The notes under the pieces are model-generated. The model was not told the DNA's origin and did not search any database. It worked only from the letters and a program-made list of their open reading frames with translations. A program made the position numbers and the translations under genes. From positions 39,594-103,593 of the forward strand of contig DASRDZ010000010.1 in NCBI GenBank assembly GCA_035652335.1: a stretch of 64,000 nucleotides of DNA. The letters run 5' to 3'. Position 1 is the stretch's first letter, and every line of letters begins with the position of its first letter. Of this stretch, positions 1 through 64,000 are shown piece after piece. The stretch comes from Candidatus Dormiibacterota bacterium (lineage in GTDB: Bacteria; Chloroflexota; Dormibacteria; Aeolococcales; Aeolococcaceae).

Positions 1-1140
1 GTCACCACCTTCGAGGCCAAGCGCAACGCCACGTCCGAGGCCCACTTCCAGCAGGACGAGGGCCAGTTCACCATCTACGGCGAGGGCGCGCAGCTCGCCG
101 TCGACTCGGGCTACGGGCACGACTACTCGTGCAACACGTCGGAGTACCAGGTCTACCGGGTGACCCAGGGCGGCTGCCCCACCACCTACGCCGGGAGCGC
201 CTCCGGGCACAACGTGGTGACCGTCGACTGCGACGGGGTCAGCACCCAGTGGGGTCGCGGCGGCGCCACCACCAGCCAGACCATCCCGCTGGAGATGTCC
301 AGCCCCGGGACCGCCTACGTGCGCAGCGATCTCAGCACCGCCTACTCGGCGACCGACCCGCCCAGCGGGGTGCCCATCGCCGCCCGCGACCTGCTGGTGA
401 GCCACGTCGCCGGCGAGCCGTACGTCGTCGCCGTCCGCGACGCGCTGGACACCAACGGCGCGCTGCACGACTGGTGCTGGACGCTGCACACCTCGGTCGA
501 GAACGCCGTGGCCCTCACCGGGGCGCAGACCTTCCTGGTGCGCAGCCCCGACGGCGTCTCCATGGCCGGGGCGGTGGCCAGCTCCTCGCACGGCACCGGC
601 GGGACCACCGTGCCGCAGCTCAGCGTGCAGCCGCAGGCCAACGACTTCGACCAGCCGGTCGAGCAGTGGGTGCTCTCCAGCGAGGTGCTGCAGACCGCCG
701 AGTACGACGGGCTCGGCGTTCTTGCCGTCAGTGGCATCAACGGCGCCGCCCCCGGCGTCTCGGTGCTCACCTCCACGGGCGGGTCGGTGATCGACGTCAC
801 CTGGAGCGGCGGCGAGATGCTGCTTGCGGGGGAGACCCACAACGCCGGCCCGGTGTCCTCGGCGCGGCTGCACTCCGACGGGCTTGTCGCCGCGGCGACG
901 CTCGGCCGCGGCGAGGAGACGCTGGACCAGGGCACCAGCCTGGTGGTCGACGGGGTGAGCGTCGTGTCGATCACCGGCGGTCCCGGGAGCGTCACCGTCT
1001 CCGAGGGTGCCGCCACCGCCAGTGGTCCCACCGGCGCGGTCTACACCGTGTACGCGCCCGGAGGCCTCACCTCGGCGACCGTCAACGGCACCGCGGTGAA
1101 CACCTGCGTGGCCGGCTCGTCGGTGCAGTTCCCCTGCTGA
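1..1140 (+). CDS. Secreted polysaccharide-degrading enzyme, C-terminal fragment (heparinase II/III-like?); Thr/Ser/Gly/Val-rich beta domain. The ORF is open to the window start, so the 5' end is outside the window
   Basis: Frame 1 has no stop from position 1 to the TGA at 1138-1140. The translation (VTTFEAKRNATSEAHFQQDEGQFTIYGEGAQLAVDSGYGHDYSCN...) is not low-complexity, unlike the overlapping Arg-rich ORF 129..1148. The family call is from memory only. Confidence 0.45.
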   Translation, partial: VTTFEAKRNATSEAHFQQDEGQFTIYGEGAQLAVDSGYGHDYSCNTSEYQVYRVTQGGCPTTYAGSASGHNVVTVDCDGVSTQWGRGGATTSQTIPLEMSSPGTAYVRSDLSTAYSATDPPSGVPIAARDLLVSHVAGEPYVVAVRDALDTNGALHDWCWTLHTSVENAVALTGAQTFLVRSPDGVSMAGAVASSSHGTGGTTVPQLSVQPQANDFDQPVEQWVLSSEVLQTAEYDGLGVLAVSGINGAAPGVSVLTSTGGSVIDVTWSGGEMLLAGETHNAGPVSSARLHSDGLVAAATLGRGEETLDQGTSLVVDGVSVVSITGGPGSVTVSEGAATASGPTGAVYTVYAPGGLTSATVNGTAVNTCVAGSSVQFPC

Positions 1141-1144
1141 GGGG

Positions 1145-1966
1145 CTAGGCCGCCCCGGCGGTGAGCTGCGCGTGGATGCGCACCAGCGCGTCGACGTCCT
1201 CACCGTGCGCGATGACCACGATGCCGTCGGCTCCGGCCTCGCGGTAGCGCTCCGCGGTGCCGGGCTCGACCTGCGACTGCCACACCGAGGCGAGCCGCTT
1301 GAGAGTGCGCGGATCCCGGCCGGCGCGCTCGCAGGCGGCGTCGACGCGTGCGTTGAGCTGGGCGTGGTCTTCGGGGCTGCCGAAGCCGTTCCACCAGTCG
1401 GCGTGGCGTGCGGCGACCTCCAGCATGCGCGGGCCGTGGCCGCCGATGAGCACCTCGGGGCGCGGTGACTGCAGCGGGGTCGGATAGCCGGCGGCGTCGG
1501 TGATGCGCGCATGCCTCCCCGTGAAGGAGAAGCGCTCGCCCGACCACATCCGCTCCAGCACCTGGCAGGTCTCGTCGAGCCGCCGCACGCGCTCACCGCC
1601 GGACGGGTACTCGACGCCGAACGCCTCGTGCTCGGCGGCCAGGCGCGCCGCGCCCAGCCCGACGACGAGCCGGCCGTCGCTGACGTGGTCCACGGTGGTG
1701 GCGATCCGCGCCAGCAGGGCGGGCTGCCGGAAGGTGACAGCCGTGACCAGAACTCCGAGGCGCGCCCGCTGCGTCGCCTCGGCGAGCGCGGCGAGCAGCG
1801 TCCAGCCGTCGTAGTCGCCCGGCGTCGTCTCGGTGAAGTAGTGGTCCCAGGACCACAGCGCGTCGTAGCCCGCGTCCTCGAGGGCGCGCCACGTGTCGCG
1901 CACGCGGCGGTACGGAGGCCGCGGTGGCGTCTGCACGTGGATCTCGAAGCGCCGCGCGCCGGTCAT
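1145..1966 (-). CDS. LLM-class (luciferase-like) F420/flavin-dependent oxidoreductase
   Basis: 273 aa; ATG at 1966-1964 and stop at 1147-1145. The N-terminus (WRALEDAGYDALWSWDHYFTE) and the LVVGLGAARL..EHEAFG pattern are typical of LLM oxidoreductases. Confidence 0.8.
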   Translation of the reverse strand: MTGARRFEIHVQTPPRPPYRRVRDTWRALEDAGYDALWSWDHYFTETTPGDYDGWTLLAALAEATQRARLGVLVTAVTFRQPALLARIATTVDHVSDGRLVVGLGAARLAAEHEAFGVEYPSGGERVRRLDETCQVLERMWSGERFSFTGRHARITDAAGYPTPLQSPRPEVLIGGHGPRMLEVAARHADWWNGFGSPEDHAQLNARVDAACERAGRDPRTLKRLASVWQSQVEPGTAERYREAGADGIVVIAHGEDVDALVRIHAQLTAGAA

Positions 1967-2173
1967 CGCACGGAGAGAGTGCAGGCTGGCCGGACCCGCG
2001 GGGGTGGTTGCGGGCCGGCCGCCTGCGAGGGGGGAGAGATTTGGGCCGCGGGTTCGCGGTCACGGCCCACCGTGCGGAAGTGGTGGTGCTCCCGGCCCGC
2101 TGCCACCCGGTTGGAGGTCTGAGTGGGGTGCGAGCCGGCCACCGCGGGAGACTTTAGCAGGATCATTGCCTTA

Positions 2174-2189
2174 GTGCAACCGTTTGCAC
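2174..2189. promoter_or_regulatory. Palindromic operator-like site GTGCAAccgtTTGCAC upstream of the LLM oxidoreductase
   Basis: Perfect 6-bp inverted arms with a 4-nt spacer, inside the 268-bp gap between the SMP-30 stop and the LLM start. Moderate GC and no run of Ts, so a transcription-factor site is more likely than a terminator. Confidence 0.25.
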
Positions 2190-2234
2190 GGAACCTCTCT
2201 GCGACGGCGTGGCGGGCGGCCCCGGCCGGGCTCG

Positions 2235-3131
2235 TCAGCCGGCGAAGAGGCGCGTCTGCCGCCCGCGCACGCCCGGCTTGCAGCGGAAGACGCCGCCCTC
2301 GCCCGGCCCGTCGTGGGGCAGCCCCTCGGGGTAGGCGCCTGCGCAGGTGATGTAGAGCTCGTCGAGGTCCTCGCCGCCGAAGACGGCGCTGGTCACCGCC
2401 AGCGGCGGGATGGTGACCACCTGGAGGATGTTCCCCTCGGGGTCGTAGCGGCGCACCTCGCCGGCCCCGTGCACCGCCACCCACAGCGCGCCCTCGGCGT
2501 CGAGGGTCATCCCGTCGGGGACGGTGAGCCCCGCCGGCGAGCTGTCGTCGTTGGGGATCTCGAAGGCGACGCGGCGGTTGCCGACGGTGCCCGCCGCGGC
2601 GTCGTAGTCGAAGGCGTCGACGCGGTAGGCGAAGGAGTCGATGTAGTAGAGGGTGCGCTCGTCGTCGGTCCAGTCCAGGCCGTTGGAGATGGTGACGTCC
2701 TCCAGCACGGTGTGGACCGACCCGTCGGGATCGAGGCGGTAGAGCGTGCCGGCACCCTGGTCGTACTCGTAGGCCATGGTGCCCGCCCAGAAGCGGCCCT
2801 GCGGGTCGCACTTGCCCTCGTTCATGCGCAGGTCGGGCCGGTCGGCCAGCACGGGGGCGATCATCTCCACCGCGCCTCCGCCGGCGTCGATCAGACCGAA
2901 GCCGTCCTGCACGGCGACGACGTAGCCGCCGTCGCGGCGCGGGGCGAAGGCGCCGATGTGCTGCCCGATGCCGTCGACGGTGTGCCGGCCGCTGCGCGGG
3001 TCGAGGTGGTGCAGCTCGCCGGACATGATGTCGACGAAGTCGAGCGCGCCGGTTGCCGGGTTCCAGACGGGCCCCTCGCCGAGCTTGCAGCGGCAGTCGA
3101 GGATGCACTCCGCGGTGAGCGAGGTGATCAT
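2235..3131 (-). CDS. SMP-30/gluconolactonase/LRE family lactonase (regucalcin-like)
   Basis: 298 aa. GGAGGG RBS 7 nt upstream of the ATG (3131). Beta-propeller family pattern (GEGPVWNPATGALDFVDI...TISNGLDWTDDERTLYYIDS...VPDGMTLDAEGALWVA). Sits downstream of the giant GH on the same strand. Confidence 0.85.
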   Translation of the reverse strand: MITSLTAECILDCRCKLGEGPVWNPATGALDFVDIMSGELHHLDPRSGRHTVDGIGQHIGAFAPRRDGGYVVAVQDGFGLIDAGGGAVEMIAPVLADRPDLRMNEGKCDPQGRFWAGTMAYEYDQGAGTLYRLDPDGSVHTVLEDVTISNGLDWTDDERTLYYIDSFAYRVDAFDYDAAAGTVGNRRVAFEIPNDDSSPAGLTVPDGMTLDAEGALWVAVHGAGEVRRYDPEGNILQVVTIPPLAVTSAVFGGEDLDELYITCAGAYPEGLPHDGPGEGGVFRCKPGVRGRQTRLFAG

Positions 3132-3177
3132 GGATTCTTCCCTCCACAGGCCGGCGGCTCAGGGCCGGCCGACTTCG

Positions 3178-6100
3178 TCAGTGATCGTAACGTAGGAGCC
3201 GGGGGCGGCCCAGCAGCCCGCTGACGCGCTGGTCCTCGGGACCGTAGATCGTCGGCACGCCACGCGCCACCAGCGGCGCCAGGGTGTTGGTCACCTCCAG
3301 CTCGATGAGGTTCTCGCCGGCACGCAGCGGGACCTCGATGCGCCAGGGGCGGCACCACAGCGCGCCGAGGTCCTCGCCGTTGACGCGCACGCCGGCGCTG
3401 CCGCGCACCTCGCCGAGGTCGAGCACCGCGTCCATGTCGCGCTCCACCCGCACCGTGGCGCGATGCAGGATGACGCCGGCGAAGGAGTCCAGGCCCTGGC
3501 GGTGCCAGGAGATGCCGGTGCGGATCACGCCGTCGCCGAGCGTCAGCACGGGGTGCTCGCGGAAGCAGGCGGCGCCGCGCCCGCCGGCCTGTGCCTGCAC
3601 GCGGATCGCCACGCGCGCACCGCCGCGCAGCGGCAGCACGCCGTCGTCGATCCGCACCTCCTCGCCGTCGAGCCAGGCCTGCACCTCGCCGTCGACCGGC
3701 AGCGTCATGCTGCGCGCGCCGGGCGGCGCCAGGAAGCAGAACCACGATGGCGGGGGCGGCTCCGGGGAGTCCGACCAGCGCTGCGGCACCAGCCCGCGCA
3801 CCACCTCCTCGCCCTCCAGCCAGGCGACGTCGGTGAGCGTGTGGCGGCGCTCGATCTGCTCGCGCGCTCCCCAGCCGGAGAGCGGGCTGCCCGCGCTGAG
3901 GCCGTAGGCGCCCACCCACGGTTCACCCGCGGCGCAGGTCTCCCAGCGCTCGTCGCTGCCGATCTCCAGCACCGCTCCCGAGCGCAGGCGCAGCCGCAGG
4001 CTGCAGCCGAAGCTCGGCGTGGTCATCGTCTCACCGGCGAAGGCCTCGACGACGTGCTCGCCCGCCTCCAGATGCGGCGGCACCTCGACGTGGTGCGTCG
4101 CCGCTGCGCTCGAGGACACCTCGACCTCGGCGGGCTCGCTCAGCGTGATGCGCCGCCGGAAGCGGCGCGCCTGCGGCGCGCCGCGATAGTCGGGGTGCAC
4201 CATCCGTCCGCCCCAGATGCCCACGGGCGCACGGCGGTAGGGCTCGCCGAAGCACCACGACAGCGCCGTCGGCGGCGGCTTGCTGTAGCCGCGATAGGCG
4301 AGATGCGGGGCGTGCCGCGGCACCACCTCGACGGCCACCTCGTGCCAGCCGGCGTCGAGGTGCACGGGGATGGCCAGCACGCCGTTGTCGAGCGGGCCGG
4401 CGAGATGCGTGCCGTCGAGCCACACCGTGATGACGGCGTCACCCTCGATGACGAGGTGCGTGTCGCAGGCCTGCGGCACGTGGCCGTAGGAGACCAGGCG
4501 TGCGCCGTCCTCGGGCAGCACCGCCTTCCACGTCTCCACCTTGCCGCGCACGCCGAAGAGCGTCTCCAGGCAGACGTCCTCGATGCCGTAGCGCTCCGAG
4601 TACTCGAAGGGGACGCCGTCGACGGTGGCCCGAGGGCCGTACGTCGACACCACCTCGCGCCAGCCGTCGCGCAGCATCCGCTCGCGCGGAGGGACGCGCC
4701 CGTTGTCGCCGCTCATGCGCTCCTCCATGCCCAGCGAACGCATGGGATGCTCGACGTCCTCGGGCACGACGGGAGCGCTGCGCCAGGCGGGATCGTCGCC
4801 CTCGCGCCAGGCGAAGGTGCGGCGCTCCACCGGCGGTGTGCCCGGGTTGGGCGGCAGGCGCAGGTCGCCCCAGCGGTTCTCGCCCCACTCGAGGTAGCGG
4901 CACTCCCACTCCACCGCCAGGGGGATCTCCTGCGACGGTGCCGGCGTGGCGACGCGCTGCGGCTCACCGGGCGGCAGCGCGACGATGGTGAAGGGGCCGT
5001 CGAGGCGCAGCAGCAGGTCGTCGCCGTCGAGCCGCGCGTCGAGGGGGTGCACGCTGCCGTCGCGGAACTCCCAGCGCTCGGCGCTCCGCGGGCCCACGCC
5101 GCGCACGCGCAGCTCGCCCTCGCCGGTGCAGAGCAGCAGGTCGAGGTCGCCGCAGCGCCGCCACTGCACGCGCACCTCCGCGCCGGCGGCGCGCGGCGGC
5201 GGCAGGGCGGCGGGCACCTCCGCGGGCGTGGCCACCACAGTCGCCAGCGAGCGCAATCTGGCCACGTGTGTCAGGAACTCGGCGTCGCCTGAGCCGTTCT
5301 CCGCCGACCAGTCCGGCAGCGGCTCGACGATCACCACGGGAACGCCTCGCTCCGCCCGCGCGATCAGGGCGTCGACCACCGGCAGCGGCAGGCAGCGGCA
5401 GGCCGGCAGCACCACGGGCAGGTCGGGCACCCGGTCCAGCCAGTCCTCGTTCACCGCCATGCGGTCGTGGCCGGCGTCGTGCAGGAGGCTGCGCGTCGCC
5501 CACTCGTCGGGCCGGTCCCAGCGCACCGAGCCGTGGTGCCCCATGAGCTGCACGTACACCTGGTTGGCGCGCTGCGCGCTCTCGCCCCACTCCATGTGCC
5601 CGAGCGTGTCGGCCCACACCGTCGAGAGCGGGTGGAGGACGGCCACCTCCGGGTGGTGCCGCCCCGCCGCCGCGGCCATCATCACCCGCGCCATGGCCTC
5701 GGCGAAGGGCGCGTAGTGCCGCGAGAAGGGCTGGCGCCAGAGCATCTCCGGCGAGGCCCACTCCCACCACATGCCGCGCGTCGCGTAGTAGCCACCGTGT
5801 GGCAGGAACAGCGACGCGCCCTCGCGCGCCCACTCGAAGAGCGCCTCCGCCTGGTGCGCCAGCGAGAGTCCCTGCCCCTGCGAGTGGAAGCCCTCCAGCC
5901 AGACGCGCGAGGCTCCGGTGAGCGTGGCCAGGGAGAGGTGGAAGCGGATGTCGCCCATCTGGTCACTGCCCGGCGCGTTGGCCCAGGCCATGGTCCGGAA
6001 GTGGTCGACGTAGGCGAGGGCGCCGATGATCGGCGTGCCCATCCGCGACATCTGGTCGTAGCCGGCCAGCAGGCCGCGCTCGCGCACCATGCGCGCGTAC

Positions 6101-6858
6101 GGCTCGGTGTAGGCGCGCTCGATGCGCTGCCTGGCCACGTCGCACACCTGCCAGCGCAGCGCCGGCATCCGCGGGTCGTCGGACGGCGCGAAGGGGACCG
6201 CGGGCGGGTCGAAGCCCTTGACGGCGCGGAACTCCTCGGCGAAGCCCGGCGCCCCGGTGCCGAAGCACCACATCTCGTCCTCGAAGAGCGCGACGACGGG
6301 ATCGCCGTCGAGGTCGCCGGTCGACTCCGCCAGCATGCGGTTGACCGCGCCGTCCCTCGCCAGCGTCGCGACGGCGCGCACGTTGCCGAAGTCGAAGCCG
6401 TAGGGAAGCACGGTCGGCCCCGGCGCCGTCATCTCGCCGCGGAAGTCGGGATGCTCGCGCAGCAGCGCGGACATGTCGCGCATGCCGCCCGCCTGGTAGG
6501 GGCTGCCGGTGACGACGCCGAGCCCCAGCTCGCGACAGCGAAGCAGGATGCGCCGGTAGAGCGCGGTGCGCTCGGGCGTGCCCACCGGCGGGTCGTCGCC
6601 GACCGAGCCGCCGGCAGGGCCGAAGGCTGCCAGCGAGGCCGTCGCCACACCGCCGCAGCCCATCTCGACCAGGCGGTCGAGCTGCCAGCGCAGCCGCTCC
6701 TCGTCGAGCTTCTCGCCGCTCCACCACCACGCCGGGATGGGGCGCCACCTGTTCTCCGGGTTGCCCGCGAAGGCGCTGCGCAGCTCGGCGGGATCCGCGA
6801 TCGCGCCGGTCCAATCCATGCGCACAGATGCCCTGGGGGCGGCGTCGTCGACGATCAT
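3178..6858 (-). CDS. Large multidomain glycoside hydrolase (1226 aa; family uncertain, GH106/GH2-like TIM-barrel plus C-terminal beta-sandwich)
   Basis: The real start is the ATG at 6858-6856 (MIVDDAAPRASVRMDWTG...), not the GTG at 7356; the N-terminal 166 codons of the track ORF are Arg-rich junk. This ATG overlaps the stop of the upstream PhyH gene (ATGA), indicating coupling. Motifs include WWWSGEKLDEERLRWQLDRLVEMGCGGV and a C-terminal ...GENLIELEVTNTLAPL tail typical of GH C-terminal beta-sandwich domains. Confidence 0.7.
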   Translation of the reverse strand: MIVDDAAPRASVRMDWTGAIADPAELRSAFAGNPENRWRPIPAWWWSGEKLDEERLRWQLDRLVEMGCGGVATASLAAFGPAGGSVGDDPPVGTPERTALYRRILLRCRELGLGVVTGSPYQAGGMRDMSALLREHPDFRGEMTAPGPTVLPYGFDFGNVRAVATLARDGAVNRMLAESTGDLDGDPVVALFEDEMWCFGTGAPGFAEEFRAVKGFDPPAVPFAPSDDPRMPALRWQVCDVARQRIERAYTEPYARMVRERGLLAGYDQMSRMGTPIIGALAYVDHFRTMAWANAPGSDQMGDIRFHLSLATLTGASRVWLEGFHSQGQGLSLAHQAEALFEWAREGASLFLPHGGYYATRGMWWEWASPEMLWRQPFSRHYAPFAEAMARVMMAAAAGRHHPEVAVLHPLSTVWADTLGHMEWGESAQRANQVYVQLMGHHGSVRWDRPDEWATRSLLHDAGHDRMAVNEDWLDRVPDLPVVLPACRCLPLPVVDALIARAERGVPVVIVEPLPDWSAENGSGDAEFLTHVARLRSLATVVATPAEVPAALPPPRAAGAEVRVQWRRCGDLDLLLCTGEGELRVRGVGPRSAERWEFRDGSVHPLDARLDGDDLLLRLDGPFTIVALPPGEPQRVATPAPSQEIPLAVEWECRYLEWGENRWGDLRLPPNPGTPPVERRTFAWREGDDPAWRSAPVVPEDVEHPMRSLGMEERMSGDNGRVPPRERMLRDGWREVVSTYGPRATVDGVPFEYSERYGIEDVCLETLFGVRGKVETWKAVLPEDGARLVSYGHVPQACDTHLVIEGDAVITVWLDGTHLAGPLDNGVLAIPVHLDAGWHEVAVEVVPRHAPHLAYRGYSKPPPTALSWCFGEPYRRAPVGIWGGRMVHPDYRGAPQARRFRRRITLSEPAEVEVSSSAAATHHVEVPPHLEAGEHVVEAFAGETMTTPSFGCSLRLRLRSGAVLEIGSDERWETCAAGEPWVGAYGLSAGSPLSGWGAREQIERRHTLTDVAWLEGEEVVRGLVPQRWSDSPEPPPPSWFCFLAPPGARSMTLPVDGEVQAWLDGEEVRIDDGVLPLRGGARVAIRVQAQAGGRGAACFREHPVLTLGDGVIRTGISWHRQGLDSFAGVILHRATVRVERDMDAVLDLGEVRGSAGVRVNGEDLGALWCRPWRIEVPLRAGENLIELEVTNTLAPLVARGVPTIYGPEDQRVSGLLGRPRLLRYDH

Positions 6859-7634
6859 CGGCAGCCGCGGAAGGGCATGTGGTCGCCGCTGCGGAAGCGC
6901 GGCGGCGTGGCGTACACGTTGCGGTGCGGCGTCCCGTCGCCGCGGAGCAGGTAGCAGATCGGCCAGGGTTGCTCGCCGCGGATGCGCGTGGTGGTGGGGA
7001 TGTAACGGATGGTCAGCCCGCAGCGGCGGCGCGTCGAGCGGTTCGCGCGCGAGCCGTGCACGATGCTCGGGTGGTGCACCGAGACCCCGCCTCGCGGCAC
7101 CACCACGTCGACGGCGGCGGACTCGTCGACGTCGAGCGCGATCTCGGAGCTGAGCAGGTTCTCGATCGCCGTGACCTCGCGCCGCTCGTGCACCGGCCAG
7201 TCGTGGCTGCCGGGGATGACGCGCAGGCAGCCGTTCTCCGGCAGCGAGTCGTCGACGGCGAGCCAGAGCGAGACCACCTCCATCGGCTCCAGCTGCGGCC
7301 AGTAGGCGGCGTCCTGGTGCCAGAGCACGGGCTGGCCGTCGCCGGGTGGCTTGCACACGTACTGCGAGGCGAAGAGCGCGATGCCGTCGCCGATGAACTG
7401 CGCGGCGACGTCGAGGAGGCGGTCGTCGCCGACCAGGCGCACCCAGAAGGGGTCGTCGGCGAGCAGGTCGACGCCAAGCGTCTCCGGGCGCCGCCCCGGG
7501 TTGCGCGCGGTGAGCCAGTCGACATGGGCGGCCACCTCGTCGATGAGCTCAACGTCGAGGACGTCGGGGAACACCGCGTAGCCCTGGCGGGCGTAGTGCT
7601 GCAGCGGCGACTCGGCGGTCGCGGCGGTGCTCAT
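6855..7634 (-). CDS. Phytanoyl-CoA dioxygenase (PhyH) family Fe(II)/2-oxoglutarate oxygenase, paralog 1
   Basis: 259 aa from the ATG at 7634 (MSTAATAESPLQHYARQGYAVFPDVL...). Carries the HxD...H facial triad context (LWHQDAAYW ... VSVHHPSIVHGSRAN). Its TGA stop (6857-6855) overlaps the ATG of the downstream GH. The track ORF 6855..8045 has an Arg/Gly/His-rich junk N-terminus. Confidence 0.75.
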   Translation of the reverse strand: MSTAATAESPLQHYARQGYAVFPDVLDVELIDEVAAHVDWLTARNPGRRPETLGVDLLADDPFWVRLVGDDRLLDVAAQFIGDGIALFASQYVCKPPGDGQPVLWHQDAAYWPQLEPMEVVSLWLAVDDSLPENGCLRVIPGSHDWPVHERREVTAIENLLSSEIALDVDESAAVDVVVPRGGVSVHHPSIVHGSRANRSTRRRCGLTIRYIPTTTRIRGEQPWPICYLLRGDGTPHRNVYATPPRFRSGDHMPFRGCR

Positions 7635-7648
7635 CGCCGGCGGCCCGG

Positions 7649-8557
7649 TCAGCGGCGGAGGGTCTGCACGAAGCGGCGCAGACGCGACGCTGCCGCCGCG
7701 CCCGCCGCCCCGCCGCTCGGCGCCGGGGGAGCCGGAGCAGGGATGAGGCTGCCGGCGAAGACGAGTGCGCCCAGCGCGGTGAGCAGGGTGCCGGGGAGCA
7801 GGCTGCGCAGCGGCAGCCCGGCGGCGACCGCCCGGATCGGCGTCCTGCGCAGCGGCGCCGCCCTCACCGGTGCTCGCGGCGCCGCCGGGACGACCGGTGC
7901 GGTCTCGACGGTGGGGATGGTGACCACGGCGGGCACCGGCGGCGGCGTGGGCACCAAGAGGTCGGCGGGCGGCAGTGGCGGCAGCACGGTGTTGCCGTCG
8001 TCGGTGGTGAGGATGGTGAGGATCGCCGAGGCCTGGCGGACGCACGGCGTGAGCTGGTCACCGGGATTGGGCAGCGGCACGGGCGGCGCGGCCGGCGGCG
8101 AGGGAGGAGTCACCGGAAGCGCAGGGATCGTGGCCACCGGCGACGTCAAAGGAGAGGGGCAGGCGGTTGCAGCGGGTGAGCCTGCGCCGATGTCCTGATA
8201 CACGGTGACCACCGCATCGCCCGGCGGGTCGTCCTGGGGGATCTCGAAGTTGCACTGCACCGTCCCGGTGTTGCTGGCGGAGCCGACCGCGCACTTCTGC
8301 GCCGGCGCGCCCGGCGCGCAGGCGGGTGCCGGGCAGACCGTCAGCGTGTACCCGACGGAGGGGGCGAACCCCTGCCCGGAGACGCTGATGGTGGCGCCGG
8401 GCAGGCCGCTGGCCGGCGCGACCTGGACGGCCGTCGAGGCCGTCGGCGGGGGCGGCTGGGTCGCGGCGGCCGGGTGCGCGTCGAGCAGCGAGAGCACGCC
8501 GGCCAGCGCCATGGCGGCGGCGACCGCCCTGGCGGCGCGACGGGGAGCTGTGCCCAT
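7649..8557 (-). CDS. Secreted proline-rich membrane-anchored protein (N-terminal signal peptide, C-terminal TM helix)
   Basis: Start trimmed to the ATG at 8557 (MGTAPRRAARAVAAAMALAGVLSLLDAHPAAA is a signal peptide). It has a Cys-containing domain, then long PPxP tracts (TPPSPPAAPPVPLPNPG..PTPPPVPAVV), and a C-terminal hydrophobic anchor (LLTALGALVFAGSLIP). It is the first gene of the operon PhyH1 - GH - SMP30. Confidence 0.55.
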   Translation of the reverse strand: MGTAPRRAARAVAAAMALAGVLSLLDAHPAAATQPPPPTASTAVQVAPASGLPGATISVSGQGFAPSVGYTLTVCPAPACAPGAPAQKCAVGSASNTGTVQCNFEIPQDDPPGDAVVTVYQDIGAGSPAATACPSPLTSPVATIPALPVTPPSPPAAPPVPLPNPGDQLTPCVRQASAILTILTTDDGNTVLPPLPPADLLVPTPPPVPAVVTIPTVETAPVVPAAPRAPVRAAPLRRTPIRAVAAGLPLRSLLPGTLLTALGALVFAGSLIPAPAPPAPSGGAAGAAAASRLRRFVQTLRR

Positions 8558-8599
8558 TCCCAACCAACCTCTTCTTCCCGCCCTCCGGGCGACCCTTCG

Positions 8600-8685
8600 G
8601 CGGCCCGGCGGCGACTCTAGCATTGACCACCTCGTATGATTAGGTAAAAATTCTAACAATGCAAGGTGGAGGAGGAAGGAAGGCC
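8600..8685. promoter_or_regulatory. AT-rich divergent promoter region between the Pro-rich/PhyH/GH operon (-) and the ABC transporter operon (+)
   Basis: TTGACCACCTCGTATGATTAGGTAAAAATTCTAACAATG lies in a roughly 72% GC genome. It contains TATGAT and TAAAAAT-like -10 candidates, and a strong RBS block GGAGGAGGAAGG follows. Confidence 0.4.
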
Positions 8686-9201
8686 GTGCCTGCGCGGTCC
8701 GCTGCCCGCGGCGCACGCCTGGCCGCGCTGGCCGGGGCGCTCGCCGCGGCCGTCACCCTGAGCGGCTGCGGCGTCCGGCTGCAGGCCAACCACCTGGTGG
8801 TGCGCATCGACGCCGCCGGCATGCACCTCGTCAGGGTCAACGGCAGCGCGGCCCGCGCCGGCACGGCCATCCCCTCGGGAGAAACCGTCATCGACGTCAT
8901 CAACGCCGACCCGCAGCTCGCCCACACGGTGAGCCTGGTGCAGGGCGTCGCCACGCCGGGCGCTCTCCCCGAGCGCGTGCGCGCCGCCCGCCTGGTCAGC
9001 GACGACCCCGACCAGATCCTCGACATGACCGACTCGCTCGACCGCGACCAGGTCAAGGTCAGCGCCAGCGGCGGCATCATCGACGACCCCCAGACTGCGC
9101 AGTTCCACGAGTACCTCGCGCCCGGCCAGGCCTACCTCATCGTCGACGTGGCCCACGCGAGCCGCGACTGGCTCGCCATCACCCCGAGCGGCGCCGCATG
9201 A
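8686..9201 (+). CDS. Small lipoprotein of unknown function (lipobox LSGC)
   Basis: GTG at 8686 sits 10 nt after GGAGGAGGAAGG (8668-8680). Signal plus lipobox: MPARSAARGARLAALAGALAAAVTLSGC. The stop TGA 9199-9201 overlaps the ATG of the next gene (ATGA). The ATG at 8659 chosen by the track lies inside the RBS. Confidence 0.6.
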   Translation: MPARSAARGARLAALAGALAAAVTLSGCGVRLQANHLVVRIDAAGMHLVRVNGSAARAGTAIPSGETVIDVINADPQLAHTVSLVQGVATPGALPERVRAARLVSDDPDQILDMTDSLDRDQVKVSASGGIIDDPQTAQFHEYLAPGQAYLIVDVAHASRDWLAITPSGAA

Positions 9202-11537
9202 ACGCTCCACGGACCGCCACGCCGCAGGGCGTCCGTCCCACCGGGACGGCGGCCGCGCTTGGGCTGCGCCTGCGGGCGAGCTGGCGAGCCATGGCGGCGG
9301 CGCTGGCGTCGGAGGCGCGCCTCTGGGCGCCCGCCGCGGTGTGGGCGCGGCTGCGCGCCCTGCCGCTGCGGCGGAGGGTCGCCATCGCCGGCTGGATCGG
9401 CCTGGTGGTTGCCGTCATGATCGCCGGCAACCTGCCCTTCGGCAGCGACCACGGCATCCTCCTGCCGCGCAAGATCCCGCTCGGACTGGTGCTCCAGGGC
9501 GTGATCTTCGGTGCGGTGTACTCGCTGGTGGCCATCGGGCTGGTGCTGGTCTACCGCGCCGGCCGCTACATCAACTTCGCCCAGGGCGGCGCCGGCGCGG
9601 TGGGCGTGGTGCTCACCGCCAAGCTCATCCAGATCACCGGGATGAACTTCTTCCTCGCCGCGATCGTCGGCGTGGCGGCAGCCGGGCTGCTGGCGATGCT
9701 GGTGGAGGTGCTGGTCTTCCAGGGCCTGCGCATCTTCAGCTCGCCGCGCCTGGTCGCCACCGTGGCCACCCTCGGCGTGATGCAGCTCTTCGGCTTCGTC
9801 GAGTACATGGTGCGCGGCATCGAGGCGGACCACTACTACAACCTGCTGCCCATTCCCAAGGCGCCGCTCAACCTCTCGTTCAGCATCGGCATCGTCGACT
9901 TCAACGGCGCCCACGTCCTGGTGCTGCTGGTGGTGCCGGTGGTGGTGCTGGCGCTGACGCTGTTCCTGCGCCTCACCGACTTCGGCGCCGCCATCCAGGC
10001 CGCCGCTGAGAATGCGGACCGCGCCCGGCTGGTGGGCATCACGGTGCGCCGCATGCACACCTACGTGTGGGCGATCGCGGGCGTGCTCAGCGGGCTCACC
10101 GCCATCCTCGCCGCGCCCTTCTTCAACTTCTCCAACGGCGTCAGCTCAGGACCGTCGCTCTTCCTGCTCGCCCTGGCACCCGCGGTGCTGGGTGGCATGA
10201 ACAGCCTGGCGCAGACCTTCTTCGCCTCCCTCGGGCTCGGCGTGATGGAGTCCGTGGTGGGCTGGAACTACAACGTGGCGACGCTGGAGATGGTGCTCCT
10301 CGGCGTGCTGCTCGTCGGCCTGCTGCTGCGCCGCCGGTTGACCAGCCGCACCACCGAGGGCGAGGAGCGCTCCTTCGCGGTGGCCTCGCGGGTGCGCCAG
10401 TTCCCACGCGAGCTGGCCAGGTTGCCGCTGGTGCGCGCCTGGCGCGGGGGCTTCCGCGCTCTGCTGCTCGGGATGGCCGTCCTGCTGCCGCTCGGCTTCG
10501 ACCTGCAGCACCAGGTGGAGGCCGAGAACGTCCTCGTGTTCATCATCGCCGGCGTCTCGCTGGTCCTGCTCACCGGCTTCTCGGGGCAGATCTCCTTCGG
10601 GCAGTTCGGCATCGTCGGCTTCGGTGCGCTCTTCGGCGGCTGGCTGCTCACCAACGCGGGCCTCGACTACTGGACCTCGATGCTCGTCGTCACCGTCGCG
10701 GGCGGCATGGTGGCGGCGGTCATCGGCATCCCCGCACTGCGCATCCGCGGCCTCTTCCTCGGGGCGGTGACGCTCGCCTTCGCGCTCGCCTGCACCGACT
10801 ACTTCTTCTCCGACAGCGGCCACTTCCCCATCTTCACGCCGAGCGGGCCCGTGCACCGTCCCAGCCTGCCCTTCGGCTGGGACCTGGGCACCCAGCTCGA
10901 CAAGGCGGGCGACGAGCTGCACCTCTACTGGTTCTGCCTCGGCGTGCTGGTGCTGGTGATGCTGATGGTCCGCGCGCTGCGCAACAGCCGCTGGGGGCGC
11001 GCCTTCCAGGCGGTGCGCGACAACGAGCGCGCCGCCAACGCCTACGGCGTGGGCTCGATGCAGACCAAGCTGCTCGCCTTCGCCGCCTCGGGGATGATCG
11101 CCGCGCTGGCCGGCTACCTCTACATCACCGTGCAGCAGCAGGTGGCCCCGACGTCGTTCCCGGTGACCACCTCGCTGGTGCTCTTCAGCGCGGTCGTCAT
11201 CGGCGGGCTCGGCTCGCTCTCCGGCGCGGTCATCGGCGGCCTCTTCTTCGAGGGCGTGCAGTACTTCATCAAGGTGGACGCCATCCAGCTGCTGACCACG
11301 AGCCTCGGCTTGCTGGTGGTGCTGGCGTTCTTCCCGGGAGGGCTGGGCTCGCTGTTCTTCAACGTGCGCGACGCGCTGCTCCGCCGCTACGCGCTGCGCC
11401 GCCGCATCGTGGTGCCGTCGCTGCTCGCCGACCGTCGGGTCGAGGACGGCACGGCGCCGGATGCCGAGGCTGCGCTGGTGGGCAACGCGGTCACCGCCGC
11501 AGCACCGGTCGGCGTCGGCGTGGGAGGAGGACAGTGA
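9198..11537 (+). CDS. Fused LivH-LivM branched-chain-amino-acid-type ABC transporter permease (two permease domains, 779 aa)
   Basis: The first half carries a LivH-like signature (LVAIGLVLVYRAGRYINFAQGGAGAVG) and the second half a LivM-like one (LLTGFSGQISFGQFGIVGFGALFGGWLL). The ATG overlaps the upstream stop; the stop TGA 11535-11537 overlaps the GTG of the next gene. Confidence 0.85.
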   Translation: MNAPRTATPQGVRPTGTAAALGLRLRASWRAMAAALASEARLWAPAAVWARLRALPLRRRVAIAGWIGLVVAVMIAGNLPFGSDHGILLPRKIPLGLVLQGVIFGAVYSLVAIGLVLVYRAGRYINFAQGGAGAVGVVLTAKLIQITGMNFFLAAIVGVAAAGLLAMLVEVLVFQGLRIFSSPRLVATVATLGVMQLFGFVEYMVRGIEADHYYNLLPIPKAPLNLSFSIGIVDFNGAHVLVLLVVPVVVLALTLFLRLTDFGAAIQAAAENADRARLVGITVRRMHTYVWAIAGVLSGLTAILAAPFFNFSNGVSSGPSLFLLALAPAVLGGMNSLAQTFFASLGLGVMESVVGWNYNVATLEMVLLGVLLVGLLLRRRLTSRTTEGEERSFAVASRVRQFPRELARLPLVRAWRGGFRALLLGMAVLLPLGFDLQHQVEAENVLVFIIAGVSLVLLTGFSGQISFGQFGIVGFGALFGGWLLTNAGLDYWTSMLVVTVAGGMVAAVIGIPALRIRGLFLGAVTLAFALACTDYFFSDSGHFPIFTPSGPVHRPSLPFGWDLGTQLDKAGDELHLYWFCLGVLVLVMLMVRALRNSRWGRAFQAVRDNERAANAYGVGSMQTKLLAFAASGMIAALAGYLYITVQQQVAPTSFPVTTSLVLFSAVVIGGLGSLSGAVIGGLFFEGVQYFIKVDAIQLLTTSLGLLVVLAFFPGGLGSLFFNVRDALLRRYALRRRIVVPSLLADRRVEDGTAPDAEAALVGNAVTAAAPVGVGVGGGQ

Positions 11538-13573
11538 AGCTCCGCATCGCCATGCCCAAGCGGCGCCGCACGCGCGTCCTGCTCGCCGGCGCCCCGCTGT
11601 ACCCGATCATCGCGCTGGCCCTGGTCAGCGCCCTCGACCAGCTCGACCTCGCCGTCTTCGGCGTCGTCTTCCCGGAGATGAAGGCCGACCTGCACTTCTC
11701 GCTGCAGGACGTCTTCTGGATCGGCTTCCCGGCGTCGCTGCTCGGCTGGTGCGGCATCTTCGTGATCGGCGCCCTCGGTGACCGACTCCGCCGGGTGACG
11801 CTGTCCTGGATCCTGGCGGCCGTCTTCGGGCTCAGCTCGTTCCTCACCGGAGCGGTGATCAGCTGGCCGCAGCTGGTCCTGCTGCGCACCTTCAGCGTGC
11901 TGCCCAACTCCTACACGTCGCTGCACCACAGCCTGATCGCCGACATCTACCCTCCCGAGGGTCGCGGCTTCGCGATGGGCCTGTGGACCGCGCTGCGACC
12001 CGCCGGCTTCGTCGCCGGCAGCCTGCTCGCCGGCGTGCTGGCGGCGGTGGCCAACTGGCGGCTGGCCTTCCTGGCGCTGTCCATCCCCGTCATCGCCGCG
12101 GTGGCGATGCTGTTCCGGGTGCGGGAACCCGCGCGCGGCGCGCAGGAGTTCGAGGCCTCCACCGCCGCATTCGCCAGCCAGGTTCACCTCGGCCCCATCC
12201 AGAGCGTCAAGCTGCTGCTCAACATCCGGTCGTACCGGCGGCTGATGTGGGCATACGGCGTGATCGGCATGGGCGTGGGATCGCTGGTCCCCCTCTCCGC
12301 CTTCGTGTACCAGGGCGTGTTCGGCGTGGGACCGTTCGGACGGGGCCTCATCAACGCCGTCACGCAGCTCATGGTCTTCCTCAGCAGCGTGGCGGCGGGA
12401 GCCCTGCTGCAGCGCTTCTCGCCGCGCTTCATCACCCTCGCCAACGGCCTCCTCGTCTCGGCGGCCGGGCTCTCCTACCTGTTCCTCGCCCTCGCGCCGA
12501 CCGCGGGACTCGCCGTCGCGTCGCAGCTCATCGGCAGCGCCGCCTTCGGCATCTTCTCGGTCGGCACCTTCCTGCAGGTGGCGGCGACGACTCCGGCCAA
12601 CATCCGGACCATGGCCTTCGCCGCGGCGGGCATCTTCATGATCCTCGGCAACCTCTGGGGTCCGATCGCCCTGGGCATCGGCGCCAGCCAGGGCTACCGG
12701 GTGGCCCTGCTCGCCTCCTTCTGGTGGTACATCGTCGGCGGCCTGGTGGTCGCCGACGGCGCACGGTTCGTGAAGCGTGACCAGGAGCGCGCCAACACGG
12801 TGCTGCGGGCCGAGGCGGAGGCGCGCCGCCGCCGCGCCGCCGGCGAGAAGCTCGCCCTGCTCGACGTGCGCCACCTCGACGTGGCCTACGGCAACGTGCA
12901 GGTGCTCTTCGACGTCTCGATGCAGGTCACCGAGGGCGAGATCGTCGCCCTGCTGGGCACCAACGGCGCCGGCAAGTCGACGCTGCTGCGCACCGTCTCC
13001 GGCTTGATCCGTCCCACCGAGGGCGTGGTGCTCTTCGAGGGCTCGGACATCACCGGCCTCGACGCGGAGCTGATCACCAAGCGCGGCGTCATCCACGTGC
13101 CCGGTGGGCGCGGCGTGTTCCCCGGGCTCACGGTGCGCCGCAACCTGCGGCTCGGCACCTACCTCTACCGCTCCGACCCGCTCTTCCGCGAGGAGCGCAT
13201 GGAGTACGCCCTGTCCTTCTTCCCGCGGCTCGGCGAGCGGCTCGACCAGGCCGCAGGCAGCCTGAGCGGTGGCGAGCAGCAGATGCTCAACCTGGCCCAG
13301 GCGATGATGGTGCAGCCACGCCTCCTGCTCATCGACGAGCTGTCGCTGGGCCTGGCGCCGCGCATCGTGGAGGAGATCCTCCAGGTCGTCGAGAGCATCG
13401 CCGCCAGCGGCGTCACCATCGTGCTCGTCGAGCAGTCGGTGAACATCGCGCTCAGTCTCGCCTCGCGCGCCTACTTCATGGAGAAGGGCGAGGTGCGCTT
13501 CGAGGGCCGCAGCGCCGACCTCGCCGACCGCGACGACCTGGTCCGCTCCGTGTTCCTGGCGGGGGCGCGCTGA
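11534..13573 (+). CDS. Chimeric protein: N-terminal 12-TM MFS-type transporter domain (about 415 aa) fused to a C-terminal LivF-like ABC ATP-binding domain (about 255 aa)
   Basis: GTG at 11534 lies 6 nt after GGAGGAGGA and overlaps the upstream TGA. The MFS motif A is present (GALGDRLRRV) across many TM segments. The C-terminus has Walker A (LLGTNGAGKST), the ABC signature (LSGGEQQ) and Walker B (LLLIDELSLGL). The track ORF 10067..13573 upstream of 11534 is an Arg-rich artefact overlapping the permease. Confidence 0.8.
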   Translation: MKLRIAMPKRRRTRVLLAGAPLYPIIALALVSALDQLDLAVFGVVFPEMKADLHFSLQDVFWIGFPASLLGWCGIFVIGALGDRLRRVTLSWILAAVFGLSSFLTGAVISWPQLVLLRTFSVLPNSYTSLHHSLIADIYPPEGRGFAMGLWTALRPAGFVAGSLLAGVLAAVANWRLAFLALSIPVIAAVAMLFRVREPARGAQEFEASTAAFASQVHLGPIQSVKLLLNIRSYRRLMWAYGVIGMGVGSLVPLSAFVYQGVFGVGPFGRGLINAVTQLMVFLSSVAAGALLQRFSPRFITLANGLLVSAAGLSYLFLALAPTAGLAVASQLIGSAAFGIFSVGTFLQVAATTPANIRTMAFAAAGIFMILGNLWGPIALGIGASQGYRVALLASFWWYIVGGLVVADGARFVKRDQERANTVLRAEAEARRRRAAGEKLALLDVRHLDVAYGNVQVLFDVSMQVTEGEIVALLGTNGAGKSTLLRTVSGLIRPTEGVVLFEGSDITGLDAELITKRGVIHVPGGRGVFPGLTVRRNLRLGTYLYRSDPLFREERMEYALSFFPRLGERLDQAAGSLSGGEQQMLNLAQAMMVQPRLLLIDELSLGLAPRIVEEILQVVESIAASGVTIVLVEQSVNIALSLASRAYFMEKGEVRFEGRSADLADRDDLVRSVFLAGAR

Positions 13574-14415
13574 TGGCCAGGCCGGTCGCGCTCGAGATCC
13601 GCGACGTGCTGGTGCAGTTCGGCGGCGTGCGCGCGGTCGACGTCGAGCACATGGCCATCAGGCGCGGGCGCATCGCCGGCCTGATCGGGCAGAACGGCGC
13701 CGGCAAGACCACCCTCTTCGACGTCATCAGCGGCTTCGTGCCGCAGCGCCGCGGCTCGGTCGTCCTCGACGGCGAGCACGAGCTGACCGGCCTCTCGCCG
13801 GTGCAGCGCGCCCACCTCGGCCTGGGACGCAGCTTCCAGGCCGCCACCCTCTTCGAGTCGCTGACCGTCGCCGAGTCGCTGATGGTCGCCTTCCACACGC
13901 GCATGGAGAGCAGCGGTCCGCTGTCGTCGGCGCTGCAGCTTCCCTGGGCGCGGCGCGAGGAGCGCGCGGTGCGGGTGCGCGTCGACGAGCTGATCGACCT
14001 GATGGGCCTGGGCGCGTTCCACGACAAGTTCATCAGCGAGCTGTCCACCGGGACGCGGCGCATCGTCGACCTGGCCGGCGTGCTCGCCCTGCAGCCCAGC
14101 GTGCTGCTGCTCGACGAGCCGTCGAGCGGCATCGCCCAGCGCGAGGTGGAGCAGCTCGGCGCGCTGCTCCGCGAGGTGCGCGAGGCGCTCGACTGCACCA
14201 TGGTGGTGGTCGAGCACGACATCCCCCTGGTGCGCACGCTCTGCGACGAGCTGTATGCGATGGAGACCGGGCGCGTCATCGCCCACGGCACCTGCGACGA
14301 GGTGCTGTCCGACGACAAGGTTGTGGAGTCCTACCTGGGCGGCGGCAGCCGCGCGGTGGAACGGAGCGGCGCCGCCACGGCGCCGGTCCCGGTTGCGATG
14401 GGAGGAACGCTGTGA
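13573..14415 (+). CDS. LivG-like ABC transporter ATP-binding protein
   Basis: Walker A (GLIGQNGAGKTTLF), signature (LSTGTRR) and Walker B (LLLDEPSSG). The ATG shares one nucleotide with the upstream TGA (TGATG). Confidence 0.85.
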   Translation: MARPVALEIRDVLVQFGGVRAVDVEHMAIRRGRIAGLIGQNGAGKTTLFDVISGFVPQRRGSVVLDGEHELTGLSPVQRAHLGLGRSFQAATLFESLTVAESLMVAFHTRMESSGPLSSALQLPWARREERAVRVRVDELIDLMGLGAFHDKFISELSTGTRRIVDLAGVLALQPSVLLLDEPSSGIAQREVEQLGALLREVREALDCTMVVVEHDIPLVRTLCDELYAMETGRVIAHGTCDEVLSDDKVVESYLGGGSRAVERSGAATAPVPVAMGGTL

Positions 14416-14975
14416 GCAGCACGACGATCAGCCGCGTCTCGAACCTGGGACGCGGTGTCAGCGCACTGGGACCGAAGCTGAAGCGCTTCGGCTCGCGGGC
14501 CGCGTCCGCGTCGGGGACGTGGCGGCGCTACGCCACCCCGCTCGGCCTCGCCGCCGTGGCCGGCGGCTTCGTCCTGCTCATCGAGAGCTGGTGGGACGGC
14601 AGCGGAACGCCGGACGCACGCGTCGAGCTCCAGGACGTCATCTCGGCGATCGGCGCGGGCGCGCTGGTCATCGCCGGCATGCTGCTCATCGTCGGCGAGC
14701 TCTTCATGTCGATGCGGCGCAGCGGCGAGCGGCAGTCGGAGCGGATGATCGCCGCGCTGCAGCAGATCGCCGCCGGCACCGCCGCGCAGCAGGAGACGGG
14801 CGGCGCCGCGGCAGTCAGCCCGTCGTCGGTGGTTCTGGCCAGCCATGCCTCATACCACACGCCCACCTGTGACCTCGTCCTGGGACGCGAGGGGGTCACC
14901 GTGACCACGCTGAGCGAGGCACACGCCAAGGGGTTGACCCCCTGCCGCGCCTGCCTCGGTGGAGGAGACCGCTGA
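14412..14975 (+). CDS. Small two-TM membrane protein with a C-terminal Ada-type zinc-binding domain (YH-x3-C ... A-x2-G-x2-PC-x2-C)
   Basis: GTG at 14412 is 6 nt after GGAGG and overlaps the upstream stop (GTGA). Two hydrophobic helices (LGLAAVAGGFVLLIESWW and AIGAGALVIAGMLLIVGELFM) are followed by SYHTPTCDLVLGREGVTVTTLSEAHAKGLTPCRACLGG, which matches the Ada_Zn_binding consensus (YHrpdC...eeAeaaGyrPCkvC). Confidence 0.6.
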   Translation: MSSTTISRVSNLGRGVSALGPKLKRFGSRAASASGTWRRYATPLGLAAVAGGFVLLIESWWDGSGTPDARVELQDVISAIGAGALVIAGMLLIVGELFMSMRRSGERQSERMIAALQQIAAGTAAQQETGGAAAVSPSSVVLASHASYHTPTCDLVLGREGVTVTTLSEAHAKGLTPCRACLGGGDR

Positions 14976-16750
14976 TGCACAGCACGCGCCGAGCCCGTCA
15001 CGTCCGTCTGCTGGTGATGCTGGGGCTGGCGGGGATCCTGGCCGGCTGCTCGCGCACACCTCCGGGCGGGATCATCGCGGGCGGCGGTCTTGGTGGCGCA
15101 GCGGGGGCGGCGGACGCGCAGACGCAGACGAGCGCGGACTCCTCGGCGACGGCCGGCAGCGGTGCGGGTGCGGGCGCGGGCGCCGCGGGCGTCAACGGCG
15201 CAGTGGCCGGCGCGGCGGGCGCGGCCGGTGCCACGGGCGGCTCCGCGGTCGCGGCGGCGGCCGCCTCCGGCCCCACGGGTGAGAAGCCGATCGCGTCGTG
15301 GCCCGGTGTGACGCCGACCACCATCGACATCGCCATCGCCGCCAAGCTGCACAACTGCAGCGAGTCGAACAACCCGCAGGAGTCGAGCGCCGGCACCTGG
15401 ACGCAGAAGTACGCCGACCTGGTCTCCGCCTACGTCGACTACGTCAACAAGTACATCCCCCTCCCCGGCGGCCGGAAGCTGAAGCTGGTCGGCAACGACA
15501 ACACCTTCGGCATCCCGCTCGTCGACGACGGCGGCCAGTTCTGCCCGACGCAGCAGGCTGCCGCCGGCCGCTACGTGGTCAACTCGCTCAAGCCCTTCGC
15601 CGCCCTGTACTCGCAGCCGACGCCCTCGGGCCCGGTGTTCGACGAGACCGTGGCCAACGGGCACGTCCTCGACATCGGCCAGGGCTGGCCGACGGTGCAG
15701 TCGATGACCAGCCGCTGGCCCTACGCCATCGGGGTGGCGGTGGTCGGCGAGCCGCTCGACCAGCACATGGGCTACCTCGCCGACTACGTGCACAAGCGCC
15801 TGCAGAGCACGCAGTACACGCCGCCGGCCGGGCCGTCGCAGCCGCGCAGCTACGGCGCGATGATCTACGACGACCCGTTCTACAACGGGCTGGCCAGCGA
15901 GACGCAGCAGCTCTTCGGACAGTTCGGCATCAGCGTCAAGATCTACCGGATCAGCAGCAACACCGCCACCGCCGCGCAGCAGGCCAACCAGGTGGCCCTG
16001 CAGATGAAGCAGGACGGGGTGAACACGATGATCTGGGGAGTGGTCGGCCAGCCCGGCATCGTCATGGCCAACGCCTTCGACTCCGAGGCCTACTACCCGG
16101 ACAACCTGCAGGCCTACAGCGGCGTCGCCTTCTGGGACACCGACTACTCGCACACGCAGTGGTCCCGCGCCTTCGGCATCGGCACCCCGTCGATCATCGC
16201 CGAGCGCAACGACACCACCCACTACACCACCGCCTTCGAGGGTGGTGACGCCTACGACGAGGTGTGGGCCAAGTCGACCCAGTACGACGGCAACACCGCG
16301 CAGAACGGTGCCGACGGCTACGGCATCTGGAACAACCTGATGACCCTGACGGCGGGCCTCGAGCGCTCGCCGGTCAACTTCACACCGACCTCGTTCGCCG
16401 ACGGGCTGGACTCCTCGGCGACGCAGTACCGCTGCGTCGAGGAGCGCTTCTGGGGAACCGACCACCCGCAGCTCTTCCGGGTGGCCTGGTACAAGGACAA
16501 CCCCGCAGGCGCAGAGGGGTACACGACCCTCTACTGGGTCAACAAGCAGTCGTCGTTCGGCACCCCGGGCTACTACGAGTCGTACGACGGGTACTACACC
16601 TACTTCGGGCTCAACGACCTGCCCAACTCACCCTCCGACGACACGGCCAACCAGTCGGTGCCGCCCATCAAGCAGATCCCGCACATCGGCGTCGACCCCT
16701 TCAAGTCGTGCCCCAGCATCGGGCTGCAGGGTGGCCTCTACGAGCACTGA
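14975..16750 (+). CDS. Large lipoprotein, putative divergent periplasmic-binding-protein-like substrate-binding component (591 aa)
   Basis: ATG at 14975 overlaps the upstream TGA. Lipobox LAGC, then a roughly 90-aa Gly/Ala/Ser-rich linker (GAGAGAGAAG...), then a roughly 480-aa globular domain. Position and lipidation suggest it is the operon's binding protein; its length and sequence are atypical for LivK. Confidence 0.6.
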   Translation: MHSTRRARHVRLLVMLGLAGILAGCSRTPPGGIIAGGGLGGAAGAADAQTQTSADSSATAGSGAGAGAGAAGVNGAVAGAAGAAGATGGSAVAAAAASGPTGEKPIASWPGVTPTTIDIAIAAKLHNCSESNNPQESSAGTWTQKYADLVSAYVDYVNKYIPLPGGRKLKLVGNDNTFGIPLVDDGGQFCPTQQAAAGRYVVNSLKPFAALYSQPTPSGPVFDETVANGHVLDIGQGWPTVQSMTSRWPYAIGVAVVGEPLDQHMGYLADYVHKRLQSTQYTPPAGPSQPRSYGAMIYDDPFYNGLASETQQLFGQFGISVKIYRISSNTATAAQQANQVALQMKQDGVNTMIWGVVGQPGIVMANAFDSEAYYPDNLQAYSGVAFWDTDYSHTQWSRAFGIGTPSIIAERNDTTHYTTAFEGGDAYDEVWAKSTQYDGNTAQNGADGYGIWNNLMTLTAGLERSPVNFTPTSFADGLDSSATQYRCVEERFWGTDHPQLFRVAWYKDNPAGAEGYTTLYWVNKQSSFGTPGYYESYDGYYTYFGLNDLPNSPSDDTANQSVPPIKQIPHIGVDPFKSCPSIGLQGGLYEH

Positions 16751-16760
16751 GCGATGCGGC

Positions 16761-16786
16761 GCGGTCCCGTCCCAGGGCGGGACCGC
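16761..16786. terminator. Bidirectional hairpin terminator between convergent substrate-binding-protein and PhyH2 genes
   Basis: GCGGTCCCG-tcccaggg-CGGGACCGC: a 9-bp perfect stem starting 11 nt after the substrate-binding-protein stop and ending 4 nt before the PhyH2 stop. It is a U-tract-less (I-shaped) terminator of the kind common in high-GC actinobacteria. Confidence 0.45.
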
Positions 16787-16789
16787 TTC

Positions 16790-17584
16790 TCACCGCGCCA
16801 GGCTGAAGGTCTCGGTGAAGAAGGCGCGCGTGACCTCGTTCTCGAAGTGGCCGTGCAGCGTGGCGCGGTGGATGGTGGGGATGTAATGCCCGAGGTGCAG
16901 CGCCGAGTCGCGGTACACGGCCACGTCGCCCGCGGACAGCGCGACCATCCGCGCGCCAGGCATGGAGCGGCGGTAGCGCGAGGCGGCGACCACGTACTCC
17001 TCCTCGCTCACCCCGTCGCGGCTGGGCGGCCCGGCGGCGAGGACCCGCGCCTCCTCGGGGGTGTCGTCGCGCACGTGGCTGCCGGGGACGACCCACAGCG
17101 ACATGTCGTCGTAGAGGGCGGCGTTGAACTGGTTGAAGAAGCGGAGGTCGGGGACCAGGGTGCGCCAGCGCTCCACGTCGGCCTGGGGGACGTTGTCCCG
17201 GTAGTCGCGGTGCCAGCGCTGGCACCACGACCCGGTGCTGCGCTGGAAGAGGACCGTGAAGGCCTCGGCGTCGAGGGCGAAGTCGGTGCCGAGCAGGCGG
17301 TCGACGACGCGGCGCAGGCGGGGCAGCTCGGCGAGCGCCGCGAAGGGCGCGGTGTCGATGCGCTCGCCGTAGTCGAGCAGCACCCTGCCGCCCACCGTGC
17401 CACCCGGCGGGCGCGTCGCGTCGGGGCCCAGCGTGGACCGCGTGTGGGCGCGAAGCACCTCGACCTGCTCGCGCATCCGCGCCAGCAGCGGCCCGGGGAT
17501 GGCGTCGGTGACGACGGTGAGGCCGTCCCGCGCGTATTCCTCGGCGTGGCGGTCGAGCTCGGCGGCCTGCATGGCTGCTCGCAT
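16790..17584 (-). CDS. PhyH-family Fe(II)/2OG dioxygenase, paralog 2
   Basis: 264 aa with clean non-repetitive sequence (WHRDYRDN ... VVPGSHVRDD ... ALHLGHYIP). Convergent with the substrate-binding-protein gene, with a hairpin between them. Confidence 0.8.
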   Translation of the reverse strand: MRAAMQAAELDRHAEEYARDGLTVVTDAIPGPLLARMREQVEVLRAHTRSTLGPDATRPPGGTVGGRVLLDYGERIDTAPFAALAELPRLRRVVDRLLGTDFALDAEAFTVLFQRSTGSWCQRWHRDYRDNVPQADVERWRTLVPDLRFFNQFNAALYDDMSLWVVPGSHVRDDTPEEARVLAAGPPSRDGVSEEEYVVAASRYRRSMPGARMVALSAGDVAVYRDSALHLGHYIPTIHRATLHGHFENEVTRAFFTETFSLAR

Positions 17585-17625
17585 TGTAGAGGCCGCGCCG
17601 CCGACTTCGGTAGGATTCCGAAATA
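17585..17625. promoter_or_regulatory. Divergent PhyH2 / beta-lactamase-like intergenic region with imperfect palindrome TTCGGTAGGATTCCGAA
   Basis: A 41-bp gap separates two divergent starts. The TTCGG ... CCGAA arms form an inverted repeat, followed by the AT-rich run AAATAATG. Confidence 0.3.
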
Positions 17626-18660
17626 ATGCTGCAGACCGTCGACCGCGTCCTCGACGTGGCCCGCGAGTTCGTCGAGAGGGGCTGGGATCGCGGCATCGCC
17701 GTGGCGGTGCTGCGAGACGGAGCCTGCGTCGTCGACGCCGTCACCGGCACCGACCTCGACGGGTGCCCGCTCGACACCGGCACGCGCTTCCTCTGGTTCT
17801 CGGCCAGCAAGCCGCTGACGGCGTTCTGCGTGGTGATGCTCGCCGACCGCGGGCTGCTCGGCTACGACGACCCGCTGGTGCGCTGGATCCCCGAGATCGG
17901 CGGGGGCGAGCGGGCGCGCATCACCGTCGACCATCTGCTCACCCACCGCGCCGGCATCCCCGACTTCTTCTGCACGGGGGTCACGGTCGAGGACTGGTAC
18001 GACTGGGATCGCGCGGTGCGGCTCACCGCCGCCCTCCCGCTGGAGTACGCACCGGGCAGCCAGACCGCTTACCACGCGCTGAGCTTCGGGCTGCTCGGCG
18101 AGCTGGTGCGGCGGGTCGACGGCCGGCCCTTCGCGCGGTTCTTCGCCGAGGAGGTGGCCCGGCCGCTCGGCCTCGACACGGTGACCTGGGGACTTCCGGA
18201 CAGGTCTGTCCCCTACACGCGCACCGGCGTCGAGGGCCAGGCGGAGGCCGCCAACGTGCACCGCTTCCAGACCGGCGCGGCGCTCGACGCCGTGGTGCCC
18301 GCCGGCAACGCCTGGGGGACGGCGCGCGACCTGGCGCGCTTCCATCAGATGCTCGGCGACGGCGGCGAGGGTCTCGTCTCGCCGCACTCAGCGGCCGAGA
18401 TGGTGCGTGCGCGCGTCGACGGCCACCAGGGCATGCTCGGCCGCGGGGTCGAGGTCGGACGCCGTCCCGGCGGCTGCACCGGCGACCTCGCCGGCCCGCG
18501 CGTCTTCGGGCACCCCGGCATCCGCTCGACGGTCGGCTGGCACGACCCCGACACGGGAGTGTCCTGCGCCATCCTCTGCAACGGAACGCCCGGCCCTGAG
18601 GAGGGCGAGCGCCGGCTGTCTGCCATCAGCGACGCGGTGATCACGGCGACGCGCGCGTGA
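17626..18660 (+). CDS. Serine hydrolase, class C beta-lactamase/esterase family (SxxK)
   Basis: Active-site motif FSASKPLTAF, with YHALSFGLLG downstream and a HPGIRSTVGWHDP region near the C-terminus. The stop overlaps the GTG of the next gene. Confidence 0.8.
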   Translation: MLQTVDRVLDVAREFVERGWDRGIAVAVLRDGACVVDAVTGTDLDGCPLDTGTRFLWFSASKPLTAFCVVMLADRGLLGYDDPLVRWIPEIGGGERARITVDHLLTHRAGIPDFFCTGVTVEDWYDWDRAVRLTAALPLEYAPGSQTAYHALSFGLLGELVRRVDGRPFARFFAEEVARPLGLDTVTWGLPDRSVPYTRTGVEGQAEAANVHRFQTGAALDAVVPAGNAWGTARDLARFHQMLGDGGEGLVSPHSAAEMVRARVDGHQGMLGRGVEVGRRPGGCTGDLAGPRVFGHPGIRSTVGWHDPDTGVSCAILCNGTPGPEEGERRLSAISDAVITATRA

Positions 18661-19472
18661 CCCGCAGCGGCGTGGTGCACCGGCCCGACGGTGCGCGCAT
18701 CCCCTGGGAGCTGCTCGGCGACGGCGGCGGTCCGCGCATGGTGTTCGGCCACAGCCTGATGGGCCGCGGCCTCGGCGCGGAGCCGATCTACCGCCCGCTC
18801 CTCGACGGCGGCTGGGCGATGCTCACCATGGACCAGCGCGGGCACGGTGAGGCCTCGCCGCCACCGGGCGGCGACTTCGCCGTGGAGACGCTGGCCGGCG
18901 ACATGCTGGCGGTGCTCGACGAGGTGGGGTGGGACACCGCCTGGCTGGGCGGCGGTTCGATGGGCGCCGCCGTCGCCACCGCCGCCGCCGCGCTGACGCC
19001 GCATCGCGTCGAGGGCCTGGCCCTGCTGGCGCCCGCCGTCGGCGGCGCACCCAATCCTGCGCTGCAGCCGTTCGCCGCGCTCGGCGACGTCTTCGGGCGT
19101 GACGGCCTCGACGCCGGCATCGCCGCGTACTCCGCCATGGCACGCGAGAACGGCGCGGACGAGGCCCTCCTCGCCCTGCGCGCCGAGCAGTTCCGCATGC
19201 AGCCTGCGGAGAGCTGGGTCGCCGCGCTGCGCGGCATCGCGCGCTGGAACCTGGCGGAGGCGCTCGACGCGGTGCAGGAGCTCGACGTCCCAACCGCCGT
19301 CGTCGCCTGGACCGGCGACGACGTGCACCCGTTGAGCGTCGCCGAGGACCTGGTGCGGCGCCTGCGCGACGCGCGACTGCACGTGCTGCAGGAGTGGAAC
19401 GGCGACCCCGCGCACCTCTTCCGCGTCATGCTCGACATGACGCAGGCCGTCAGCGCCGCCCGCCCACGCTGA
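18657..19472 (+). CDS. Alpha/beta hydrolase fold protein
   Basis: GTG start overlaps the upstream TGA (GTGA). Nucleophile elbow GGGSMGA plus an HGE motif; 271 aa. Confidence 0.75.
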   Translation: MTRSGVVHRPDGARIPWELLGDGGGPRMVFGHSLMGRGLGAEPIYRPLLDGGWAMLTMDQRGHGEASPPPGGDFAVETLAGDMLAVLDEVGWDTAWLGGGSMGAAVATAAAALTPHRVEGLALLAPAVGGAPNPALQPFAALGDVFGRDGLDAGIAAYSAMARENGADEALLALRAEQFRMQPAESWVAALRGIARWNLAEALDAVQELDVPTAVVAWTGDDVHPLSVAEDLVRRLRDARLHVLQEWNGDPAHLFRVMLDMTQAVSAARPR

Positions 19473-20364
19473 GCAGTCGCGACGGCGGGGTGCGCCGCTC
19501 GCTGACGATGTCGAAGCGCTGCACCACGCGCATCGGCCGCGGCGGCTCGATCCACTGCGCCGTCGACCAGCCACGAGTCAGCTCGTCCCAGTCGGGGATG
19601 AGCGGGAAGTAGTGCGGCCTGAGGCCGAAGTCGACGACGGCGTCGTCGCTGCGCTGGTAGCGGAAGTCGACGGAGAGACGCAGGCGATCGGTCGTGTTGG
19701 GCACCGAGCCGTGCACGGTGAGGCTGTGGAAGAGCAGCACGTCGCCGGCCCGGAAGTCGGTGGCCACCCATCGCGGGTCGTCATGGCGCACGCGCACGCC
19801 GACGCCGCCGGTGCCGACCATGCCGTGCACGCGGCGGAAGCCGTGCCGGTGCGAGCCGCGCAGGACGCGCAGGCCGCCCATCGCGGCCGGCACGTCGCCG
19901 AGCGGGATCCACATGGTCAGAACGTCGACCGTGCCCTGGATCAGGGGGAAGTCCTGGTGCGGGGGGGTGATGAAGCCGGGATCCTGGGGCAGGCCGGCGC
20001 GGAGGATCTTCAGCGGGTAGACGAGCAGCTCGCCGTCGCCGTGCGCGTCGAGCACCGCCGACGCCAGCGCGCGCAGGTGGGGGTGGAAGGCGAAGCGATG
20101 GAAGCTCTCCATCGCTTGCACGGCGGCGTACATGTCGGGGAAGGTCTCGCCGCCCTCGCGGCAGGCGCGCGGACCGGGATGCGCCTCGGCGGGATCGCCG
20201 CCCGCTGCGATCCACCCCTTGTCCTGCAGCGCTGTGGCGATCTGGGCGCGGATGTCCAGAACGTCGGCGCGGGGGAGGAGGCCGCGCAGCAGCAGGTGGC
20301 TGTCGCGGTCGAGCCGCCGGCGCAGCGCCTCGCCCTCGCCGAGCAGCGCCGTGGAGTCGACCAT
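19450..20364 (-). CDS. PhyH-family Fe(II)/2OG dioxygenase, paralog 3
   Basis: Start trimmed to the ATG at 20364 (MVDSTALLGEG...), 24 nt downstream of the GH51 stop. Metal triad context PPHQDFPLIQG ... LTVHGSVPN. Confidence 0.8.
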   Translation of the reverse strand: MVDSTALLGEGEALRRRLDRDSHLLLRGLLPRADVLDIRAQIATALQDKGWIAAGGDPAEAHPGPRACREGGETFPDMYAAVQAMESFHRFAFHPHLRALASAVLDAHGDGELLVYPLKILRAGLPQDPGFITPPHQDFPLIQGTVDVLTMWIPLGDVPAAMGGLRVLRGSHRHGFRRVHGMVGTGGVGVRVRHDDPRWVATDFRAGDVLLFHSLTVHGSVPNTTDRLRLSVDFRYQRSDDAVVDFGLRPHYFPLIPDWDELTRGWSTAQWIEPPRPMRVVQRFDIVSERRTPPSRLLSVGGRR

Positions 20365-20387
20365 GGCCGGCGCGGCGGCGGTGCTCC

Positions 20388-21911
20388 TCATGCGCCCGCG
20401 TCGACGATGAGCGCGCCCGCGGTGTGCGGCGGCAGCGTGAGCGTGGCCGTGCCCGTGCCGTCGACCTCGACCGCGACGTCGCGGAAGTGGACGGCGTCGG
20501 GATGGTCCTCGTCGTTGCGGGTGAAGGGGCCCGCTCCGGCGAGGTGGCGCAGGCGCCCGCGCCGTCCCGGCGGCAGGCCGTGCACCTCGACGCCGAGCGG
20601 CTCGTCGAAGAGGCGGTTGGCGAGGAACACCGTGGTGCCCGAGGCGTCGGCGGTGGCGGCGGCGTCGAGCGCGGCGGCGCGGCGCTCACCGGTCATCGGC
20701 GGGTCCTGCACCTGCACGTCGCGGAAGGGCGGCGCGGTGATCTGCTCCGCCTCGACCTGCACCGGCACGGTGCCGGCGCGCGCAGCACGGCGGTAGAGCA
20801 TCGCCACCAGGTAGGCGCTGGTCACGAAGCTGCGCTCACCCCGCGTCTGGATGGGCGCCATGCAGTTGACCAGGTGGCTGATGTGGGCCATCTGCACCCG
20901 CGAGGCGCGCTCGATCATGCGGTTGAAGCAGCCGGCGAAGAACACCGACCAGCTGAGCGGGTGGTTGGTGGTGATGAGGTCGCGCCACTGGTACCACAGG
21001 TTCCACTCGTCGAGCGAGATGGGGATGGCGCGCGAGCCGCCGGCGCTGTCGAACTCCGCCATGTTGCGGTCGAGCATGATGCCGAGCTCGTCGCTGCCGG
21101 TGGCCACCTGCAGGTAGTCCTCGACGTCGTCGCGCAGGTCGCGGCTCAGCACCGGCCCCGGGAAGTAGAAGTGCACCGACAGCGCGTCGATGTGCTCGCC
21201 GGCGATCTCCACCAGGCCGCGGTTCCACTCGGCGCTGCCGCCCTCGGGTCCGAGCCCACCGCAGCCCACGGCGACGATGCGGATGCCCGGGTCGACCGCG
21301 CGCATCGCGGTGGAGAACTCGACGAAGCGGCGCGCGTACTCGCCGACCGAGCAGTGGCCGATCTCCCAGTCGCCGTACGTCTCGTTGCCGACGGCCCACC
21401 ACGTCACCGGACGCGGTGCCTCGCCGCGGTTGCAGTACCGCACCCACTCCGCGGCCTCCTCGGGCGTGCCGCTGCCGAAGTTGGCCACGAGCATCGGCTC
21501 GACGTCGGTGTCCAGGCAGTAGCGGAGGAACTCGTCGGTGCCCACCTGGTTGGTCTCCACCGGGCCGAACTCGCGGGCCCACTCCGGCGGGAAGGCGTCG
21601 CCGAAGCTGAAGTCGGTCCAGAACTGGCGGTCGTGGGTCGGCCGCTTCGACTTGGGCCCGACGCCGTCGCGCCAGTGGTACCAGTCGGAGAAGCAGCCGC
21701 CCGGGTAGCGGAACATGGTGGGCTGCAGCGCGCGCACGGCGTTGAGGACGTCGCTGCGCGGGGCGTCGCGCTCGGTCGACCAGATGCCGCCGTACATGCC
21801 GCGGCCGAAATGCTCGGTGAGCGCGCCGAACACGAATGGGGAGAGCGGCACGGGTCCTGCACCGGCCGCGCCCACCCGGATCGCGGCGCGCGCCGAGGTG
21901 CTCGCTGGCAT
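20388..21911 (-). CDS. GH51-family alpha-L-arabinofuranosidase-like glycoside hydrolase
   Basis: 507 aa. WAVGNETYGDW provides the catalytic acid/base context (NE). MFRYPGGCFSDWYHW is typical of the GH51 TIM barrel. Confidence 0.85.
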   Translation of the reverse strand: MPASTSARAAIRVGAAGAGPVPLSPFVFGALTEHFGRGMYGGIWSTERDAPRSDVLNAVRALQPTMFRYPGGCFSDWYHWRDGVGPKSKRPTHDRQFWTDFSFGDAFPPEWAREFGPVETNQVGTDEFLRYCLDTDVEPMLVANFGSGTPEEAAEWVRYCNRGEAPRPVTWWAVGNETYGDWEIGHCSVGEYARRFVEFSTAMRAVDPGIRIVAVGCGGLGPEGGSAEWNRGLVEIAGEHIDALSVHFYFPGPVLSRDLRDDVEDYLQVATGSDELGIMLDRNMAEFDSAGGSRAIPISLDEWNLWYQWRDLITTNHPLSWSVFFAGCFNRMIERASRVQMAHISHLVNCMAPIQTRGERSFVTSAYLVAMLYRRAARAGTVPVQVEAEQITAPPFRDVQVQDPPMTGERRAAALDAAATADASGTTVFLANRLFDEPLGVEVHGLPPGRRGRLRHLAGAGPFTRNDEDHPDAVHFRDVAVEVDGTGTATLTLPPHTAGALIVDAGA

Positions 21912-21951
21912 TCGTTCGAGATCCTAATAAACGTGGTAGAGTGTGTCAACC
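21912..21951. promoter_or_regulatory. AT-rich divergent promoter region between GH51 (-) and the esterase (+)
   Basis: GATCCTAATAAACGTGGTAGAGTGTGTCAACC, with a TAGAGT -10-like hexamer. Confidence 0.35.
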
Positions 21952-22869
21952 ATGGCCGAGACGCCCCCCACCTGGATCGAGGCCCTGCGCTCGCTCGACC
22001 CCGACGCCGAGGCCGCGCCCGGCTTCCGCGCCGCCGACTTCCTCGCCCTGCACGACCACCTCGACGCGCCGCCCGGCGCGGTGCGCATGGACGCGGTGGA
22101 GTACGCCCGGGTCGACGGGCAGCCGCTGGTGCTGGACGTCTACGCGCGCGCCGGCGCGTCGGAGCGGCGCCCCGCGGTGCTCTTCGTCCACGGCGGGGGA
22201 TGGGCGGGCGGCTGCCGCACCTTCCACTCGCGGCACTGCGCAGCGCTGGCCGAGCTGGGCTACGTCGCCGCCACCGCGGACTACCGCCTGGTGCCGCAGG
22301 TGCGCTGGCCCGAGCCGCTGCTCGACGCCAAGCGGGCGCTGCGCTGGCTGCGCGCCAACGCCGCGCGCCTCGGCGCCGACCCCGACCGCATCGTCATCGC
22401 GGGCGGCTCGGCGGGTGGCCATCTGGCTGCGATGGTCGCATTGACCCCGGGGCGCTTCGAGCCCGCCGGCGCGCCGGACGTGCCGAGCACCGTCTCGGGC
22501 GCGGTGATCTGGTATCCGTGCGCCGACATGGAGTCGCTGCTGGCGCATCCCGACGGTGGTCCCATGGTGGAGGCGTTCCTCGGCTCGCGCGACGCCGAGA
22601 CCCTGCGCGAGGCGTCGCCGCTGTGGCAGGTCGCCGCCGGCGCGCCGCCGTTCCTCACCATGACCGGCTCCGCCGACCAGCTGACCACCGAAGCCGACAT
22701 CCGCCGCCTGCACGCGGCCTTCGACGCCTGCGGCGTGCGCAACCGGCTGCGCGTCTTCGACGGCGCCGACCACGCGTTCGACCTGGCCCCGGGCGGCTGG
22801 GAGCCCTGCTTCGCGGAGATGTGCGTCTTCCTCGACGAGGTGGTGGGCGCGGCCGTTCCCGCCGGGTAG
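21952..22869 (+). CDS. Alpha/beta-hydrolase fold-3 esterase/lipase (HGGG, GGSAGG)
   Basis: ATG at 21952. Oxyanion-hole motif VLFVHGGGW and nucleophile IVIAGGSAGGHLAA. Confidence 0.8.
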   Translation: MAETPPTWIEALRSLDPDAEAAPGFRAADFLALHDHLDAPPGAVRMDAVEYARVDGQPLVLDVYARAGASERRPAVLFVHGGGWAGGCRTFHSRHCAALAELGYVAATADYRLVPQVRWPEPLLDAKRALRWLRANAARLGADPDRIVIAGGSAGGHLAAMVALTPGRFEPAGAPDVPSTVSGAVIWYPCADMESLLAHPDGGPMVEAFLGSRDAETLREASPLWQVAAGAPPFLTMTGSADQLTTEADIRRLHAAFDACGVRNRLRVFDGADHAFDLAPGGWEPCFAEMCVFLDEVVGAAVPAG

Positions 22870-22881
22870 GCGCTTCCGCGC

Positions 22882-23889
22882 GTGGCCACGACGGAGGTGC
22901 TGCTCGACGAGGGCACGGTGCTCGCGCACCTGCGCTCGCGCGGTGTGCTTGGTGATGACGAGGCGGCGGTTGCGCAGGTGCTCGGTGGCGGCGTGTCCAA
23001 CACCGTCATCCTCGTCGAGGCCGGCCCGCGCCGCGTCGTCGTCAAGCAGGCGCTGCCGCGGCTGCGCGTCGCGCGGGAGTGGCTCGCCGACCCGTCGCGC
23101 ACGGTGACCGAGGGCCGTGCCCTGCGGGTGGCCGCGACGCTGCAGGAGGATGCGGTGCCCGCGGTGGTCGACCTCGACGAGGAGCGCAACGTGCTGGTGG
23201 TGGCCGCGGCGCCGGCCGGCACCGGCGACTGGAAGCAGCGGCTGCTGCACGGCGACGTGTCGGAGGACGACGTGCGCGTCGGCGAGTCCGTCGGAGCGCT
23301 GCTGGGGCGATTGCACGCGCGCACCGCGACCGACGCGTCGCTGCGCGCCGACTTCGACGCCTGGGCGGCCTTCGAGCAGCTGCGGGTGGCCCCCTACTTC
23401 CGGTCGATGGTGGCCGATACTCCGGAGCTGGGCGACATCGTGCTGCCCCACGTGGAGGCGATGGCGCGGCGGCGCGTCTGCCTCGTGCACGGTGACGTCT
23501 CGCCGAAGAACGTCCTCGCCGGCGAGGGCCTGCCCTGGCTGATCGACTTCGAGGTCGCCTGCTGGGGCGATCCCGCCTTCGACGTCGCCTTCCTGCTCAC
23601 CCACCTCGCCATGAAGGCGGTGCACCGCCCCGCGCAGGCGCCGGCGCTCGCGCGAGTCGCGAGGGCGTTCCTGGCGGCGTACCGCGCCGAGGCGGGCGCG
23701 CTGCTCGACGAGGCGCACGCCGCCGCGCTGCTCGGCTGCCTGCTCATGGCGCGCGTCGACGGCAGGTCGCCGGCGGAGTACCTCGACGGCGCGTCGCGCC
23801 AGGTGGTGCGCGGGCTCGGCCTGCGCGTGGCCACGGCTCCGCCGCGTACCCTCGACGCCGCAGTGCAGGAGGCCATGCAGTCCAGATGA
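22882..23889 (+). CDS. APH-fold small-molecule kinase (MtnK/aminoglycoside-phosphotransferase-like)
   Basis: GTG start. N-terminal LGGGVSNTVILVEAG and the catalytic region VHGDVSPKNVL...IDFEVACWGDP are APH-fold motifs. Its stop overlaps the ATG of the enolase gene (ATGA). Confidence 0.7.
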   Translation: MATTEVLLDEGTVLAHLRSRGVLGDDEAAVAQVLGGGVSNTVILVEAGPRRVVVKQALPRLRVAREWLADPSRTVTEGRALRVAATLQEDAVPAVVDLDEERNVLVVAAAPAGTGDWKQRLLHGDVSEDDVRVGESVGALLGRLHARTATDASLRADFDAWAAFEQLRVAPYFRSMVADTPELGDIVLPHVEAMARRRVCLVHGDVSPKNVLAGEGLPWLIDFEVACWGDPAFDVAFLLTHLAMKAVHRPAQAPALARVARAFLAAYRAEAGALLDEAHAAALLGCLLMARVDGRSPAEYLDGASRQVVRGLGLRVATAPPRTLDAAVQEAMQSR

Positions 23890-25199
23890 GCGACGCCGCC
23901 ACGCGCATCGCGCGCGTCGACGCCTGGGAGGCGCTCGACTCGCGCGGGCGTCCCACCGTCGCCTGCCGGCTGCTGCTGCAGGGCGGTGCCGAGGGGGAGG
24001 CGCTGGCGCCGAGCGGGGCGTCGACCGGCCGGCACGAGGCCGTCGAGCTGCGGGACGGCGGCGAGCGCTACGGCGGGCGCGGCGTGCGCACGGCGGTGGG
24101 CAATGTCCACGCCCTGATCGGCCCGGCGCTGGCGGGCATGGACGCGGCCGACCAGGCGTCGGTGGACGCGCGGATGCGAGAGCTCGACGGGACGCCGCAG
24201 CTCGCCCGTCTCGGCGCCAACGCGGTGCTCGCCGTGTCGCTGGCCTGCGCGCGCGCCGCCGCCGCCGCGACGGGCATCCCGCCGTGGCGCGCGCTCGCCG
24301 GGGACGGCGCCGGCGAGCCGCTGCTGCCCATGCCCATGGTCAACATCCTGAGCGGCGGCGCGCATGCCGGCCGCATGGTCGACGTCCAGGACTACCTCGT
24401 CATCCCGCTCGGCGCGGAGTCGTTCGCGCAGGCGATGGAGTGGGTGTGGCGCGTGCGCGAGGCGGCGGCCGCCGTTGTGGCCGATCGTGGCGGCAACCCG
24501 CATCTCGTCGCCGACGAGGGCGGCCTGGCCATGCAGCTGCACGACAACAGCGAGGGGCTCCGCCTGCTCTGCGAGGCGATCGAGCGCAGCGGGCTGCGGC
24601 CGTTGGACGACGTCGGCATCGCCCTCGACGTCGCCGCCACCCAGCTCTGGGCGGACGGCGCCTACACGCTCGCGGCCGAGCACCGCTCCCTCGACACGGC
24701 GGAGATGGTCGGCATGGTGGCCGGGTGGTCTCGCGAGTTCCCCCTGGTGTCGATCGAGGACCCGCTCGCCGAGGACGACTGGGAGGGCTGGCGGGCGGCC
24801 ACGGCGCTGCTCGGCGAGCGCCAGCTCATCGGCGACGACCTCTTCGCCACCAACGTGGCGCGCCTCCGCCGCGGGATCGGCGACCGCGCCGGCAATGCCG
24901 TTCTGGTCAAGGTCAACCAGAACGGCACGCTCAGCGGCACCGCCGAGGTGATGCGCCTCGCCCGCGACGCCGGCTACGCCACGGTGGTGTCGGCGCGCAG
25001 CGGTGAGACCGAGGACGCCTTCATCGCCGACCTCGCCGTCGCCTGGAGCGCCGGACAGATCAAGGTGGGCTCGCTGACACGTTCCGAGCGCACCGCCAAG
25101 TGGAACCGCCTGCTCGCCATCGAGGCGCAGGCCGGATCGAAGGCGACCTTCGCCGGGCGCGGCTGCCTCGCCGGCGGGGTCGCGGGAGGGATCACCTGA
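23886..25199 (+). CDS. Enolase (phosphopyruvate hydratase) family protein, probable paralog inside a catabolic operon
   Basis: SGASTGRHEAVELRDGG matches the canonical enolase metal/substrate motif; 437 aa. The stop shares a nucleotide with the ATG of the FAH gene (TGATG). Confidence 0.85.
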   Translation: MSDAATRIARVDAWEALDSRGRPTVACRLLLQGGAEGEALAPSGASTGRHEAVELRDGGERYGGRGVRTAVGNVHALIGPALAGMDAADQASVDARMRELDGTPQLARLGANAVLAVSLACARAAAAATGIPPWRALAGDGAGEPLLPMPMVNILSGGAHAGRMVDVQDYLVIPLGAESFAQAMEWVWRVREAAAAVVADRGGNPHLVADEGGLAMQLHDNSEGLRLLCEAIERSGLRPLDDVGIALDVAATQLWADGAYTLAAEHRSLDTAEMVGMVAGWSREFPLVSIEDPLAEDDWEGWRAATALLGERQLIGDDLFATNVARLRRGIGDRAGNAVLVKVNQNGTLSGTAEVMRLARDAGYATVVSARSGETEDAFIADLAVAWSAGQIKVGSLTRSERTAKWNRLLAIEAQAGSKATFAGRGCLAGGVAGGIT

Positions 25200-26125
25200 T
25201 GCGCCTCAGCACCATCCGCACCGACCGCGGGCCGCGCCTCGCCCTGCTCGACGGCGGCCTGGCCGTCGACCTCGCCGGCGCGCTCGACGCCACCGGGGAG
25301 CGCATCGCCGCGCTCGACGCGCCGGCCGGCGCCGGCGACCCGGCGAACGTCCTCGCACTGCTGCGCGCCTGGGACGACGCCCTTCCGGCACTGGAGCGCG
25401 CCGGTGCGCAGGTCGGTGCGCTGGTGCGCAGCGGCAGCCTGCAGCCGAGCGACGCGCAGCTCGGACCCTGCGTCCCGCGACCGGGGAAGATCGTCTGCGT
25501 CGGCCTCAACTACGCCGACCACGCGCGCGAGACCGGACAGCCGGTGCCGAAGAGCCCCGTCCTCTTCAGCAAGTGGGCCTCCTGCGTCGTCGGCCCCACC
25601 GACGACGTGGTCCGCCCGCTCGGCTGCACCGACCTCGACTATGAAGCGGAGCTGGGCGTCGTCATCGGCCGCACCGCGCGACACGTCCCCGTCGAGTCGG
25701 CGCTCGGCGTGGTGGCCGGCTACTGCTGCGCCAACGACGTCTCCGCCCGCGGCGCGCAGCTCGGCGACGGGCAGTGGGTGCGCGGCAAGTCCTTCGACAC
25801 CTTCTGTCCCCTGGGCCCGCTGGTCAGCGCCGGCGAGGTTCCCGACCCGCAGGCCCTCGGCATCGGCTGCCGCGTCGACGGCGAGGTGCGCCAGGACTCC
25901 AGCACCGCCCAGATGGTCTTCGGCGTCGCCGAGCTGATCGCCTTCTGCTCGCGCAGCTTCACCCTCGAACCGGGCGACGTCATCCTCACCGGCACCCCGC
26001 CCGGCGTCGCCCTCGGCCACGACCCCGCCCCCTGGCTCCAGCCCGGCCAGCTCTGCGAGGTCTGGATCGACGGCCTCGGTACGCTGGGCAACCGCATCGT
26101 CGACGAGTCCGCCGTCCGCGCCTGA
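25199..26125 (+). CDS. Fumarylacetoacetate hydrolase (FAH) family protein
   Basis: Start trimmed to the ATG at 25199 (MRLSTIRTDRG...), coupled to the enolase stop. The FAH core is recognisable (KIVCVGLNYADHARE ... DYEAELGVVIG ... GDVILTGTPPGV). Confidence 0.8.
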   Translation: MRLSTIRTDRGPRLALLDGGLAVDLAGALDATGERIAALDAPAGAGDPANVLALLRAWDDALPALERAGAQVGALVRSGSLQPSDAQLGPCVPRPGKIVCVGLNYADHARETGQPVPKSPVLFSKWASCVVGPTDDVVRPLGCTDLDYEAELGVVIGRTARHVPVESALGVVAGYCCANDVSARGAQLGDGQWVRGKSFDTFCPLGPLVSAGEVPDPQALGIGCRVDGEVRQDSSTAQMVFGVAELIAFCSRSFTLEPGDVILTGTPPGVALGHDPAPWLQPGQLCEVWIDGLGTLGNRIVDESAVRA

Positions 26126-26161
26126 TCCCGCGCCGCGGCAGAGCGCGAGCGCGTCCTCCTT

Positions 26162-27211
26162 CTACGGCTCGACGATGATCTTGAGGTGCCGCATGGGCTC
26201 GTCGATGAGCGGGGTGAACCCGTCCTCGACGACGCGGCGCAGCGGGATGCGGTCGGTGATCAGCGGGTCGAGCTGGACGGCGCCCGCGTCGATCATGCGC
26301 ACCGCCTCGACGAAGTCCTCGGCGAAGGTGTGCGACAGCGACGCCACCACCTCGCGCTCGCCCATCAGCATGTCGAGCATCGAGAGCGGGACGACGTCGT
26401 CGTAGACGCCGAGCAGGACGCTGCGCCCGCCGCGGCGCGCCAGCGAGATCGCCGCCATGGCGGCGCGGCTGTTGCCCGCGGCCTCGACGGTCACGTCGAG
26501 CCCGACGCCGCCGGTCAGGTCCAGCGCAGCCTGCGACGCCTCCTCGGGAGTCACCGCCGCCGCGGCGCCGAGCTGCGACGCCAGCGCGCGCCGCGACTCC
26601 ACGCGATCGACCACCACCACCTGTGACGCGCCTCGTCGCAGCGCGACCTGCAGCAGCAACAGCCCAACGGTGCCGCCGCCGACGATGCCGACCGTCGACC
26701 CGGCGAGGACGCCGCCGCGACGCGCTGCGCGCACCGCGACGGAGAGCGGCTCCGCCAGCGCGCCGTGCGCCGCGGGAACGGAGTCGGAGAGCGGCGCGCA
26801 CATCGAGGCCGGCGCCAGCATCAGCTCGGCGAGCGCGCCGTCGCCCATCAGCCCCAGGGAGGCGAGCTGGGTGCAGAGCTGCGTGTCGCCGCGACGGCAC
26901 CACCAGCACTCGCCGCAGTGCAGGTTGGTCTCGACAGCGACGCGGGTCCCGGGCCGGAGCGCGACGCCGTCGCCGACCGCCTCGACCGTCGCCGAGGGCT
27001 CGTGGCCCAGGGTGAGGGGGGCGGAGCGGTGGGAGAGGGGATGGGGAGCGGTGGGGACGAGGACGGGCCCGAGCTGGTACTCCTCGACGTCGGTGCCGCA
27101 GATGCCGCAGGCGTCGACGCGCAGCCGCACCCAGCCGGGCGGGGGAGCGCCGGGCTCGGCGATCTCCTCCACGCGGACGTCGCGCCGCGCGTGCCACCGT
27201 GCCGCCAGCAT
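26162..27211 (-). CDS. Zn-dependent alcohol dehydrogenase (MDR family)
   Basis: Catalytic zinc site GICGTDVEEY..GHEPS, structural zinc site CGECWWCRRGDTQLC, and a Rossmann motif GIVGGGTVG. Confidence 0.85.
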   Translation of the reverse strand: MLAARWHARRDVRVEEIAEPGAPPPGWVRLRVDACGICGTDVEEYQLGPVLVPTAPHPLSHRSAPLTLGHEPSATVEAVGDGVALRPGTRVAVETNLHCGECWWCRRGDTQLCTQLASLGLMGDGALAELMLAPASMCAPLSDSVPAAHGALAEPLSVAVRAARRGGVLAGSTVGIVGGGTVGLLLLQVALRRGASQVVVVDRVESRRALASQLGAAAAVTPEEASQAALDLTGGVGLDVTVEAAGNSRAAMAAISLARRGGRSVLLGVYDDVVPLSMLDMLMGEREVVASLSHTFAEDFVEAVRMIDAGAVQLDPLITDRIPLRRVVEDGFTPLIDEPMRHLKIIVEP

Positions 27212-27272
27212 CTCGTCCCTCCTTGAGTAAGTAAGGACAGTTTACCAAACCCGAAGGGCCCGCGCCAGTGTC

Positions 27273-28961
27273 TCACTCCACGTCGCGGTCGACCAGCTCC
27301 TCCATGAGCTGCAGGGCCACCCCGGCGGTCCAGGTATAGCGCCCGGTGCCCAGGCCGCAGCCGTCCTCGTGGGAGAGGTGCTCGAAGGCGTCGCCGCCCG
27401 CAGCGTACGCCGTCGCCACCGCGTCGCAGAAGGCGCGCGCGATCGCCGTGGCCAGCTCGACCTCGCCGTAGCGCATCAGCGCCTGGCAGGTGTGCAGCTG
27501 GTGGGGGCCCCAGATCGTGCCCGACCAGAACTCCGTCGGCGCGCCCGGCGCGGGATGCTTGCCGTCGAGCGGATGGTTGCTCTTGATGCCGTACGGCGAG
27601 AGCAGCCCCTTGTGCTCCACGCGGAACCAGCGCAGCTCCACCTCCTCGACGTCACACCCGGGTGCGTCGAGACGCAGCTCGCGGATCCCCGGGATCCAGT
27701 GTGGCCCGTCGCCGGGGAGGTGCGCCATGGTGTCGTGGCCCGCTCGTCCCTCGACGGCTCCCGGTTGCACCGCGTCCAGCGCGAGGAACGGATGCACCTC
27801 GCCGTTCCTGTCGGTCATGGTGAGTCGCAGCGACGCGCCGGCCTGGGCGCGCGCGACGCGCACCGACGCCTCCATCCGCGGGAACGCCGCGGCCGCCGGT
27901 CCGCGATCCGCGCCGAAGCGCGCGACGAAGCCACTCGGCGCCAGCTCCACTCCGCCCGCCGCCGCGCCCGCGCCGCGCGAGGGATGCAATCCGTCGGTGA
28001 CGACCTGGTAGCCGTTGTACAGCTGCGAGCCCAGCCGCACCGTCATCGCGCCGTCCCACTGCGGGTAGCCGCGCCGCCGGCCGCGAAGCGTCTCCACGAT
28101 GGCCCGCGCCTGCTCCTCGCTGGCGAAGCCGGCCCACATCGGCATCAGCATCGCCGGCGTGTGCCGGTACACGCGAGGCTGCGCGGCGCAGAGATCGCGG
28201 CGAACGACGGGGAAGAATCCACCGACGTCGCCGTCCCACATCGCCTCGTTCATCCGCGCGGCGAGAGCGTCGCGCCGCGCCAGCCACGCGGGCGTCGAAC
28301 CGGCGTCGACACGCGACGCCATGCGCACCAGGGCGTCGAGCTCCATCCAGAGACAGGAGTTGAGGAACACGTCGGCGATGGGCTCGTGCACCAGTCCGTC
28401 GTCGCTGACCGGGGTTGGCTCTCCCATCACCAGGTCGCGCTCCGGCGAGTAGTCGTGCCCGGACTCGTAGGCGACGAAGGTCGTCGTCGAGCCGCCGTAT
28501 TCGGACAGGCCGTCGCCGTCGTGGTCACGCCGCGGCGACTGCCACCAGTCGACGTGCATCGCCAGCTTGGGGTATACGCGAGCCAGGAAGGCGTCGTCGG
28601 GCTCGCAGGCGTCGACCTCCATGGCCAGCCAGGCGAGCATGGGCACCTGGGACCCGTCCTGCCCCGCCATGTGCCCGTCGCGATGCATGTGGCGCGCCAC
28701 CATTCCGCGGTCGGGGCCGTCCTGCTCCTGGAAGTCGAGCATGTTCTCGACGAAGCCCCTGGCCAGGTCGGGACGCCGGCCGACGGTGGCGACGCCACGC
28801 GCGGAGTAGGGGATGTCCCAGGTGAACTGCAGCCCGAAGCGCTCGTAGAAGGGCGCGACGCGCAGCGCCGTCCGCTTGTACACGCCGCCCGCGGGCACGA
28901 TGTTGTCGCCGAGGCTCAGCCGGTACAGCGCGCGCCGCAGCGACGGCGGGTAGCGATCCAT
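27273..28961 (-). CDS. (alpha/alpha)6-barrel glycoside hydrolase, GH63-like (mannosyl/glucosyl-glycerate hydrolase-type or trehalase-like)
   Basis: 562 aa. WDGDVGGFFP and HxWxxWxxG-like six-hairpin motifs. It starts immediately after the AKR stop, suggesting an operon. Confidence 0.65.
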   Translation of the reverse strand: MDRYPPSLRRALYRLSLGDNIVPAGGVYKRTALRVAPFYERFGLQFTWDIPYSARGVATVGRRPDLARGFVENMLDFQEQDGPDRGMVARHMHRDGHMAGQDGSQVPMLAWLAMEVDACEPDDAFLARVYPKLAMHVDWWQSPRRDHDGDGLSEYGGSTTTFVAYESGHDYSPERDLVMGEPTPVSDDGLVHEPIADVFLNSCLWMELDALVRMASRVDAGSTPAWLARRDALAARMNEAMWDGDVGGFFPVVRRDLCAAQPRVYRHTPAMLMPMWAGFASEEQARAIVETLRGRRRGYPQWDGAMTVRLGSQLYNGYQVVTDGLHPSRGAGAAAGGVELAPSGFVARFGADRGPAAAAFPRMEASVRVARAQAGASLRLTMTDRNGEVHPFLALDAVQPGAVEGRAGHDTMAHLPGDGPHWIPGIRELRLDAPGCDVEEVELRWFRVEHKGLLSPYGIKSNHPLDGKHPAPGAPTEFWSGTIWGPHQLHTCQALMRYGEVELATAIARAFCDAVATAYAAGGDAFEHLSHEDGCGLGTGRYTWTAGVALQLMEELVDRDVE

Positions 28962-29852
28962 CTACAGCAGCGCGGAGATCAGCGGGCGGGTTGCGGTGTC
29001 GCGGATGGCATCCTCGATCTGCTCGGCGCTGAGCGGTGTGAAGGCGCGCACCGCTTCGAGGACGGTGGGCATGATGCGCAGGTCGCCGACGGTCGGGATG
29101 CCCGTCACCGGCAGCGACAGCGTGAAGTTCACCGCGTCCTGGATGGCGTTGCGCTGGTCGAGCGGCTCGTACCAGGTGTTGTAGCGCCGCGCGGAGGGAT
29201 CGTTCCACGGCCCCTTGGCGATGGCCTTGATGGCCATGATCCCGAGGTCGCGCTCCGCGGCGGTGGCGAAGAGCTTCTCCAGCTCGGTGCGGTACTCGGG
29301 CACGCCCATCATCGAGGCGTTCACGGGAAGCATGATGGTGTCGAGGTCGAGCGCGTCCAGGGCGCGGTTGGCGACGCGCGCCACGTGCTCGAGATGCCCG
29401 GTCAGCCCGATCCAGCGCGTCAGGCCCTGCTCGCGCGCCTCCAGCAGCGCCTCGGCCGCGCCGCCGGGTGCGAGGATGGCGTCGAGGTCGTCGTCGTTGC
29501 AGACGGCGTGGAACTGGTGCAGGTCGACGCGGTCGACGTGCAGCGTCCGCAGCGAGTTCTCCAGCTCGCGCCAGAAGCCGTCGCGGGTGCGCTCGCCACT
29601 CTTGCAGCCGAGGAACACGCGATCGCGGAACGACGGAAGGGTGCGGCCGAGCTGCTCCTGGGCCATGCCGTACTGCGGCGCGACGTCGACGTGGTTGACG
29701 CCGCCGTCGAGCGCGAAGCGGATCGCCGCGTCACCCGAGTCGGGATCGTCGACCTGCCAGAAGGCGGCCATGCCCAGGATGGCCATGCTCGACATGTGGC
29801 CGGTGCGGCCGAGGCGGCGCCGGCCCAGCTCCGCCTGGGCAGACTCGGGCAT
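28962..29852 (-). CDS. Aldo/keto reductase
   Basis: AKR fold motifs (GVNHVDVAPQYG, LGCKSGE, HVDRVDLHQFHAV). Confidence 0.85.
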   Translation of the reverse strand: MPESAQAELGRRRLGRTGHMSSMAILGMAAFWQVDDPDSGDAAIRFALDGGVNHVDVAPQYGMAQEQLGRTLPSFRDRVFLGCKSGERTRDGFWRELENSLRTLHVDRVDLHQFHAVCNDDDLDAILAPGGAAEALLEAREQGLTRWIGLTGHLEHVARVANRALDALDLDTIMLPVNASMMGVPEYRTELEKLFATAAERDLGIMAIKAIAKGPWNDPSARRYNTWYEPLDQRNAIQDAVNFTLSLPVTGIPTVGDLRIMPTVLEAVRAFTPLSAEQIEDAIRDTATRPLISALL

Positions 29853-29903
29853 GGGGGGGAATGGTAGCGATCTTTACGATCGTCCGCCAGCGGGAGGCGA
29901 GCC

Positions 29904-31160
29904 TCAGCCGAGCAGGGCCTGGTCGACGACCCGGAAGGACGGCGTGGCCTGCCCCATGGCCAGCTGGATGGCTCCGAGGAGCGGTGCGTCGGGACCGATC
30001 GCGGTGGTCTCCACCGCCACCGCCTCGGCCGGCAGGCAGTGTCGCGCGGCCGAGGCCTGGGCCGCCTCGACGTAGGCCTCGCTGGCCACCAGCGGACCGC
30101 CGAGGACGACGATCGAGGGCGAGAGCACGTTGACCAGGTAGGCGATGCCGCGTCCCAGCTGGTCGCCCGCCTCGCGCACAGCGCGCAATGCGACGGCGTC
30201 GCCGTCACGGGCCAGCTCGACGACCATGTCGGCGGTCAGCCGCCGGCGGCCGCGCTGCAGCCTGGAGGACTCTCCTCCGCTCTTGAGCAGCTCACCGGCA
30301 TGGCGCACGATCGCCTGGCTGCTGGCCACCGTCTCCAGGCAGCCGCGGTTGCCGCAGCTGCAGCGCACGCCGTTCTCCACCACCGGCGAGTGGCCGACCT
30401 CGCCGGCATAGCCGGTGGCGCCGCTGAAGAGCGTGCCGTCGAGCACGACGCCTGCGCCGATGCCGCTGCCCGCGTACACCCAGACCAGGACGCGATGCTC
30501 CTCGCCGCGCAGCCGCGACTCCGCGATCGCCGCCGCGTGCGTCGAGTTGGCCACCACCGTGGGTGCACCGACCGCCGCCTGCACGCGCTGGCGGATGGGC
30601 ACGTCGTGCCAGTCGAGGTTGGGCGCGATGGCGCAGACGCCGCTGCTCGGGTCGACCAGCCCCGGCACCGCCACGCCGGCGCCGCGCACCTGCTCGCGCT
30701 TGACGCCGCTGCGGCTGATGGCCTGGCGCAGCGCCTTCTGCGCGTCACGGACCGACTGGTCGACATCGCCGTGCACGGCGGGCGTGGTCGCGGTGCTGAC
30801 CAGGTTGCCCAGCCCGTCGGTGACCGCGACGTGGGTGGTGTTGACGCCGAACTGGATGCCGGCGAAGGCGACGGCGCGCTCGTTGTAGACGAGCAGCGAG
30901 GGCGGCCGTCCGGTGCGATGCGTGGCCGGGTCGGCCCCCGTCTCGCGGACGAGGCCGGCGCCGACCAGGTCCTCGACGATGGAGGAGACCGTCGGCTTGC
31001 TCAGCCGGGTGCGCCGGGCCAGCTCGACGCGGGAGACCGGCTGCCCCTCGCGGAGGATGTCGAGCACGATGCTGCGATTGACCTCGCGCATCATGCCGTG
31101 GGCGACCTTGGTGCCCGTCGCCCGCCTCGAGGCCGTGCGGTCGCTGCTCACGGGCCGCAT
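29904..31160 (-). CDS. ROK-family transcriptional regulator (NagC/XylR-like)
   Basis: N-terminal HTH (RSIVLDILREGQPVSRVELARRTRLSKPTVSSIVEDL), the ROK zinc motif (CSCGNRGCLET) and the GIGAG sugar-kinase fold. Confidence 0.85.
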   Translation of the reverse strand: MRPVSSDRTASRRATGTKVAHGMMREVNRSIVLDILREGQPVSRVELARRTRLSKPTVSSIVEDLVGAGLVRETGADPATHRTGRPPSLLVYNERAVAFAGIQFGVNTTHVAVTDGLGNLVSTATTPAVHGDVDQSVRDAQKALRQAISRSGVKREQVRGAGVAVPGLVDPSSGVCAIAPNLDWHDVPIRQRVQAAVGAPTVVANSTHAAAIAESRLRGEEHRVLVWVYAGSGIGAGVVLDGTLFSGATGYAGEVGHSPVVENGVRCSCGNRGCLETVASSQAIVRHAGELLKSGGESSRLQRGRRRLTADMVVELARDGDAVALRAVREAGDQLGRGIAYLVNVLSPSIVVLGGPLVASEAYVEAAQASAARHCLPAEAVAVETTAIGPDAPLLGAIQLAMGQATPSFRVVDQALLG

Positions 31161-31227
31161 CCTAGCACCGGCCTAGTTAGTACAAATTATTTCCTTTCTG
31201 GGCCCGATTGGGGTAGAATCCCAGGCC
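31161..31227. promoter_or_regulatory. Divergent ROK-regulator / MR-dehydratase intergenic region with AT-rich box and a TAGAAT -10
   Basis: CTAGTTAGTACAAATTATTTCCTTTCTGG ... GGGTAGAATCCCAGGCC-ATG. The TAGAAT lies 9 nt before the ATG at 31228, and an AT-rich box (a likely operator) sits beside it. Confidence 0.4.
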
Positions 31228-32532
31228 ATGCGCATCACCGGGATCTCCACCGCCGTGCTCGAGGCCAACTTCGACTGGACCCTGATCAGGGTTGACACCG
31301 ACGCCGGTGTGAGCGGGCTCGGCGAGGCCTTCTTCGCCCCGGGCCTGACCGCCATGGTCCGCGAGTTCGCCACCATCCTGGAGGGCGAGAACCCGCTCGA
31401 CGTCGACCGCCTCTACCAGAAGATGCGCTGGGCGGGCTCGGCGGGCGCCATCGCGGGCTACGTGTACAACGCCATCAGCGGCATCGAGTCGGCGCTCTGG
31501 GACCTCAAGGGCCGAGCCCTGGGCGTGCCCATCTGGCAGCTCCTCGGCGGGCGCTTCCGCGACGCGGTGCGCATCTACGCCGACTGCCACGGCGGCAGCG
31601 CTCTGGAGTCGCTGGGACCGCTGCTGCAGCGCCGCCGCCCGTCGTGGGTGGAGGACGAGCACGCGCCCGCCACCGGCGGCTACTTCGACACCCTGGCCGG
31701 TGACGAGGAGTGCTTCACCCCCGAGGCCTACGCGCAGACCGCGCGCGACGCGGTGGCGATGGGCTTCGACGCCATCAAGTTCGACCTCGACGTCCCGGTG
31801 ATGGGCACGCGCCCGCCCGACGCGTACGCGCGCAACCTCTCGCCCGCGCAGCTCGACCACATGGTGCGACTCGTGGCGGCGGCATGCGAGGCGGCGGGGC
31901 CACATGTCGAGGTCGCCTTCGACTGCCACTGGCGCTTCACCGTGCAGGACGCCGTGCGACTCGCGCGCCGCATCGAGGGGTATCCCGTCGCCTGGCTGGA
32001 GGATCCCACGCCGCCGGAGAACGCCGCCACGCTGGCGCGCGTCACCGCCAAGACCTCGACGCCGATCGGCTGCGGCGAGAACTGGTTCGGCCGCGAGGGC
32101 TTCCGCGAGCCGCTGGCGCTCGGCGCCATCGACGTCGCCCTGCCCGACCTGCAGAAGTGCGGCGGTCTCGGTGAGGGCAGGCGCATCGCCGACCTCGCCG
32201 ACATGCACGACATCCCCCTCTCGCCGCACAACATCTCCAGCCCCATCGGGACCATGGCCTCGGCGCACCTCTGCGCCGCCATCCCCAACTTCCGCTCGCT
32301 GGAGTGGCACGCCATGAGCGTGCCGTTCTTCGACTCGCTCGTGCTCGGCGGCACCAGGATCATCCAGGACGGGCACGTCGTGCTCCCGGAGTCTCCCGGT
32401 CTCGGCATCGAGCTCGACTACGACGAGGCGCGGCGCTGGGCCAAGGCCGGCGAGCCGTTCTTCGACGAGGCGCCGACCGTGCTCGCGGGTGAGCGCGCCG
32501 CGACGGCTGCGGAGCCGGTGCCGGCGAGCTAG
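31228..32532 (+). CDS. Mandelate racemase/muconate lactonizing enzyme family (enolase superfamily) sugar-acid dehydratase
   Basis: 434 aa. MR-family capping domain and barrel (KFDLD ... WLEDP ... CGE). A TAGAAT -10 hexamer sits only 9 nt upstream of the ATG, suggesting a leaderless or short-leader transcript. Confidence 0.85.
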   Translation: MRITGISTAVLEANFDWTLIRVDTDAGVSGLGEAFFAPGLTAMVREFATILEGENPLDVDRLYQKMRWAGSAGAIAGYVYNAISGIESALWDLKGRALGVPIWQLLGGRFRDAVRIYADCHGGSALESLGPLLQRRRPSWVEDEHAPATGGYFDTLAGDEECFTPEAYAQTARDAVAMGFDAIKFDLDVPVMGTRPPDAYARNLSPAQLDHMVRLVAAACEAAGPHVEVAFDCHWRFTVQDAVRLARRIEGYPVAWLEDPTPPENAATLARVTAKTSTPIGCGENWFGREGFREPLALGAIDVALPDLQKCGGLGEGRRIADLADMHDIPLSPHNISSPIGTMASAHLCAAIPNFRSLEWHAMSVPFFDSLVLGGTRIIQDGHVVLPESPGLGIELDYDEARRWAKAGEPFFDEAPTVLAGERAATAAEPVPAS

Positions 32533-33206
32533 AAGCGCCCGGCCTCCTTGAAGAGCGACAGGGCGCGCTCGCGACGCGCCAGGCGCTCGCGGATCGCCGA
32601 CTCCTCGGCGCAGCACACCTCGGCCGCCTCGACGATCTCCGCCAGGCGGTCGCGCGGCACCACCACCACACCGTCCAGGTCGGCGACCAGGTAATCGCCA
32701 AGGGCGACCCGAACTCCCTCGATCTCGACGGGCTCGCCGACCGCGGTGATGCGGTAGCGACCGACCACGTCGATCGGGGTGCGGTAGCGGTACCAGACGG
32801 GGAAGCCGGTGGCGGCGACCAGCGCCCCGTCGCGCAGACCCCCGTCGATGATCGCGCCGCGCAGCCCGCCGACCTTGCAGGAGTTGGCGCTCAGCTCGCC
32901 GAAGTGCGCCGCCCAGGGTGGGTTGACGCCGGCGTTGGCCAGCAGCACCGAGCCGGCCGGCGCCGCCTCGTAGGCCTCGAGGATCTCGGAGATGATCACG
33001 TCGCGGTCGCGGATGGGCGTGACCTCGAAGCGATAGGGGAAGGCGGGACCGGCGACGCGCTGCGCCTCGTCGATGGCGACGAAGCCCGGTGGCAGCGCCT
33101 GGTGCCACATGTCGCGCTCCTCCATCACGTCGAGGATGGCGGGCGCGTAGAGGGCCTCCAGCCGCTCGGCCCAGGGATCCTGCGGCAGCGCGCCGTTCTC
33201 AGCCAC
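32529..33206 (-). CDS. RraA-family protein (4-hydroxy-4-methyl-2-oxoglutarate aldolase / RraA-like)
   Basis: Start trimmed to the GTG at 33206 (VAENGALPQDPWAERLEALYAPAILDVMEE...), 3 nt after the upstream ADH stop. The Ser-rich 31-aa N-terminus of the track ORF overlaps that ADH and is rejected. Confidence 0.7.
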   Translation of the reverse strand: MAENGALPQDPWAERLEALYAPAILDVMEERDMWHQALPPGFVAIDEAQRVAGPAFPYRFEVTPIRDRDVIISEILEAYEAAPAGSVLLANAGVNPPWAAHFGELSANSCKVGGLRGAIIDGGLRDGALVAATGFPVWYRYRTPIDVVGRYRITAVGEPVEIEGVRVALGDYLVADLDGVVVVPRDRLAEIVEAAEVCCAEESAIRERLARRERALSLFKEAGRF

Positions 33207-34224
33207 GGCAGTCGACCAGGATCTTGAGATGTGGCTGGGGATCGTCGATGAGCCGCTGGAAGCCCTGCTCGACGACGCCGTCGAGCGGGATGCAGTCACT
33301 CACCACCGGCTCCCAGTCGATCTCGTGCGCGGCGAGCAGCTCCATGGCGGGGCGGTAGTCGTCGTCGAGGGTGTGCGAGAGCGAGGCGACGATGCTGCGC
33401 TCCTCGAGCACCAGCGCGCAGAGGTCGAGCGGCTGCGGCGCGGGATGCACGCCGACGACGACCGTCACGCCGCTCTTCGCGGTGGCCTCGACGGCCTCGG
33501 CGAAGCCGGTCGGCTGCCCGCTGCACTCGAAGACGACCTGCGCTCGCGGCGCGGCGGTCTCGGGCGCATCGGACTCGAAGCCGAGCTGCCGGGCGACGGC
33601 GCGGCGCGACGGATGCGGCTCGCGCACCAGCACCGCGCGGGCTCCTCGTGCGCGTGCCACCTGCGCGGTGAACAGCCCCACAGGCCCGGCGCCGAACACC
33701 TGGACCGTCTGCCCGCGCAGGTCGCCGGCCCGGCGCACCGCGCGGACGGCGACGCTGAGCGGCTCGGCGATGGCGCCGATCTCGTCCGGAACTCCGTCGG
33801 GGATGGGCACGCACATCGAGGCGGGGACGTTGACCGCCTCGGCAAGCGCCCCGTCCAGCATCAGGCCGATGGCGGCCATGCGCTCGCAGAGCTGGGGCAT
33901 GCGGGCGCGGCAGCGCTCGCAGGTGGTGCAGCCGACGCTGTTCTCCATGCCGACGCGGGTGCCGGCGTCGATCCCGGCGCCGTCACCGGCGGCGACGACG
34001 ACGCCCATGCCCTCGTGGCCCAGCACCAGGGGAAGCTGCCTGCCGGTCAGCGGGTGCGGCTCGGTGGGGATGAGCACAGGCCCGTGGAGGATCTCGTCGA
34101 CGTCGGTGCCGCAGATGCCGCAGAAGCCGACCGCGACGGTGACCCACCCGGGCGGCGGCGCGGGCGGGCTGGGCCAGTCCTGGGTGCGGACGTCGTGGCG
34201 GCCCTGGTAGACGGTCGCGAGCAT
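33199..34224 (-). CDS. Zn-dependent alcohol dehydrogenase (MDR family), second copy
   Basis: Real start is the ATG at 34224 (MLATVYQGRHDV...); the upstream 183 codons in the track are Arg-rich junk. GFCGICGTDVDE..GHEGMG and CTTCERCRARMPQLC zinc sites. Confidence 0.85.
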   Translation of the reverse strand: MLATVYQGRHDVRTQDWPSPPAPPPGWVTVAVGFCGICGTDVDEILHGPVLIPTEPHPLTGRQLPLVLGHEGMGVVVAAGDGAGIDAGTRVGMENSVGCTTCERCRARMPQLCERMAAIGLMLDGALAEAVNVPASMCVPIPDGVPDEIGAIAEPLSVAVRAVRRAGDLRGQTVQVFGAGPVGLFTAQVARARGARAVLVREPHPSRRAVARQLGFESDAPETAAPRAQVVFECSGQPTGFAEAVEATAKSGVTVVVGVHPAPQPLDLCALVLEERSIVASLSHTLDDDYRPAMELLAAHEIDWEPVVSDCIPLDGVVEQGFQRLIDDPQPHLKILVDCRG

Positions 34225-34265
34225 CTCCCTCAACTCTACCAGGTTTCGTTCGAAAATCTTACAAA

Positions 34266-35009
34266 TCAGCCCGCCGCGATGCCGCCGTCGAGCACCAAGG
34301 CGGTGCCGGTGGCGAAGGCCGCGGCGTCGCTGGCCAGGTAGCAGACGGCCTCGGCCACCTCGGCGGGCGTGCCCAGGCGTCCCAGCGGCTGCCGGCCGAC
34401 CAGCTGGCGGCGCGCCTCGGCGGCGTCGGGCGCGGCGTCGAGCAGCCGTCCCACCCAGGGTGAGTCCACCGTGCCGGGGCATACGCAGTTGCAGCGCACG
34501 CCGCGCGTCGCGTACTGCACCGCGACCTGCTTGGTGAGGGTGATCACCGCGCCCTTGCTGGCGCAGTAGGCGGCGCGGTCGCGCAGGCCGATCATCCCCG
34601 CCACCGACGCGGTGTTGACGATCACGCCGCCGCCGTCCTGGGCGAGCATCTGCTTCGCCGCATGCTTGCAGCCGAGGAAGACGCCCCGCACGTTGACGGC
34701 GAACACCCTGTCCCACTCCTCGACGCTGCACTCCACGACGTCGACGGTGGAGCCGATGCCGGCGTTGTTGCACATGATGTCGAGCCGTCCCCGCCGGGCG
34801 ACCGCGGCGGCGACCAGGGCTGCGACGTCGCTCTCGCTGCTGACGTCCGCCTGCATCGGCGTGGCCCGCTCCGGCACGCCGCCCGTGTCGCGGTCGGCTC
34901 CGATCACCCAGGCGCCCTCGTCGAGGAGGATGCGGGTGATCTCCCTGCCGATGCCGGAGCCCGCGCCGGTGACGATGGCGGTGCGGCCCTGGAAGCGCGG
35001 TCCGCTCAC
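34266..35009 (-). CDS. Short-chain dehydrogenase/reductase (SDR)
   Basis: GTG start 6 nt after GAGGAG. TGAGSGIGRE cofactor motif, NNAG, and the YxxxK catalytic context (YCASKGAV). Confidence 0.85.
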   Translation of the reverse strand: MSGPRFQGRTAIVTGAGSGIGREITRILLDEGAWVIGADRDTGGVPERATPMQADVSSESDVAALVAAAVARRGRLDIMCNNAGIGSTVDVVECSVEEWDRVFAVNVRGVFLGCKHAAKQMLAQDGGGVIVNTASVAGMIGLRDRAAYCASKGAVITLTKQVAVQYATRGVRCNCVCPGTVDSPWVGRLLDAAPDAAEARRQLVGRQPLGRLGTPAEVAEAVCYLASDAAAFATGTALVLDGGIAAG

Positions 35010-35106
35010 TGTGCTCTCCTCATCGCGGCATTAGTATGCATAATTGCCGAACCCGGCCGAGGGCCCACCATGGTGCCGCGGCGGCCGGGACGGAAGGAGC
35101 CAGCCG
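35010..35106. promoter_or_regulatory. Divergent SDR / MR2 intergenic region with AT-rich box
   Basis: CATTAGTATGCATAATTGCCGAACC contains the palindromic core ATGCAT and a TGcATAAT extended -10-like element. Both flanking genes have strong RBSs. Confidence 0.4.
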
Positions 35107-36300
35107 GTGAAGGTCGACGCCGTCGAGACGGTACGCCTCGACGACCACCACGAGCACCTCTGGGTGCGCCTGCACACCGACGCGGGCATCGTCGGCACGG
35201 GTGAGACGACGCCGCGGGTGGGCAGCGTCGAGCGCATCGTCCACGAGGTGCTGGCGCCGCTGCTGCTCGGCGCCGAGGTGGCCCCGGAGCGCAACTGGCA
35301 GGCGATGTTCCGCGCGGTCGCCTACCACGGCTACGCCGGTGCGGAGCTGCGCGCCGTCTCCGCGCTGGACATGGCGCTGTGGGACGCGCTGGGACAGCAG
35401 GCGGGACTGCCCGTGCACCGGCTGCTGGGCGGCCCCTGCCGCGACGTGGTGCCGGTCTACAACACCTGCGTGTCGCACGGTCCGCTGCGCGACCACGAGC
35501 GCTTCATGGCCGACCCCGGCGGCCTCGCCCGCGACCTGGTCGACGAGGGCTACCGGGCGATGAAGATCTGGCCGTTCGACGAGCTCTCGCCCGCATCACT
35601 CGGGCATGACGTCGACCGCCGCGAGCTGCGCGCGGTCGCGCGCGTCTTCGCCGCCATCCGCGAGGCGGTGGGCGACCGCATCGAGGTTGCCCTGGAAGGC
35701 CATTCCTGCTGGGGTCTCCCCGCCGCGCTGCGCATCGCGCGCGAGGTGGAGGAGTTCGACCTGATGTGGCTGGAGGACATGCTGCACGCCGGCGATCCCG
35801 ACGCCTGGCGGGCGCTTCGGGAGTCGACGCGCACCCCCATCTGCGGCAGCGAGCGGCTCTTCACCCGCTACGGGATGGCGCCCTTCCTGCAGTGCGTCGA
35901 CGTCGTCAAGCAGGACGTGTGCTGGACGGGCGGCTTCACCGAGTTCGTCAAGGTGGCCGCCCTCTGCGGCGCGCACGAGCTGCCGGTGGCGCCGCACAAC
36001 TGCCACGGGCCGGTGGGCGCCATGGCGACGCTGCACGCCAGCGCGGCCATCCCCAACCTGCGCGTCATGGAGTCGGTGCGCGCCTTCACGCGCGGGTTCT
36101 TCGCCGACCTTGTCGACGAGCCGCCCGTGATCCGCGGCGAGGGCGCGGTCATCCCCGAGCGTCCGGGCCTGGGGCTGCGCCTGCGCGACGACGTGCTGGC
36201 GCGGGCGCGGCGCACCGTCAGCGAGCGTGGTGACGCCGTCGCCGCCGGCGGCTGGGGGGACGGCGATCCCTGGAAGGGCGGGCTGGGCGACCGCGTCTGA
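35107..36300 (+). CDS. Mandelate racemase/muconate lactonizing enzyme family (enolase superfamily), second copy
   Basis: GTG at 35107 sits 6 nt after GGAAGGAG. The 21 upstream codons of the track ORF (TTG start) lack an RBS. MR motifs (KIWPFD, WLEDM, CGSE). Confidence 0.8.
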   Translation: MKVDAVETVRLDDHHEHLWVRLHTDAGIVGTGETTPRVGSVERIVHEVLAPLLLGAEVAPERNWQAMFRAVAYHGYAGAELRAVSALDMALWDALGQQAGLPVHRLLGGPCRDVVPVYNTCVSHGPLRDHERFMADPGGLARDLVDEGYRAMKIWPFDELSPASLGHDVDRRELRAVARVFAAIREAVGDRIEVALEGHSCWGLPAALRIAREVEEFDLMWLEDMLHAGDPDAWRALRESTRTPICGSERLFTRYGMAPFLQCVDVVKQDVCWTGGFTEFVKVAALCGAHELPVAPHNCHGPVGAMATLHASAAIPNLRVMESVRAFTRGFFADLVDEPPVIRGEGAVIPERPGLGLRLRDDVLARARRTVSERGDAVAAGGWGDGDPWKGGLGDRV

Positions 36301-36327
36301 TCGCTTCGCGCTGGGAGCGCCTGCGCG

Positions 36328-37983
36328 TCAGAGCCCGGTGACGGCGGGCAGCTCGATCCAGGACGGCGTGGCGCCCCCGTGCAGCACCGTCTGCTGCGCG
36401 GGCTGGAGCGACGTCGCGGTGTTGGCGTCCTCGCCGGTCGAGGGATTGCGGTCGAGGCGTGGGAAGTTCGAGGACGACACCTCGACGCGCAGGCGGTGTC
36501 CGGCGAGGAAGGCCATCGCCGTCGAGCCCACCTCGACGTCGACGCCGGCCGGCTCACCTGGGGTCAGGCGCGCCCGCCGCACCGAGTCCACGACGTTGTA
36601 GGCGCGCCCGTCGGGGTGGACGTCGACCAGCTTCACCGTGACGTCCGCCGAGGGGGCTGACGACGCCACCACGACGTGGGCGCGGACCATGCCCATCACC
36701 GTGAGCGGCTGCTGCAGCGGCTCGGAGGTGTAGACGAGCACGTCGGGACGCTCCTCGACGCTGCGCTGGTCGCATGGTCCCGGCATGGGCAGATGGGGGC
36801 CGCAGCTCCGTCCGCCGCGCGAGGGGACCGGATCGCGCGGGTCGTAGCGGTACGTGTCGCTGCGCTGCTCCGGCGGGTTGGCGGAGGCCAGGCGCCCGTC
36901 GCCGCCCAGGCTGTTGGCGTGGCCGTCGGAGTCGAGGAAGAGCCGCTCCGGCTGCGACGGCGGCGGCCACGTGGCCATGTCGACCCAGCGGTTCTCGCCC
37001 ATCACGAAGATGCGCGCGCCGCTCTCGACCTCCTCGCCGCGCACCGCGCGGGCCAGCCAGCCGAGCATGTCCGCGGCGACGGTGGCGCCGAGGGCCGTGG
37101 CCCCGAAGTCCACCTCCGGCGACATGCGCTGGAAGATGTTGAAGTGCGTCCAGGGGCCGACGACGATGCGCTGCCCGCGCCGGGCGCGCTCGGTGGCGGC
37201 GGTCTGCTGCAGCCCGCTGAAGTTGCGCAGCGAGCCCTCGCAGAAGATGTCGTACCAGCCGGCGACGTGGTACGCGGGCACGGTGATCTCGGCGTGGCGC
37301 CGCTCGACGTCGACGGGTGCCCAGTGGTCCGCGTCCTCGGGGCGCAGCCAGCCGGGCAGCTCGTCGAAGATCCTCTGGATGCGCGGCGATCCCAGCGGCA
37401 GCGCGTACGCGTCCGCGTGGTCGTCGACGATGGCCTGGGCGGCGCTGCGCAGCTCAGGGTCGCTGCGCGGTGAGGTCGCCACGAATCCCGCGCCCCACTG
37501 CTCGGTGAAGCCGAGCTGCATGGCGCCGCCCTCGTAGAGCCAGCCCTCGGTGTAGCGGTTGGCGGTGCACACGGGGGAGATGGCGCGCAGCGCGGGCGGC
37601 GCCGACACCGCGCAGAGCATCTGGGTGGCGCCGACGTAGGAGCCGCCCCACATGGCGACGTCACCCGTGCACCACGGTTGCGCCGCGCACCATTGCACGG
37701 CGTCGTAGCCGTCGTCCACCTCCTGGTGGAAGGGGCGGAAGTCCCCGTCGCTGTCGAAGCGTCCGCGCGCGTCCTGGATCACGACGGCCCAGCCGGCTCG
37801 GGCCATCGAGACGGCGTCGGTGGTGAGCCGCGAGCCCGCCCGCGAATACGGCGTGCGCATCAGCAGCGCGGGACGCGGCGTGCCGTCGTCGAGGCGCACC
37901 ACGTCGGTGGCGAGGCGCACGCCGTCGCGCATCGGCACGCGCTCGTCGTCGACGGCGATCCTCGCCGAGGCCGGCGGGGTCAC
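36328..37983 (-). CDS. CocE/NonD-family alpha/beta hydrolase (X-Pro dipeptidyl-peptidase S15-like)
   Basis: Real start is the GTG at 37983 (VTPPASARIAVDDERVPMRDGVRLATDV...), which overlaps the TGA of GH31 (GTGA). The upstream roughly 440 codons of the track ORF are Arg-rich junk overlapping GH31. Nucleophile elbow WGGSYVG; C-terminal beta-sandwich. Confidence 0.75.
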   Translation of the reverse strand: MTPPASARIAVDDERVPMRDGVRLATDVVRLDDGTPRPALLMRTPYSRAGSRLTTDAVSMARAGWAVVIQDARGRFDSDGDFRPFHQEVDDGYDAVQWCAAQPWCTGDVAMWGGSYVGATQMLCAVSAPPALRAISPVCTANRYTEGWLYEGGAMQLGFTEQWGAGFVATSPRSDPELRSAAQAIVDDHADAYALPLGSPRIQRIFDELPGWLRPEDADHWAPVDVERRHAEITVPAYHVAGWYDIFCEGSLRNFSGLQQTAATERARRGQRIVVGPWTHFNIFQRMSPEVDFGATALGATVAADMLGWLARAVRGEEVESGARIFVMGENRWVDMATWPPPSQPERLFLDSDGHANSLGGDGRLASANPPEQRSDTYRYDPRDPVPSRGGRSCGPHLPMPGPCDQRSVEERPDVLVYTSEPLQQPLTVMGMVRAHVVVASSAPSADVTVKLVDVHPDGRAYNVVDSVRRARLTPGEPAGVDVEVGSTAMAFLAGHRLRVEVSSSNFPRLDRNPSTGEDANTATSLQPAQQTVLHGGATPSWIELPAVTGL

Positions 37984-40004
37984 CACGGCTCGTGCCCTTC
38001 GCGCACCAGCAGCGGGAGGCGATCGAGCGGCACGCCGTCGTGACGCACCCACGCCGGACCCTGGAAGCGCTCGCCGGTGAAGTGGTCCGTCCACGAGCCG
38101 GGCGGCACGTACACGTCGACGCGTCCCCCGGGCTGCAGCACCGGCGCGACGAGCAGGGAGGGGCCGAGGAGGTACTCGGTGTCGACGCCGTGCGCGCCGC
38201 GGTCGCCGGGGAACTCCAGCGCGACGGGGCGCATCACCGGCACGCCGGTGTCCGCGGCCTCCTGCGCGCAGCGGAGGAGGTACGGGCGCAGCCGGGTGCG
38301 CAGCGCGATGAAGTCGCGCGCGATGCGCACCGCGTCGTCGCCGTAGAGCCAGGGCTCGCGGCCGAGGATGCCGTGGAAGCGGCAGTGGCTGCAGAGCAGC
38401 CCGTACTGCATCCAGCGGATGAAGAGCTCCGGCTCCGGCCTCTCGATGCCGAAGCCCTCGTCCTCGGCGCGGTCGAGGTCGCGCACGTAGAAGCCGCCGA
38501 TATCGTTGGCCCAGAAGGCGAAGCCGCTCCAGGCGGCGCTCAGCGCGCCGCGCAGGTTGCCAGCCATGCCGGCCCACGTCGACTGCGAGTCGCCAGGCCA
38601 GTGCGCCGGGTAGCGCTGGCTGCCCGCCGTGCCGGAGCGCGTGTAGAGGAAGGGCGCGCCGGCGCGGTGGGCGGTGATCGAGCCGAGCAGGCCGTAGAGG
38701 TTGTGGACCTCGCGGCCGCTGCGGCCGTCGGCGTACTCGGCGGTGATCGGCGCCAGCTCGCCGTAGTCCAGCTTGAAGGCGTCGACGCCGGCGTCGAGGA
38801 GGCGGCGCATCTCGGTGATCCACCACGCGGCGCCGCCGCCGGTGAAGTCGACGAAGGCGCGCACGGGGAACTGCGTCTCGCGGGCGCGGCCCCTGCCGAC
38901 GAGGTTGTCCGGAACGTAGCCGGCCTCGTCCTCGACGACGTTGGGGTTGACCCACAGGCAGAGCTTCTTCCCCCTGCCGTGCAGCCAGTCCACGAACTCC
39001 TGCATGGGGCCGAAGTCCTTCTCGTTCCAGACGAAGTCGCAGAAGTCGTAGGCGCGGCCCGGACGGTTGGCCAGCCAGAGCGGATCGAGCCCGACCACGT
39101 CGACGGGGATCTCCAGCCTCTCCGCGGTGTCGAGCACCTCCTCGACCTCGGCGCGGCTCGCGTACATGCACTTCGACATCCAGACGCCGAAGCTCCACTC
39201 CGGCGGCACGGGCGCGCGACCGGTCAGCGCGGTGTAGCGCTGCAGCACCTGCTTGGGCTCGCCGAGCAGGACGAAGAGGTCGAGGTGGTGGCTCTCGACG
39301 CACACGCTCGCCGACGCCGTGGAGGTCGCGCCGACGTCGAACACCGCGCGCTCGCCGTGATGCACGAAGACCCCGTAGCCCTCGCTCGACACCACCAGCG
39401 GCACGCTCTTGTAGACGCGGTCGGTGGTGTTGGTCCCGCCCGGCTCGCAGATGAAGTGCGAGAGCCGGCGCCCGACCAGGCTCGGTCCCAGGAAGCGCTC
39501 GCCAAGCCCCCAGAGCTGCTCGCCGGGACGCAGCCGGAAGGTCTCGTACGCCTGCACGCGATCGCCCGTGCGCAGCTCGTCGGCCCAGCCGCCCGGCTCG
39601 TTGACGTTCTCCAGCAGCGAGGTGTCGGTGCGCTCCGTCGCAAAGGGGCCGAAGTCGACGCGATAGGGCTTGCGCCGCAGCACCAGCGCGGTGCCGCCGG
39701 CGTCGATGCGCACCTCGGTCGCCGTCTCCTCGACGTGGAGCGGCAGGCAGCGTGGCGGCGCGGCCAGCATCTCGGTGAGGTGCTCGTCAGGATCGCCGGC
39801 CATCGACCACTGCAGGCGCGCCACCTCCGGGTCGGGGAAGGTGATCCGCCCCTTGACGGGCTTGCCGCCGCGCGTCACCAGGGTGAGGTGGACGCACGCG
39901 GGCTCGGCGCGCAGGCCGGCCAGCTCGTCGATGGGATGGAACGCCCAGGCGCCGCGGTCGAAGATCGGCCGCGCCGTCTCGTAGGTGCCGATGTGCCAGT
40001 CCAC
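37980..40004 (-). CDS. GH31-family alpha-glucosidase/alpha-xylosidase
   Basis: 674 aa, GTG start. GH31 catalytic-region motifs (GVWMSKCMY, KLDYGE, WPGDSQSTW). Its stop overlaps the CocE start. Confidence 0.85.
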   Translation of the reverse strand: MDWHIGTYETARPIFDRGAWAFHPIDELAGLRAEPACVHLTLVTRGGKPVKGRITFPDPEVARLQWSMAGDPDEHLTEMLAAPPRCLPLHVEETATEVRIDAGGTALVLRRKPYRVDFGPFATERTDTSLLENVNEPGGWADELRTGDRVQAYETFRLRPGEQLWGLGERFLGPSLVGRRLSHFICEPGGTNTTDRVYKSVPLVVSSEGYGVFVHHGERAVFDVGATSTASASVCVESHHLDLFVLLGEPKQVLQRYTALTGRAPVPPEWSFGVWMSKCMYASRAEVEEVLDTAERLEIPVDVVGLDPLWLANRPGRAYDFCDFVWNEKDFGPMQEFVDWLHGRGKKLCLWVNPNVVEDEAGYVPDNLVGRGRARETQFPVRAFVDFTGGGAAWWITEMRRLLDAGVDAFKLDYGELAPITAEYADGRSGREVHNLYGLLGSITAHRAGAPFLYTRSGTAGSQRYPAHWPGDSQSTWAGMAGNLRGALSAAWSGFAFWANDIGGFYVRDLDRAEDEGFGIERPEPELFIRWMQYGLLCSHCRFHGILGREPWLYGDDAVRIARDFIALRTRLRPYLLRCAQEAADTGVPVMRPVALEFPGDRGAHGVDTEYLLGPSLLVAPVLQPGGRVDVYVPPGSWTDHFTGERFQGPAWVRHDGVPLDRLPLLVREGHEPW

Positions 40005-40101
40005 CGGGGCTGCATCCTCCCAACCGACCCCCTGCGCCGAATTAGTCTAGAATCATAACGAACCCGGCGGAGGGCGGTCGAAGGAGCGTACCCGGGAGCG
40101 A
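40005..40101. promoter_or_regulatory. Divergent GH31 / GH38 intergenic region with AT-rich box
   Basis: GAATTAGTCTAGAATCATAACGAACC, with TAGAAT and CATAAC hexamers and a central TCTAGA palindrome. Confidence 0.35.
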
Positions 40102-43100
40102 ATGAGCACGTCGGAGGTCCCCACCCGCGCCGGCGCGGGGGAGCGGGTTGTGTGGCGGATCGGCCGGCTCGACGGGGGCGCCGAGCAGTTCGCAGCGGGG
40201 CCGCGTTTCGACGCGGGCTGCGACGAGCTGCGCTTCCGGGTCGGGGTCGACGACGAGAGCAGCGCCTGGCCGTCGTACCAGCCCGGGCCGCTGATGGCCT
40301 GGACCGGCTACCGCTCGAAGCGCGTCGCCGTCGACTTCCATCTCGACGCGCCGCCGTCCACCGCGTGCGAGCTGCGCCTGCGCCTGCTCACCGTCACCGG
40401 GCCGCCGCCGGACGTCGACGTCTCCGTCAACGGCCGCCGCGGGCGCTGGTTCCTCGACCCGGTGCGGCGCGACCGCACCGACCTGTCCAGCCCCTCGCAC
40501 ATCGGCGGCTGGGACCTGCTGCGCGTGCCGGTCGACTCGGCGTGGCTGCAGCGCGGAGAGAACCGCATCGTCGTCGCCACCGTGCAGGACGACGCCGTCG
40601 ATCCCGCCGAGCTGGGGCCGATGCATCCCGAGTACCCGTACTTCTGGGGCAGCGTGCTGCGCCACGGCGGCGTCGAGCTGGTGGAGACGGGCGAGGCCAT
40701 GCCGGCGCGGTCCGTGCGCGTGTCACCGACACCGCTCTTCGTGCGGCGCGACGGAGCGTTCTGCGAGCTGGTCGACGTCGTCGTCACCGCGCCCGCTGGA
40801 GTCGCGGCCGGGGCGGTGTCACTCACGGTGGCGGGAGCGGCGCCGGTGTCCGCCGCACTCGATCCCGCCGGACGCGACACCGGCCAGGTGCGCGTGCGCC
40901 TCGCCGTGCCCGACCTCGGGGACACGCCATGCGATGCCGAGATCAGCGTCGCGCTCGACGGCGCCCCGATCCGCGAGCAGATCACCCTGCGCCCCTGCCG
41001 CAAATGGACGGTGCACCTGCTGCCCCACGTCCACCTCGACGTCGGCTACACCGACGTGCAGGCCAAGGTCTTCGAGGTGCACAGCCGCAACCTCGACCGC
41101 GTCCTCTCCATCCTCGGCGACGTTCCCGAGTACCGCTACTCCGTCGACGGCGGCTTCGTCCTCGAGCAGTTCGCCCGGTCGCGCAGCGCCGAGTCGCGCG
41201 AGTCCGTCCTCGCCGCGCTGCGCGACGGGTCGCTGAGCGTCAACGCCTTCATGGCGCTGTTCCTCACCGGCATCGCCTCGCTGGAGGAGTGCTACCGCGC
41301 CGGCTACGGAACCGCTGCGCTCCGCCGTGAGCACGGCGTGCCCGTCGACTACGCGAACCTCACCGACGTCCCGTCGTACAGCTCCGCGATGCCGTCGGTG
41401 CTCCGCGCGATGGGCGTCGACGCCTTCGCCGGCATCCAGAACCACGGCCGCGCCGCCACCGAGGACGGCGACGTGCTCCATCTGGTCTCGCCGTTCCTCT
41501 GGGAGGGACCTGACGGCGCGCAGGTGCTCAGCTTCTTCGCCGACTGCTACGCGCAGCTCCGCTACATCTGCGGCCATCCCACCACGGTGACGGGCAGCGC
41601 GCTGAGCCTCACCCGCCTGCTCGGCCGCTACGAGCGCGACGACTACCTGCCCCACGACTTCCCCCTGGTGGGCATCTACAGCGACAACGAGGACCTCGGC
41701 GACGGCGAGGCCGGCTTCGTGGCGCGCTGGAACGCCGCCTACGAGTACCCGCGGCTGCGCTACAGCACCCTGCGCGACTACTTCGCCGCGGTGCGTCCGC
41801 TGCGCGACCGCCTTCCCGTGGTGCGCGGCGACGGGGGCAGCTTCTGGGAGGACGGCGTCGGCTCCTCGGCCTCGCTGACGGCGGCGTACCGCCGCGCCCA
41901 GGCGCTGCTGCCCGTGGCCGAGGCGTGCAGCGCATTGGTGCAGACCGTCGACCCCTCGCTGCGCGCGGCCGTCGACGATCTCGACCGCGCCTGGCAGGGC
42001 CTGCTGATCGGATGCGAGCACACCTGGACCTGGATGCACGCGCACGAGCATCCGCACGGCGAGCAGACCGACGACCAGCTCGGCTGGAAGCGCGCCCAGG
42101 TCGACACGGCGCTGCGCGTCGCCGTCGACGAGACGCGCCGCGCCATGAGCCAGCTCGGCGAGCTGGTGCAGACGGACGGTCCCTCGCTGCTGCTCTTCAA
42201 CGCCCTGGGATGGCGGCGCGACGGCGTCGTCGAGGTGGAGCTTCCCCGGCGGCTGCACGTGATCGGCGAGGATGGCGCGCCGGTGCCGTCCGAGGTGACG
42301 TGGTGCGACACCGGCCTCCAGCGGGTGCGCCTGCGCAGCACCGTCCCCGGCCTCGGCTACCGCCGCCTCACTCTCGCCGAGCAGCCGGATCCCGACGGCG
42401 TCTCCACGGCGGGGCTGGCGCCACTCGACGGCGACCTGGTCGAGACGCGACGCCATCGCCTGCGCGTCGACCGCGGCACCGGACGCATCGTCTCGCTCTG
42501 GTCCACGACGCTGCAGCGCGAGCTGCTCGACTGCGAGGCCACCGGCGTCGCCCTCGCCGAGGTGCTCTACGTGCGCAGCGAGAACGCCGCGCGCGACAGC
42601 ATTCACGAGTTCTCGCGGCACCTTCCTGCGCCGTCGCTCACCGTCACGCCCGCCGCGATGCGCGTTGCCGGCGTGCGCCGCACGCCCTGGGGCGCGGTGG
42701 TCGCGCTCCGCGGTGAGGCGCCGAGCCTGCCGCGGGTCGAGGTGGACGTCGAGCTGCACGACGACGAGGAGCGCGTCGACGTCACCGTGCGCCTCGACAA
42801 GGAGGCGGTGCACGCCACCGAATCGGTCTACGTCGCCTTCCCCTTCGCCGTCCCGGACGCGACGCTGCGCTACGACCGCCAGCAGGGCTGGGTCGATCCC
42901 GCCGCCGACCACGCGCCGGGCGCCTGCAACGAGTGGTTCACCACGCAGCACGCGGTGGGCCTCGACGGCGGCGGCGCCGCGGTGACGTGGTGCTCGGCGG
43001 ACGCGCCGCTCTTCACCGTGGGCGACGTGGTGCGCGGTCGCTGGCCGCGCCATCACCAGCCCGGATCCTCGACCCTGCTCTCCTGGGTGATGAACAACCA

Positions 43101-43560
43101 CTGGTGGACCAACTACGCACCCGCGCAGTCCGGTGAGGTGACGCTGCGCTACTCCTTCACCGCCGCGCAGCGCTGGGACGCCGCCGCGGCCGCGCGTTTC
43201 GGGCGCGAGGCGCGCACGCCGCTCGCCGTCTCGACGGTCACCTGGCTCGACAAGATGGACACCGGCCCGCGCCGGCTCAGCCAGGCCGCGGCGTCGCTCC
43301 TCGACGTCGAGGCGCCGCCCAATCTCACCGTCACCGTCGCCCAGGCGCGCGCCGGGGACGGCCTGCTGCTGCGCCTCCAGGAGACCGCCGGCATCGCAGC
43401 GTCCGCCTCCGTCCGCCACCCCTTCGCGACACGCACCACCCCGCGCGTCGAGCGCTGCACCGCGCTGGAGGACGGCCTCGCCCCGCTCGACGTCGTCGAC
43501 GGCCGGGTGCGCGTCGAGGTCGCGCCGTACGAGATCGTCAGCATGAGGATGTCCCGATGA
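40102..43560 (+). CDS. GH38-like alpha-mannosidase family protein with an extra roughly 290-aa N-terminal domain
   Basis: 1152 aa. The GH38 N-terminal metal-site region is recognisable (VHLLPHVHLDVGYTD, like HSHxDxGW). The stop overlaps the sulfatase ATG (ATGA). Confidence 0.7.
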   Translation: MSTSEVPTRAGAGERVVWRIGRLDGGAEQFAAGPRFDAGCDELRFRVGVDDESSAWPSYQPGPLMAWTGYRSKRVAVDFHLDAPPSTACELRLRLLTVTGPPPDVDVSVNGRRGRWFLDPVRRDRTDLSSPSHIGGWDLLRVPVDSAWLQRGENRIVVATVQDDAVDPAELGPMHPEYPYFWGSVLRHGGVELVETGEAMPARSVRVSPTPLFVRRDGAFCELVDVVVTAPAGVAAGAVSLTVAGAAPVSAALDPAGRDTGQVRVRLAVPDLGDTPCDAEISVALDGAPIREQITLRPCRKWTVHLLPHVHLDVGYTDVQAKVFEVHSRNLDRVLSILGDVPEYRYSVDGGFVLEQFARSRSAESRESVLAALRDGSLSVNAFMALFLTGIASLEECYRAGYGTAALRREHGVPVDYANLTDVPSYSSAMPSVLRAMGVDAFAGIQNHGRAATEDGDVLHLVSPFLWEGPDGAQVLSFFADCYAQLRYICGHPTTVTGSALSLTRLLGRYERDDYLPHDFPLVGIYSDNEDLGDGEAGFVARWNAAYEYPRLRYSTLRDYFAAVRPLRDRLPVVRGDGGSFWEDGVGSSASLTAAYRRAQALLPVAEACSALVQTVDPSLRAAVDDLDRAWQGLLIGCEHTWTWMHAHEHPHGEQTDDQLGWKRAQVDTALRVAVDETRRAMSQLGELVQTDGPSLLLFNALGWRRDGVVEVELPRRLHVIGEDGAPVPSEVTWCDTGLQRVRLRSTVPGLGYRRLTLAEQPDPDGVSTAGLAPLDGDLVETRRHRLRVDRGTGRIVSLWSTTLQRELLDCEATGVALAEVLYVRSENAARDSIHEFSRHLPAPSLTVTPAAMRVAGVRRTPWGAVVALRGEAPSLPRVEVDVELHDDEERVDVTVRLDKEAVHATESVYVAFPFAVPDATLRYDRQQGWVDPAADHAPGACNEWFTTQHAVGLDGGGAAVTWCSADAPLFTVGDVVRGRWPRHHQPGSSTLLSWVMNNHWWTNYAPAQSGEVTLRYSFTAAQRWDAAAAARFGREARTPLAVSTVTWLDKMDTGPRRLSQAAASLLDVEAPPNLTVTVAQARAGDGLLLRLQETAGIAASASVRHPFATRTTPRVERCTALEDGLAPLDVVDGRVRVEVAPYEIVSMRMSR

Positions 43561-45014
43561 GCCGCACCAACCGTCCGCCCAACATCGTCCTGGTGCTCCT
43601 CGACCAGCTGCGCGCCGACGTCTGCGGCACCTACGGCAGCGCCATCTGCCGCACGCCGCACCTCGACCGCATCGCCGCCCAGGGGATCCGCTTCGACCGC
43701 GCCTACACCCCGATCGGCATCTGCAGCCCGGCGCGCGCCTCGATGCTGAGCGGCACGTACCCGCACCGCCACGGTGTGCTCAACAACGTGCACGGGCCCG
43801 ATGCGTTGCAGGTCGACCTCCGCCCGGGAACGCCGGTCTACCCCGCGCTGCTGCGCGACGCGGGCTACGCCACCTCGTACACCGGCAAGTGGCACGTCGA
43901 CATCGAGGACGGCCCGGCCAGCAAGGGCTTCACCCATGTCGGGGCGTGCGACGACTACATGCCCGCGCTCGCCGAGCAGCGCCGGCGGCTTGGCCTGCCG
44001 CACACCGATCCCATCGCCTTCGATCGCAGCACGACGTACCCGCCGCTGTCCGCGCGCGCCACGCGCACGGTGCCCGGCTTCCCGCTGGAGGGTCGCGAGA
44101 CGCAGCCCGTCGAGGGCACGCCGCAGGGCCTGTTCCTGGAGAACGCCCTCGACGCCATGGAGGCGATGCGCCGCGGGGACGCGCCGTTCCTGCTGGTGCT
44201 CTCCTTCCTCGGGCCGCACTGGCCCTACTCCGTCCCCGAGCCGTGGTGGTCGATGTACGACCCGGCCGCGATCCCGCCCTGGCCCAACTGGGAGGACGAC
44301 TTCACCGGCAAGCCCGGCGCCAACCGTCGCGGCCTGCAGCACTTCGGCGTCGAGGGCTGGACCTGGCAGGACTGGGCCCCCACCGTCGCCGCCTACCTCG
44401 GCTCGGTGACGATGCACGACGAGCTGATCGGCCGCCTCGTCGCCGCGCTCGACGCCGGCGGCGCCGCCGAGGACACGCTGCTCATCGTCACCGCCGACCA
44501 CGGCGACCTCTGCGGCAGCCACCGCCAGTTCAACAAGGGCCCGCTGATGTACGAGGAGGTCTACCGCATCCCCCTGGTGGCGCGCTGGCCCGGCGTCATC
44601 GCGCCGCAGTCGGCGAGCGACGCCTACGCCAGCTCACTCGACCTCTTCGCCACCATGCTCGACGCCGCCGGCGTGGCATTGCCCGACGCGCCGCTCGACT
44701 CCCGCAGCCTGCTCCCGCTGTTGCGCGGTGAGACCCCGCAGGGCTGGCGCGACTCCTGGGTCTCCGAGTTCCACGGGGACGAGTTCGGTCTGTATTCGCA
44801 GCGCATGCTGGTGCATGGGCGCCACAAGCTCGTCTACAACCCGCACGACGTCGACGAGCTCTACGACCTGGTCGCCGATCCCCACGAGCTGCGCAACCTC
44901 AGCGCCGAGCCGTCCCTGGCCGCGCTGCGCGACGACCTCGAGTCGCGCCTCGCCCAGTGGATGGACGCCACCGGCGACCCGCTGGGCAAGTACGCCTACA
45001 ACCTCCTCGGCTGA
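43557..45014 (+). CDS. Cys-type sulfatase (formylglycine-dependent, C-x-P-x-R)
   Basis: Signature LLDQLRADVCGTYGS ... CSPARASMLSGTYPHRHG, with the C-x-P-x-R formylglycine motif and the metal-binding D/D/N context. Coupled to GH38. Confidence 0.9.
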   Translation: MSRTNRPPNIVLVLLDQLRADVCGTYGSAICRTPHLDRIAAQGIRFDRAYTPIGICSPARASMLSGTYPHRHGVLNNVHGPDALQVDLRPGTPVYPALLRDAGYATSYTGKWHVDIEDGPASKGFTHVGACDDYMPALAEQRRRLGLPHTDPIAFDRSTTYPPLSARATRTVPGFPLEGRETQPVEGTPQGLFLENALDAMEAMRRGDAPFLLVLSFLGPHWPYSVPEPWWSMYDPAAIPPWPNWEDDFTGKPGANRRGLQHFGVEGWTWQDWAPTVAAYLGSVTMHDELIGRLVAALDAGGAAEDTLLIVTADHGDLCGSHRQFNKGPLMYEEVYRIPLVARWPGVIAPQSASDAYASSLDLFATMLDAAGVALPDAPLDSRSLLPLLRGETPQGWRDSWVSEFHGDEFGLYSQRMLVHGRHKLVYNPHDVDELYDLVADPHELRNLSAEPSLAALRDDLESRLAQWMDATGDPLGKYAYNLLG

Positions 45015-45021
45015 GCCGGCG

Positions 45022-45930
45022 TCAGGCGGTCGCCGCGGCGGCCTGCCGCGGCGCGCCGTCGCGCGCAGCCAGCGCCTCGCGGTACGCCGACATGTCGAGC
45101 TTCGGGTAGCGCGCCTGCACGCCGTCGACGGTGCGCTGCGTCCAGTACGGGTGTCCCGGCTTGGGGAAGCCGATCACGGTGAGCTGCTCGACGCCGGCCT
45201 GCTCGACGAACTGCCGCATCTCAGCGCTCAACCCCTCGTGCGGCCAGGCGCGCCAACCCATCCACTCCAGGCCCGCGCCGCGGAAGACGTTGTGGAAGGT
45301 GAGCCGGATGCCATGGGTGGCGAGCAGCCGCGAGCCGCGGTGGAAGGTCTGCATGTCGTAGAGCATGATCGTGCCGGCTTCGACCGCAACCGCCTGCTCC
45401 GCCTCGTACATCTCCGGCACGTCCTCGCGCGGCGGCGCCACCGGCACCAGCGGCCGCTCACGCGTCACCGTGCGCGACACCACCTTGGTCGGCCCCAGCT
45501 CGACGGTGACGTCCTCCAGGTAGAGGATCGAGGGCATCTGCCGGAAGCCGTCCTCGTCACTGGGGTAGAGGAGGCTGTTGTTCTGGTAGTCGACGTGGTG
45601 CGGCTGCTCCCAGTCGCCCCTCCCGGCGTACTTCGCCCAGAGCAGCGACTGGGTGAGGAAGACGTCCTCGGTGCCGACGATGCGGCGCGCCGCGTCGACG
45701 AGGTCGGGGCCGGTGCTGATGTTGTTGAGGGCGTCGTCCCTGAAGGGGAACTCCCAGTGGATGGGGAGGTTCTGGTAGCGGTGCGGCGCCGCGTAGTACT
45801 CCTCGGCGGTGGGGTAGTAGCGGTAGGCCACCTCGCGTGCCGCGGCCAGCTCGTCGGGGCTGAGGAAGCCCGGGATGAGCACGTAGCCGTGCTCCCGCCA
45901 GTGGGCGACCTGCTCGTCGGTGATGCGCAC
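45022..45930 (-). CDS. PhyH-family Fe(II)/2OG dioxygenase, paralog 4
   Basis: The best start is the GTG at 45930 (VRITDEQVAHWREHGYVL...), 8 nt after AAGGAG; the alternative ATG at 45993 (MVHNSYQ...) has no RBS. HHVDYQNN ... FHRGSRLL metal triad context. Convergent with the sulfatase gene. Confidence 0.75.
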   Translation of the reverse strand: MRITDEQVAHWREHGYVLIPGFLSPDELAAAREVAYRYYPTAEEYYAAPHRYQNLPIHWEFPFRDDALNNISTGPDLVDAARRIVGTEDVFLTQSLLWAKYAGRGDWEQPHHVDYQNNSLLYPSDEDGFRQMPSILYLEDVTVELGPTKVVSRTVTRERPLVPVAPPREDVPEMYEAEQAVAVEAGTIMLYDMQTFHRGSRLLATHGIRLTFHNVFRGAGLEWMGWRAWPHEGLSAEMRQFVEQAGVEQLTVIGFPKPGHPYWTQRTVDGVQARYPKLDMSAYREALAARDGAPRQAAAATA

Positions 45931-46000
45931 GCCGTGGTCTCCTTGCCTGCCCGCGGGGGGCCGTCTCGCCAATTGGTAAGAATTATGAACCATTAGCGGC
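45931..46000. promoter_or_regulatory. AT-rich promoter region upstream of PhyH paralog 4 (minus strand)
   Basis: Minus-strand read: GGTTCATAATTCTTACCAATT. CATAAT is a -10 candidate about 50 nt upstream of the GTG at 45930. Confidence 0.35.
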
Positions 46001-46141
46001 GCTGGAGGAAGGTGCAGCCGGCGAGGGGCCTGCGGCAGGCTCGCACCCAGCGCGGGAAGGGAGCGCGCGGCGGCGTCCCCCGGCGGGCCCGTCCGTGCTC
46101 GCCGAGGTCGGCCGGCGCGAGACGACGCTGCGGTCATTGCG

Positions 46142-46170
46142 TTGACACCTAACGGAGGCGCCCCTACACT
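46142..46170 (+). promoter_or_regulatory. Sigma70/SigA-like promoter TTGACA-17nt-TACACT for the membrane-protein/bluB transcription unit
   Basis: TTGACA at 46142-46147, an exactly 17-nt spacer, and TACACT at 46165-46170. The predicted TSS near 46177 is 6-18 nt upstream of the candidate starts. This is the best canonical -35/-10 pair in the window. Confidence 0.5.
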
Positions 46171-46194
46171 CCCGCGACGGGGGTGACACACACA

Positions 46195-47940
46195 ATGCCG
46201 TCGCGGGTGGGCAGCATCAGGGGCAGGTGGCGCCTGCGCGGTCTCGGCGTTCTCGCCGGTGCGGTGCTCGCGATCCTGCTCGGCGTGCAGGGCGCGGTGA
46301 CGGCGCTCGCCGACTGCGGCAACCTCCACGCGGCGGCGATCCAGGGCAGCTGGCAGATCCGCGTCACCTTCGACGGGTTCACCGGGTCGGCCGCGCCCGG
46401 GGTCGCGCGCCAGCCGGGGAACGTCGCCGTCGACGACGTCACCTTCCAGCCGGGCTGCGCGTCGAACGGCACCTGCGGCGTGCAGATGCAGGGCACGCAG
46501 GGATCGCTGAGCTTCTTCAGCAACACCAGCGGCCTGGAGGGCCCGGATCCCGACCACCCGCTGGTCGAGCAGGCCGACGGCACCTGGACCACCCAGTTCC
46601 GGCCGGGTGGCATCGGCGGCCGCAACCTGCCCCCCTGCTCGCCGCCGCCGCTGACGCGCACCCTCGTCCTCGCGGTGCAGCAGGCGGTCCCCTCGTCGTC
46701 GGCGAGCACGGGATGGAACGCCGTGGTGATGACCGGCACCGAGACGATCGTCTCCTACTGGACGTGCAACGGCAGCACCGGCGTGCCCTCGTCGGTCGAG
46801 AACTACACGCTGCTGGCGGTCCCCGCCGGCGCGCCGTTCCCCGCGTCGTCGCGGCTCGCCTGCGGCACGACGCTGAGCGCACCGGCCGCGCCCGCGGTGA
46901 CCGTCACGGGGTCGGGCGCCGTGGCCCAGTCGTCGTTCAGCAGCGCGCTGGCGACGCCGTCACAGAGCTTCGGCTCGGCGGGCACCACCATCGTCAACCT
47001 GGTGGTGACCATCGGGCTGGTGCTGTTCATCACCTTCCCCGCCCAGCTCTTCAACCGCACGCTGGAGGAGAACTACGACGACATCCGCGACATCCTCAGC
47101 CGGCGCTTCGGCTGGGTGCGGCGGATGCGCCGCGAGGTGGCCGCGGAGTCCACCCGCGAGACGCGGCTCGGCGTCTTCGCGGCCGTGGTGCTGGGCGGCG
47201 CGCTGCTGGGGTCGCTCAACGACCCGGGCTTCGGCTTCAACGCCAGCTCGGTGCTCACCTATCTCGGCGTGGTCGCCTCGATGCTGACCGGGCTGACGGC
47301 GGGCACCATGGCGGCGAAGCTCTACCGCCGCGCGCGCGGCGAGGACGCCAGCGGCAGGCTGCACGCACTGCCCGCCGGGCTGCTCGTCGCCGGCGCCTGC
47401 GTGCTGCTCTCGCGCTCGACGCACTTCACCCCTGGCTACCTGTACGGCGTGATCTTCGGCGTCGCCTTCACCGCCAAGCTGAGCCGCTCGCGCGAGGGGG
47501 CCGGCATCGTCGTGGGCACGGCGACGACGCTGGCGCTGGCGGTGCTGGCCTGGATCCTCTGGGTGCCGGTGCACGACCGCAGCGGCGGAGTTTCTGCCAA
47601 CGCCGGCCTCATCCTGGTGGCCGACTTCCTCGCCCCGCTGGTGGTCGGCGGTTTCGTGGGCAGCGTCATCGGGCTGTTCCCGCTGCGCTTCCTCTCCGGG
47701 GGCACGCTCTTCGGCTGGGATCGGCGCGTCTGGGCGGCGACCTTCGGCGTGGCGCTCTTCGGCCTGGTCCAGGTGCTGCTCCACCCCGGCGCCTCTCCGG
47801 CGCACAGCGGCAACGCGCCGATGGTCACCGCCATCGTGCTGTTCCTCTGCTTCGGCCTTCTCTCGCTGGGCTTCAACGCGTACTTCGAGCGGCGCAAGAA
47901 GCGGCGGCAGGCGGCCGCGGTCACAGCGGGTCACGCGTAG
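46195..47940 (+). CDS. Membrane protein: signal peptide, Cys-containing extracytoplasmic domain of about 270 aa, and a C-terminal polytopic (about 6 TM) domain; function unknown
   Basis: ATG at 46195 (or GTG at 46183) is downstream of a TTGACA-17-TACACT promoter. Signal: MPSRVGSIRGRWRLRGLGVLAGAVLAILLG. Hydrophobic helices run from about aa 280 onwards. The overlapping Arg-rich ORF 46227..48293 is rejected. Confidence 0.55.
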   Translation: MPSRVGSIRGRWRLRGLGVLAGAVLAILLGVQGAVTALADCGNLHAAAIQGSWQIRVTFDGFTGSAAPGVARQPGNVAVDDVTFQPGCASNGTCGVQMQGTQGSLSFFSNTSGLEGPDPDHPLVEQADGTWTTQFRPGGIGGRNLPPCSPPPLTRTLVLAVQQAVPSSSASTGWNAVVMTGTETIVSYWTCNGSTGVPSSVENYTLLAVPAGAPFPASSRLACGTTLSAPAAPAVTVTGSGAVAQSSFSSALATPSQSFGSAGTTIVNLVVTIGLVLFITFPAQLFNRTLEENYDDIRDILSRRFGWVRRMRREVAAESTRETRLGVFAAVVLGGALLGSLNDPGFGFNASSVLTYLGVVASMLTGLTAGTMAAKLYRRARGEDASGRLHALPAGLLVAGACVLLSRSTHFTPGYLYGVIFGVAFTAKLSRSREGAGIVVGTATTLALAVLAWILWVPVHDRSGGVSANAGLILVADFLAPLVVGGFVGSVIGLFPLRFLSGGTLFGWDRRVWAATFGVALFGLVQVLLHPGASPAHSGNAPMVTAIVLFLCFGLLSLGFNAYFERRKKRRQAAAVTAGHA

Positions 47941-47971
47941 GCGCGGCACGGCGGCCTACACTGTGCGGCCC

Positions 47972-48706
47972 ATGGCATCCACGGCCCCGAACCACGCCGC
48001 CGCCGCACGTCGGTTCGCCTTTCCCGCCGAGGAGCGCGACGCCGTGTACCGCGCCATCCACCAGCGGCGCGACGTGCGCCTGTTCCGCGACGACCCCGTC
48101 GACGACGCGCTGCTCGCCCGCCTGCTCGCCGCGGGGCACCACGCACCCTCGGTGGGCTTCATGCAGCCGTGGAGCTTCATGGTCATCCGCTCCGCCGAGA
48201 CACGGGCGCGCGTCAAGGAGCTCTACCTGCGCGAGCGGCAGAGCGCCGCCTGCTTCTTCGACGAGCCGCGCCGCTCCCAGTACCTGGCCATGAAGCTGGA
48301 GGGGATCTGCGAAGCGCCGGTCAACCTCTGCGTCACCTGCGATCCCACGCGTGGTGGCACCCAGGTGCTCGGCCGCAACAGCCAGCCGGAGACCGACGTC
48401 TACAGCACCTGCCTGGCGGTGCAGAACATCTGGCTCGCCGCCCGTGCCGAGGGCCTCGGCGCCGGGTGGGTCAGCATCCTCAAGACGGGCGAGCTGCGCG
48501 AGATCCTCGGCATCCCGCCGCACATCGTCCCGGTGGCGTATCTGTGCATCGGCTGGCCGGTCGACCTTCCGCCGCGGCCGATGCTGCAGGAGGTCGGCTG
48601 GAGAGATCGCATGCCGTTGCGCGACGTCATCCGCGGGGAGCGCTTCGACGCGGCCCCGCCGCTCGGCGACGACGTGATCGGGGCGGCGGAGGGGGCTGCG
48701 GGCTAG
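47972..48706 (+). CDS. bluB: 5,6-dimethylbenzimidazole synthase BluB (nitroreductase-fold flavin destructase)
   Basis: IHQRRDVRLFRDDPVDDALLARLLAAGHHAPSVGFMQPWSFMVIR matches the BluB-specific RRDVR and SVGFMQPW signatures rather than generic nitroreductase. Confidence 0.8.
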   Translation: MASTAPNHAAAARRFAFPAEERDAVYRAIHQRRDVRLFRDDPVDDALLARLLAAGHHAPSVGFMQPWSFMVIRSAETRARVKELYLRERQSAACFFDEPRRSQYLAMKLEGICEAPVNLCVTCDPTRGGTQVLGRNSQPETDVYSTCLAVQNIWLAARAEGLGAGWVSILKTGELREILGIPPHIVPVAYLCIGWPVDLPPRPMLQEVGWRDRMPLRDVIRGERFDAAPPLGDDVIGAAEGAAG

Positions 48707-48976
48707 CGCTGCTCGCATGGCGCCGTGGGCCCTGTGCCCACGCGAGGGCAAACCCGGTCGTGCCCTGAGCCTCTTGACATCGGCGCGGCAGGGCGTGAGA
48801 CTTCACGGTGGCTCTGATGCGTGCGACGTTCCCGCCGCATCGGACGGCTAGGGGCCTCGCGGACGTGTGAGGTCGTGACCGGGTCGGGTGCCCACCGGAC
48901 GGAGACGTCAGGCAGGCACCCGGCGCTGTTTAACGGGCCGCAAGGCCGTCCGTCGATCCTCTGACCGATCGGTACG

Positions 48977-51448
48977 GTGGCGGACACAAGCCGTTCGCCG
49001 GACCGGTTGCACGTCGCCCGGTGCTACGGTGATGTGGCCATCCGCATCGCCTTCACCTCGTCGAGCATCCCGCGTCGCTGCGGCATCGCCACGTTCACGG
49101 CGGACCTGATGGCCGCCATCAGGACCGCGGCGCCGGACACCCGGTGCAGCGTCGCGGCCATCGACGAGGCCAACGTGGTGCGGCCCTACGGACCTGAGGT
49201 GCGCTGGCGCATCCGGCAGGGCGAGCCCGAGAGCTACCGCACGGCGGCGCTCGCCATCAACGCGTCCAACGCCGACGTCGTCAACGTGCAGCACGAGTTC
49301 GGCCTCTACGGCACGTGGCGCGAGCCCGGCTACCGTGACGGTCGCTGGGTGGAGACCGGCTACGAGGACCACCTTCGCGAGTTCCTCGACACCATCCGAA
49401 AGCCGGTGATCACCACCCTGCACACCGTGCTTCCCGACCCGCCACGATCGGTGCGCGACGCGGTCCGCTCCATCGCCGAGCGCAGCGACGAGGTCGTCGT
49501 CATGGCGAGCACCGCCATCGACGTCCTCGCCGCCGACTACGGGGTCACCCATGCGCCGGTGGTCATCCCTCACGGCATGCCGGCGATCGAGCCGCACGGT
49601 CGCGTGCGACTCAAGGCCAAGCTCGGCGTCGAGGGACGCACCATCATCTCGACGTTCGGCCTGGTCGATCCTCGCAAGGGGTTGGAGTACATGGTCGAGG
49701 CGATGCCCGCGGTGGTGACGCGCCATCCGCGAGCGCTGTACCTGATCGCCGGGCAGACCCATCCCGAGCTGCTCAGGGCGCAGGGCGAGGCGTATCGCAA
49801 CGGCCTGGTCGACGACGTGCGCCGGCTCGGCATGCAGAGCCACGTCGCCTTCATCGACCAGTACATGTCGCAGCGCGACATCGTCGAGCTCCTGCTGGCC
49901 AGCGACGTGTACGTGACGCCGTACCTCGACCCCAACCAGATCACCAGCGGGACTCTCTCGTACGCGCTGGGGGCCGGCAAGGCGGTGGTGTCGACGCCCT
50001 ACCTGCACGCGGCCGAGGCGCTCGCGGACGGCCGCGGCCTGCTCGTCCCGTTCCGCGACGGCGATGCACTGGCGATCGCCGTGCTGTCGATCCTCGACGA
50101 TCCCCGACGCAAGGAGACCCTGGAGCGCGGCGCCTACGCGTACGCGAAGGATTCGGCGTGGCCGCGCGCCGCGGCGCGATTCGTCGAGCTGGCGCACGCC
50201 GTCGACAGTGCGCGGCGGGTGCGACATGCCGAGCGGCGCGCCGCTTCCCGCCACGCGGAGGCCGGCCTGGGGCAGCGCGTTGCGGGCAACCCGATCATCA
50301 CGCCCGCCGACGTCCCACCCTCGCGCCCCGGGCTCGAGGTCGTCTCGGTGTTCAACGCGGCCGCGGCGCGGGTGGACGGCGAGGTCATCCTGCTGCTGCG
50401 CGTCGGTGAGCGCCCGCGCACCGACGTCGATCCCCCCGAGGGCTCGATGACGTTCGACCTGAACGGTCCCGAGCCCCGCCTCTCGCCGCTGGCCCCAGGC
50501 ATCCCTCGTGACCAGCTCGTCGGCGTCGCCTTCCTGGACACGACGCCGCAGCCGCCGCAGGTCGTCGACGTGTACCTGCCAAGGGACATGCCGGGGCTCG
50601 ACCTCAGCGACTCACGGACCATCCGCTACCGCGGGTCGACGGGCGGCTTCACGGCCGCGGCCGACGACGTCACCGACCTCCTCACCCAGATGTCCCACCT
50701 GCGCGTGGCGCGCAGCGCCGACGGCGAGCACTTCCACGTCGACGACGCTCCCGCGCTCGCACCGGTGGACCGTCTCGAGGAGTACGGCTGCGAGGATCCG
50801 CGCGCCACCTGGCTCGACGGTGCGTGGGAGATCACCTACGTCTCGGTCAGCCGGCTCGGCATCACCACCAGCCGCGCCACCACCACCGACTTCCGCGCGT
50901 TCGAGCGCAGGGGGGTGATGTTCCTGCCCGACCACAAGGACGTGGTGCTCTTCCCCGAGCGCATCGGTGGGCGGTACGTGGCGCTCACGCGCCCGATGCC
51001 GCAATCGTTCGGGCGCGTGCTCGGCATCTGGATCGCCTTCTCCGACGACCTGCAGCAGTGGGGCGATCACCGGCCGCTGGCGCTGCCGCGCTGGGGAACG
51101 TGGGACGAGCTGCGCACCGGGGCGGGCACCGTTCCCTTCCGCGTCGCCGAGGGCTGGCTGGAGCTCTACCACGGCGTCGACCGCGATCAGCGCTACGCGA
51201 TGGGTGCGCTGCTCCTCGACGCGGACGATCCCACGCGCGTGCTTGCCCGATCGCGCCGCCCCGTCCTGGTGCCCAGCGAGCCCTTCGAGCGGGTGGGCGT
51301 CTTCGGCAACGTCGTCTTCTCCTGCGGGCACGTGCCCCTCGACGACGACGGTGCGCGCATCCGCCTCTACTACGGCGCCGCGGACACCTGCCTGGGAGCC
51401 GCCGACTTCGCGGTCCGCGACATCGTGGACGACCTCGAGCCATGCTGA
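48977..51448 (+). CDS. Bifunctional fusion: N-terminal GT4-family glycosyltransferase (about aa 1-410) plus C-terminal GH130-family glycoside phosphorylase/hydrolase (about aa 440-823)
   Basis: One uninterrupted 823-codon frame. The GT4 part carries the GT-B EX7E region (GRTIISTFGLVDPRKG ... YVTPY ... E). The GH130 part has GNPIITPADVPP...SVFNAAAARVDGEVILLLRVGERP, GCEDPRATW, YHGVDRD and YYGAADTC motifs. Several start codons are possible (GTG 48977 or GTG 49034). Confidence 0.8.
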   Translation: MADTSRSPDRLHVARCYGDVAIRIAFTSSSIPRRCGIATFTADLMAAIRTAAPDTRCSVAAIDEANVVRPYGPEVRWRIRQGEPESYRTAALAINASNADVVNVQHEFGLYGTWREPGYRDGRWVETGYEDHLREFLDTIRKPVITTLHTVLPDPPRSVRDAVRSIAERSDEVVVMASTAIDVLAADYGVTHAPVVIPHGMPAIEPHGRVRLKAKLGVEGRTIISTFGLVDPRKGLEYMVEAMPAVVTRHPRALYLIAGQTHPELLRAQGEAYRNGLVDDVRRLGMQSHVAFIDQYMSQRDIVELLLASDVYVTPYLDPNQITSGTLSYALGAGKAVVSTPYLHAAEALADGRGLLVPFRDGDALAIAVLSILDDPRRKETLERGAYAYAKDSAWPRAAARFVELAHAVDSARRVRHAERRAASRHAEAGLGQRVAGNPIITPADVPPSRPGLEVVSVFNAAAARVDGEVILLLRVGERPRTDVDPPEGSMTFDLNGPEPRLSPLAPGIPRDQLVGVAFLDTTPQPPQVVDVYLPRDMPGLDLSDSRTIRYRGSTGGFTAAADDVTDLLTQMSHLRVARSADGEHFHVDDAPALAPVDRLEEYGCEDPRATWLDGAWEITYVSVSRLGITTSRATTTDFRAFERRGVMFLPDHKDVVLFPERIGGRYVALTRPMPQSFGRVLGIWIAFSDDLQQWGDHRPLALPRWGTWDELRTGAGTVPFRVAEGWLELYHGVDRDQRYAMGALLLDADDPTRVLARSRRPVLVPSEPFERVGVFGNVVFSCGHVPLDDDGARIRLYYGAADTCLGAADFAVRDIVDDLEPC

Positions 51449-52539
51449 GGCAGCTCGCCCGCCTCACCCGCGCCGTGCCGGCGGCAGGGCCCGCCGCCGT
51501 CGCACTCGCGGTGTACGCCGATGCCGACGATGCGCTGGTCCCCGCGCGAGAATCGGGAGTCGAAGGCGTCGCCTGCGTCGACGACGCCGCCCGCGCGATC
51601 CTGCTGCTCTGCGCTGTGTGGGAGGACACCCGGCTGCCCTGGGTGCGCACGTGGTGCGAGGGGCTCCTCGACTTCCTGGCCTGGATGCAGAACCCGGACG
51701 GGCAGTGGGTGAACTTCGTCAGCGACTGGGACGGGACGCGCAACCGCGGAGGCAGCAGCTCCGTCGCCGGCGGCGCCTTCTGGCAGGCGCGTGCGCTCCA
51801 GGCCGCGGCGCGCGCGGCCATCGTCCTGGATGACGCGCGCGCCGATGCGATGCTGGACCGGGGCATCGTCTGGATGCGCGCGCCCGCGACGCCGGACGTG
51901 CGCGCCCTGCACGTCATGACCGCGGTGGACCTGTTGCGAGCGGGCCGGTTCCCGCGGTTGCGCGACCACCTCACCGGTTGGATCGACCAGATGCTGACCT
52001 GCACGCGTGACGGGATGCTGATGAACGCGCCGAACGAGACCGGCTCTCCCCACCTGTGGGGGCACGTCGAGGAGGCTGCGCTGGCCGACGGCGGCGCGCT
52101 GCTCGGCCGCGACGGCGTGGTCGACGTCGCCCGGCGCAGTGGAGAGCTGCTCTTCCGCGACGTCATCGGCGCCGGCTTCGACCTGCCTCACGTGCAACCG
52201 TACGACGTGGCCTCGGCGATCCTGGTCATGGACCGCCTCCATGCCGTCACCGGCGCGGCGGAGTACGCCGCGCTCGCCCAGACCGCCCGCCGGTGGTTCG
52301 ACGGGCGCAACCCGGCTCGCCGTCCGGTCTACGACACGAGCAGGGGGCGTGTCGCCGACGGCATCGACCAGGGACGGCTCAGCCGCAACTCCGGGGCCGA
52401 GTCCAACATCGTCGGCGCGCACGCGCTCCTGGATCGCACCGTGGAGCAGGCGCGGCGGCTCGGCGCCAATGCGGCGCTTCCCTGGCGAGATGCCGCGATG
52501 CCGCGCCGGGCCGTCGACGCCGCGCGGCCGGAGGCCTGA
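51442..52539 (+). CDS. Hypothetical protein, possible (alpha/alpha)6-barrel glycosidase/epimerase-like fold, translationally coupled to the GT4-GH130 gene
   Basis: ATG at 51442 overlaps the upstream stop (ATGCTGA). 365 aa and non-repetitive (ACVDDAARAILLLCAVWEDTRLPWVRTWCEGLLDFLAWMQNPDGQW). The track ORF 50824..52539 upstream of 51442 is a frame artefact overlapping the fusion gene. Confidence 0.5.
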   Translation: MLRQLARLTRAVPAAGPAAVALAVYADADDALVPARESGVEGVACVDDAARAILLLCAVWEDTRLPWVRTWCEGLLDFLAWMQNPDGQWVNFVSDWDGTRNRGGSSSVAGGAFWQARALQAAARAAIVLDDARADAMLDRGIVWMRAPATPDVRALHVMTAVDLLRAGRFPRLRDHLTGWIDQMLTCTRDGMLMNAPNETGSPHLWGHVEEAALADGGALLGRDGVVDVARRSGELLFRDVIGAGFDLPHVQPYDVASAILVMDRLHAVTGAAEYAALAQTARRWFDGRNPARRPVYDTSRGRVADGIDQGRLSRNSGAESNIVGAHALLDRTVEQARRLGANAALPWRDAAMPRRAVDAARPEA

Positions 52540-52723
52540 CGGCACCGGGATCCGACGCCCGCCACGCCGGACCCACTCGTCAGCGCCTGCCGCGATCGGC
52601 GCAACCTGCCCCGCCGCCGACTCGCCGCAGCCTCGACGGTCGACGATCGTATGCGGCGGGAAGCACGGCGGTCGGTCCGCCGCCGTACGAACAATGCAAC
52701 GCCTTGCGGTGTGCGGTGGACGG

Positions 52724-53458
52724 CTACGTCGCGGAATCCCGGTCGGGTTGCGCGATCGCGTCGTCGAGCTCGCGCTTGATGACGCTGTAGCACTCGCACG
52801 CGACGCCTTCCAGGCCCGGCCGGTCGATGATCGACACGTGGCCGCGGTGGTAGCGGATCAGGCCGGCGGCCTGGAGGATGCCGGCAGAGAGCGTCACCGT
52901 CGCCCGGCGGGAGCCCAGCATCTGGCCGAGGAACTCGTGGGTGATGGCGAACTCGTCGACGCCGACGCGGTCGTGGCTCATCAGGAGCCAGCGGCTGAGA
53001 CGTTCCTCGTTGGAGTGGAGCCGGTTGCACGCCGCCGCCTGGGCGATCTGGCCGAACAGCGCGCTGGTGTACCGCTGCACCACCTCGTAGAGCGCGCCGC
53101 GCCGCTCCATCTCGCCGAGGAACGGCGACGCCTCCATGCGCAGCGCCCGTCCCGGCACCTGCGAGATGGCGCGCACCGCCAGCGACCCGCCGGGGACCAG
53201 CGGGACGCCGACCACGCCCTCGTTGCCCACCGTGGCCACCTCGACGATGGCGCCGTCCTCGAGCGGCGTCACCAGCGAGACGACCCCGTCGAGCGGGAAG
53301 TGCACGGCGTCGATGCGCTCGCCCGGCTCGAAGAGGACGGTCTTGATCTCCAGCGAGACCGGAGTCAGCAGGGATGCCAGGCGTTGCGCCTCGGCCGCGG
53401 GGACCGCTGCGAGAACGTGGTTCCGGTTCTGATGGTTGTCTGGGTTGGCTGGTCCCAT
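52724..53458 (-). CDS. Crp/Fnr-family transcriptional regulator
   Basis: cNMP-binding beta-barrel (IVEVATVGNEGVVG) and a C-terminal HTH (EFLGQMLGSRRATVTLSAGILQAAGLI). Confidence 0.8.
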   Translation of the reverse strand: MGPANPDNHQNRNHVLAAVPAAEAQRLASLLTPVSLEIKTVLFEPGERIDAVHFPLDGVVSLVTPLEDGAIVEVATVGNEGVVGVPLVPGGSLAVRAISQVPGRALRMEASPFLGEMERRGALYEVVQRYTSALFGQIAQAAACNRLHSNEERLSRWLLMSHDRVGVDEFAITHEFLGQMLGSRRATVTLSAGILQAAGLIRYHRGHVSIIDRPGLEGVACECYSVIKRELDDAIAQPDRDSAT

Positions 53459-53513
53459 GCGCGAGCCTCTATTGGATTCTGGCCGGTGATGCGGTGCGCC
53501 GTGCCGGCGGCTG

Positions 53514-53600
53514 CGGAGCGAGAGGGATTCGAACCCCCGAGGGCTTGTCGGCCCTTGTGGTTTTCAAGACCACTCCGATCAACCACTCCGGCATCGCTCC
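53514..53600 (-). tRNA. tRNA-Ser (anticodon TGA), class II with long variable arm
   Basis: Minus-strand read: GGAGCGA-TG-CCGGAGTGGTTGATCGG-A-GTGGT-CTTGAAA-ACCAC-A-AGGGCCGACAAGCCCTC-GGGGGTTCGAATCCCTC-TCGCTCC-G. A 7-bp acceptor, the GTTCGAATC T-loop, anticodon loop CT-TGA-AA and a long variable arm identify it as Ser. CCA is not encoded. Confidence 0.85.
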
Positions 53601-53641
53601 GCCGCGCAGTGTACCTCCGCCGCGACGGGCCGGCGGGGCGC

Positions 53642-54682
53642 TCAGTTCGGCGCCGGCGCGCCGACATCGCCGTCCTGCGGCCGGAAGTGGACCAGCGCGA
53701 GCGCCGCCGGCACGGCGATCGATCCCAGCCCGCGCGAGACGGCGACGTCGCGCATCTCCCAGCGCGGCGCGAACTTGTCCTTGAACCGCGCCAGGGAGCG
53801 GTAGTCGTACCCGAACGTGCCGTGGCGGAACAGCCAGTGCCGCAGCGAGCGCGCCAGCCGTCCGTCGGGCGCGTCGCCGTCATGCGTCGAGTCGCGGAAG
53901 GGCGCGACTCCGAGCGACGCCACGCGCAGGCCGCGGGCGCGCGCCGCGTCGAGCGCCGCCGCGATGCACAGGTCCATCGCCCCCGCGGGTGCGACGGGTG
54001 AGCGCCGGAACATGTCGAGCGCGATGCCGTGCCCACCGAGGCGCAGCCACGTGGTGAACGCCTGCGCGCGCCCGTCCGCACCGCGGACGACGCTGACCGT
54101 CGCGTCCGCGTCGAGGATCTCCCCGAAGCGCCCCACCGAGAATCCCAGCTCGCGCCAGGGCCGCCGCGCCAGCCAGGCGTCCGACACCCCGCGCAGCTCC
54201 TCCCACGTCGCGCCGTCGACGTCGTCCGCCCGCAGCACCGACGCCGACATCCCGGCGCGGCGGGCCCGCGACAGCTCGTGCCGCAGATTGGCGCGCCGCG
54301 GCGACGACGGGCAGAACGACTCCAGGTCGACCACCGCCTCCTCGCCGAATGCGTACACCCGCAATCCTGCGGCACGGTACGCCGGTCGCAGCGACGGATG
54401 CGTCTGCATGAAGCACACCGGCAGGCGCGCCGTGCGGCAGATGGCGACGAACTCGTCGACGGCGCGCCGCTGCAGCTCGGGCGCCACCAGCGGATCGCCC
54501 GCCGCGACGACCACCCCCGCGGCGACCCGGAACCCGACGACGGCACCGCAGTGCAGCCGCAGCTGCTGCTTGTCCCGCGAGCCTGCCAGGCAGCTCAGCT
54601 GCGATGCGGCGTGGCGCCGGCGGGCCGCCTCGACCTCGGCTGCGTCCGCCCGCAGCAGCTCCAGGGCTGCCGTCCTTCCCAT
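53642..54682 (-). CDS. Standalone MprF C-terminal-domain-like protein (DUF2156 / LPG-synthase C-domain; aminoacyl-tRNA-dependent aminoacyl transferase, VlmA-like), no membrane flippase domain
   Basis: Real start is the ATG at 54682 (MGRTAALELLRADAAEV...), 346 aa. The roughly 800 upstream codons of the track ORF 53642..57076 are an Arg-rich artefact on the opposite strand to the TPR gene. It resembles the soluble C-terminal synthase domain of MprF/LysX (...YAFGEEAVVDL...FSVGRFGE...DYRSLARFKDKFAPRWEMRDVAV). Confidence 0.75.
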   Translation of the reverse strand: MGRTAALELLRADAAEVEAARRRHAASQLSCLAGSRDKQQLRLHCGAVVGFRVAAGVVVAAGDPLVAPELQRRAVDEFVAICRTARLPVCFMQTHPSLRPAYRAAGLRVYAFGEEAVVDLESFCPSSPRRANLRHELSRARRAGMSASVLRADDVDGATWEELRGVSDAWLARRPWRELGFSVGRFGEILDADATVSVVRGADGRAQAFTTWLRLGGHGIALDMFRRSPVAPAGAMDLCIAAALDAARARGLRVASLGVAPFRDSTHDGDAPDGRLARSLRHWLFRHGTFGYDYRSLARFKDKFAPRWEMRDVAVSRGLGSIAVPAALALVHFRPQDGDVGAPAPN

Positions 54683-54740
54683 GGCGCCGAAGCCTACCCT
54701 CCCGGGACCGCCGAGGGCGGTCGCGGGACGGTGCCCTGGG

Positions 54741-54746
54741 TATACT
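54741..54746 (+). promoter_or_regulatory. TATACT -10 hexamer of the tRNA-Ser(GCT) promoter
   Basis: GGGTATACTCGAC; the hexamer ends 13 nt before tRNA position +1. Confidence 0.35.
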
Positions 54747-54759
54747 CGACACCCTCCGC

Positions 54760-54854
54760 GGGGAGGTGGCTGAGTGGCCGAAAGCGCCCGCCTGCTAAGC
54801 GGGTGAGGGGTATTAAACGCTCCTCCGAGGGTTCGAATCCCTCCCTTCCCGCCA
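54760..54854 (+). tRNA. tRNA-Ser (anticodon GCT), class II, CCA encoded
   Basis: GGGGAGG-TG-GCTGAGTGGCCGAAAGCGC-CCGCC-TGCTAAG-GCGGG-(long variable arm)-CGAGGGTTCGAATCCCTC-CCTTCCC-G-CCA. The acceptor has 6 Watson-Crick pairs plus one G-T. A TATACT -10 hexamer lies at 54741-54746, 13 nt upstream. Confidence 0.85.
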
Positions 54855-55072
54855 GGGCTGCTTCGTGCTCCGTCTTGGGGTTGGTTCCGTTTGGTGCGAA
54901 CCCCGGACACAACGAAGCCCCGCGGGCTCGGCGTCGGGGCGGCGCACGCTCCCGTCGGAGTTGCCTTTACCTGCTTTGACAATCGTGAACGCGGGCAAGG
55001 TCGCGTCGCGGTGCGCAGCGGTGGAGCATCGCCAGCGCAGGCCCCGAAGGCCGTGCAGCCGGGAGTCCCGCC

Positions 55073-58000
55073 ATGTCCCACAGGCGAGGCAGCGCCATGC
55101 GATGGAGCGTCGGGGTCGTCGTGGTGACGGCTGCGATGGTCGCGTTTCCCGTCGCCCTGGTCGCCGCCCAGCCCGGGCTGGCCACGCCGCCCGCCCCGCC
55201 GCCTGCCGCGCCCCGCCTGCCCCCGCTGCCCGCCTCGCAGCCGGGTGCGGCGGCGACGCTCGACGCGGTGGTCGCCCACGGACCGTTCCTCGCCACGGGC
55301 TTCCCCGACCTCCCCTCCGAGGACGCCGCCACGGAGGTCGCGGCCCTCGACCCCCGCGACGGGGCCGCCGCCCAGCGCGCCTTCCTCGACGCCTGGGACG
55401 CCATGCCCGCCGCCGACCCGCAGCTCTCCGAGCAGTTCGCCGCCGCATTGATGGCCGGCCCGCTGGCCATGAACCAGGACCCGCCCAGCCCCGCCGACCA
55501 GGCCTTCGAGGGCTTCACCGGCGACCCCGACAACGCCGCCCGGCTGGCCAACGCGGCGGTGGCCCTGTTCACCCTCGGCGTGGCGCAGATGGACGGCGCT
55601 GCGGTGACCGACCAGTCGGTCGGCAAGGGCGACGACGTCGAGGACAACGCCGCCCAGCTCCTCCAGCTCGGCTACCGGGCGTTCTCGGCCGACGCCCCGC
55701 AGGCCGTGGAGACGCTGAGCCTCGACCTCGGCTTCCTCACCCCGCTGGTCGGCGAGTTCAACTCCTCCGCGGTCGACGCGCTGGAGGCGTGGCTGCGCAC
55801 GCATCCCGCCGACGCGACGGCGCGCTACCTGCTGGGCACCCTGCTGGGCGCGGGGTTCACCAGGGCCGCCGTGGTCGGCCAGGTGTCGCCGACCCCGCCG
55901 CCTCCGCTGGCCGCGGCGATGCAGGTGCTCGCACCCCTGGAGCACGACGCGCGCACCGCCGCGCTGGGCTACTCCGCCGTCGGCGACGCCGAGATGCGCG
56001 AGGCGCAGCGGGCCGTGGCGGAGAGGCCCTACGCCGCGCGGCAGGACGCCCGCGACGCGCTCGACGCCTACGACGCCGCCATCCGGCTCAACCGCGACCC
56101 CGGCCTGCTGGCCGGCCGCGCCGTCGCCCTCGACTTCCTCGGCGACGAGGCCGGCGCCGTCGCCGCCCAGCAGCGCGCCGTTGCCGCGGCGCCGCGGTCG
56201 GCGGCCGGGCTGGTCGAGTTGGCGGCGCTGCAGCAGAAGCTGTGCGACTCGCGGTCGCCGTGCGACGAGTCGGCGGTCGAGGGCACCGCGCGGTCGGCGA
56301 TGGGCCTGCTGGAGTCGGCATGGCAGCCGCGCGTCGACACGTCGCGCTTCCCGCGGTGGACGGAGCCCTGCCTCTCGGAGTGGAGCGGCGAGGTCGTCGC
56401 CGCCACCGACCCCGGCGACGATCGCGGCTACGCCGGCTACTCCTTCGGCAGCCTCGACGACGCCGTCCCGGTGATGCGCACCCCGGAGGGCTGCGGTGCC
56501 GGCGGAGCCGTCTTCCTCAGCTACACGCTGGTCCCCACCAGCGACGACACCGGCGTCGACGCCCGCCACGCCGACGGCGCCATGCTCGACACCGCCGCGT
56601 CGATCGCCATGCAGGCCGCGGCGCTCCGCGGCACCGCCGGCGACGCCGACACCGCGTACCGAGCCTGGCGCGCCGACGTCGCCGACGCCCGCCTCGGCGC
56701 CACCGCGGGCACGGCGGTGTGGACGGGACGCCGCCATCTCATGGCGTCGTACGACGAGGCGGCGCACCTCGTCGTCGCACCCGCGCCGGCGACGCCCGAC
56801 GCCGGCCCCCAGCAGTGGCCGGAGTCGCTCTTCGTCGCCGACTCGATCCTGCGCCACGCCGGCCGCTTCAGCCAGGCGGCGCGGGTCTGCCAGGCGTCGG
56901 TGTCCGCCCTGGCGGGCACCACCTACCCGCTCCGGTGCGAGGGGGAGGACGACTTCCTCGCCGGCGACGCCGCCGCGGCGCAGCGGCTCCTGCAGCCGCT
57001 CGACGGCAGGCTGCGGACCCCCGCCGACAGGGACTGGCTGAGCGACGACCTGCTCGCCGCCGACATCCGCCTGCACCGGGATGCCGCCGCGCGCAGCATC
57101 GTCGCCGCCGCCACCGACGACGACGTCAGCAGGGAGAAGCTCGGCGAGGTGGCCATGGACGCCGGCGACCTGCGCACCGCCGAGGCGGAGTTCGCCAGGG
57201 TGGTGCAGTCACAGCCGCAGGGACGCCCGCCCTCGCTGGTCGCCGAGGCCGCCTTCTCGGACCACGGCATCGTCCTGCTGCGCGAGATCCAGCCCGCCGC
57301 CGACGCCACCCCCGACTGCACGACGCACCGCGCGGACTGCGAGACGGCGCGCGCCGACTTCCTCGCCGCGTCGGCGATGGACCCGCGGAACCCGGTCTTC
57401 CTGCTCAACCTCGCCTGGGCCGACCGCCTCCTCGACTTTCCGCCGGCAGTGACCGAAACCGTGCTGCGGCGCGCCGTCGCGGAGGACCCCACCCTGTTCC
57501 CCGCCTACAACGACCTCGGCGTCCTCGAAGCCGGGCAGGGCGACACCGACGCCGCCCGCCAGGACCTGGAGCGGGCGCTCGCCGTCGCGCCCCAGTACGA
57601 CCTGGCCACGTGGAACCTCGGCGTCCTCGACATGCGCACGGTCGGCGGCATCCCCGCCGGGCAGGCGCTGCTGGCGGCGGCGACGTCGCGCAACCCCGTG
57701 CTGCGCGGCGAGTCGACGGTCGAGCTGCGCACCGACGAGCGCGTCTACGACGTGGCCCTGGGCCGGGGCGCGCTCCAGCCGTTCGACCGCACCTACGGGG
57801 TGGCCGCGGCGGCGCTCGGCGGCGTCAGCCTGGGCGCCCTGGCGGTGGGCACCCTCGTCGACCTGGGCAAGGAGCGCGGCCTGGAGACCGTCCTCGACCA
57901 GCTCGGCGAGCGGGCGCGGCGCTTCACCGCCGCCGTGGAGCGGCGCCTGGGCCGGGCGCTGCGCGGCATGCGGGCGCGGCCGTGGATGGTCACCGCACCG

Positions 58001-58540
58001 ATCCTGGTGGCGCTGACCGCGACGGTGACGGTGTGGACGGGGCAGGGGAGCGGCCTCCCGTCGGTGCTGATCGCCGCCTATGCGGCGCTGCTCGGCCTGC
58101 TGGTGCACGAGACCGGGCACCTCGTCGCCGCCGCGGCGCTGCGCCGGCGGGTGCGCCCGGTGCAGTCGCCGCTGCTCCTCGGCGTCGCCGTCCTCATGCT
58201 GCCGCTGCGCCTGCTCGGCGGCCCCTGCGTCGGCCACGAGGTGGTCGCCCGCGAGGGCGAGGCGGCGGGCGCGGCGCCGCGCCGCGACCTGGTCGTCTAC
58301 TGGGCCGGTCCCGCCGCCAACCTGCTCGTCGCCCTCGCCGCCGGGCTCGCCGCCGTGGCGCGGCCGCTGCCCATGCTGCGCGTCATCCTGCTGGTGCAGC
58401 TCGGCATGGTGGCGTTCAGCTTCCTGCCCGTCGAGCCCATGGAGGGTTCGCGGCTGGGCCGGGTGCACAGGCGGCCGCTCGCCGTGTTCCTGCTCGCCCT
58501 CGTGGTGGTCGCCATCCTCTTCTCGGAAGGCGTGCTGTGA
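55073..58540 (+). CDS. Giant secreted TPR-repeat protein with a C-terminal site-2-protease (peptidase M50-like, HExxH in TM) membrane domain
   Basis: Signal peptide MRWSVGVVVVTAAMVAFPVALVAAQP. A Pro-rich linker and TPR-like repeats follow (AYNDLGVLEAGQGDTDAARQDLERALAVAPQYDLATWNLG). The last roughly 230 aa are polytopic with LLVHETGHLVAAAAL and FLPVEPMEGSRL (the S2P LDG-like motif). The alternative ATG at 55097 is also possible. Confidence 0.65.
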   Translation: MSHRRGSAMRWSVGVVVVTAAMVAFPVALVAAQPGLATPPAPPPAAPRLPPLPASQPGAAATLDAVVAHGPFLATGFPDLPSEDAATEVAALDPRDGAAAQRAFLDAWDAMPAADPQLSEQFAAALMAGPLAMNQDPPSPADQAFEGFTGDPDNAARLANAAVALFTLGVAQMDGAAVTDQSVGKGDDVEDNAAQLLQLGYRAFSADAPQAVETLSLDLGFLTPLVGEFNSSAVDALEAWLRTHPADATARYLLGTLLGAGFTRAAVVGQVSPTPPPPLAAAMQVLAPLEHDARTAALGYSAVGDAEMREAQRAVAERPYAARQDARDALDAYDAAIRLNRDPGLLAGRAVALDFLGDEAGAVAAQQRAVAAAPRSAAGLVELAALQQKLCDSRSPCDESAVEGTARSAMGLLESAWQPRVDTSRFPRWTEPCLSEWSGEVVAATDPGDDRGYAGYSFGSLDDAVPVMRTPEGCGAGGAVFLSYTLVPTSDDTGVDARHADGAMLDTAASIAMQAAALRGTAGDADTAYRAWRADVADARLGATAGTAVWTGRRHLMASYDEAAHLVVAPAPATPDAGPQQWPESLFVADSILRHAGRFSQAARVCQASVSALAGTTYPLRCEGEDDFLAGDAAAAQRLLQPLDGRLRTPADRDWLSDDLLAADIRLHRDAAARSIVAAATDDDVSREKLGEVAMDAGDLRTAEAEFARVVQSQPQGRPPSLVAEAAFSDHGIVLLREIQPAADATPDCTTHRADCETARADFLAASAMDPRNPVFLLNLAWADRLLDFPPAVTETVLRRAVAEDPTLFPAYNDLGVLEAGQGDTDAARQDLERALAVAPQYDLATWNLGVLDMRTVGGIPAGQALLAAATSRNPVLRGESTVELRTDERVYDVALGRGALQPFDRTYGVAAAALGGVSLGALAVGTLVDLGKERGLETVLDQLGERARRFTAAVERRLGRALRGMRARPWMVTAPILVALTATVTVWTGQGSGLPSVLIAAYAALLGLLVHETGHLVAAAALRRRVRPVQSPLLLGVAVLMLPLRLLGGPCVGHEVVAREGEAAGAAPRRDLVVYWAGPAANLLVALAAGLAAVARPLPMLRVILLVQLGMVAFSFLPVEPMEGSRLGRVHRRPLAVFLLALVVVAILFSEGVL

Positions 58541-58680
58541 CGCCCCATCGCGCCCGGCGGATTTGACGCGCACGCGTCATTGCCCCAGACTCCGGCGGCA
58601 TAGGAAGGCGGACGTCCGGGAGGCGGCACGCAGTTCGCGGCGTGGGCGCACGTCCGCCGGCACAAGGAAGGGAGAGAGCC

Positions 58681-60564
58681 GTGGAAACCTCGATCCGAGC
58701 GCGCGCCGGCGCGCGCCCATCACGCCGGGCACTGGGAGTGCTCGGCGCCGCCGCCATCGCCGCGGCGGCCATCGCCGCGGGGCCGCAGGTCGCCGTCCGC
58801 GCCCAGGCCGGCTGCCCGAACGGCACGTCGCAGAACGGCGGCACGATCTCGCCGAGCGGCGGCGTGCCGTTCATCCTCTGCAGCGGGATGATCGCCAGCT
58901 TCGACGGCACGCCGCTCGACGTCGACGTCTCCATCCCGGCGTCGGCGAGCGGCGCGCTGCCACTGATGGTGATGATGCACGGCTGGGGCAACAGCAAGAC
59001 CGAGTTCGAGTCGACCACCCTCGCCGGCGACGGTGCGCATTCGTACGACTGGAACAACGCCTGGTTCACCGCCCAGGGGTATGCGGTTCTCACCTACACC
59101 GCACGAGGCTTCCATCAATCCTGCGGCAGGGAGAACTTCGTCCCTGTGGTGAACGCCGCCTGCGCCGGCAAGGCGAGCTGGACGCACCTCGCCGACCGCC
59201 GCTGGGAGGTGCACGACACGCAGTACCTCGCCGGCCTGCTCGTCGACGACGGTGTCGCCGACGCCAGCCACATCGCGGTCACCGGCGACTCCTACGGCGG
59301 TGGGCAGAGCTGGCTGCTCGCCCTGTCGCAGGACGAGGTGATGGCCACCGACGGCTCGACCTCGAGCTGGACGTCGCCCAACGGCACCGCGCTGCACGTC
59401 TTCGCCGCCGTGCCGCAGTACACCTGGAGCGACCTGCTGGAGGCGCTGACCGACAACGGCGGCGCGTCCGACGGCGCCAACGGCGCGCCCGCCCAGGCCG
59501 ACCACACGTCGCCGATCGGCGTCGAGAAGGCGAGCTACGTCGACGGCCTCTTCGCGCTCGGCGAGCAGACCGCGCAGTTCGCGCCGCCACAGGTCGATCC
59601 CACCGCCGACCTGGTGTCGTGGTTCGCCGGCCTCAGCGCGGGCGAGCCGTACGAGGTCAACCCGCAGGTGGCCAACGCGATCACCCAGGTGACCCAGTTC
59701 CGCTCGCCCTACTACATGGCCGTGCCGCCGGCGGGCCACGAGGTCCCCGTGCTGGCGCTGCAGGGCGTCACCGATCCGCTCTTCCCCGCCATCCAGGCGG
59801 AGCAGGAGATCCAGAAGCTGACCGCAGCAGACGCCGCCTACCCGGTGTGGTCGATCTACGGCGACATCGGCCACTCCTACGCCGCCAACCCGGGCGCGGT
59901 CTGGCAGACGCTCAACGGTGACGCCAACACCTGGCTCAGCACCATCCTCGCCGGTGGCACGCCCACGCTGGCGCGTGCCACCGTGGCGACCGTCGTCTGC
60001 AACTCGTCGCAGAGCACGACGTACCTCACCGGCGGCAGCCTCAGCGCCATCGCCACCTCGACGGTGACCCTCAGTGCGAGCGCCACCGCGACGACGAGCA
60101 GCGCCACCCCGCCGGGCCAGGAGGCCGAGCGTGCCGACCCCATCGTCAACGGCGGCGCACCGGGAACCACGCCTGGTTGCGTCACCATGCAATCGCAGAC
60201 CGACCAGGGCGTGGCCGCATGGACGTTCAGCCCGAGCACGCCGATCACCGTGGTGGGCAGCCCGGTGGTCGACGTCAGCGCCACCCTGCTCGGCACCAAC
60301 GCCGTGGTGGCGACCCGGCTGTGGGACCTCGACCCGCAGTCCGGCCGGCAGACGCTGATCACCCGCAACGTGTACCGCCTGGCCGGCACGCCGGGCTCGA
60401 CCGTCCCGCTCAGCTACGAGCTCTGGCCCACCGGCTGGCAGCTCGTCTCCGGGCACCAGCTCAAGCTCGAGATCACCCAGGACGACGCGCCCACCTGGCG
60501 CGCCGACAACCTGCCCTCGGCGCTGCTGCTCAGCGGCGTCAGCCTCACGCTGCCCACGGCGTAG
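58681..60564 (+). CDS. Secreted CocE/NonD (peptidase S15)-family alpha/beta hydrolase with a Tat-like signal
   Basis: GTG at 58681 follows GGAAGGGAGAGAG. The N-terminus SRRALGVLGAAAIAAAAIAAGPQVAVRAQA is twin-arginine-like. MVMMHGWGNS and the nucleophile elbow GDSYGGG; C-terminal beta-sandwich. A perfect 12-bp hairpin follows 13 nt after the stop. Confidence 0.7.
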   Translation: METSIRARAGARPSRRALGVLGAAAIAAAAIAAGPQVAVRAQAGCPNGTSQNGGTISPSGGVPFILCSGMIASFDGTPLDVDVSIPASASGALPLMVMMHGWGNSKTEFESTTLAGDGAHSYDWNNAWFTAQGYAVLTYTARGFHQSCGRENFVPVVNAACAGKASWTHLADRRWEVHDTQYLAGLLVDDGVADASHIAVTGDSYGGGQSWLLALSQDEVMATDGSTSSWTSPNGTALHVFAAVPQYTWSDLLEALTDNGGASDGANGAPAQADHTSPIGVEKASYVDGLFALGEQTAQFAPPQVDPTADLVSWFAGLSAGEPYEVNPQVANAITQVTQFRSPYYMAVPPAGHEVPVLALQGVTDPLFPAIQAEQEIQKLTAADAAYPVWSIYGDIGHSYAANPGAVWQTLNGDANTWLSTILAGGTPTLARATVATVVCNSSQSTTYLTGGSLSAIATSTVTLSASATATTSSATPPGQEAERADPIVNGGAPGTTPGCVTMQSQTDQGVAAWTFSPSTPITVVGSPVVDVSATLLGTNAVVATRLWDLDPQSGRQTLITRNVYRLAGTPGSTVPLSYELWPTGWQLVSGHQLKLEITQDDAPTWRADNLPSALLLSGVSLTLPTA

Positions 60565-60576
60565 GGGACCCCTGGA

Positions 60577-60606
60577 GCCGGTCGCCGCCCGGGCGCGGCG
60601 ACCGGC
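60577..60606 (+). terminator. Hairpin terminator after the secreted S15 hydrolase gene
   Basis: GCCGGTCGCCGC-ccgggc-GCGGCGACCGGC: a perfect 12-bp stem with a 6-nt loop, 13 nt after the stop. There is no U-tract. Confidence 0.5.
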
Positions 60607-60634
60607 CCATCGCCCGGCGGGCTAGGATCACGCC

Positions 60635-61486
60635 ATGGCCGACCCCCGACTCGCGCTCCGCGGCCGCCGGGTGCTCATCACCGGCGCCGCCGGCGGGATC
60701 GGCGGTGCCACAGCAGCGGCGATGCGCCACCTCGGCGCCACCGTGGTGGGCGTCGACCTGCAGGCGTCGCCGCCCGAGATCCTAGCCGCCGACGTGCGCG
60801 ACGCCGAGGCCGTGCAGCACGCCGTCGACGAGGCGGCTGAGCGCATGGGCGGAATCGACGTGCTGGTCAACGCCGCCGGGATCGGCATCGCCAACGACGC
60901 GGGCGCCTTTCCCGACGCCGCCGCCCGGCGGGTGCTCGACGTCAACCTGCTGGGCACCTGGACGGCCACCGCCGCGGCGCTGCCCCATCTGCTCCGCGCC
61001 CACGGGCACGTCGTCAACATCGCCAGCGGGCTGGCCTACGTCACCGTTCCCTTCGCCGTCGCGTACACGGCGAGCAAGCGCGCCGTCACCGCCTACTCCG
61101 ACACGCTGCGCATGGAGTACCGCGGGCGCATCTCGGTGAGCACCGTGTACCCGGGCTACGTGCGCACCCCCATCCACGACGCGCCGGCGGCGCAGGGCGT
61201 GTCGCTGGAGGGAGCGGTTCCTGCCGAACCTGTCGAATACACGGTGGGCGCCATCATCCGCTCCTGCGTGACCCGCAAGCGCGACCTGGCCACCGGCCGC
61301 GGCACGGCGGTGGGCATCTTCCTGGGGCGGCACGCGCCCTCCCTGCTCGACGCGCTGGTGGCGCGGCGCTTCGAACGGCGCTTCGCCGGCCGGGAGCGGC
61401 CCGCCTTCCTGCGCAGCTTCGACAGCGAGACGCCGGACGCGCTGAGCGCTCCGCGCAGCGCGCCGCCGGCCGGCAGCCAGCGCTAG
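60635..61486 (+). CDS. Short-chain dehydrogenase/reductase (SDR)
   Basis: ITGAAGGIGGA cofactor motif, NAAG, and YTASKRAV (YxxxK). Its TAG stop overlaps the convergent DinB stop. Confidence 0.8.
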   Translation: MADPRLALRGRRVLITGAAGGIGGATAAAMRHLGATVVGVDLQASPPEILAADVRDAEAVQHAVDEAAERMGGIDVLVNAAGIGIANDAGAFPDAAARRVLDVNLLGTWTATAAALPHLLRAHGHVVNIASGLAYVTVPFAVAYTASKRAVTAYSDTLRMEYRGRISVSTVYPGYVRTPIHDAPAAQGVSLEGAVPAEPVEYTVGAIIRSCVTRKRDLATGRGTAVGIFLGRHAPSLLDALVARRFERRFAGRERPAFLRSFDSETPDALSAPRSAPPAGSQR

Positions 61487-61989
61487 GCGGTTCCCACCAG
61501 CCCGTCGAGCTGCGCCGCGTGCTGCTCGAGGTGGCCGACCATGAACTCGTCGACGATGCGCGGCAGCGGCATGACGCCGAGGGTGGAATGGAGGCCGCGG
61601 GCGGCCCAACCGGCGTCGGGGACGTCGCGGAGGAACGCCCGCGTCGCGCCGATGCCGTCGCGTGTGCGCTGCCACAGGGACCGCACCGCCTGGTTGCGGT
61701 CGCGCTCGATGGCGGAGATGCGGCCTGCGTCCGCCTTGGTGCGTCCGAAGGGCACGGGCTCGCCGTGGTACGCGGCGATCACCTCGCGCGCCTGGGCCAG
61801 CCAGTAGGGCAGGAACTCGGCGAGGTGGGCCCACACCTGCCCCCACTCCCAGGTCTCGCCGGTGGGCGGGTCGGGGTCGGTGCGGCGGCCGCCCGCGCTG
61901 CCGGCGTCGCGCTGCGCGTGCTCCGCGAGGCGCCGCTCCACGGCGTCGAGACGCTGCAGGAAGTCCGGCGCCGGCGGCGCGTCGCTCAT
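61483..61989 (-). CDS. DinB/YfiT-like (DinB_2, mycothiol-dependent-isomerase-N-terminal-like) four-helix-bundle metal-binding protein
   Basis: 168 aa. The ATG overlaps the upstream FAH stop (ATGA). A His-containing helix pattern is present (WGQVWAHLAEFLPYW ... MVGHLEQHAAQLDGL). Confidence 0.6.
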   Translation of the reverse strand: MSDAPPAPDFLQRLDAVERRLAEHAQRDAGSAGGRRTDPDPPTGETWEWGQVWAHLAEFLPYWLAQAREVIAAYHGEPVPFGRTKADAGRISAIERDRNQAVRSLWQRTRDGIGATRAFLRDVPDAGWAARGLHSTLGVMPLPRIVDEFMVGHLEQHAAQLDGLVGTA

Positions 61990-62897
61990 CGCGCCACGAC
62001 GCGGTTGCGCAGCACTCCGAGCCGGTCCACCTCCAGCTCGACGACGTCGCCCGGCCGCAGCCAGGGATACCTCTCACCGCCGTGCACCAGCGAGAGCTCG
62101 AGGATGCATCCCGTGCCGCACGTCCCCGAGCCGATGACGTCGCCCGGCTCGACGCGCGTGCCGCGTGACGCCCACGCCAGCATCTCCCCGAATCCGTAGT
62201 GGATCGTCGCCAGCGACGAGCGTGACCACTCCTCGCCGTTGACACGCGCGACCATCTGCAGGTCGAACGCCCTGTTGCTGCGGAGGGGCTCCAGCTCGTC
62301 CGGCGTCACCAGCATCGGGCCCAGCGAGGTGGCGAAGTCCTTGCCCTTGACGGGGCCCATCGACAGCTTCATCTCGCGCCGCTGGATGTCGCGGGCACTC
62401 CAGTCGTTCATCACCATGTAGCCGGCGATGTGCTGCTCCGCGGTGGAGGCGTCGAGGTCGGCTCCGGCCCTGCCGACGACGGCGGCGACCTCCAGCTCGT
62501 AGTCCATCTCGGCCGTGCCGGGCGGCATGGCCACGTCGACGTCGGGCCCGACGGTGGCGTAGGGATTGCTGAAGTAGAAGACCGGGAACTCGTACCACTC
62601 GGGGATCATCTCCAGCCCGCGGCGCTGACGCGCGGTGCGGACGTGCTCCTCGAAGGCGTAGAAGTCGCGGATGGTCGGCGGCCTGGGCAGCGGGGCGCGC
62701 AGCTGCACGTCGCTCAGCGCGACCACCTCCGCCGGCTCGCGCAGTGCCATCGCACCCATGCTGTGCAGGCGGTCGCCGTCGTCGCCGAGGAGGTCGACGA
62801 GCGCGGTGCCCTGCGGCATGGCGTGCACGTCGTCGCCGTGCAGCACGCCGCAGCGGTCGTGCTGCGTCTCGGGATGGCGGTAGGTGACGAACCTCAC
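61986..62897 (-). CDS. Fumarylacetoacetate hydrolase (FAH) family protein, second copy
   Basis: Real start is the GTG at 62897 (VRFVTYRHPETQHDRCGVLHG...), which overlaps the TGA of the aminotransferase (GTGA). The upstream roughly 300 codons of the track ORF are Arg-rich junk overlapping the aminotransferase. Core motifs FPVFYFSNPYATVGPD ... DYELEVAAVVG ... GDVIGSGTCG. Confidence 0.8.
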   Translation of the reverse strand: MRFVTYRHPETQHDRCGVLHGDDVHAMPQGTALVDLLGDDGDRLHSMGAMALREPAEVVALSDVQLRAPLPRPPTIRDFYAFEEHVRTARQRRGLEMIPEWYEFPVFYFSNPYATVGPDVDVAMPPGTAEMDYELEVAAVVGRAGADLDASTAEQHIAGYMVMNDWSARDIQRREMKLSMGPVKGKDFATSLGPMLVTPDELEPLRSNRAFDLQMVARVNGEEWSRSSLATIHYGFGEMLAWASRGTRVEPGDVIGSGTCGTGCILELSLVHGGERYPWLRPGDVVELEVDRLGVLRNRVVAR

Positions 62898-64000
62898 GCC
62901 GTCAGCTCGACGGCGCTGAGCTCGGCGATCCGCGCCATCGCCGTCTCCACCGCCTCGCGGCGCGCCGTGAAGCAGAGGCGGAAGCGATCCGGCATCCCGA
63001 ACGCGATGCCGGGCGCGACGATGACGAGCTTCTCGGTGAGCGCCTGGGCGAAGGAGAGCGCGTCCTCCCAGGGGCTGCGCATCCAGAGGTAGAGGCCGCC
63101 CTGCGGCGCCGCGACGTCGAGGCCCGCGTCCTGCGCGCATCGCACCGCATGGTCGCGGCGCTCGCGGAACGGCTGCAGGTCGACGTCCCAGGAGTCGAGG
63201 TGGAGCAGCATGCGCTGCATCGTGGCGGGCGCGTTGACGAAGCCGAGCGCGCGCTGGCACAGCTCCAGGCCCCGCTGCACCTCGACGTCCGCCAGCTCGG
63301 GATGCACCGCGAGATAGCCGATGCGCTCGCCGGCGAGCCCGAGGTCCTTGGAGAAGGAGCGGGCCAGCACCGTGGCGCCGTAGAACTCCATGGCGTTGAG
63401 ACTCTGGTGCGGCGGGTACACCAACCGCCGGTAGACCGCGTCGACGATGAGGACGACGCGCCGCCCGCTGCGCCGGCGATGCTCCTCCAGGAGCGACGCC
63501 AGGGCACGCAGCTCGCCGGCGGTGACGACGTGGCCGCTCGGGTTGTTGGGCGTGTTGAGGATGAGCGCGGCCGTGCGCGGGCTCAGCGCGGACTCGATGC
63601 CGCCGAGGTCGAGCGACATGTCCTCGCGCGAGGGCACCGGCACGAAGCGCGCACCGGCGGCCGCGCAGTAGGCGCGGTACTCGCCGAAATAGGGCACGAC
63701 GCCGATCACCTCGTCGCCGGTGTCGACGAAGGCGCGCAGCGCCAGCGACATCGCGGCCCCGGCGCCGCCGGTCATGGCGACGCACTCGCGAGTCACGCCG
63801 GGGAGCTCGACGTCGAGCGCCGCCCGCTCACGCACCTCGGGGTAGCCGAGGTTGGGCATGTAGCCGAAGCGCTCCCGGCCGCGCTCGGCGGCGGCGCGCT
63901 GCAGTGCCTCGCGCACCTGCGGCGAGGGCTCGCCGAGGGGCTGTCCGAGGGCCAGGTCGCTCACGGCCTCGTCGCCGTGCAGCGCACGCAGGCGCTGTCC
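62894..64000 (-). CDS. Class I/II PLP-dependent aminotransferase; the frame stays open to the window end, so the N-terminus may lie outside the window
   Basis: SFSKDLGLAGERIGY gives the PLP-lysine context, and NTPNNPSGHV is present. A GTG at 63964 is a possible start, but the frame has no stop from there to position 64000. Confidence 0.75.
   Translation of the reverse strand, partial: GQRLRALHGDEAVSDLALGQPLGEPSPQVREALQRAAAERGRERFGYMPNLGYPEVRERAALDVELPGVTRECVAMTGGAGAAMSLALRAFVDTGDEVIGVVPYFGEYRAYCAAAGARFVPVPSREDMSLDLGGIESALSPRTAALILNTPNNPSGHVVTAGELRALASLLEEHRRRSGRRVVLIVDAVYRRLVYPPHQSLNAMEFYGATVLARSFSKDLGLAGERIGYLAVHPELADVEVQRGLELCQRALGFVNAPATMQRMLLHLDSWDVDLQPFRERRDHAVRCAQDAGLDVAAPQGGLYLWMRSPWEDALSFAQALTEKLVIVAPGIAFGMPDRFRLCFTARREAVETAMARIAELSAVELTA

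Follow-up and report, generated by a model that had tools for sequence, protein, structure and literature searches.

Why would a bacterium join a glycosyltransferase to a glycoside phosphorylase in a single polypeptide, and what would the pair do together? The question is raised by one open reading frame in a 64,000-nucleotide stretch of DNA (hereafter, the window) from a soil bacterium of Candidatus Dormibacterota. The frame encodes, in order, a GT4 glycosyltransferase, an Arg/Ala linker of ~28 residues, and a complete GH130 domain, and it is followed directly by the gene of a third protein. The features discussed below, all on the + strand, are as follows.

48707–49033, +: upstream intergenic region, where the promoter and 5' leader of both genes presumably lie
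48977–51448, +: whole fusion open reading frame, 823 aa from the first GTG, uninterrupted
49034–50191, +: GT4 glycosyltransferase domain of GT-B fold, residues 20–405 (Pfam PF00534/PF13692; Foldseek)
49937–49963, +: Q321-ITSGTLS-Y329, in place of the GT4 EX7E motif (alignment to PimA)
50192–50272, +: Arg/Ala-rich interdomain linker, residues 406–432, weakly conserved but of near-constant length
50273–51448, +: GH130 five-bladed beta-propeller, GH130_4-like, residues 433–823 plus stop (PF04041; Lin0857 match; Foldseek)
50417–50689, +: extended GH130 lid, residues 481–571, with R547 equivalent to Uhgb_MS R88 (alignment gaps; ordered beta strands in the AF2 model)
50792–50797, +: E606-D607 of GCEDPR, the beta-1,2 specificity Glu and presumed catalytic Asp, equivalent to Uhgb_MS E136/D137 and invariant in 40 homologues
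51442–51448, +: ATGCTGA, start of the barrel gene overlapping the fusion stop
51442–52539, +: 365-aa (alpha/alpha)6-barrel protein, HZS13377.1, annotated as a hypothetical protein (AF2; Foldseek; profile)

Extent and genuineness of the fusion

The original prediction, made from the sequence alone, placed both domains in one frame. The frame is indeed uninterrupted, Pfam recognizes both domains above its curated cut-offs, and the four motifs that it had named lie where it put them (NPIITP at residue 438, GCEDPR at 604, YHGVD at 731, and YYGAAD at 798). Translation probably begins at the GTG at 49034, giving 804 aa, because residues 1–19 of the 823-aa frame show no conservation in alignments with homologues and the GenBank product (HZS13376.1) is an 804-aa protein with its gene start at that position. 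Neither a sigma-70-like site, nor a terminator, nor an Rfam match was found in the upstream intergenic region.

Is the fusion real? An assembly error or frameshift could have merged two neighboring genes, and the two halves are in fact separate genes in a few relatives; nevertheless, we regard such an artefact as exceedingly improbable. All of the best 120 database homologues are fused (750–870 aa), and they come from independent assemblies and sources. A single continuous GT4–GH130 match recurs at ~60 genome loci (in Dormibacterota, Limnocylindria, and Acidimicrobiales), and the linker keeps its length among homologues. Two-gene orthologues, which the original prediction would have counted against a fusion, occur at a minority of loci only, where the order is GH130, barrel, GT4 or the genes are divergent; a missed stop at one and the same locus cannot account for them. 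These split forms are natural variants and not a sign of sequencing error.

The linker itself (AHAVDSARRVRHAERRAASRHAEAGLG) is poorly conserved in sequence, and the region around it (positions 400–436) spans 31–37 residues in 40 homologues. In the AF2 model, residues 417–427 are disordered (pLDDT <50). The model of the full fusion has a pTM of 0.49, leaving the orientation of GT4 relative to GH130 undefined and showing no fixed contact between the domains; thus, it lends no structural support to channelling. In the homologue alignment, conservation is as high over the GT4 half as over the GH130 half.

Among previously listed GH130 proteins, multi-domain forms are rare. Among the six multimodular GH130 entries in CAZy in 2018 were GH130-GT81 and GH130-GH130 proteins, with no GT4-GH130 protein at that time (PMC7660257). 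The GH130-GT81 proteins resemble the present fusion in attaching GH130 to a glycosyltransferase but differ in the partner family, which is GT81 and not GT4.

Active sites of the two fused domains

The GH130 half had been described as a complete domain, and Pfam, the fold match, and the conserved residues all bear this out. PF04041 (Glyco_hydro_130) matches residues 574–818 (E 1.7e-45; 155.8 bits, cut-off 26), the AF2 model consists entirely of beta structure after about residue 453, and Foldseek matched 35 GH130 chains with E values of 7e-36 to 3e-16. The closest GH130 relatives are Lin0857, from Listeria innocua, and Uhgb_MS, both beta-1,2-mannobiose phosphorylases of subfamily GH130_4 with weak GDP-mannose transferase activity (PDB 5b0p and 9eqq; PMC12814180); Lin0857 is 44% identical to this half (E 5e-80), and target-normalized Foldseek TM scores to the two enzymes are 0.84–0.90.

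By alignment, the domain carries the full catalytic set of a GH130_4 beta-1,2-mannoside phosphorylase, for which the reaction is Man-beta1,2-Man-R + Pi <-> alpha-Man-1-P + Man-R. R475, R547, E606, D607, K654, R672, and R713 align with Uhgb_MS R47, R88, E136, D137, K184, R202, and R242, the functions of which, like that of the lid loop, are described in PMC12814180. The first six are invariant in 40 homologues, and R713 is present in at least 90%. All phosphorylase-type residues are therefore retained (the catalytic Asp D607 and the basic, phosphate-binding K654, R672, and R713), as are the GH130_4 features, namely the beta-1,2 specificity pair R475/E606 and the lid Arg R547. Loss of the catalytic Asp or of the phosphate-binding residues, which would have told against the original assignment, is not seen.

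Fold, catalytic Asp, phosphate-binding Lys/Arg, specificity pair, and lid Arg are thus shared with Lin0857 and Uhgb_MS, but those enzymes are single-domain proteins, whereas here the domain is fused to GT4 and its lid is ~40 residues longer (~91 aa versus 48–54 aa). The lid length is constant among the 40 homologues (90–91 aa). In Lin0857 and Uhgb_MS the lid restricts products to two or three sugars (PMC12814180). The differences extend to the L2 loop, at residues that have been implicated in binding GDP-mannose (Q676/S677/V681 here versus P206/E207/N211). As judged by profile score, the domain is related to NCBIfam NF050092 (BtaManbiosPhlase) but is no equivalog by the curated threshold, as it scores 360.8 bits, below the cut-off of 550.

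The GT-B glycosyltransferase proposed for the first half is likewise recovered, by both Pfam and Foldseek. The Pfam Glycos_transf_1 and Glyco_trans_1_4 models match residues 214–386 with 54 and 56.8 bits (cut-offs 26.4 and 27). By sequence, this half matches PimA, PimB', and MshA best (E 1e-10 to 1e-6), and the structural matches are GlgM, MshA, PimB', PimA, and BshA (E ~1e-14 to 1e-12). GlgM leads the latter by a slight margin, with a TM of 0.63–0.66 that is below the 0.71–0.75 of PimA.

What the original prediction could not see is that the canonical EX7E motif is absent from this half: in the alignment to PimA, both glutamates are replaced, giving QX7Y. Q321 is invariant and Y329 nearly so among 40 fusions; across the wider clade, represented by 149 clusters, the Gln is kept in 145 and the Tyr in 136. 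At the positions of the donor-diphosphate pair of PimA, R196/K202, the fusion has L229 and K234; 142/149 clusters have Leu at the first, and 148/149 keep the Lys at the second. The invariant H262 of GxTHP is a candidate substitute for the missing Arg. Because the Glu pair and the R196 equivalent are lost, use of a nucleotide-sugar donor by this half is not assured. Over the same 149 clusters (~40% identity to the query), CGIATFT, QHE[FY]G, PHG, KG, GxTHP, and STPY..AxE are nearly invariant. On these comparisons, the GT4 half sits in a large, distinct, strongly constrained, and uncharacterized clade.

The barrel protein and a recurring three-part module

How is the downstream gene tied to the fusion? 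Its start overlaps the fusion stop with the same geometry at ~60 related loci, which suggests translational coupling. The coupling claimed originally is putative; what supports it is this conserved start/stop overlap.

The guess that this neighbor is (alpha/alpha)6-like proved sound: structure prediction (pLDDT 89, pTM 0.89) and Foldseek agree on a confident (alpha/alpha)6 barrel, while Pfam and NCBIfam yielded no match. The best match by both fold and profile is YPO2471 of Yersinia pestis (PDB 7tem; TM 0.82, Foldseek E 3.6e-14, profile E 1.2e-21). YPO2471 is the only solved homologue and shares the DD..ARA, NF, RAL, WF..N, DG, and NSGAES motifs; it differs in being annotated as exported and is itself uncharacterized, so it gives no functional clue.

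Several epimerases and isomerases match the barrel with a TM of 0.60–0.69, and GH9, GH76, and GH127 barrels match similarly well. For the AGE superfamily (N-acylglucosamine/cellobiose 2-epimerases), which we considered, the fold agrees, but the sequence profile and the catalytic His pair do not. No member of the barrel family matches an epimerase Pfam model, and the family profile found no epimerase in the PDB. As for the epimerase catalytic residues, H208-x-x-E211 is confined to this barrel clade, and the C-terminal invariant residue is E320, with no invariant His there.

GT4-barrel fusions carry a homologue of this barrel as their C-terminal domain (E 8e-20 with hhalign, probability 99.2%). 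Of the 149 closest representative clusters in the GT4 clade, 65 have this architecture. We define a module as a QX7Y-clade GT4, a barrel, and an inverting beta-glycoside phosphorylase that are adjacent or fused, a definition that the window locus, with its GT4–GH130 fusion and barrel gene, fits. GT4, GH130, and barrel occur together in ~65 of 73 loci, among which there is no other conserved neighbor. The parts recur in other bacteria under different fusion orders, including split and permuted forms, and all 11 GT4-barrel loci examined have a phosphorylase within two genes (GH130 in seven, GH94 in four). Such a widespread module also lay beyond the reach of the original prediction. New here, on the evidence of homology and gene neighborhood, are the link among the parts and the barrel as the usual C-terminal fusion partner of this GT4 clade.

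The phosphorylase varies by lineage: in the window it is GH130_4-like, L076 has a TM1225/GH130_2-like enzyme, and Actinomycetota have GH94 enzymes that resemble cellobiose phosphorylase. The chemistry shared by the module may be that of a hexose-1-phosphate and not of a particular mannoside. ManC and PMM often accompany the phosphorylase at the GT4-barrel loci, and the larger operons of relatives hold them along with another GT4, one that is fused to a mannose-6-phosphate isomerase-type cupin; in the Dormibacterota loci neither ManC nor PMM lies beside the module. Such recurrence of the three parts suggests an intracellular sugar pathway that has not been described.

Proposed function and its alternatives

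What might the unit do? Our preferred reading, to which we give a probability of about 40%, is that of a self-contained, cytoplasmic, two-gene and three-domain unit that serves both the synthesis and the turnover of a short mannoside of mixed linkage (a small oligosaccharide or glycoside) and not of a long polymer. The GT4 domain would attach a hexose (probably mannose, drawn from GDP-mannose) to an acceptor in alpha linkage; GH130 would then add or remove beta-1,2-mannose on the same molecule via alpha-Man-1-P and phosphate; and the barrel protein may trim, hydrolyse, or epimerise the product or acceptor. Fusion and start/stop overlap would hold the parts at a fixed ratio and near each other. 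The cytoplasmic location is proposed because neither the fusion nor the barrel protein has a hydrophobic segment and there is no conserved transporter near the module at the 73 loci or the 11 GT4-barrel loci, and the link to mannose because of the ManC, PMM, and GT4-cupin genes of the larger operons. Against this reading count the loss of EX7E and of the PimA R196 equivalent, the change of phosphorylase partner between lineages, the undefined orientation of the two fused domains, and the absence of ManC and PMM beside the module in Dormibacterota.

One earlier idea, the avoidance of a futile cycle, cannot hold for a single bond, since a retaining GT4 makes alpha linkages and GH130 acts on beta ones. 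Here lies the difference from Cgs, a membrane-bound enzyme in which a glycosyltransferase domain is likewise joined, in a single polypeptide, to an inverting glycoside phosphorylase domain: in Cgs both work on one and the same beta-1,2-glucan, whereas a retaining GT4 and a beta-mannoside phosphorylase cannot share one bond and the present fusion appears soluble. The GT108 mannosyltransferase/phosphorylases of Leishmania mannogen (PMC10913872) likewise have a GH130-like active site and, in the cytoplasm, both build beta-1,2-mannosides, from GDP-mannose and Man-1-P, and phosphorolyse them; they differ in family, are partnered by neither a GT4 nor a barrel, and produce a reserve oligomer of greater length, while the lid argues for short products here. 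The mycobacterial methylmannose-polysaccharide system (PMC9883506) also pairs a cytoplasmic GT4 mannosyltransferase, ManT, with an (alpha/alpha)6 hydrolase, MmpH, that recycles product into primers, but it is not orthologous, has methyltransferases, and has no phosphorylase; ManT (7QSG) and MmpH (7QSJ) are absent from our sequence and fold matches.

Catabolic salvage is a rather less probable account. Imported beta-1,2-mannooligosaccharides would be cleaved by GH130 to alpha-Man-1-P, converted to GDP-mannose by a ManC encoded elsewhere, and used by GT4 to alpha-mannosylate a cell component, with the barrel as an accessory hydrolase. The authors who described the Thermoanaerobacter sp. X-514 cluster Teth514_1785–1796 proposed this pathway for its GH5, two GH130, Man-1-P guanylyltransferase, GT4, and hypothetical proteins (PMC4264767), and comparable genes occur in the larger operons of relatives (GH5-like, GH130, ManC, PMM, and GT4 genes). 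The likeness is one of gene content; in Thermoanaerobacter all genes are separate, the GH130 proteins are GH130_6 enzymes that lack the extended lid, and the cluster includes an ABC transporter, whereas the module is accompanied by none that is conserved. Genes for GH38, GH31, and sulfatase proteins lie 5–11 kb upstream in the window and could be read in favor of salvage, but they are not conserved with the module, and fusing the first and last enzymes of such a route without the middle one, ManC, offers no obvious benefit.

Could the unit instead bypass nucleotide sugars? GT4 might take the alpha-hexose-1-phosphate released by the fused or adjacent phosphorylase either as donor (with retention, like GT4 trehalose phosphorylase) or as acceptor (as GlgM does with Glc-1-P), so that a disaccharide with a beta linkage would give a product with an alpha linkage and no nucleotide sugar would be spent. 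One natural phosphorylase already falls within GT4 (PMC10913872), and both QX7Y and the Leu in place of R196 would suit such a relay. An alpha-hexose-1-phosphate is, moreover, the one metabolite that GH130 and GH94 partners have in common, and the direct joining of GT4 to GH130 is best understood if one domain works on what the other produces. GlgM, which has Glc-1-P as its acceptor, is also the top structural match of the GT4 half, if by a slight margin. Still, we think this unlikely: ManC in several larger operons suggests a need for GDP-mannose, the ranking of GlgM is marginal, and the AF2 model has no fixed interdomain contact. Loss of EX7E is not decisive either, given that bacterial GT5 glycogen synthases lack the second Glu yet use ADP-glucose. 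The same losses, together with that of one phosphate-binding Arg, might mean that the GT4 half is non-catalytic, serving as a scaffold, as a sugar sensor, or in oligomerisation, and that only GH130 and the barrel are enzymes. This is very unlikely, as near-invariance of QX7Y and the other motifs of the active-site region over the clade is what a constrained active site would show, and the half is conserved as much as its GH130 partner.

The putative roles suggested originally (remodelling, two-step transglycosylation, and compatible-solute or methylmannose-polysaccharide-type metabolism) are compatible with the evidence. For the mannoside-synthesis reading there are weak hints of a role in stress: Usp genes lie inside two of the larger operons, and a Thermoanaerobacter operon of comparable gene content, Teth514_1785–1787, was induced by ethanol (PMC3751872).

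Architecture and conservation of the fusion

How is the GT4-GH130 protein encoded, and how widely is its architecture conserved? The two genes of the unit lie in the window (G+C ~73%) as follows.

48977..51448, plus strand: GT4-GH130 fusion ORF, a single 823-codon frame
51442..52539, plus strand: 365-aa barrel protein (HZS13377.1)

The original prediction of one uninterrupted frame was borne out. Pfam assigns residues 141-386 to GT4-type domains and residues 574-818 to Glyco_hydro_130; the four GH130 motifs named there are present at residues 438, 604, 731, and 798. The downstream gene does start inside the last codons of the fusion, its ATG at 51442 overlapping the TGA at 51446-51448 (ATGCTGA). 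GenBank records an 804-aa "glycosyltransferase" (HZS13376.1) followed by a "hypothetical protein" (HZS13377.1) in this Candidatus Dormibacteraeota genome. Because the GenBank product is 804 aa and codons 1-19 of the ORF show no conservation among homologues, the true start is probably GTG 49034. No membrane-like hydrophobic segment was found in the fusion or the barrel protein, and promoter, terminator, and Rfam scans around the two-gene unit gave no matches, only two tRNA-Ser genes elsewhere.

The best 120 homologues, drawn from 5.8 billion proteins, all carry both Pfam families (120/120; length 648-873 aa). A genome scan with one genome per species yielded 73 loci, labeled Dormibacterota, Limnocylindria/Chloroflexota, and Acidimicrobiales, most of which match residues ~20-823 of the fusion continuously. 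The covalent joining of a GH130_4-type domain to a glycosyltransferase is conserved across three phyla; conservation is equal in the two halves, and the linker between them is variable in sequence and nearly constant in length. Orthologues encoded as two separate genes, a possibility raised with the original prediction, do occur as natural split forms in seven loci, but every one of the 120 best homologues is fused. Four split loci (L049, L050, L060, and L066) have the order GH130, barrel, GT4 on one strand; in the other three (L043, L044, and L045) GT4 and the GH130-barrel pair diverge, with a sigma-factor gene between them in L043 and L044. ORFs were read in four of the seven (L043, L044, L049, and L060), and there every split gene has its own start and stop. 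The 120 fused homologues, the continuous matches among the 73 loci, and the near-constant linker length rule out an artefact, an explanation to which we assign virtually no weight.

We next searched the proteins of the window against the 73 loci. In ~65 of them both halves of the fusion occur together with the barrel protein, and wherever the trio travels together the barrel start overlaps the GH130 stop; no other conserved neighbor of the module was found across the 73 loci. In two Acidimicrobiaceae genomes (L036 and L038), truncation, decay, or deletion has affected the GH130 domain of the fused protein, with the barrel gene still present in L038. Both genomes have another GH130 gene (43% identity) 2-3 kb downstream (L036 8001-11864; L038 8001-13548), with an additional glycosyltransferase gene before it in L038, and the pattern looks like a swap of phosphorylase partner.

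Two Chloroflexia-labeled genomes have a second, distant GH130 paralogue, 32% identical to the fused domain, ~6 kb downstream of the module (L012 16096-16896; L020 16025-16825). Dormibacterota-type fusion copies that are 64-87% identical occur in nine records (L005, L016, L018, L032, L043, L045, L052, L057, and L066) labeled Acidiferrales, Angelobacter, Saccharimonadales, Sulfotelmatobacter, Verrucomicrobiia, Baltobacterales, Nitrosotalea, or Terracidiphilus; mis-binning or mis-assignment probably makes these labels untrustworthy.

Both the GT4 and GH130 families are already known, and the sequences are already in databases under generic names. Our literature search found no published account of the GT4-GH130 architecture. 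According to a 2020 survey, >99% of predicted GH130 phosphorylases are single-domain, and the multimodular GH130 proteins in CAZy comprise GH130-GT81 and GH130-GH130 only (PMC7660257).

The GH130 half

The closest solved relatives of the GH130 half are Lin0857 (E 5e-80, 44% identity) and Uhgb_MS—both GH130_4 beta-1,2-mannobiose phosphorylases—and Teth514_1788. In the AF2 full-length model, the domain superposes on Lin0857 and Uhgb_MS at a target-normalised TM of 0.84-0.90; the same model gave no usable orientation of the GT4 and GH130 domains (pTM 0.49). The half scores under the NCBI equivalog cut-off. Residue roles were transferred by HMMER alignment from a 2025 structural study (PMC12814180): R47, R88, E136, D137, K184, R202, and R242 of Uhgb_MS correspond to R475, R547, E606, D607, K654, R672, and R713. 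Across 40 homologues, R713 is conserved at 90% or more and the other six are invariant. We infer that D137 is the catalytic Asp of Uhgb_MS, because Y103 of Uhgb_MP is stated to be the equivalent of Uhgb_MS E136.

In Lin0857 and Uhgb_MS, a GH130_4-specific lid keeps products to a length of 2-3 sugars (PMC12814180). The fused domain has a lid of ~91 residues vs. 48-54 in those enzymes, constant in length across the family and predicted by AF2 to be ordered beta structure. The L2-loop positions tied to GDP-mannose use differ in the fusion (Q676/S677/V681), and these positions are variable and not predictive of function (PMC12814180).

The GT4 clade and its link to barrel proteins and phosphorylases

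The GT4 half has weak sequence similarity to characterised enzymes (PimA, E 1e-10; PimB', MshA, and others match less strongly). Foldseek recovers a normal GT-B fold, with GlgM, MshA, PimB', PimA, and BshA at E 1e-14 to 1e-12 and no clear winner in the structural ranking. Alignment to PimA places Q321-ITSGTLS-Y329 (i.e., QX7Y) in the EX7E position; R196 of PimA becomes L229, and the equivalent of K202 is retained as K234. A HMMER search with the GT4 half against 1.84 billion representative proteins (E <= 1e-30) returned 1,232 clusters. Among the best 149 of these, one motif set (PPRxCGIATFT, QHE[FY]G, PHG, TFGLxxxxKG, GxTHP, Q-ITSGTL-x-Y, and STPYxxAxE) is nearly invariant at only ~40% identity to the query. 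On sequence grounds the QX7Y group is a distinct, strongly constrained GT4 clade; we found no characterised member. Weighing the loss of EX7E and the L229 substitution against the near-invariant motifs and the equal conservation of the two halves, we regard a non-catalytic GT4 half as very improbable.

Architectures among the best 149 clusters of the clade
Stand-alone GT4: 74 clusters
GT4-barrel fusion: 65 clusters
GT4 with other unassigned N- or C-terminal extensions: 9 clusters
GT4-GH130 fusion: 1 cluster

Four proteins of the same clade (P0403, 1122 aa; P0423, 1514 aa; P0483, 1127 aa; P0474, 831 aa) have large N- or C-terminal extras to which none of the profiles used here, three in number, gave a match.

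Beyond the fusion family, the GT4 half is closest (41% identity) to 760-aa proteins of marine Actinomycetota (L071 and L072), in which the C-terminal 360 residues are helical and the next gene encodes a GH94 phosphorylase. This C-terminal domain is homologous to the barrel protein of the window (probability 99.2%, E 8e-20, 274 columns), a relationship that needed profile-profile comparison to be seen at this length; a single-sequence alignment between the barrel family and the L071 domain covered just 79 residues. The predicted adjacency of GT4-barrel and phosphorylase genes held in 11/11 loci checked, the partner being GH94 in L071, L072, L078, and L080 and GH130 in L076, L077, L079, L081, L082, L083, and one JGI contig. 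These partners span different subfamilies: the L076 GH130 is nearest TM1225 and the beta-1,4-mannooligosaccharide phosphorylases, and the L078 GH94 is nearest cellobiose phosphorylase. Three independent arrangements—GT4-GH130 with a barrel, GT4-barrel with a phosphorylase, and all parts separate—connect the EX7E-less GT4 clade (>1,200 clusters) and the barrel family, whose sole solved member is 7tem, with one another and with glycoside phosphorylases; both families are uncharacterised.

The barrel protein has no Pfam or NCBIfam match, scans of all 38 family members giving chance-level matches only, and its ~1,300 homologues are all annotated "hypothetical." The AF2 model built with the 38-sequence alignment (pLDDT 89, pTM 0.89) shows paired helices typical of an (alpha/alpha)6 barrel, and together with the Foldseek barrel matches it upholds the fold first proposed from sequence. 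The top Foldseek match is the uncharacterised YPO2471 of Yersinia pestis (7tem; TM 0.82), also the only significant PDB profile match to the family (E 1e-21). N-acylglucosamine and cellobiose 2-epimerases, mannose isomerase, and YihS follow at TM 0.60-0.69, and GH9, GH76, and GH127 barrels have similar significance. Residues common to the barrel protein, YPO2471, and the fused homologues include D47-D48, R51, N91, R117, R289-N290, D298, D306, and E320; a PHLWGHxQE motif is limited to the clade of the window's protein. Cellobiose 2-epimerases pair with GH130 in mannan catabolism; both the sequence and the catalytic His residues spoke against placing the barrel protein with them.

Candidate functions and genomic surroundings

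What might the unit do? No single bond can be both made and broken by the two halves, one a retaining GT4 and the other a beta-specific inverting phosphorylase. They would therefore meet either in one molecule with alpha and beta linkages or through alpha-hexose-1-phosphate. Our preferred reading, with a probability of roughly 0.4, is that the unit would synthesize and turn over a short cytoplasmic mannoside. A short product is suggested by the lid, which is both kept and enlarged, a cytoplasmic one by the absence of transporters and signal peptides, and mannose chemistry by ManC and PMM in relatives. The latter genes occur in larger operons of Acidobacteriota, Desulfobacterota, and others, with an extra GH5-like protein, sometimes Usp, and a second GT4 that is joined to, or lies beside, a mannose-6-phosphate-isomerase-type cupin. 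In gene content these operons resemble the Thermoanaerobacter GH130 cluster (PMC4264767), whose GT4/ManC part is induced by ethanol stress (PMC3751872).

The GH130 family is usually regarded as catabolic (PMC7660257). Catabolic salvage by the unit we consider rather unlikely. More doubtful still is a nucleotide-free hexose-1-phosphate relay. Here the QX7Y clade would consist of retaining transferases acting on alpha-hexose-1-phosphate from the fused or neighboring phosphorylase, as donor or acceptor, and the module would yield an alpha-linked stress protectant or reserve glycoside without a nucleotide sugar. If true, beta-linked disaccharides would be rebuilt by a nucleotide-sugar-free machine; bacteria would have an equivalent of the mannogen cycle of Leishmania, and GH130 phosphorylases would serve in biosynthesis. 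Functional analogues, though not orthologues, include Cgs (GT84-GH94), the mannogen enzymes of Leishmania, and ManT/MmpH of mycobacteria; membership in the methylmannose-polysaccharide system, a type of metabolism named in the original prediction, was set aside, ManT and MmpH being absent among the matches.

Related operons carry genes for GDP-mannose supply, and the fusion offers concrete proteins for testing. Should the product be a compatible solute or reserve sugar, it would bear on the persistence of uncultured Dormibacterota in poor soils. The enzymes might also serve in making beta-mannosides.

Other genes of the window are as follows.

27273-28961, minus strand: 562-aa protein matching mannosylglycerate-hydrolase-like (MGH1/GH63) and trehalase Pfam models
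37980-40004, minus strand: GH31 gene
40102-43560: GH38-like alpha-mannosidase, 1152 aa, with an N-terminal PL4-domain-III/CBM-like region
43557-45014: sulfatase, its start overlapping the GH38 stop
53642-54700, minus strand: lone gene for the C-terminal domain of phosphatidylglycerol lysyltransferase

The GH31/GH38/sulfatase run (37980-45014) lies 4-11 kb upstream of the fusion, an adjacency not kept in other loci. The 562-aa protein could be a compatible-solute hydrolase encoded in the same genome; an aldo-keto reductase and a ROK-family regulator adjoin its gene (region 27273-31160). We left the GH38, GH31, sulfatase, and GH63-like genes out of the system because they are not conserved neighbors in the 73 loci. 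The gene at 46183-47940, with a PhyH-type dioxygenase gene on one side and the nitroreductase-family gene directly upstream of the fusion on the other, encodes a 585-aa membrane-protein-like product without a Pfam match. The lysyltransferase-domain gene, apparently without the membrane flippase domain of MprF-type proteins, has a tRNA-Ser gene on either side (anticodons TGA and GCT; region 53513-54854).

Follow-up and report, generated by a model that had tools for sequence, protein, structure and literature searches.

A TPR-solenoid protein with a C-terminal site-2 protease-like domain: a probable undescribed subfamily of peptidase family M50

Gene and domain organization

The window analysed here is a stretch of 64,000 nucleotides from a Candidatus Dormiibacterota bacterium (contig DASRDZ010000010.1). 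Its forward strand carries at 55073..58540 an open reading frame whose NCBI counterpart is "hypothetical protein VFC09_02170" of a Candidatus Dormibacteraeota MAG, with the start placed 8 codons later than the ATG at 55073. The GC3 value of the frame (0.97) is typical of real genes in this window of 73% GC. The dN/dS ratio is ~0.3–0.4 against a homologue of 81% identity and 0.34–0.68, depending on the region, against a homologue of 48% identity, which shows purifying selection. A scan of positions 54600–58800 for promoters and terminators found none. The protein begins with a hydrophobic helix, which a Pro-rich linker joins to an all-helical TPR-like solenoid of ~850 aa, and it ends in six transmembrane (TM) helices; its full-length AF2 model has a pLDDT of 85.1 and a pTM of 0.84. 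The features are as follows.

55073..58540, + strand: whole gene, 1155 aa plus stop, ATG start
55100..55168, + strand: N-terminal hydrophobic helix, aa 10–32, preceded by RR..R (Kyte-Doolittle maximum 2.55)
55169..55252, + strand: Pro-rich linker, aa 33–60 (TPPAPPPAAPRLPPLPASQP), from composition
55253..57796, + strand: extracytoplasmic TPR-like alpha-solenoid, aa 61–908, from AF2 model, Foldseek, family alignment and composition
56330..56557, + strand: non-helical insertion in the solenoid, aa 420–495 (..GDDRGYAGYSFGSLDD..GCGAGGAVF..), conserved, short strands in AF2
57461..57697, + strand: sequence-recognised TPR units, aa 797–875 (Pfam TPR_17, TPR_2 and TPR_8 above cut-off)
57797..57871, + strand: TM-A, aa 909–933, Gly/Ala-rich, out to in, from hydropathy (AF2 helix 916–933, low confidence)
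57872..57976, + strand: Arg-rich cytoplasmic linker helix, aa 934–968 (9 K+R)
57977..58537, + strand: TM-B and S2P/M50 catalytic core, aa 969–1155, from Pfam, family profile, hhalign and AF2
58106..58120, + strand: HETGH, aa 1012–1016, two zinc-ligand His and catalytic Glu, in the cytoplasmic third of TM-C
58307..58321, + strand: GPAAN, aa 1079–1083, the S2P "AGPxxN" motif, at the cytoplasmic end of TM-D
58418..58447, + strand: SFLPVEPMEG, aa 1116–1125, counterpart of NxxPxxxLDG, aligned with FNLIPAFPMDG of MjS2P

The N-terminus was taken for a signal peptide in the earlier note. The hydrophobic stretch is present, but its h-region is 23 aa long and may be an uncleaved anchor; the helix may be either a signal peptide or a type II signal-anchor. 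AF2 places it at aa 7–36 with unusually high confidence (pLDDT 85–93), and the orientation of such a type II helix is that of an S2P substrate. The linker that follows was correctly recognised as Pro-rich, with 42% Pro across aa 37–60, and its PPLP motif is kept in the family consensus.

The extracytoplasmic solenoid

In the AF2 model, residues ~80–880 form a single alpha-solenoid, with 36 helices counted over aa 61–885. There were 168 matches at E<=1e-3 in a Foldseek search of the PDB; the 50 listed are without exception long solenoids of the TPR or TPR-like type, among them Ctr9, Ski3, OGT, TTC7B, APC subunits and IFT-A. Pfam detects TPRs in the 1155-aa protein only at aa ~797–875, with TPR_17, TPR_2 and TPR_8 passing their cut-offs at aa 797–842, most of the other repeats being too diverged for sequence models. 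The stretch at aa 797–875 is the most conserved one of the ectodomain (NDLGVL, YDLAxWNLGV), and the family alignment has invariant columns in and around it (W782, D814, N848 and G850). The tandem 34-residue helix-turn-helix repeats and the superhelix that characterise TPR repeat proteins are thus found here by Pfam, AF2 and Foldseek taken together. The ~900 aa of TPR-like repeats reported previously are confirmed as a solenoid, which is broken by the insertion at aa 420–495.

Within this insertion the AF2 pLDDT falls below 50 at residues 434–448 and 472–484. It contains a GxSxG-like sequence, GYSFG, which was considered as the elbow of a serine hydrolase and put aside: it lies in a loop of the alpha-solenoid, with no alpha/beta-hydrolase fold and no Pfam match.

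The ectodomain (aa 61–908) is acidic, with 122 D+E against 66 K+R. Its eight Cys residues form four close pairs (391/397, 433/474, 606/622 and 749/756), and the pairs 606/622 and 749/756 are nearly invariant across the family. Such pairing fits an extracytoplasmic location.

Membrane topology and relationship to site-2 proteases

The C-terminal region contains, after TM-A and the Arg-rich linker helix, the helices TM-B (969–988), TM-C (995–1022), TM-D (1070–1096), TM-E (1100–1116) and TM-F (1124–1151), with two AF2 strands (1026–1030 and 1054–1058) following the HExxH helix. The minimal S2P (peptidase M50) core corresponds to the last four of the six TM helices. The two additional ones (909–933 and 969–988), which together with the Arg-rich linker separate the ectodomain from the HExxH helix, were absent from the earlier description. 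HETGH lies, as had been claimed, inside a predicted hydrophobic helix.

The predicted cytoplasmic loops carry 9, 6 and 3 K+R residues, whereas the loops and tail predicted to lie outside have 0, 1 and 0. This distribution follows the positive-inside rule and fits the topology of an S2P core, in which the HExxH helix would run out to in, the strand region would be cytoplasmic, the GPxxN helix would run in to out and the LDG helix out to in, with the active site near the cytoplasmic leaflet. In RseP, TM1 bearing H22 and H26 runs out to in, a beta region lies between TM1 and TM2, and D402 is on TM3-C (PMC9401612); the predicted topology of the core reproduces this arrangement. The AF2 model of the core has a pLDDT of 90.3, and a Foldseek search of the PDB with it gave no significant match, the best one being an RseP orthologue at E 1.5.

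Taken alone, the window protein scores 21.9 bits with Pfam Peptidase_M50 (PF02163), below the cut-off of 27.2, and the similarity to M50 emerges at the level of the family, 35 of whose 43 members match this model (best E 1.7e-10). In the same way, a search of 177,635 PDB sequences gave no match with the single core sequence or a 3-sequence profile, and only a 39-sequence profile of the C-terminal domains reached S2Ps. It retrieved nothing else: RseP 7w6x (1.7e-6), MjS2P 3b4r (1.8e-5, the alignment spanning HExxH to PxDG), SpoIVFB 8vjl (8.6e-5) and aq_1964 9j82 (1.3e-3). Alignment of the family with MjS2P plus SpoIVFB by hhalign has a probability of 96.4% (E 1.5e-9) with motifs in register, pairing HETGH with HELGH, AGPAAN with AGPL.. 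and FSFLPVEPMEG with FNLIPAFPMDG. The C-terminal domain is hence an S2P/M50 homologue, as the earlier note had supposed, with the ligand set placed as in RseP, MjS2P and SpoIVFB, and not an unrelated hydrophobic tail.

Catalytic motifs

An HExxH sequence is expected by chance, given the composition, only 0.008 times in the 1155-aa protein. HETGH is invariant in the two full-length homologues mentioned above (81% and 48% identity). In GPAAN, the Gly column is invariant across the family, with Pro kept in 80/90 and Asn in 74/90 domains, and a Gly-Pro of the strand region is conserved as well. The third motif, FLPVEPMEG, had been likened to the LDG motif of S2Ps, and its alignment with the MjS2P motif bears this out with two departures. 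Glu1124 occupies the place of the Asp zinc ligand (PMEG), so that the acidic character and the position are kept and the defining Asp is not; this column holds Asp in 75 and Glu in 13 of the 90 family domains. Ser1116 stands where NxxPxxxLDG has its conserved Asn. Here the family has Ser (39), Ala (33) or Thr (10) in 82 of 90 domains and Asn in only 5. The corresponding N394 of RseP hydrogen-bonds the substrate backbone (PMC9401612).

Down to 48% identity, the clade of the window protein shows no variation in the two His, the Glu or the acidic ligand; the full catalytic set is kept by 55 of the 90 domains. The catalytic Glu is missing in 31 (HAxxH, HHxxH, HLxxH and others), which retain both His and the acidic ligand; proteolysis is evidently not needed for the role of these members. 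The window protein is probably active as a protease. This activity is made uncertain by Glu as the third ligand, by Ser in place of the substrate-contacting Asn and by the loss of the catalytic Glu in about a third of the family.

Distribution of the family and genomic context

The TPR-S2P family was revealed by an exhaustive HMM search. Word-index searches found only 3 true relatives with the full-length query and only 7 fragments with the core profile, and with the family profile they were swamped by generic TPR proteins. The fusion is kept in ~105 clusters at 50% identity, with ~50 full-length cluster representatives, so the orthologues do retain it; the end-to-end architecture is found in 13 GTDB genomes. 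The hosts are MAGs of Chloroflexota, Dormibacterota and Actinomycetota. Those candidates for stand-alone short forms of the domain that were checked were discarded: the end of its contig cuts L016 off, and L017 is a full-length gene fragmented by frameshifts.

The tRNA-Ser genes, the DUF2156/LPG_synthase_C gene and the S15 peptidase gene lie where the earlier note placed them. A functional link to the S15 hydrolase or to the tRNA-Ser/DUF2156 genes was rejected, because the neighbours differ even beside the 81%-identical homologue. When the ORFs of 16 loci were compared all against all, no conserved neighbour emerged; the loci share only this gene and antisense shadows of it. Pfam assigns unrelated functions to the ~20 flanking genes at related loci. 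No sigma or anti-sigma gene is present among the Pfam-scanned genes within ~20 kb in the window, among the ~20 flanking genes in 11 related loci, or in L001 and L002.

Comparison with known intramembrane proteases

Among the S2P groups described so far, PDZ domains are found in group I and CBS domains in group III, and no extra domain is present in groups II and IV (PMC10202637). A TPR ectodomain is absent from all of them, in agreement with the earlier remark that the architecture is unusual, and a literature search for TPR together with S2P/M50 found no description of it. The protease family is known; the TPR-S2P fusion is an architectural variant of it that has not been described.

E. coli RseP (PDB 7W6X, group I), the best PDB sequence match, has the same four-TM core topology as the window protein and, likewise on the extracytoplasmic face, a large domain (predicted here; PMC9401612). 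The two differ in that the PDZ tandem of RseP is inserted between core TM2 and TM3, whereas the TPR solenoid is N-terminal to the core, and in having Asp402 and Asn394 in RseP but Glu1124 and Ser1116 here. The window protein lacks the PDZ domains that mark group I between core TM2 and TM3: PDZ has no Pfam match in it, and the loop between the GPxxN and LDG-type helices is 3 residues long.

MjS2P (PDB 3B4R) and B. subtilis SpoIVFB (PDB 8VJL), both of group III, resemble it in the compact core without insertion between the GPxxN and LDG helices, in the strand region after the HExxH helix and in HExxH, AGPxxN and (N)xxPxxP(L/M)(D)G, which are in register. Unlike them, the window protein has an N-terminal TPR solenoid of ~850 aa with two additional linking TMs, only one TM after the LDG-type motif, and the replacements Asp to Glu and Asn to Ser. 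It also lacks the C-terminal cytoplasmic CBS domain of group III, with no Pfam match and a chain that ends 4 residues past the last TM.

The nearest precedent for the design principle is the B. subtilis rhomboid YqgP/GluP, an intramembrane protease with an extracellular TPR domain, for which protein or peptide ligands are presumed (PMC7231995). It is a serine rhomboid, that is, a member of an unrelated catalytic family, with three C-terminal TPR motifs only and no homology to the window protein.

Possible function

Altogether, the product of the gene at 55073..58540 is probably a site-2 protease (peptidase family M50) of a subfamily that has not been described. In its four-helix core, His1012, Glu1013 and His1016 would lie on the out-to-in helix, followed by a short membrane-proximal strand region, the GPxxN helix and then a helix with Glu1124 at its cytoplasmic end. 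In such a core, zinc would be bound a few residues deep in the cytoplasmic leaflet, and a transmembrane segment of another protein would be hydrolysed. The TPR superhelix would be tethered on the extracytoplasmic face, the same side as the PDZ tandem of RseP. Its most likely role is to bind a partner protein or peptide, so that it may select substrates or gate access to the active site. The reading as a sensor-protease is plausible.

It is possible, though we consider it unlikely, that the M50-like bundle no longer cleaves and that the TPR platform uses it as an anchor in the membrane or as a module binding TM segments or metal. The Glu-less domains of the family, the two replacements in the extended LDG motif and the sub-threshold Pfam score would agree with such a pseudoprotease or scaffold, and a non-cleaving role has been proposed for the plant S2P homologue EGY3 and for the iRhoms among rhomboids. 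Against it, HExxH with its Glu and an acidic third ligand do not vary in the clade of the window protein, other HExxH metalloproteases (gluzincins) commonly bind zinc through Glu, conservation extends to GPxxN and to the Gly-Pro of the strand region, and purifying selection is somewhat stronger on the core (dN/dS 0.32–0.34) than on the ectodomain (0.38–0.68). EGY3, an S2P-family pseudoprotease (PMC9355673), sets a precedent for the loss of catalytic residues seen in about a third of the TPR-S2P family; EGY3 differs in being eukaryotic, located in thylakoids and devoid of a TPR ectodomain, and the window protein keeps HExxH.

It is improbable in our estimate that the protein is an envelope or ligand sensor that switches on an ECF sigma regulon by regulated intramembrane proteolysis of an anti-sigma factor, the coupling proposed in the earlier note. 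The ectodomain is of a ligand-binding type and, by prediction, on the correct side of the membrane, and anti-sigma factors are the targets of most bacterial S2Ps that have been characterised (PMC10202637). The loci described above provide no sigma or anti-sigma gene, no conserved neighbour and no substrate candidate, and thus do not bear this coupling out. The missing synteny is weak evidence against it, since S2P genes are often unlinked to those of their substrates; rseP, for example, is not in the rpoE-rseABC operon. S2Ps also take part in housekeeping, for instance in removing the remnants of signal peptides and in the quality control of membrane proteins.

A chance likeness, with the TPR protein merely ending in a hydrophobic tail unrelated to M50, or a fusion produced by an error of assembly or gene calling, as might be suspected from the single-sequence Pfam score and from several short "stand-alone" matches in metagenomes, has practically no probability in view of the exhaustive HMM search and family alignment (the same architecture in ~50 independent full-length representatives and 13 GTDB genomes), the PDB profile matches, hhalign and the broken state of the short forms that were checked.

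Within the site-2 protease reading, a quite improbable variant, suggested tentatively, is a one-component ligand-gated enzyme. Its TPR superhelix would capture an envelope protein or peptide signal and license cleavage without a separate site-1 protease, and the N-terminal type II helix (aa 7–36) may pack on the catalytic bundle as a pseudo-substrate or gate that is displaced by the ectodomain. If so, the third of the family that lacks the catalytic Glu would have arisen from such a device as receptors or decoys that do not cleave.

In all domains of life, it is site-2 proteases that carry out the membrane-embedded step of regulated intramembrane proteolysis. To our knowledge, what is understood of their substrate selection comes almost wholly from PDZ-type (RseP) and CBS-type (SpoIVFB) enzymes. 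The TPR-S2P family is confined to little-studied soil lineages known from MAGs only, and a practical pay-off hinges on a culturable host or a heterologous assay. In this subfamily an extracytoplasmic TPR superhelix of ~850 residues stands in place of the PDZ or CBS accessories, the zinc-ligand Asp is exchanged for Glu in some clades, and the catalytic Glu has been lost repeatedly in others. These changes make the subfamily a natural experiment on how accessory domains gate an intramembrane active site and how such proteases decay into pseudoproteases.

Gene and protein features

The features of the TPR-S2P gene and its product are as follows (motifs from sequence; topology elements predicted from hydropathy and AF2 models):
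55073..58540, + strand, whole gene, 1155 aa, ATG start
aa 10-32, + strand, N-terminal hydrophobic segment (hydropathy; AF2 helix aa 7-36, 55091-55180)
up to about aa 908, + strand, ectodomain
aa 420-495 (56330-56557), + strand, family-conserved non-helical insertion in the solenoid, low AF2 confidence
aa 909-933, + strand, TM-A, low model confidence
aa 937-959, + strand, Arg-rich helix
aa 969-988, + strand, TM-B
aa 995-1022, + strand, TM-C, bearing HETGH
aa 1012-1016, + strand, HETGH motif
aa 1026-1030 and 1054-1058, + strand, two short strands
aa 1070-1096, + strand, TM-D, bearing GPAAN
aa 1079-1083, + strand, GPAAN motif
aa 1100-1116, + strand, TM-E
between TM-E and TM-F, + strand, PMEG turn
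aa 1116-1125, + strand, SFLPVEPMEG motif
aa 1124-1151, + strand, TM-F

Third-position GC of the ORF is 0.97, similar to that of the window's other real genes; GC across the window is 70-77%. The product is identical to NCBI "hypothetical protein VFC09_02170" from a Candidatus Dormibacteraeota MAG, which is annotated with a start 8 codons downstream; the longer MSxRRG start is common to the window protein and its 81%-identical homologue P0002. Comparison with P0002 and a second, 48%-identical homologue gave dN/dS of 0.32-0.34 for the core and 0.38-0.68 for the ectodomain, values that are probably overestimates because GC3 is extreme. The N-terminal hydrophobic segment, the Pro-rich stretch (aa 37-60, 42% Pro), HETGH and FLPVEPMEG (within SFLPVEPMEG), all claimed in the earlier note (the first as a signal peptide), are present.

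The C-terminal S2P core

Family-level sequence evidence clearly identifies the C-terminal domain as an S2P/M50 homologue. The window protein alone scores 21.9 bits against Pfam Peptidase_M50, below the cut-off of 27.2; its C-terminal tail found no match in the NCBIfam scan, nor did PDB sequence searches from one or three sequences give any. PF02163 is matched by 35 of 43 full-length family members (best E 1.7e-10), and S2Ps are the only matches of a 39-sequence domain profile among all PDB sequences: RseP (7w6x, 1.7e-6), MjS2P (3b4r, 1.8e-5), SpoIVFB (8vjl, 8.6e-5) and Aquifex aq_1964 (E 1.3e-3). Alignment of the family with MjS2P and SpoIVFB by hhalign (probability 96.4%, E 1.5e-9) pairs HETGH with HELGH, AGPAAN with AGPL.. 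and FSFLPVEPMEG with FNLIPAFPMDG; therefore Glu1124 sits at the position of the Asp zinc ligand. These Pfam, PDB-profile and hhalign matches bear out the M50-like membrane domain proposed earlier. From composition, 0.008 chance HExxH motifs are expected in the protein. Ser1116 is the counterpart of RseP Asn N394, which contacts the substrate backbone (PMC9401612). The window protein agrees with M50 peptidases in sequence, motif register and predicted topology, and departs from them in having Glu for the Asp ligand and Ser for Asn.

Membrane topology

The AF2 model of the full-length protein has pLDDT 85.1 and pTM 0.84, and that of the core alone pLDDT 90.3. The predicted cytoplasmic loops contain 9, 6 and 3 Lys+Arg residues, the predicted outer loops and tail 0, 1 and 0. 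Together with the predicted elements, these charges place the TPR domain outside and give the HExxH helix an out-to-in orientation. HETGH is predicted to fall within TM-C, not outside the membrane, and it would lie with Glu1124 near the cytoplasmic leaflet. In RseP, TM1 bears H22 and H26, TM3-C bears D402, and a beta sheet separates TM1 from TM2 (PMC9401612); this four-TM layout is matched by the predicted TM-C to TM-F. The helix of aa 7-36, at pLDDT 85-93, is modelled with a confidence that is high for a free signal peptide; its orientation is type II, as in S2P substrates, and it may pack against the catalytic bundle.

TPR ectodomain

The AF2 model shows a continuous alpha-solenoid of 36 helices at aa ~80-880. 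Foldseek against the PDB gave 168 matches at E<=1e-3, and all 50 of those listed are long solenoid proteins of TPR or TPR-like type, including Ctr9, Ski3, TTC7B, OGT, SPY, APC subunits and IFT-A. The ~900 aa of TPR-like repeats described in the earlier note are supported as a predicted fold; Pfam recognises TPRs in the sequence at aa ~797-875 only. The insertion at aa 420-495 has the motif DxGxLGxSxGSD...GGGG; it contains a GxSxG-like motif (GYSFGSLDD) and Gly-rich GCGAGGAVF. The ectodomain is acidic and its 8 Cys form four close pairs, two of them nearly invariant family-wide, which fits an oxidising, extracytoplasmic location.

The family and its active-site variants

An exhaustive HMM search with a profile of aa 961-1155 against 1.84 billion cluster representatives gave 105 proteins at E<=1e-3. 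Most comprise 1000-1250 aa with the S2P domain at the extreme C-terminus, and orthologues retaining the fusion do exist. Since the entire ectodomain aligns throughout the family, the fusion is, judged from the alignment, a single ancient architecture and not a product of repeated domain shuffling. Short stand-alone forms of the domain were rejected: the gene at metagenomic locus L016 is truncated by the contig end, and at L017 (1071-4585, JGI metagenome 3300045996) five consecutive same-strand ORFs make up one family gene and probably reflect frameshift errors.

Carriers among GTDB species representatives number 13, all MAGs, from Chloroflexota (Limnocylindrales, Thermomicrobiales, Chloroflexia), Acidimicrobiia and one Aeromicrobium; the window protein adds Dormibacterota. 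Public names are automatic only ("TPR repeat protein/Zn-dependent protease", "TPR repeat protein", "hypothetical protein").

Motif census of 90 near-complete family domains
HExxH with Asp: 50/90
HExxH with Glu (window clade): 5/90
Catalytic Glu absent, both His and acidic ligand kept: 31/90
Other degenerate combinations: 4/90

The Glu-less HxxxH domains carry Ala, His, Leu, Val, Ile or others at the catalytic position and keep the Asp/Glu ligand (e.g. family proteins P0051, P0058, P0060, P0064, P0070, P0072, P0077, P0078, P0080, P0081, P0083 and P0094), which suggests that these members became metal-binding pseudoproteases, either repeatedly or long ago. At the conserved-Asn position 82 of the 90 domains have Ser, Ala or Thr.

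Genomic neighbourhood

The window gene is flanked by two tRNA-Ser, DUF2156/LPG_synthase_C, Crp-type regulator, S15 peptidase and SDR genes, with carbohydrate-active enzymes further out:
53513-53600, - strand, tRNA-Ser (TGA)
53645-54700, - strand, DUF2156/LPG_synthase_C gene between the two tRNA-Ser genes, without the usual MprF membrane domain
54760-54854, + strand, tRNA-Ser (GCT)
58642-60564, + strand, S15/PepX_C hydrolase gene downstream of the TPR-S2P gene

The hydrolase, earlier called Tat-secreted, has a compatible twin-arginine-like N-terminus (PSRRALGVLGAAAIAAAA...AVRAQA); its association with the family gene is not conserved. The neighbours of the P0002 gene already differ from those in the window, and no conserved partner gene emerged from an all-against-all comparison of 16 loci and Pfam annotation of about 20 flanking genes. 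A scan around the window gene revealed neither promoter-like nor terminator-like sites.

Elsewhere in the window, 48977-51448 (+) encodes an 823-aa fusion of a group-1 glycosyltransferase (aa ~214-386) and a GH130 beta-mannoside phosphorylase domain (aa 574-818). The same-strand ORF region 51400-52536 (+) and a 585-aa ORF with gene-like GC3 of 0.96 (46183-47940, +) have no Pfam match. At L016 (110-2961, JGI metagenome 3300045996) genes for a PrsW protease and two Zn_peptidases lie downstream of the family gene; this PrsW linkage is a single instance. PrsW is a site-1 protease of B. subtilis sigma-W signalling. In a Chloroflexia MAG (L003) a DDE transposase fragment (9580-9996, -) lies directly downstream of the family gene.

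Functional interpretation

The evidence best supports reading the protein as an S2P-type intramembrane zinc metalloprotease with a giant extracytoplasmic TPR superhelix as accessory domain. Proteolytic activity, predicted from sequence, is plausible, given the intact HExxH and the acceptance of Glu as a zinc ligand in other HExxH enzymes. The strongest competing explanation is a role as pseudoprotease or scaffold, favoured by the loss of the catalytic Glu in a third of the family and by the precedent of plant EGY3 (PMC9355673). A sensor-protease acting on an anti-sigma factor is possible but less likely; no sigma or anti-sigma gene was found among the genes scanned with Pfam within about 20 kb in the window, and with no conserved partner the gene context is uninformative on the substrate.

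S2Ps have been divided into group I with PDZ, group III with CBS, and the uncharacterised groups II and IV with no extra domain (PMC10202637). Unlike groups I and III, the window protein has neither PDZ nor CBS; that grouping makes no mention of a TPR-bearing type, and full-text literature searches found no description of one. The family occurs in uncultured lineages only. Both the RseP PDZ tandem, situated on the same membrane face (PMC9401612), and the TPRs that the rhomboid YqgP carries outside the cell (PMC7231995) suggest by analogy that the TPR domain would most likely bind a protein or peptide partner and thereby select or gate substrates.
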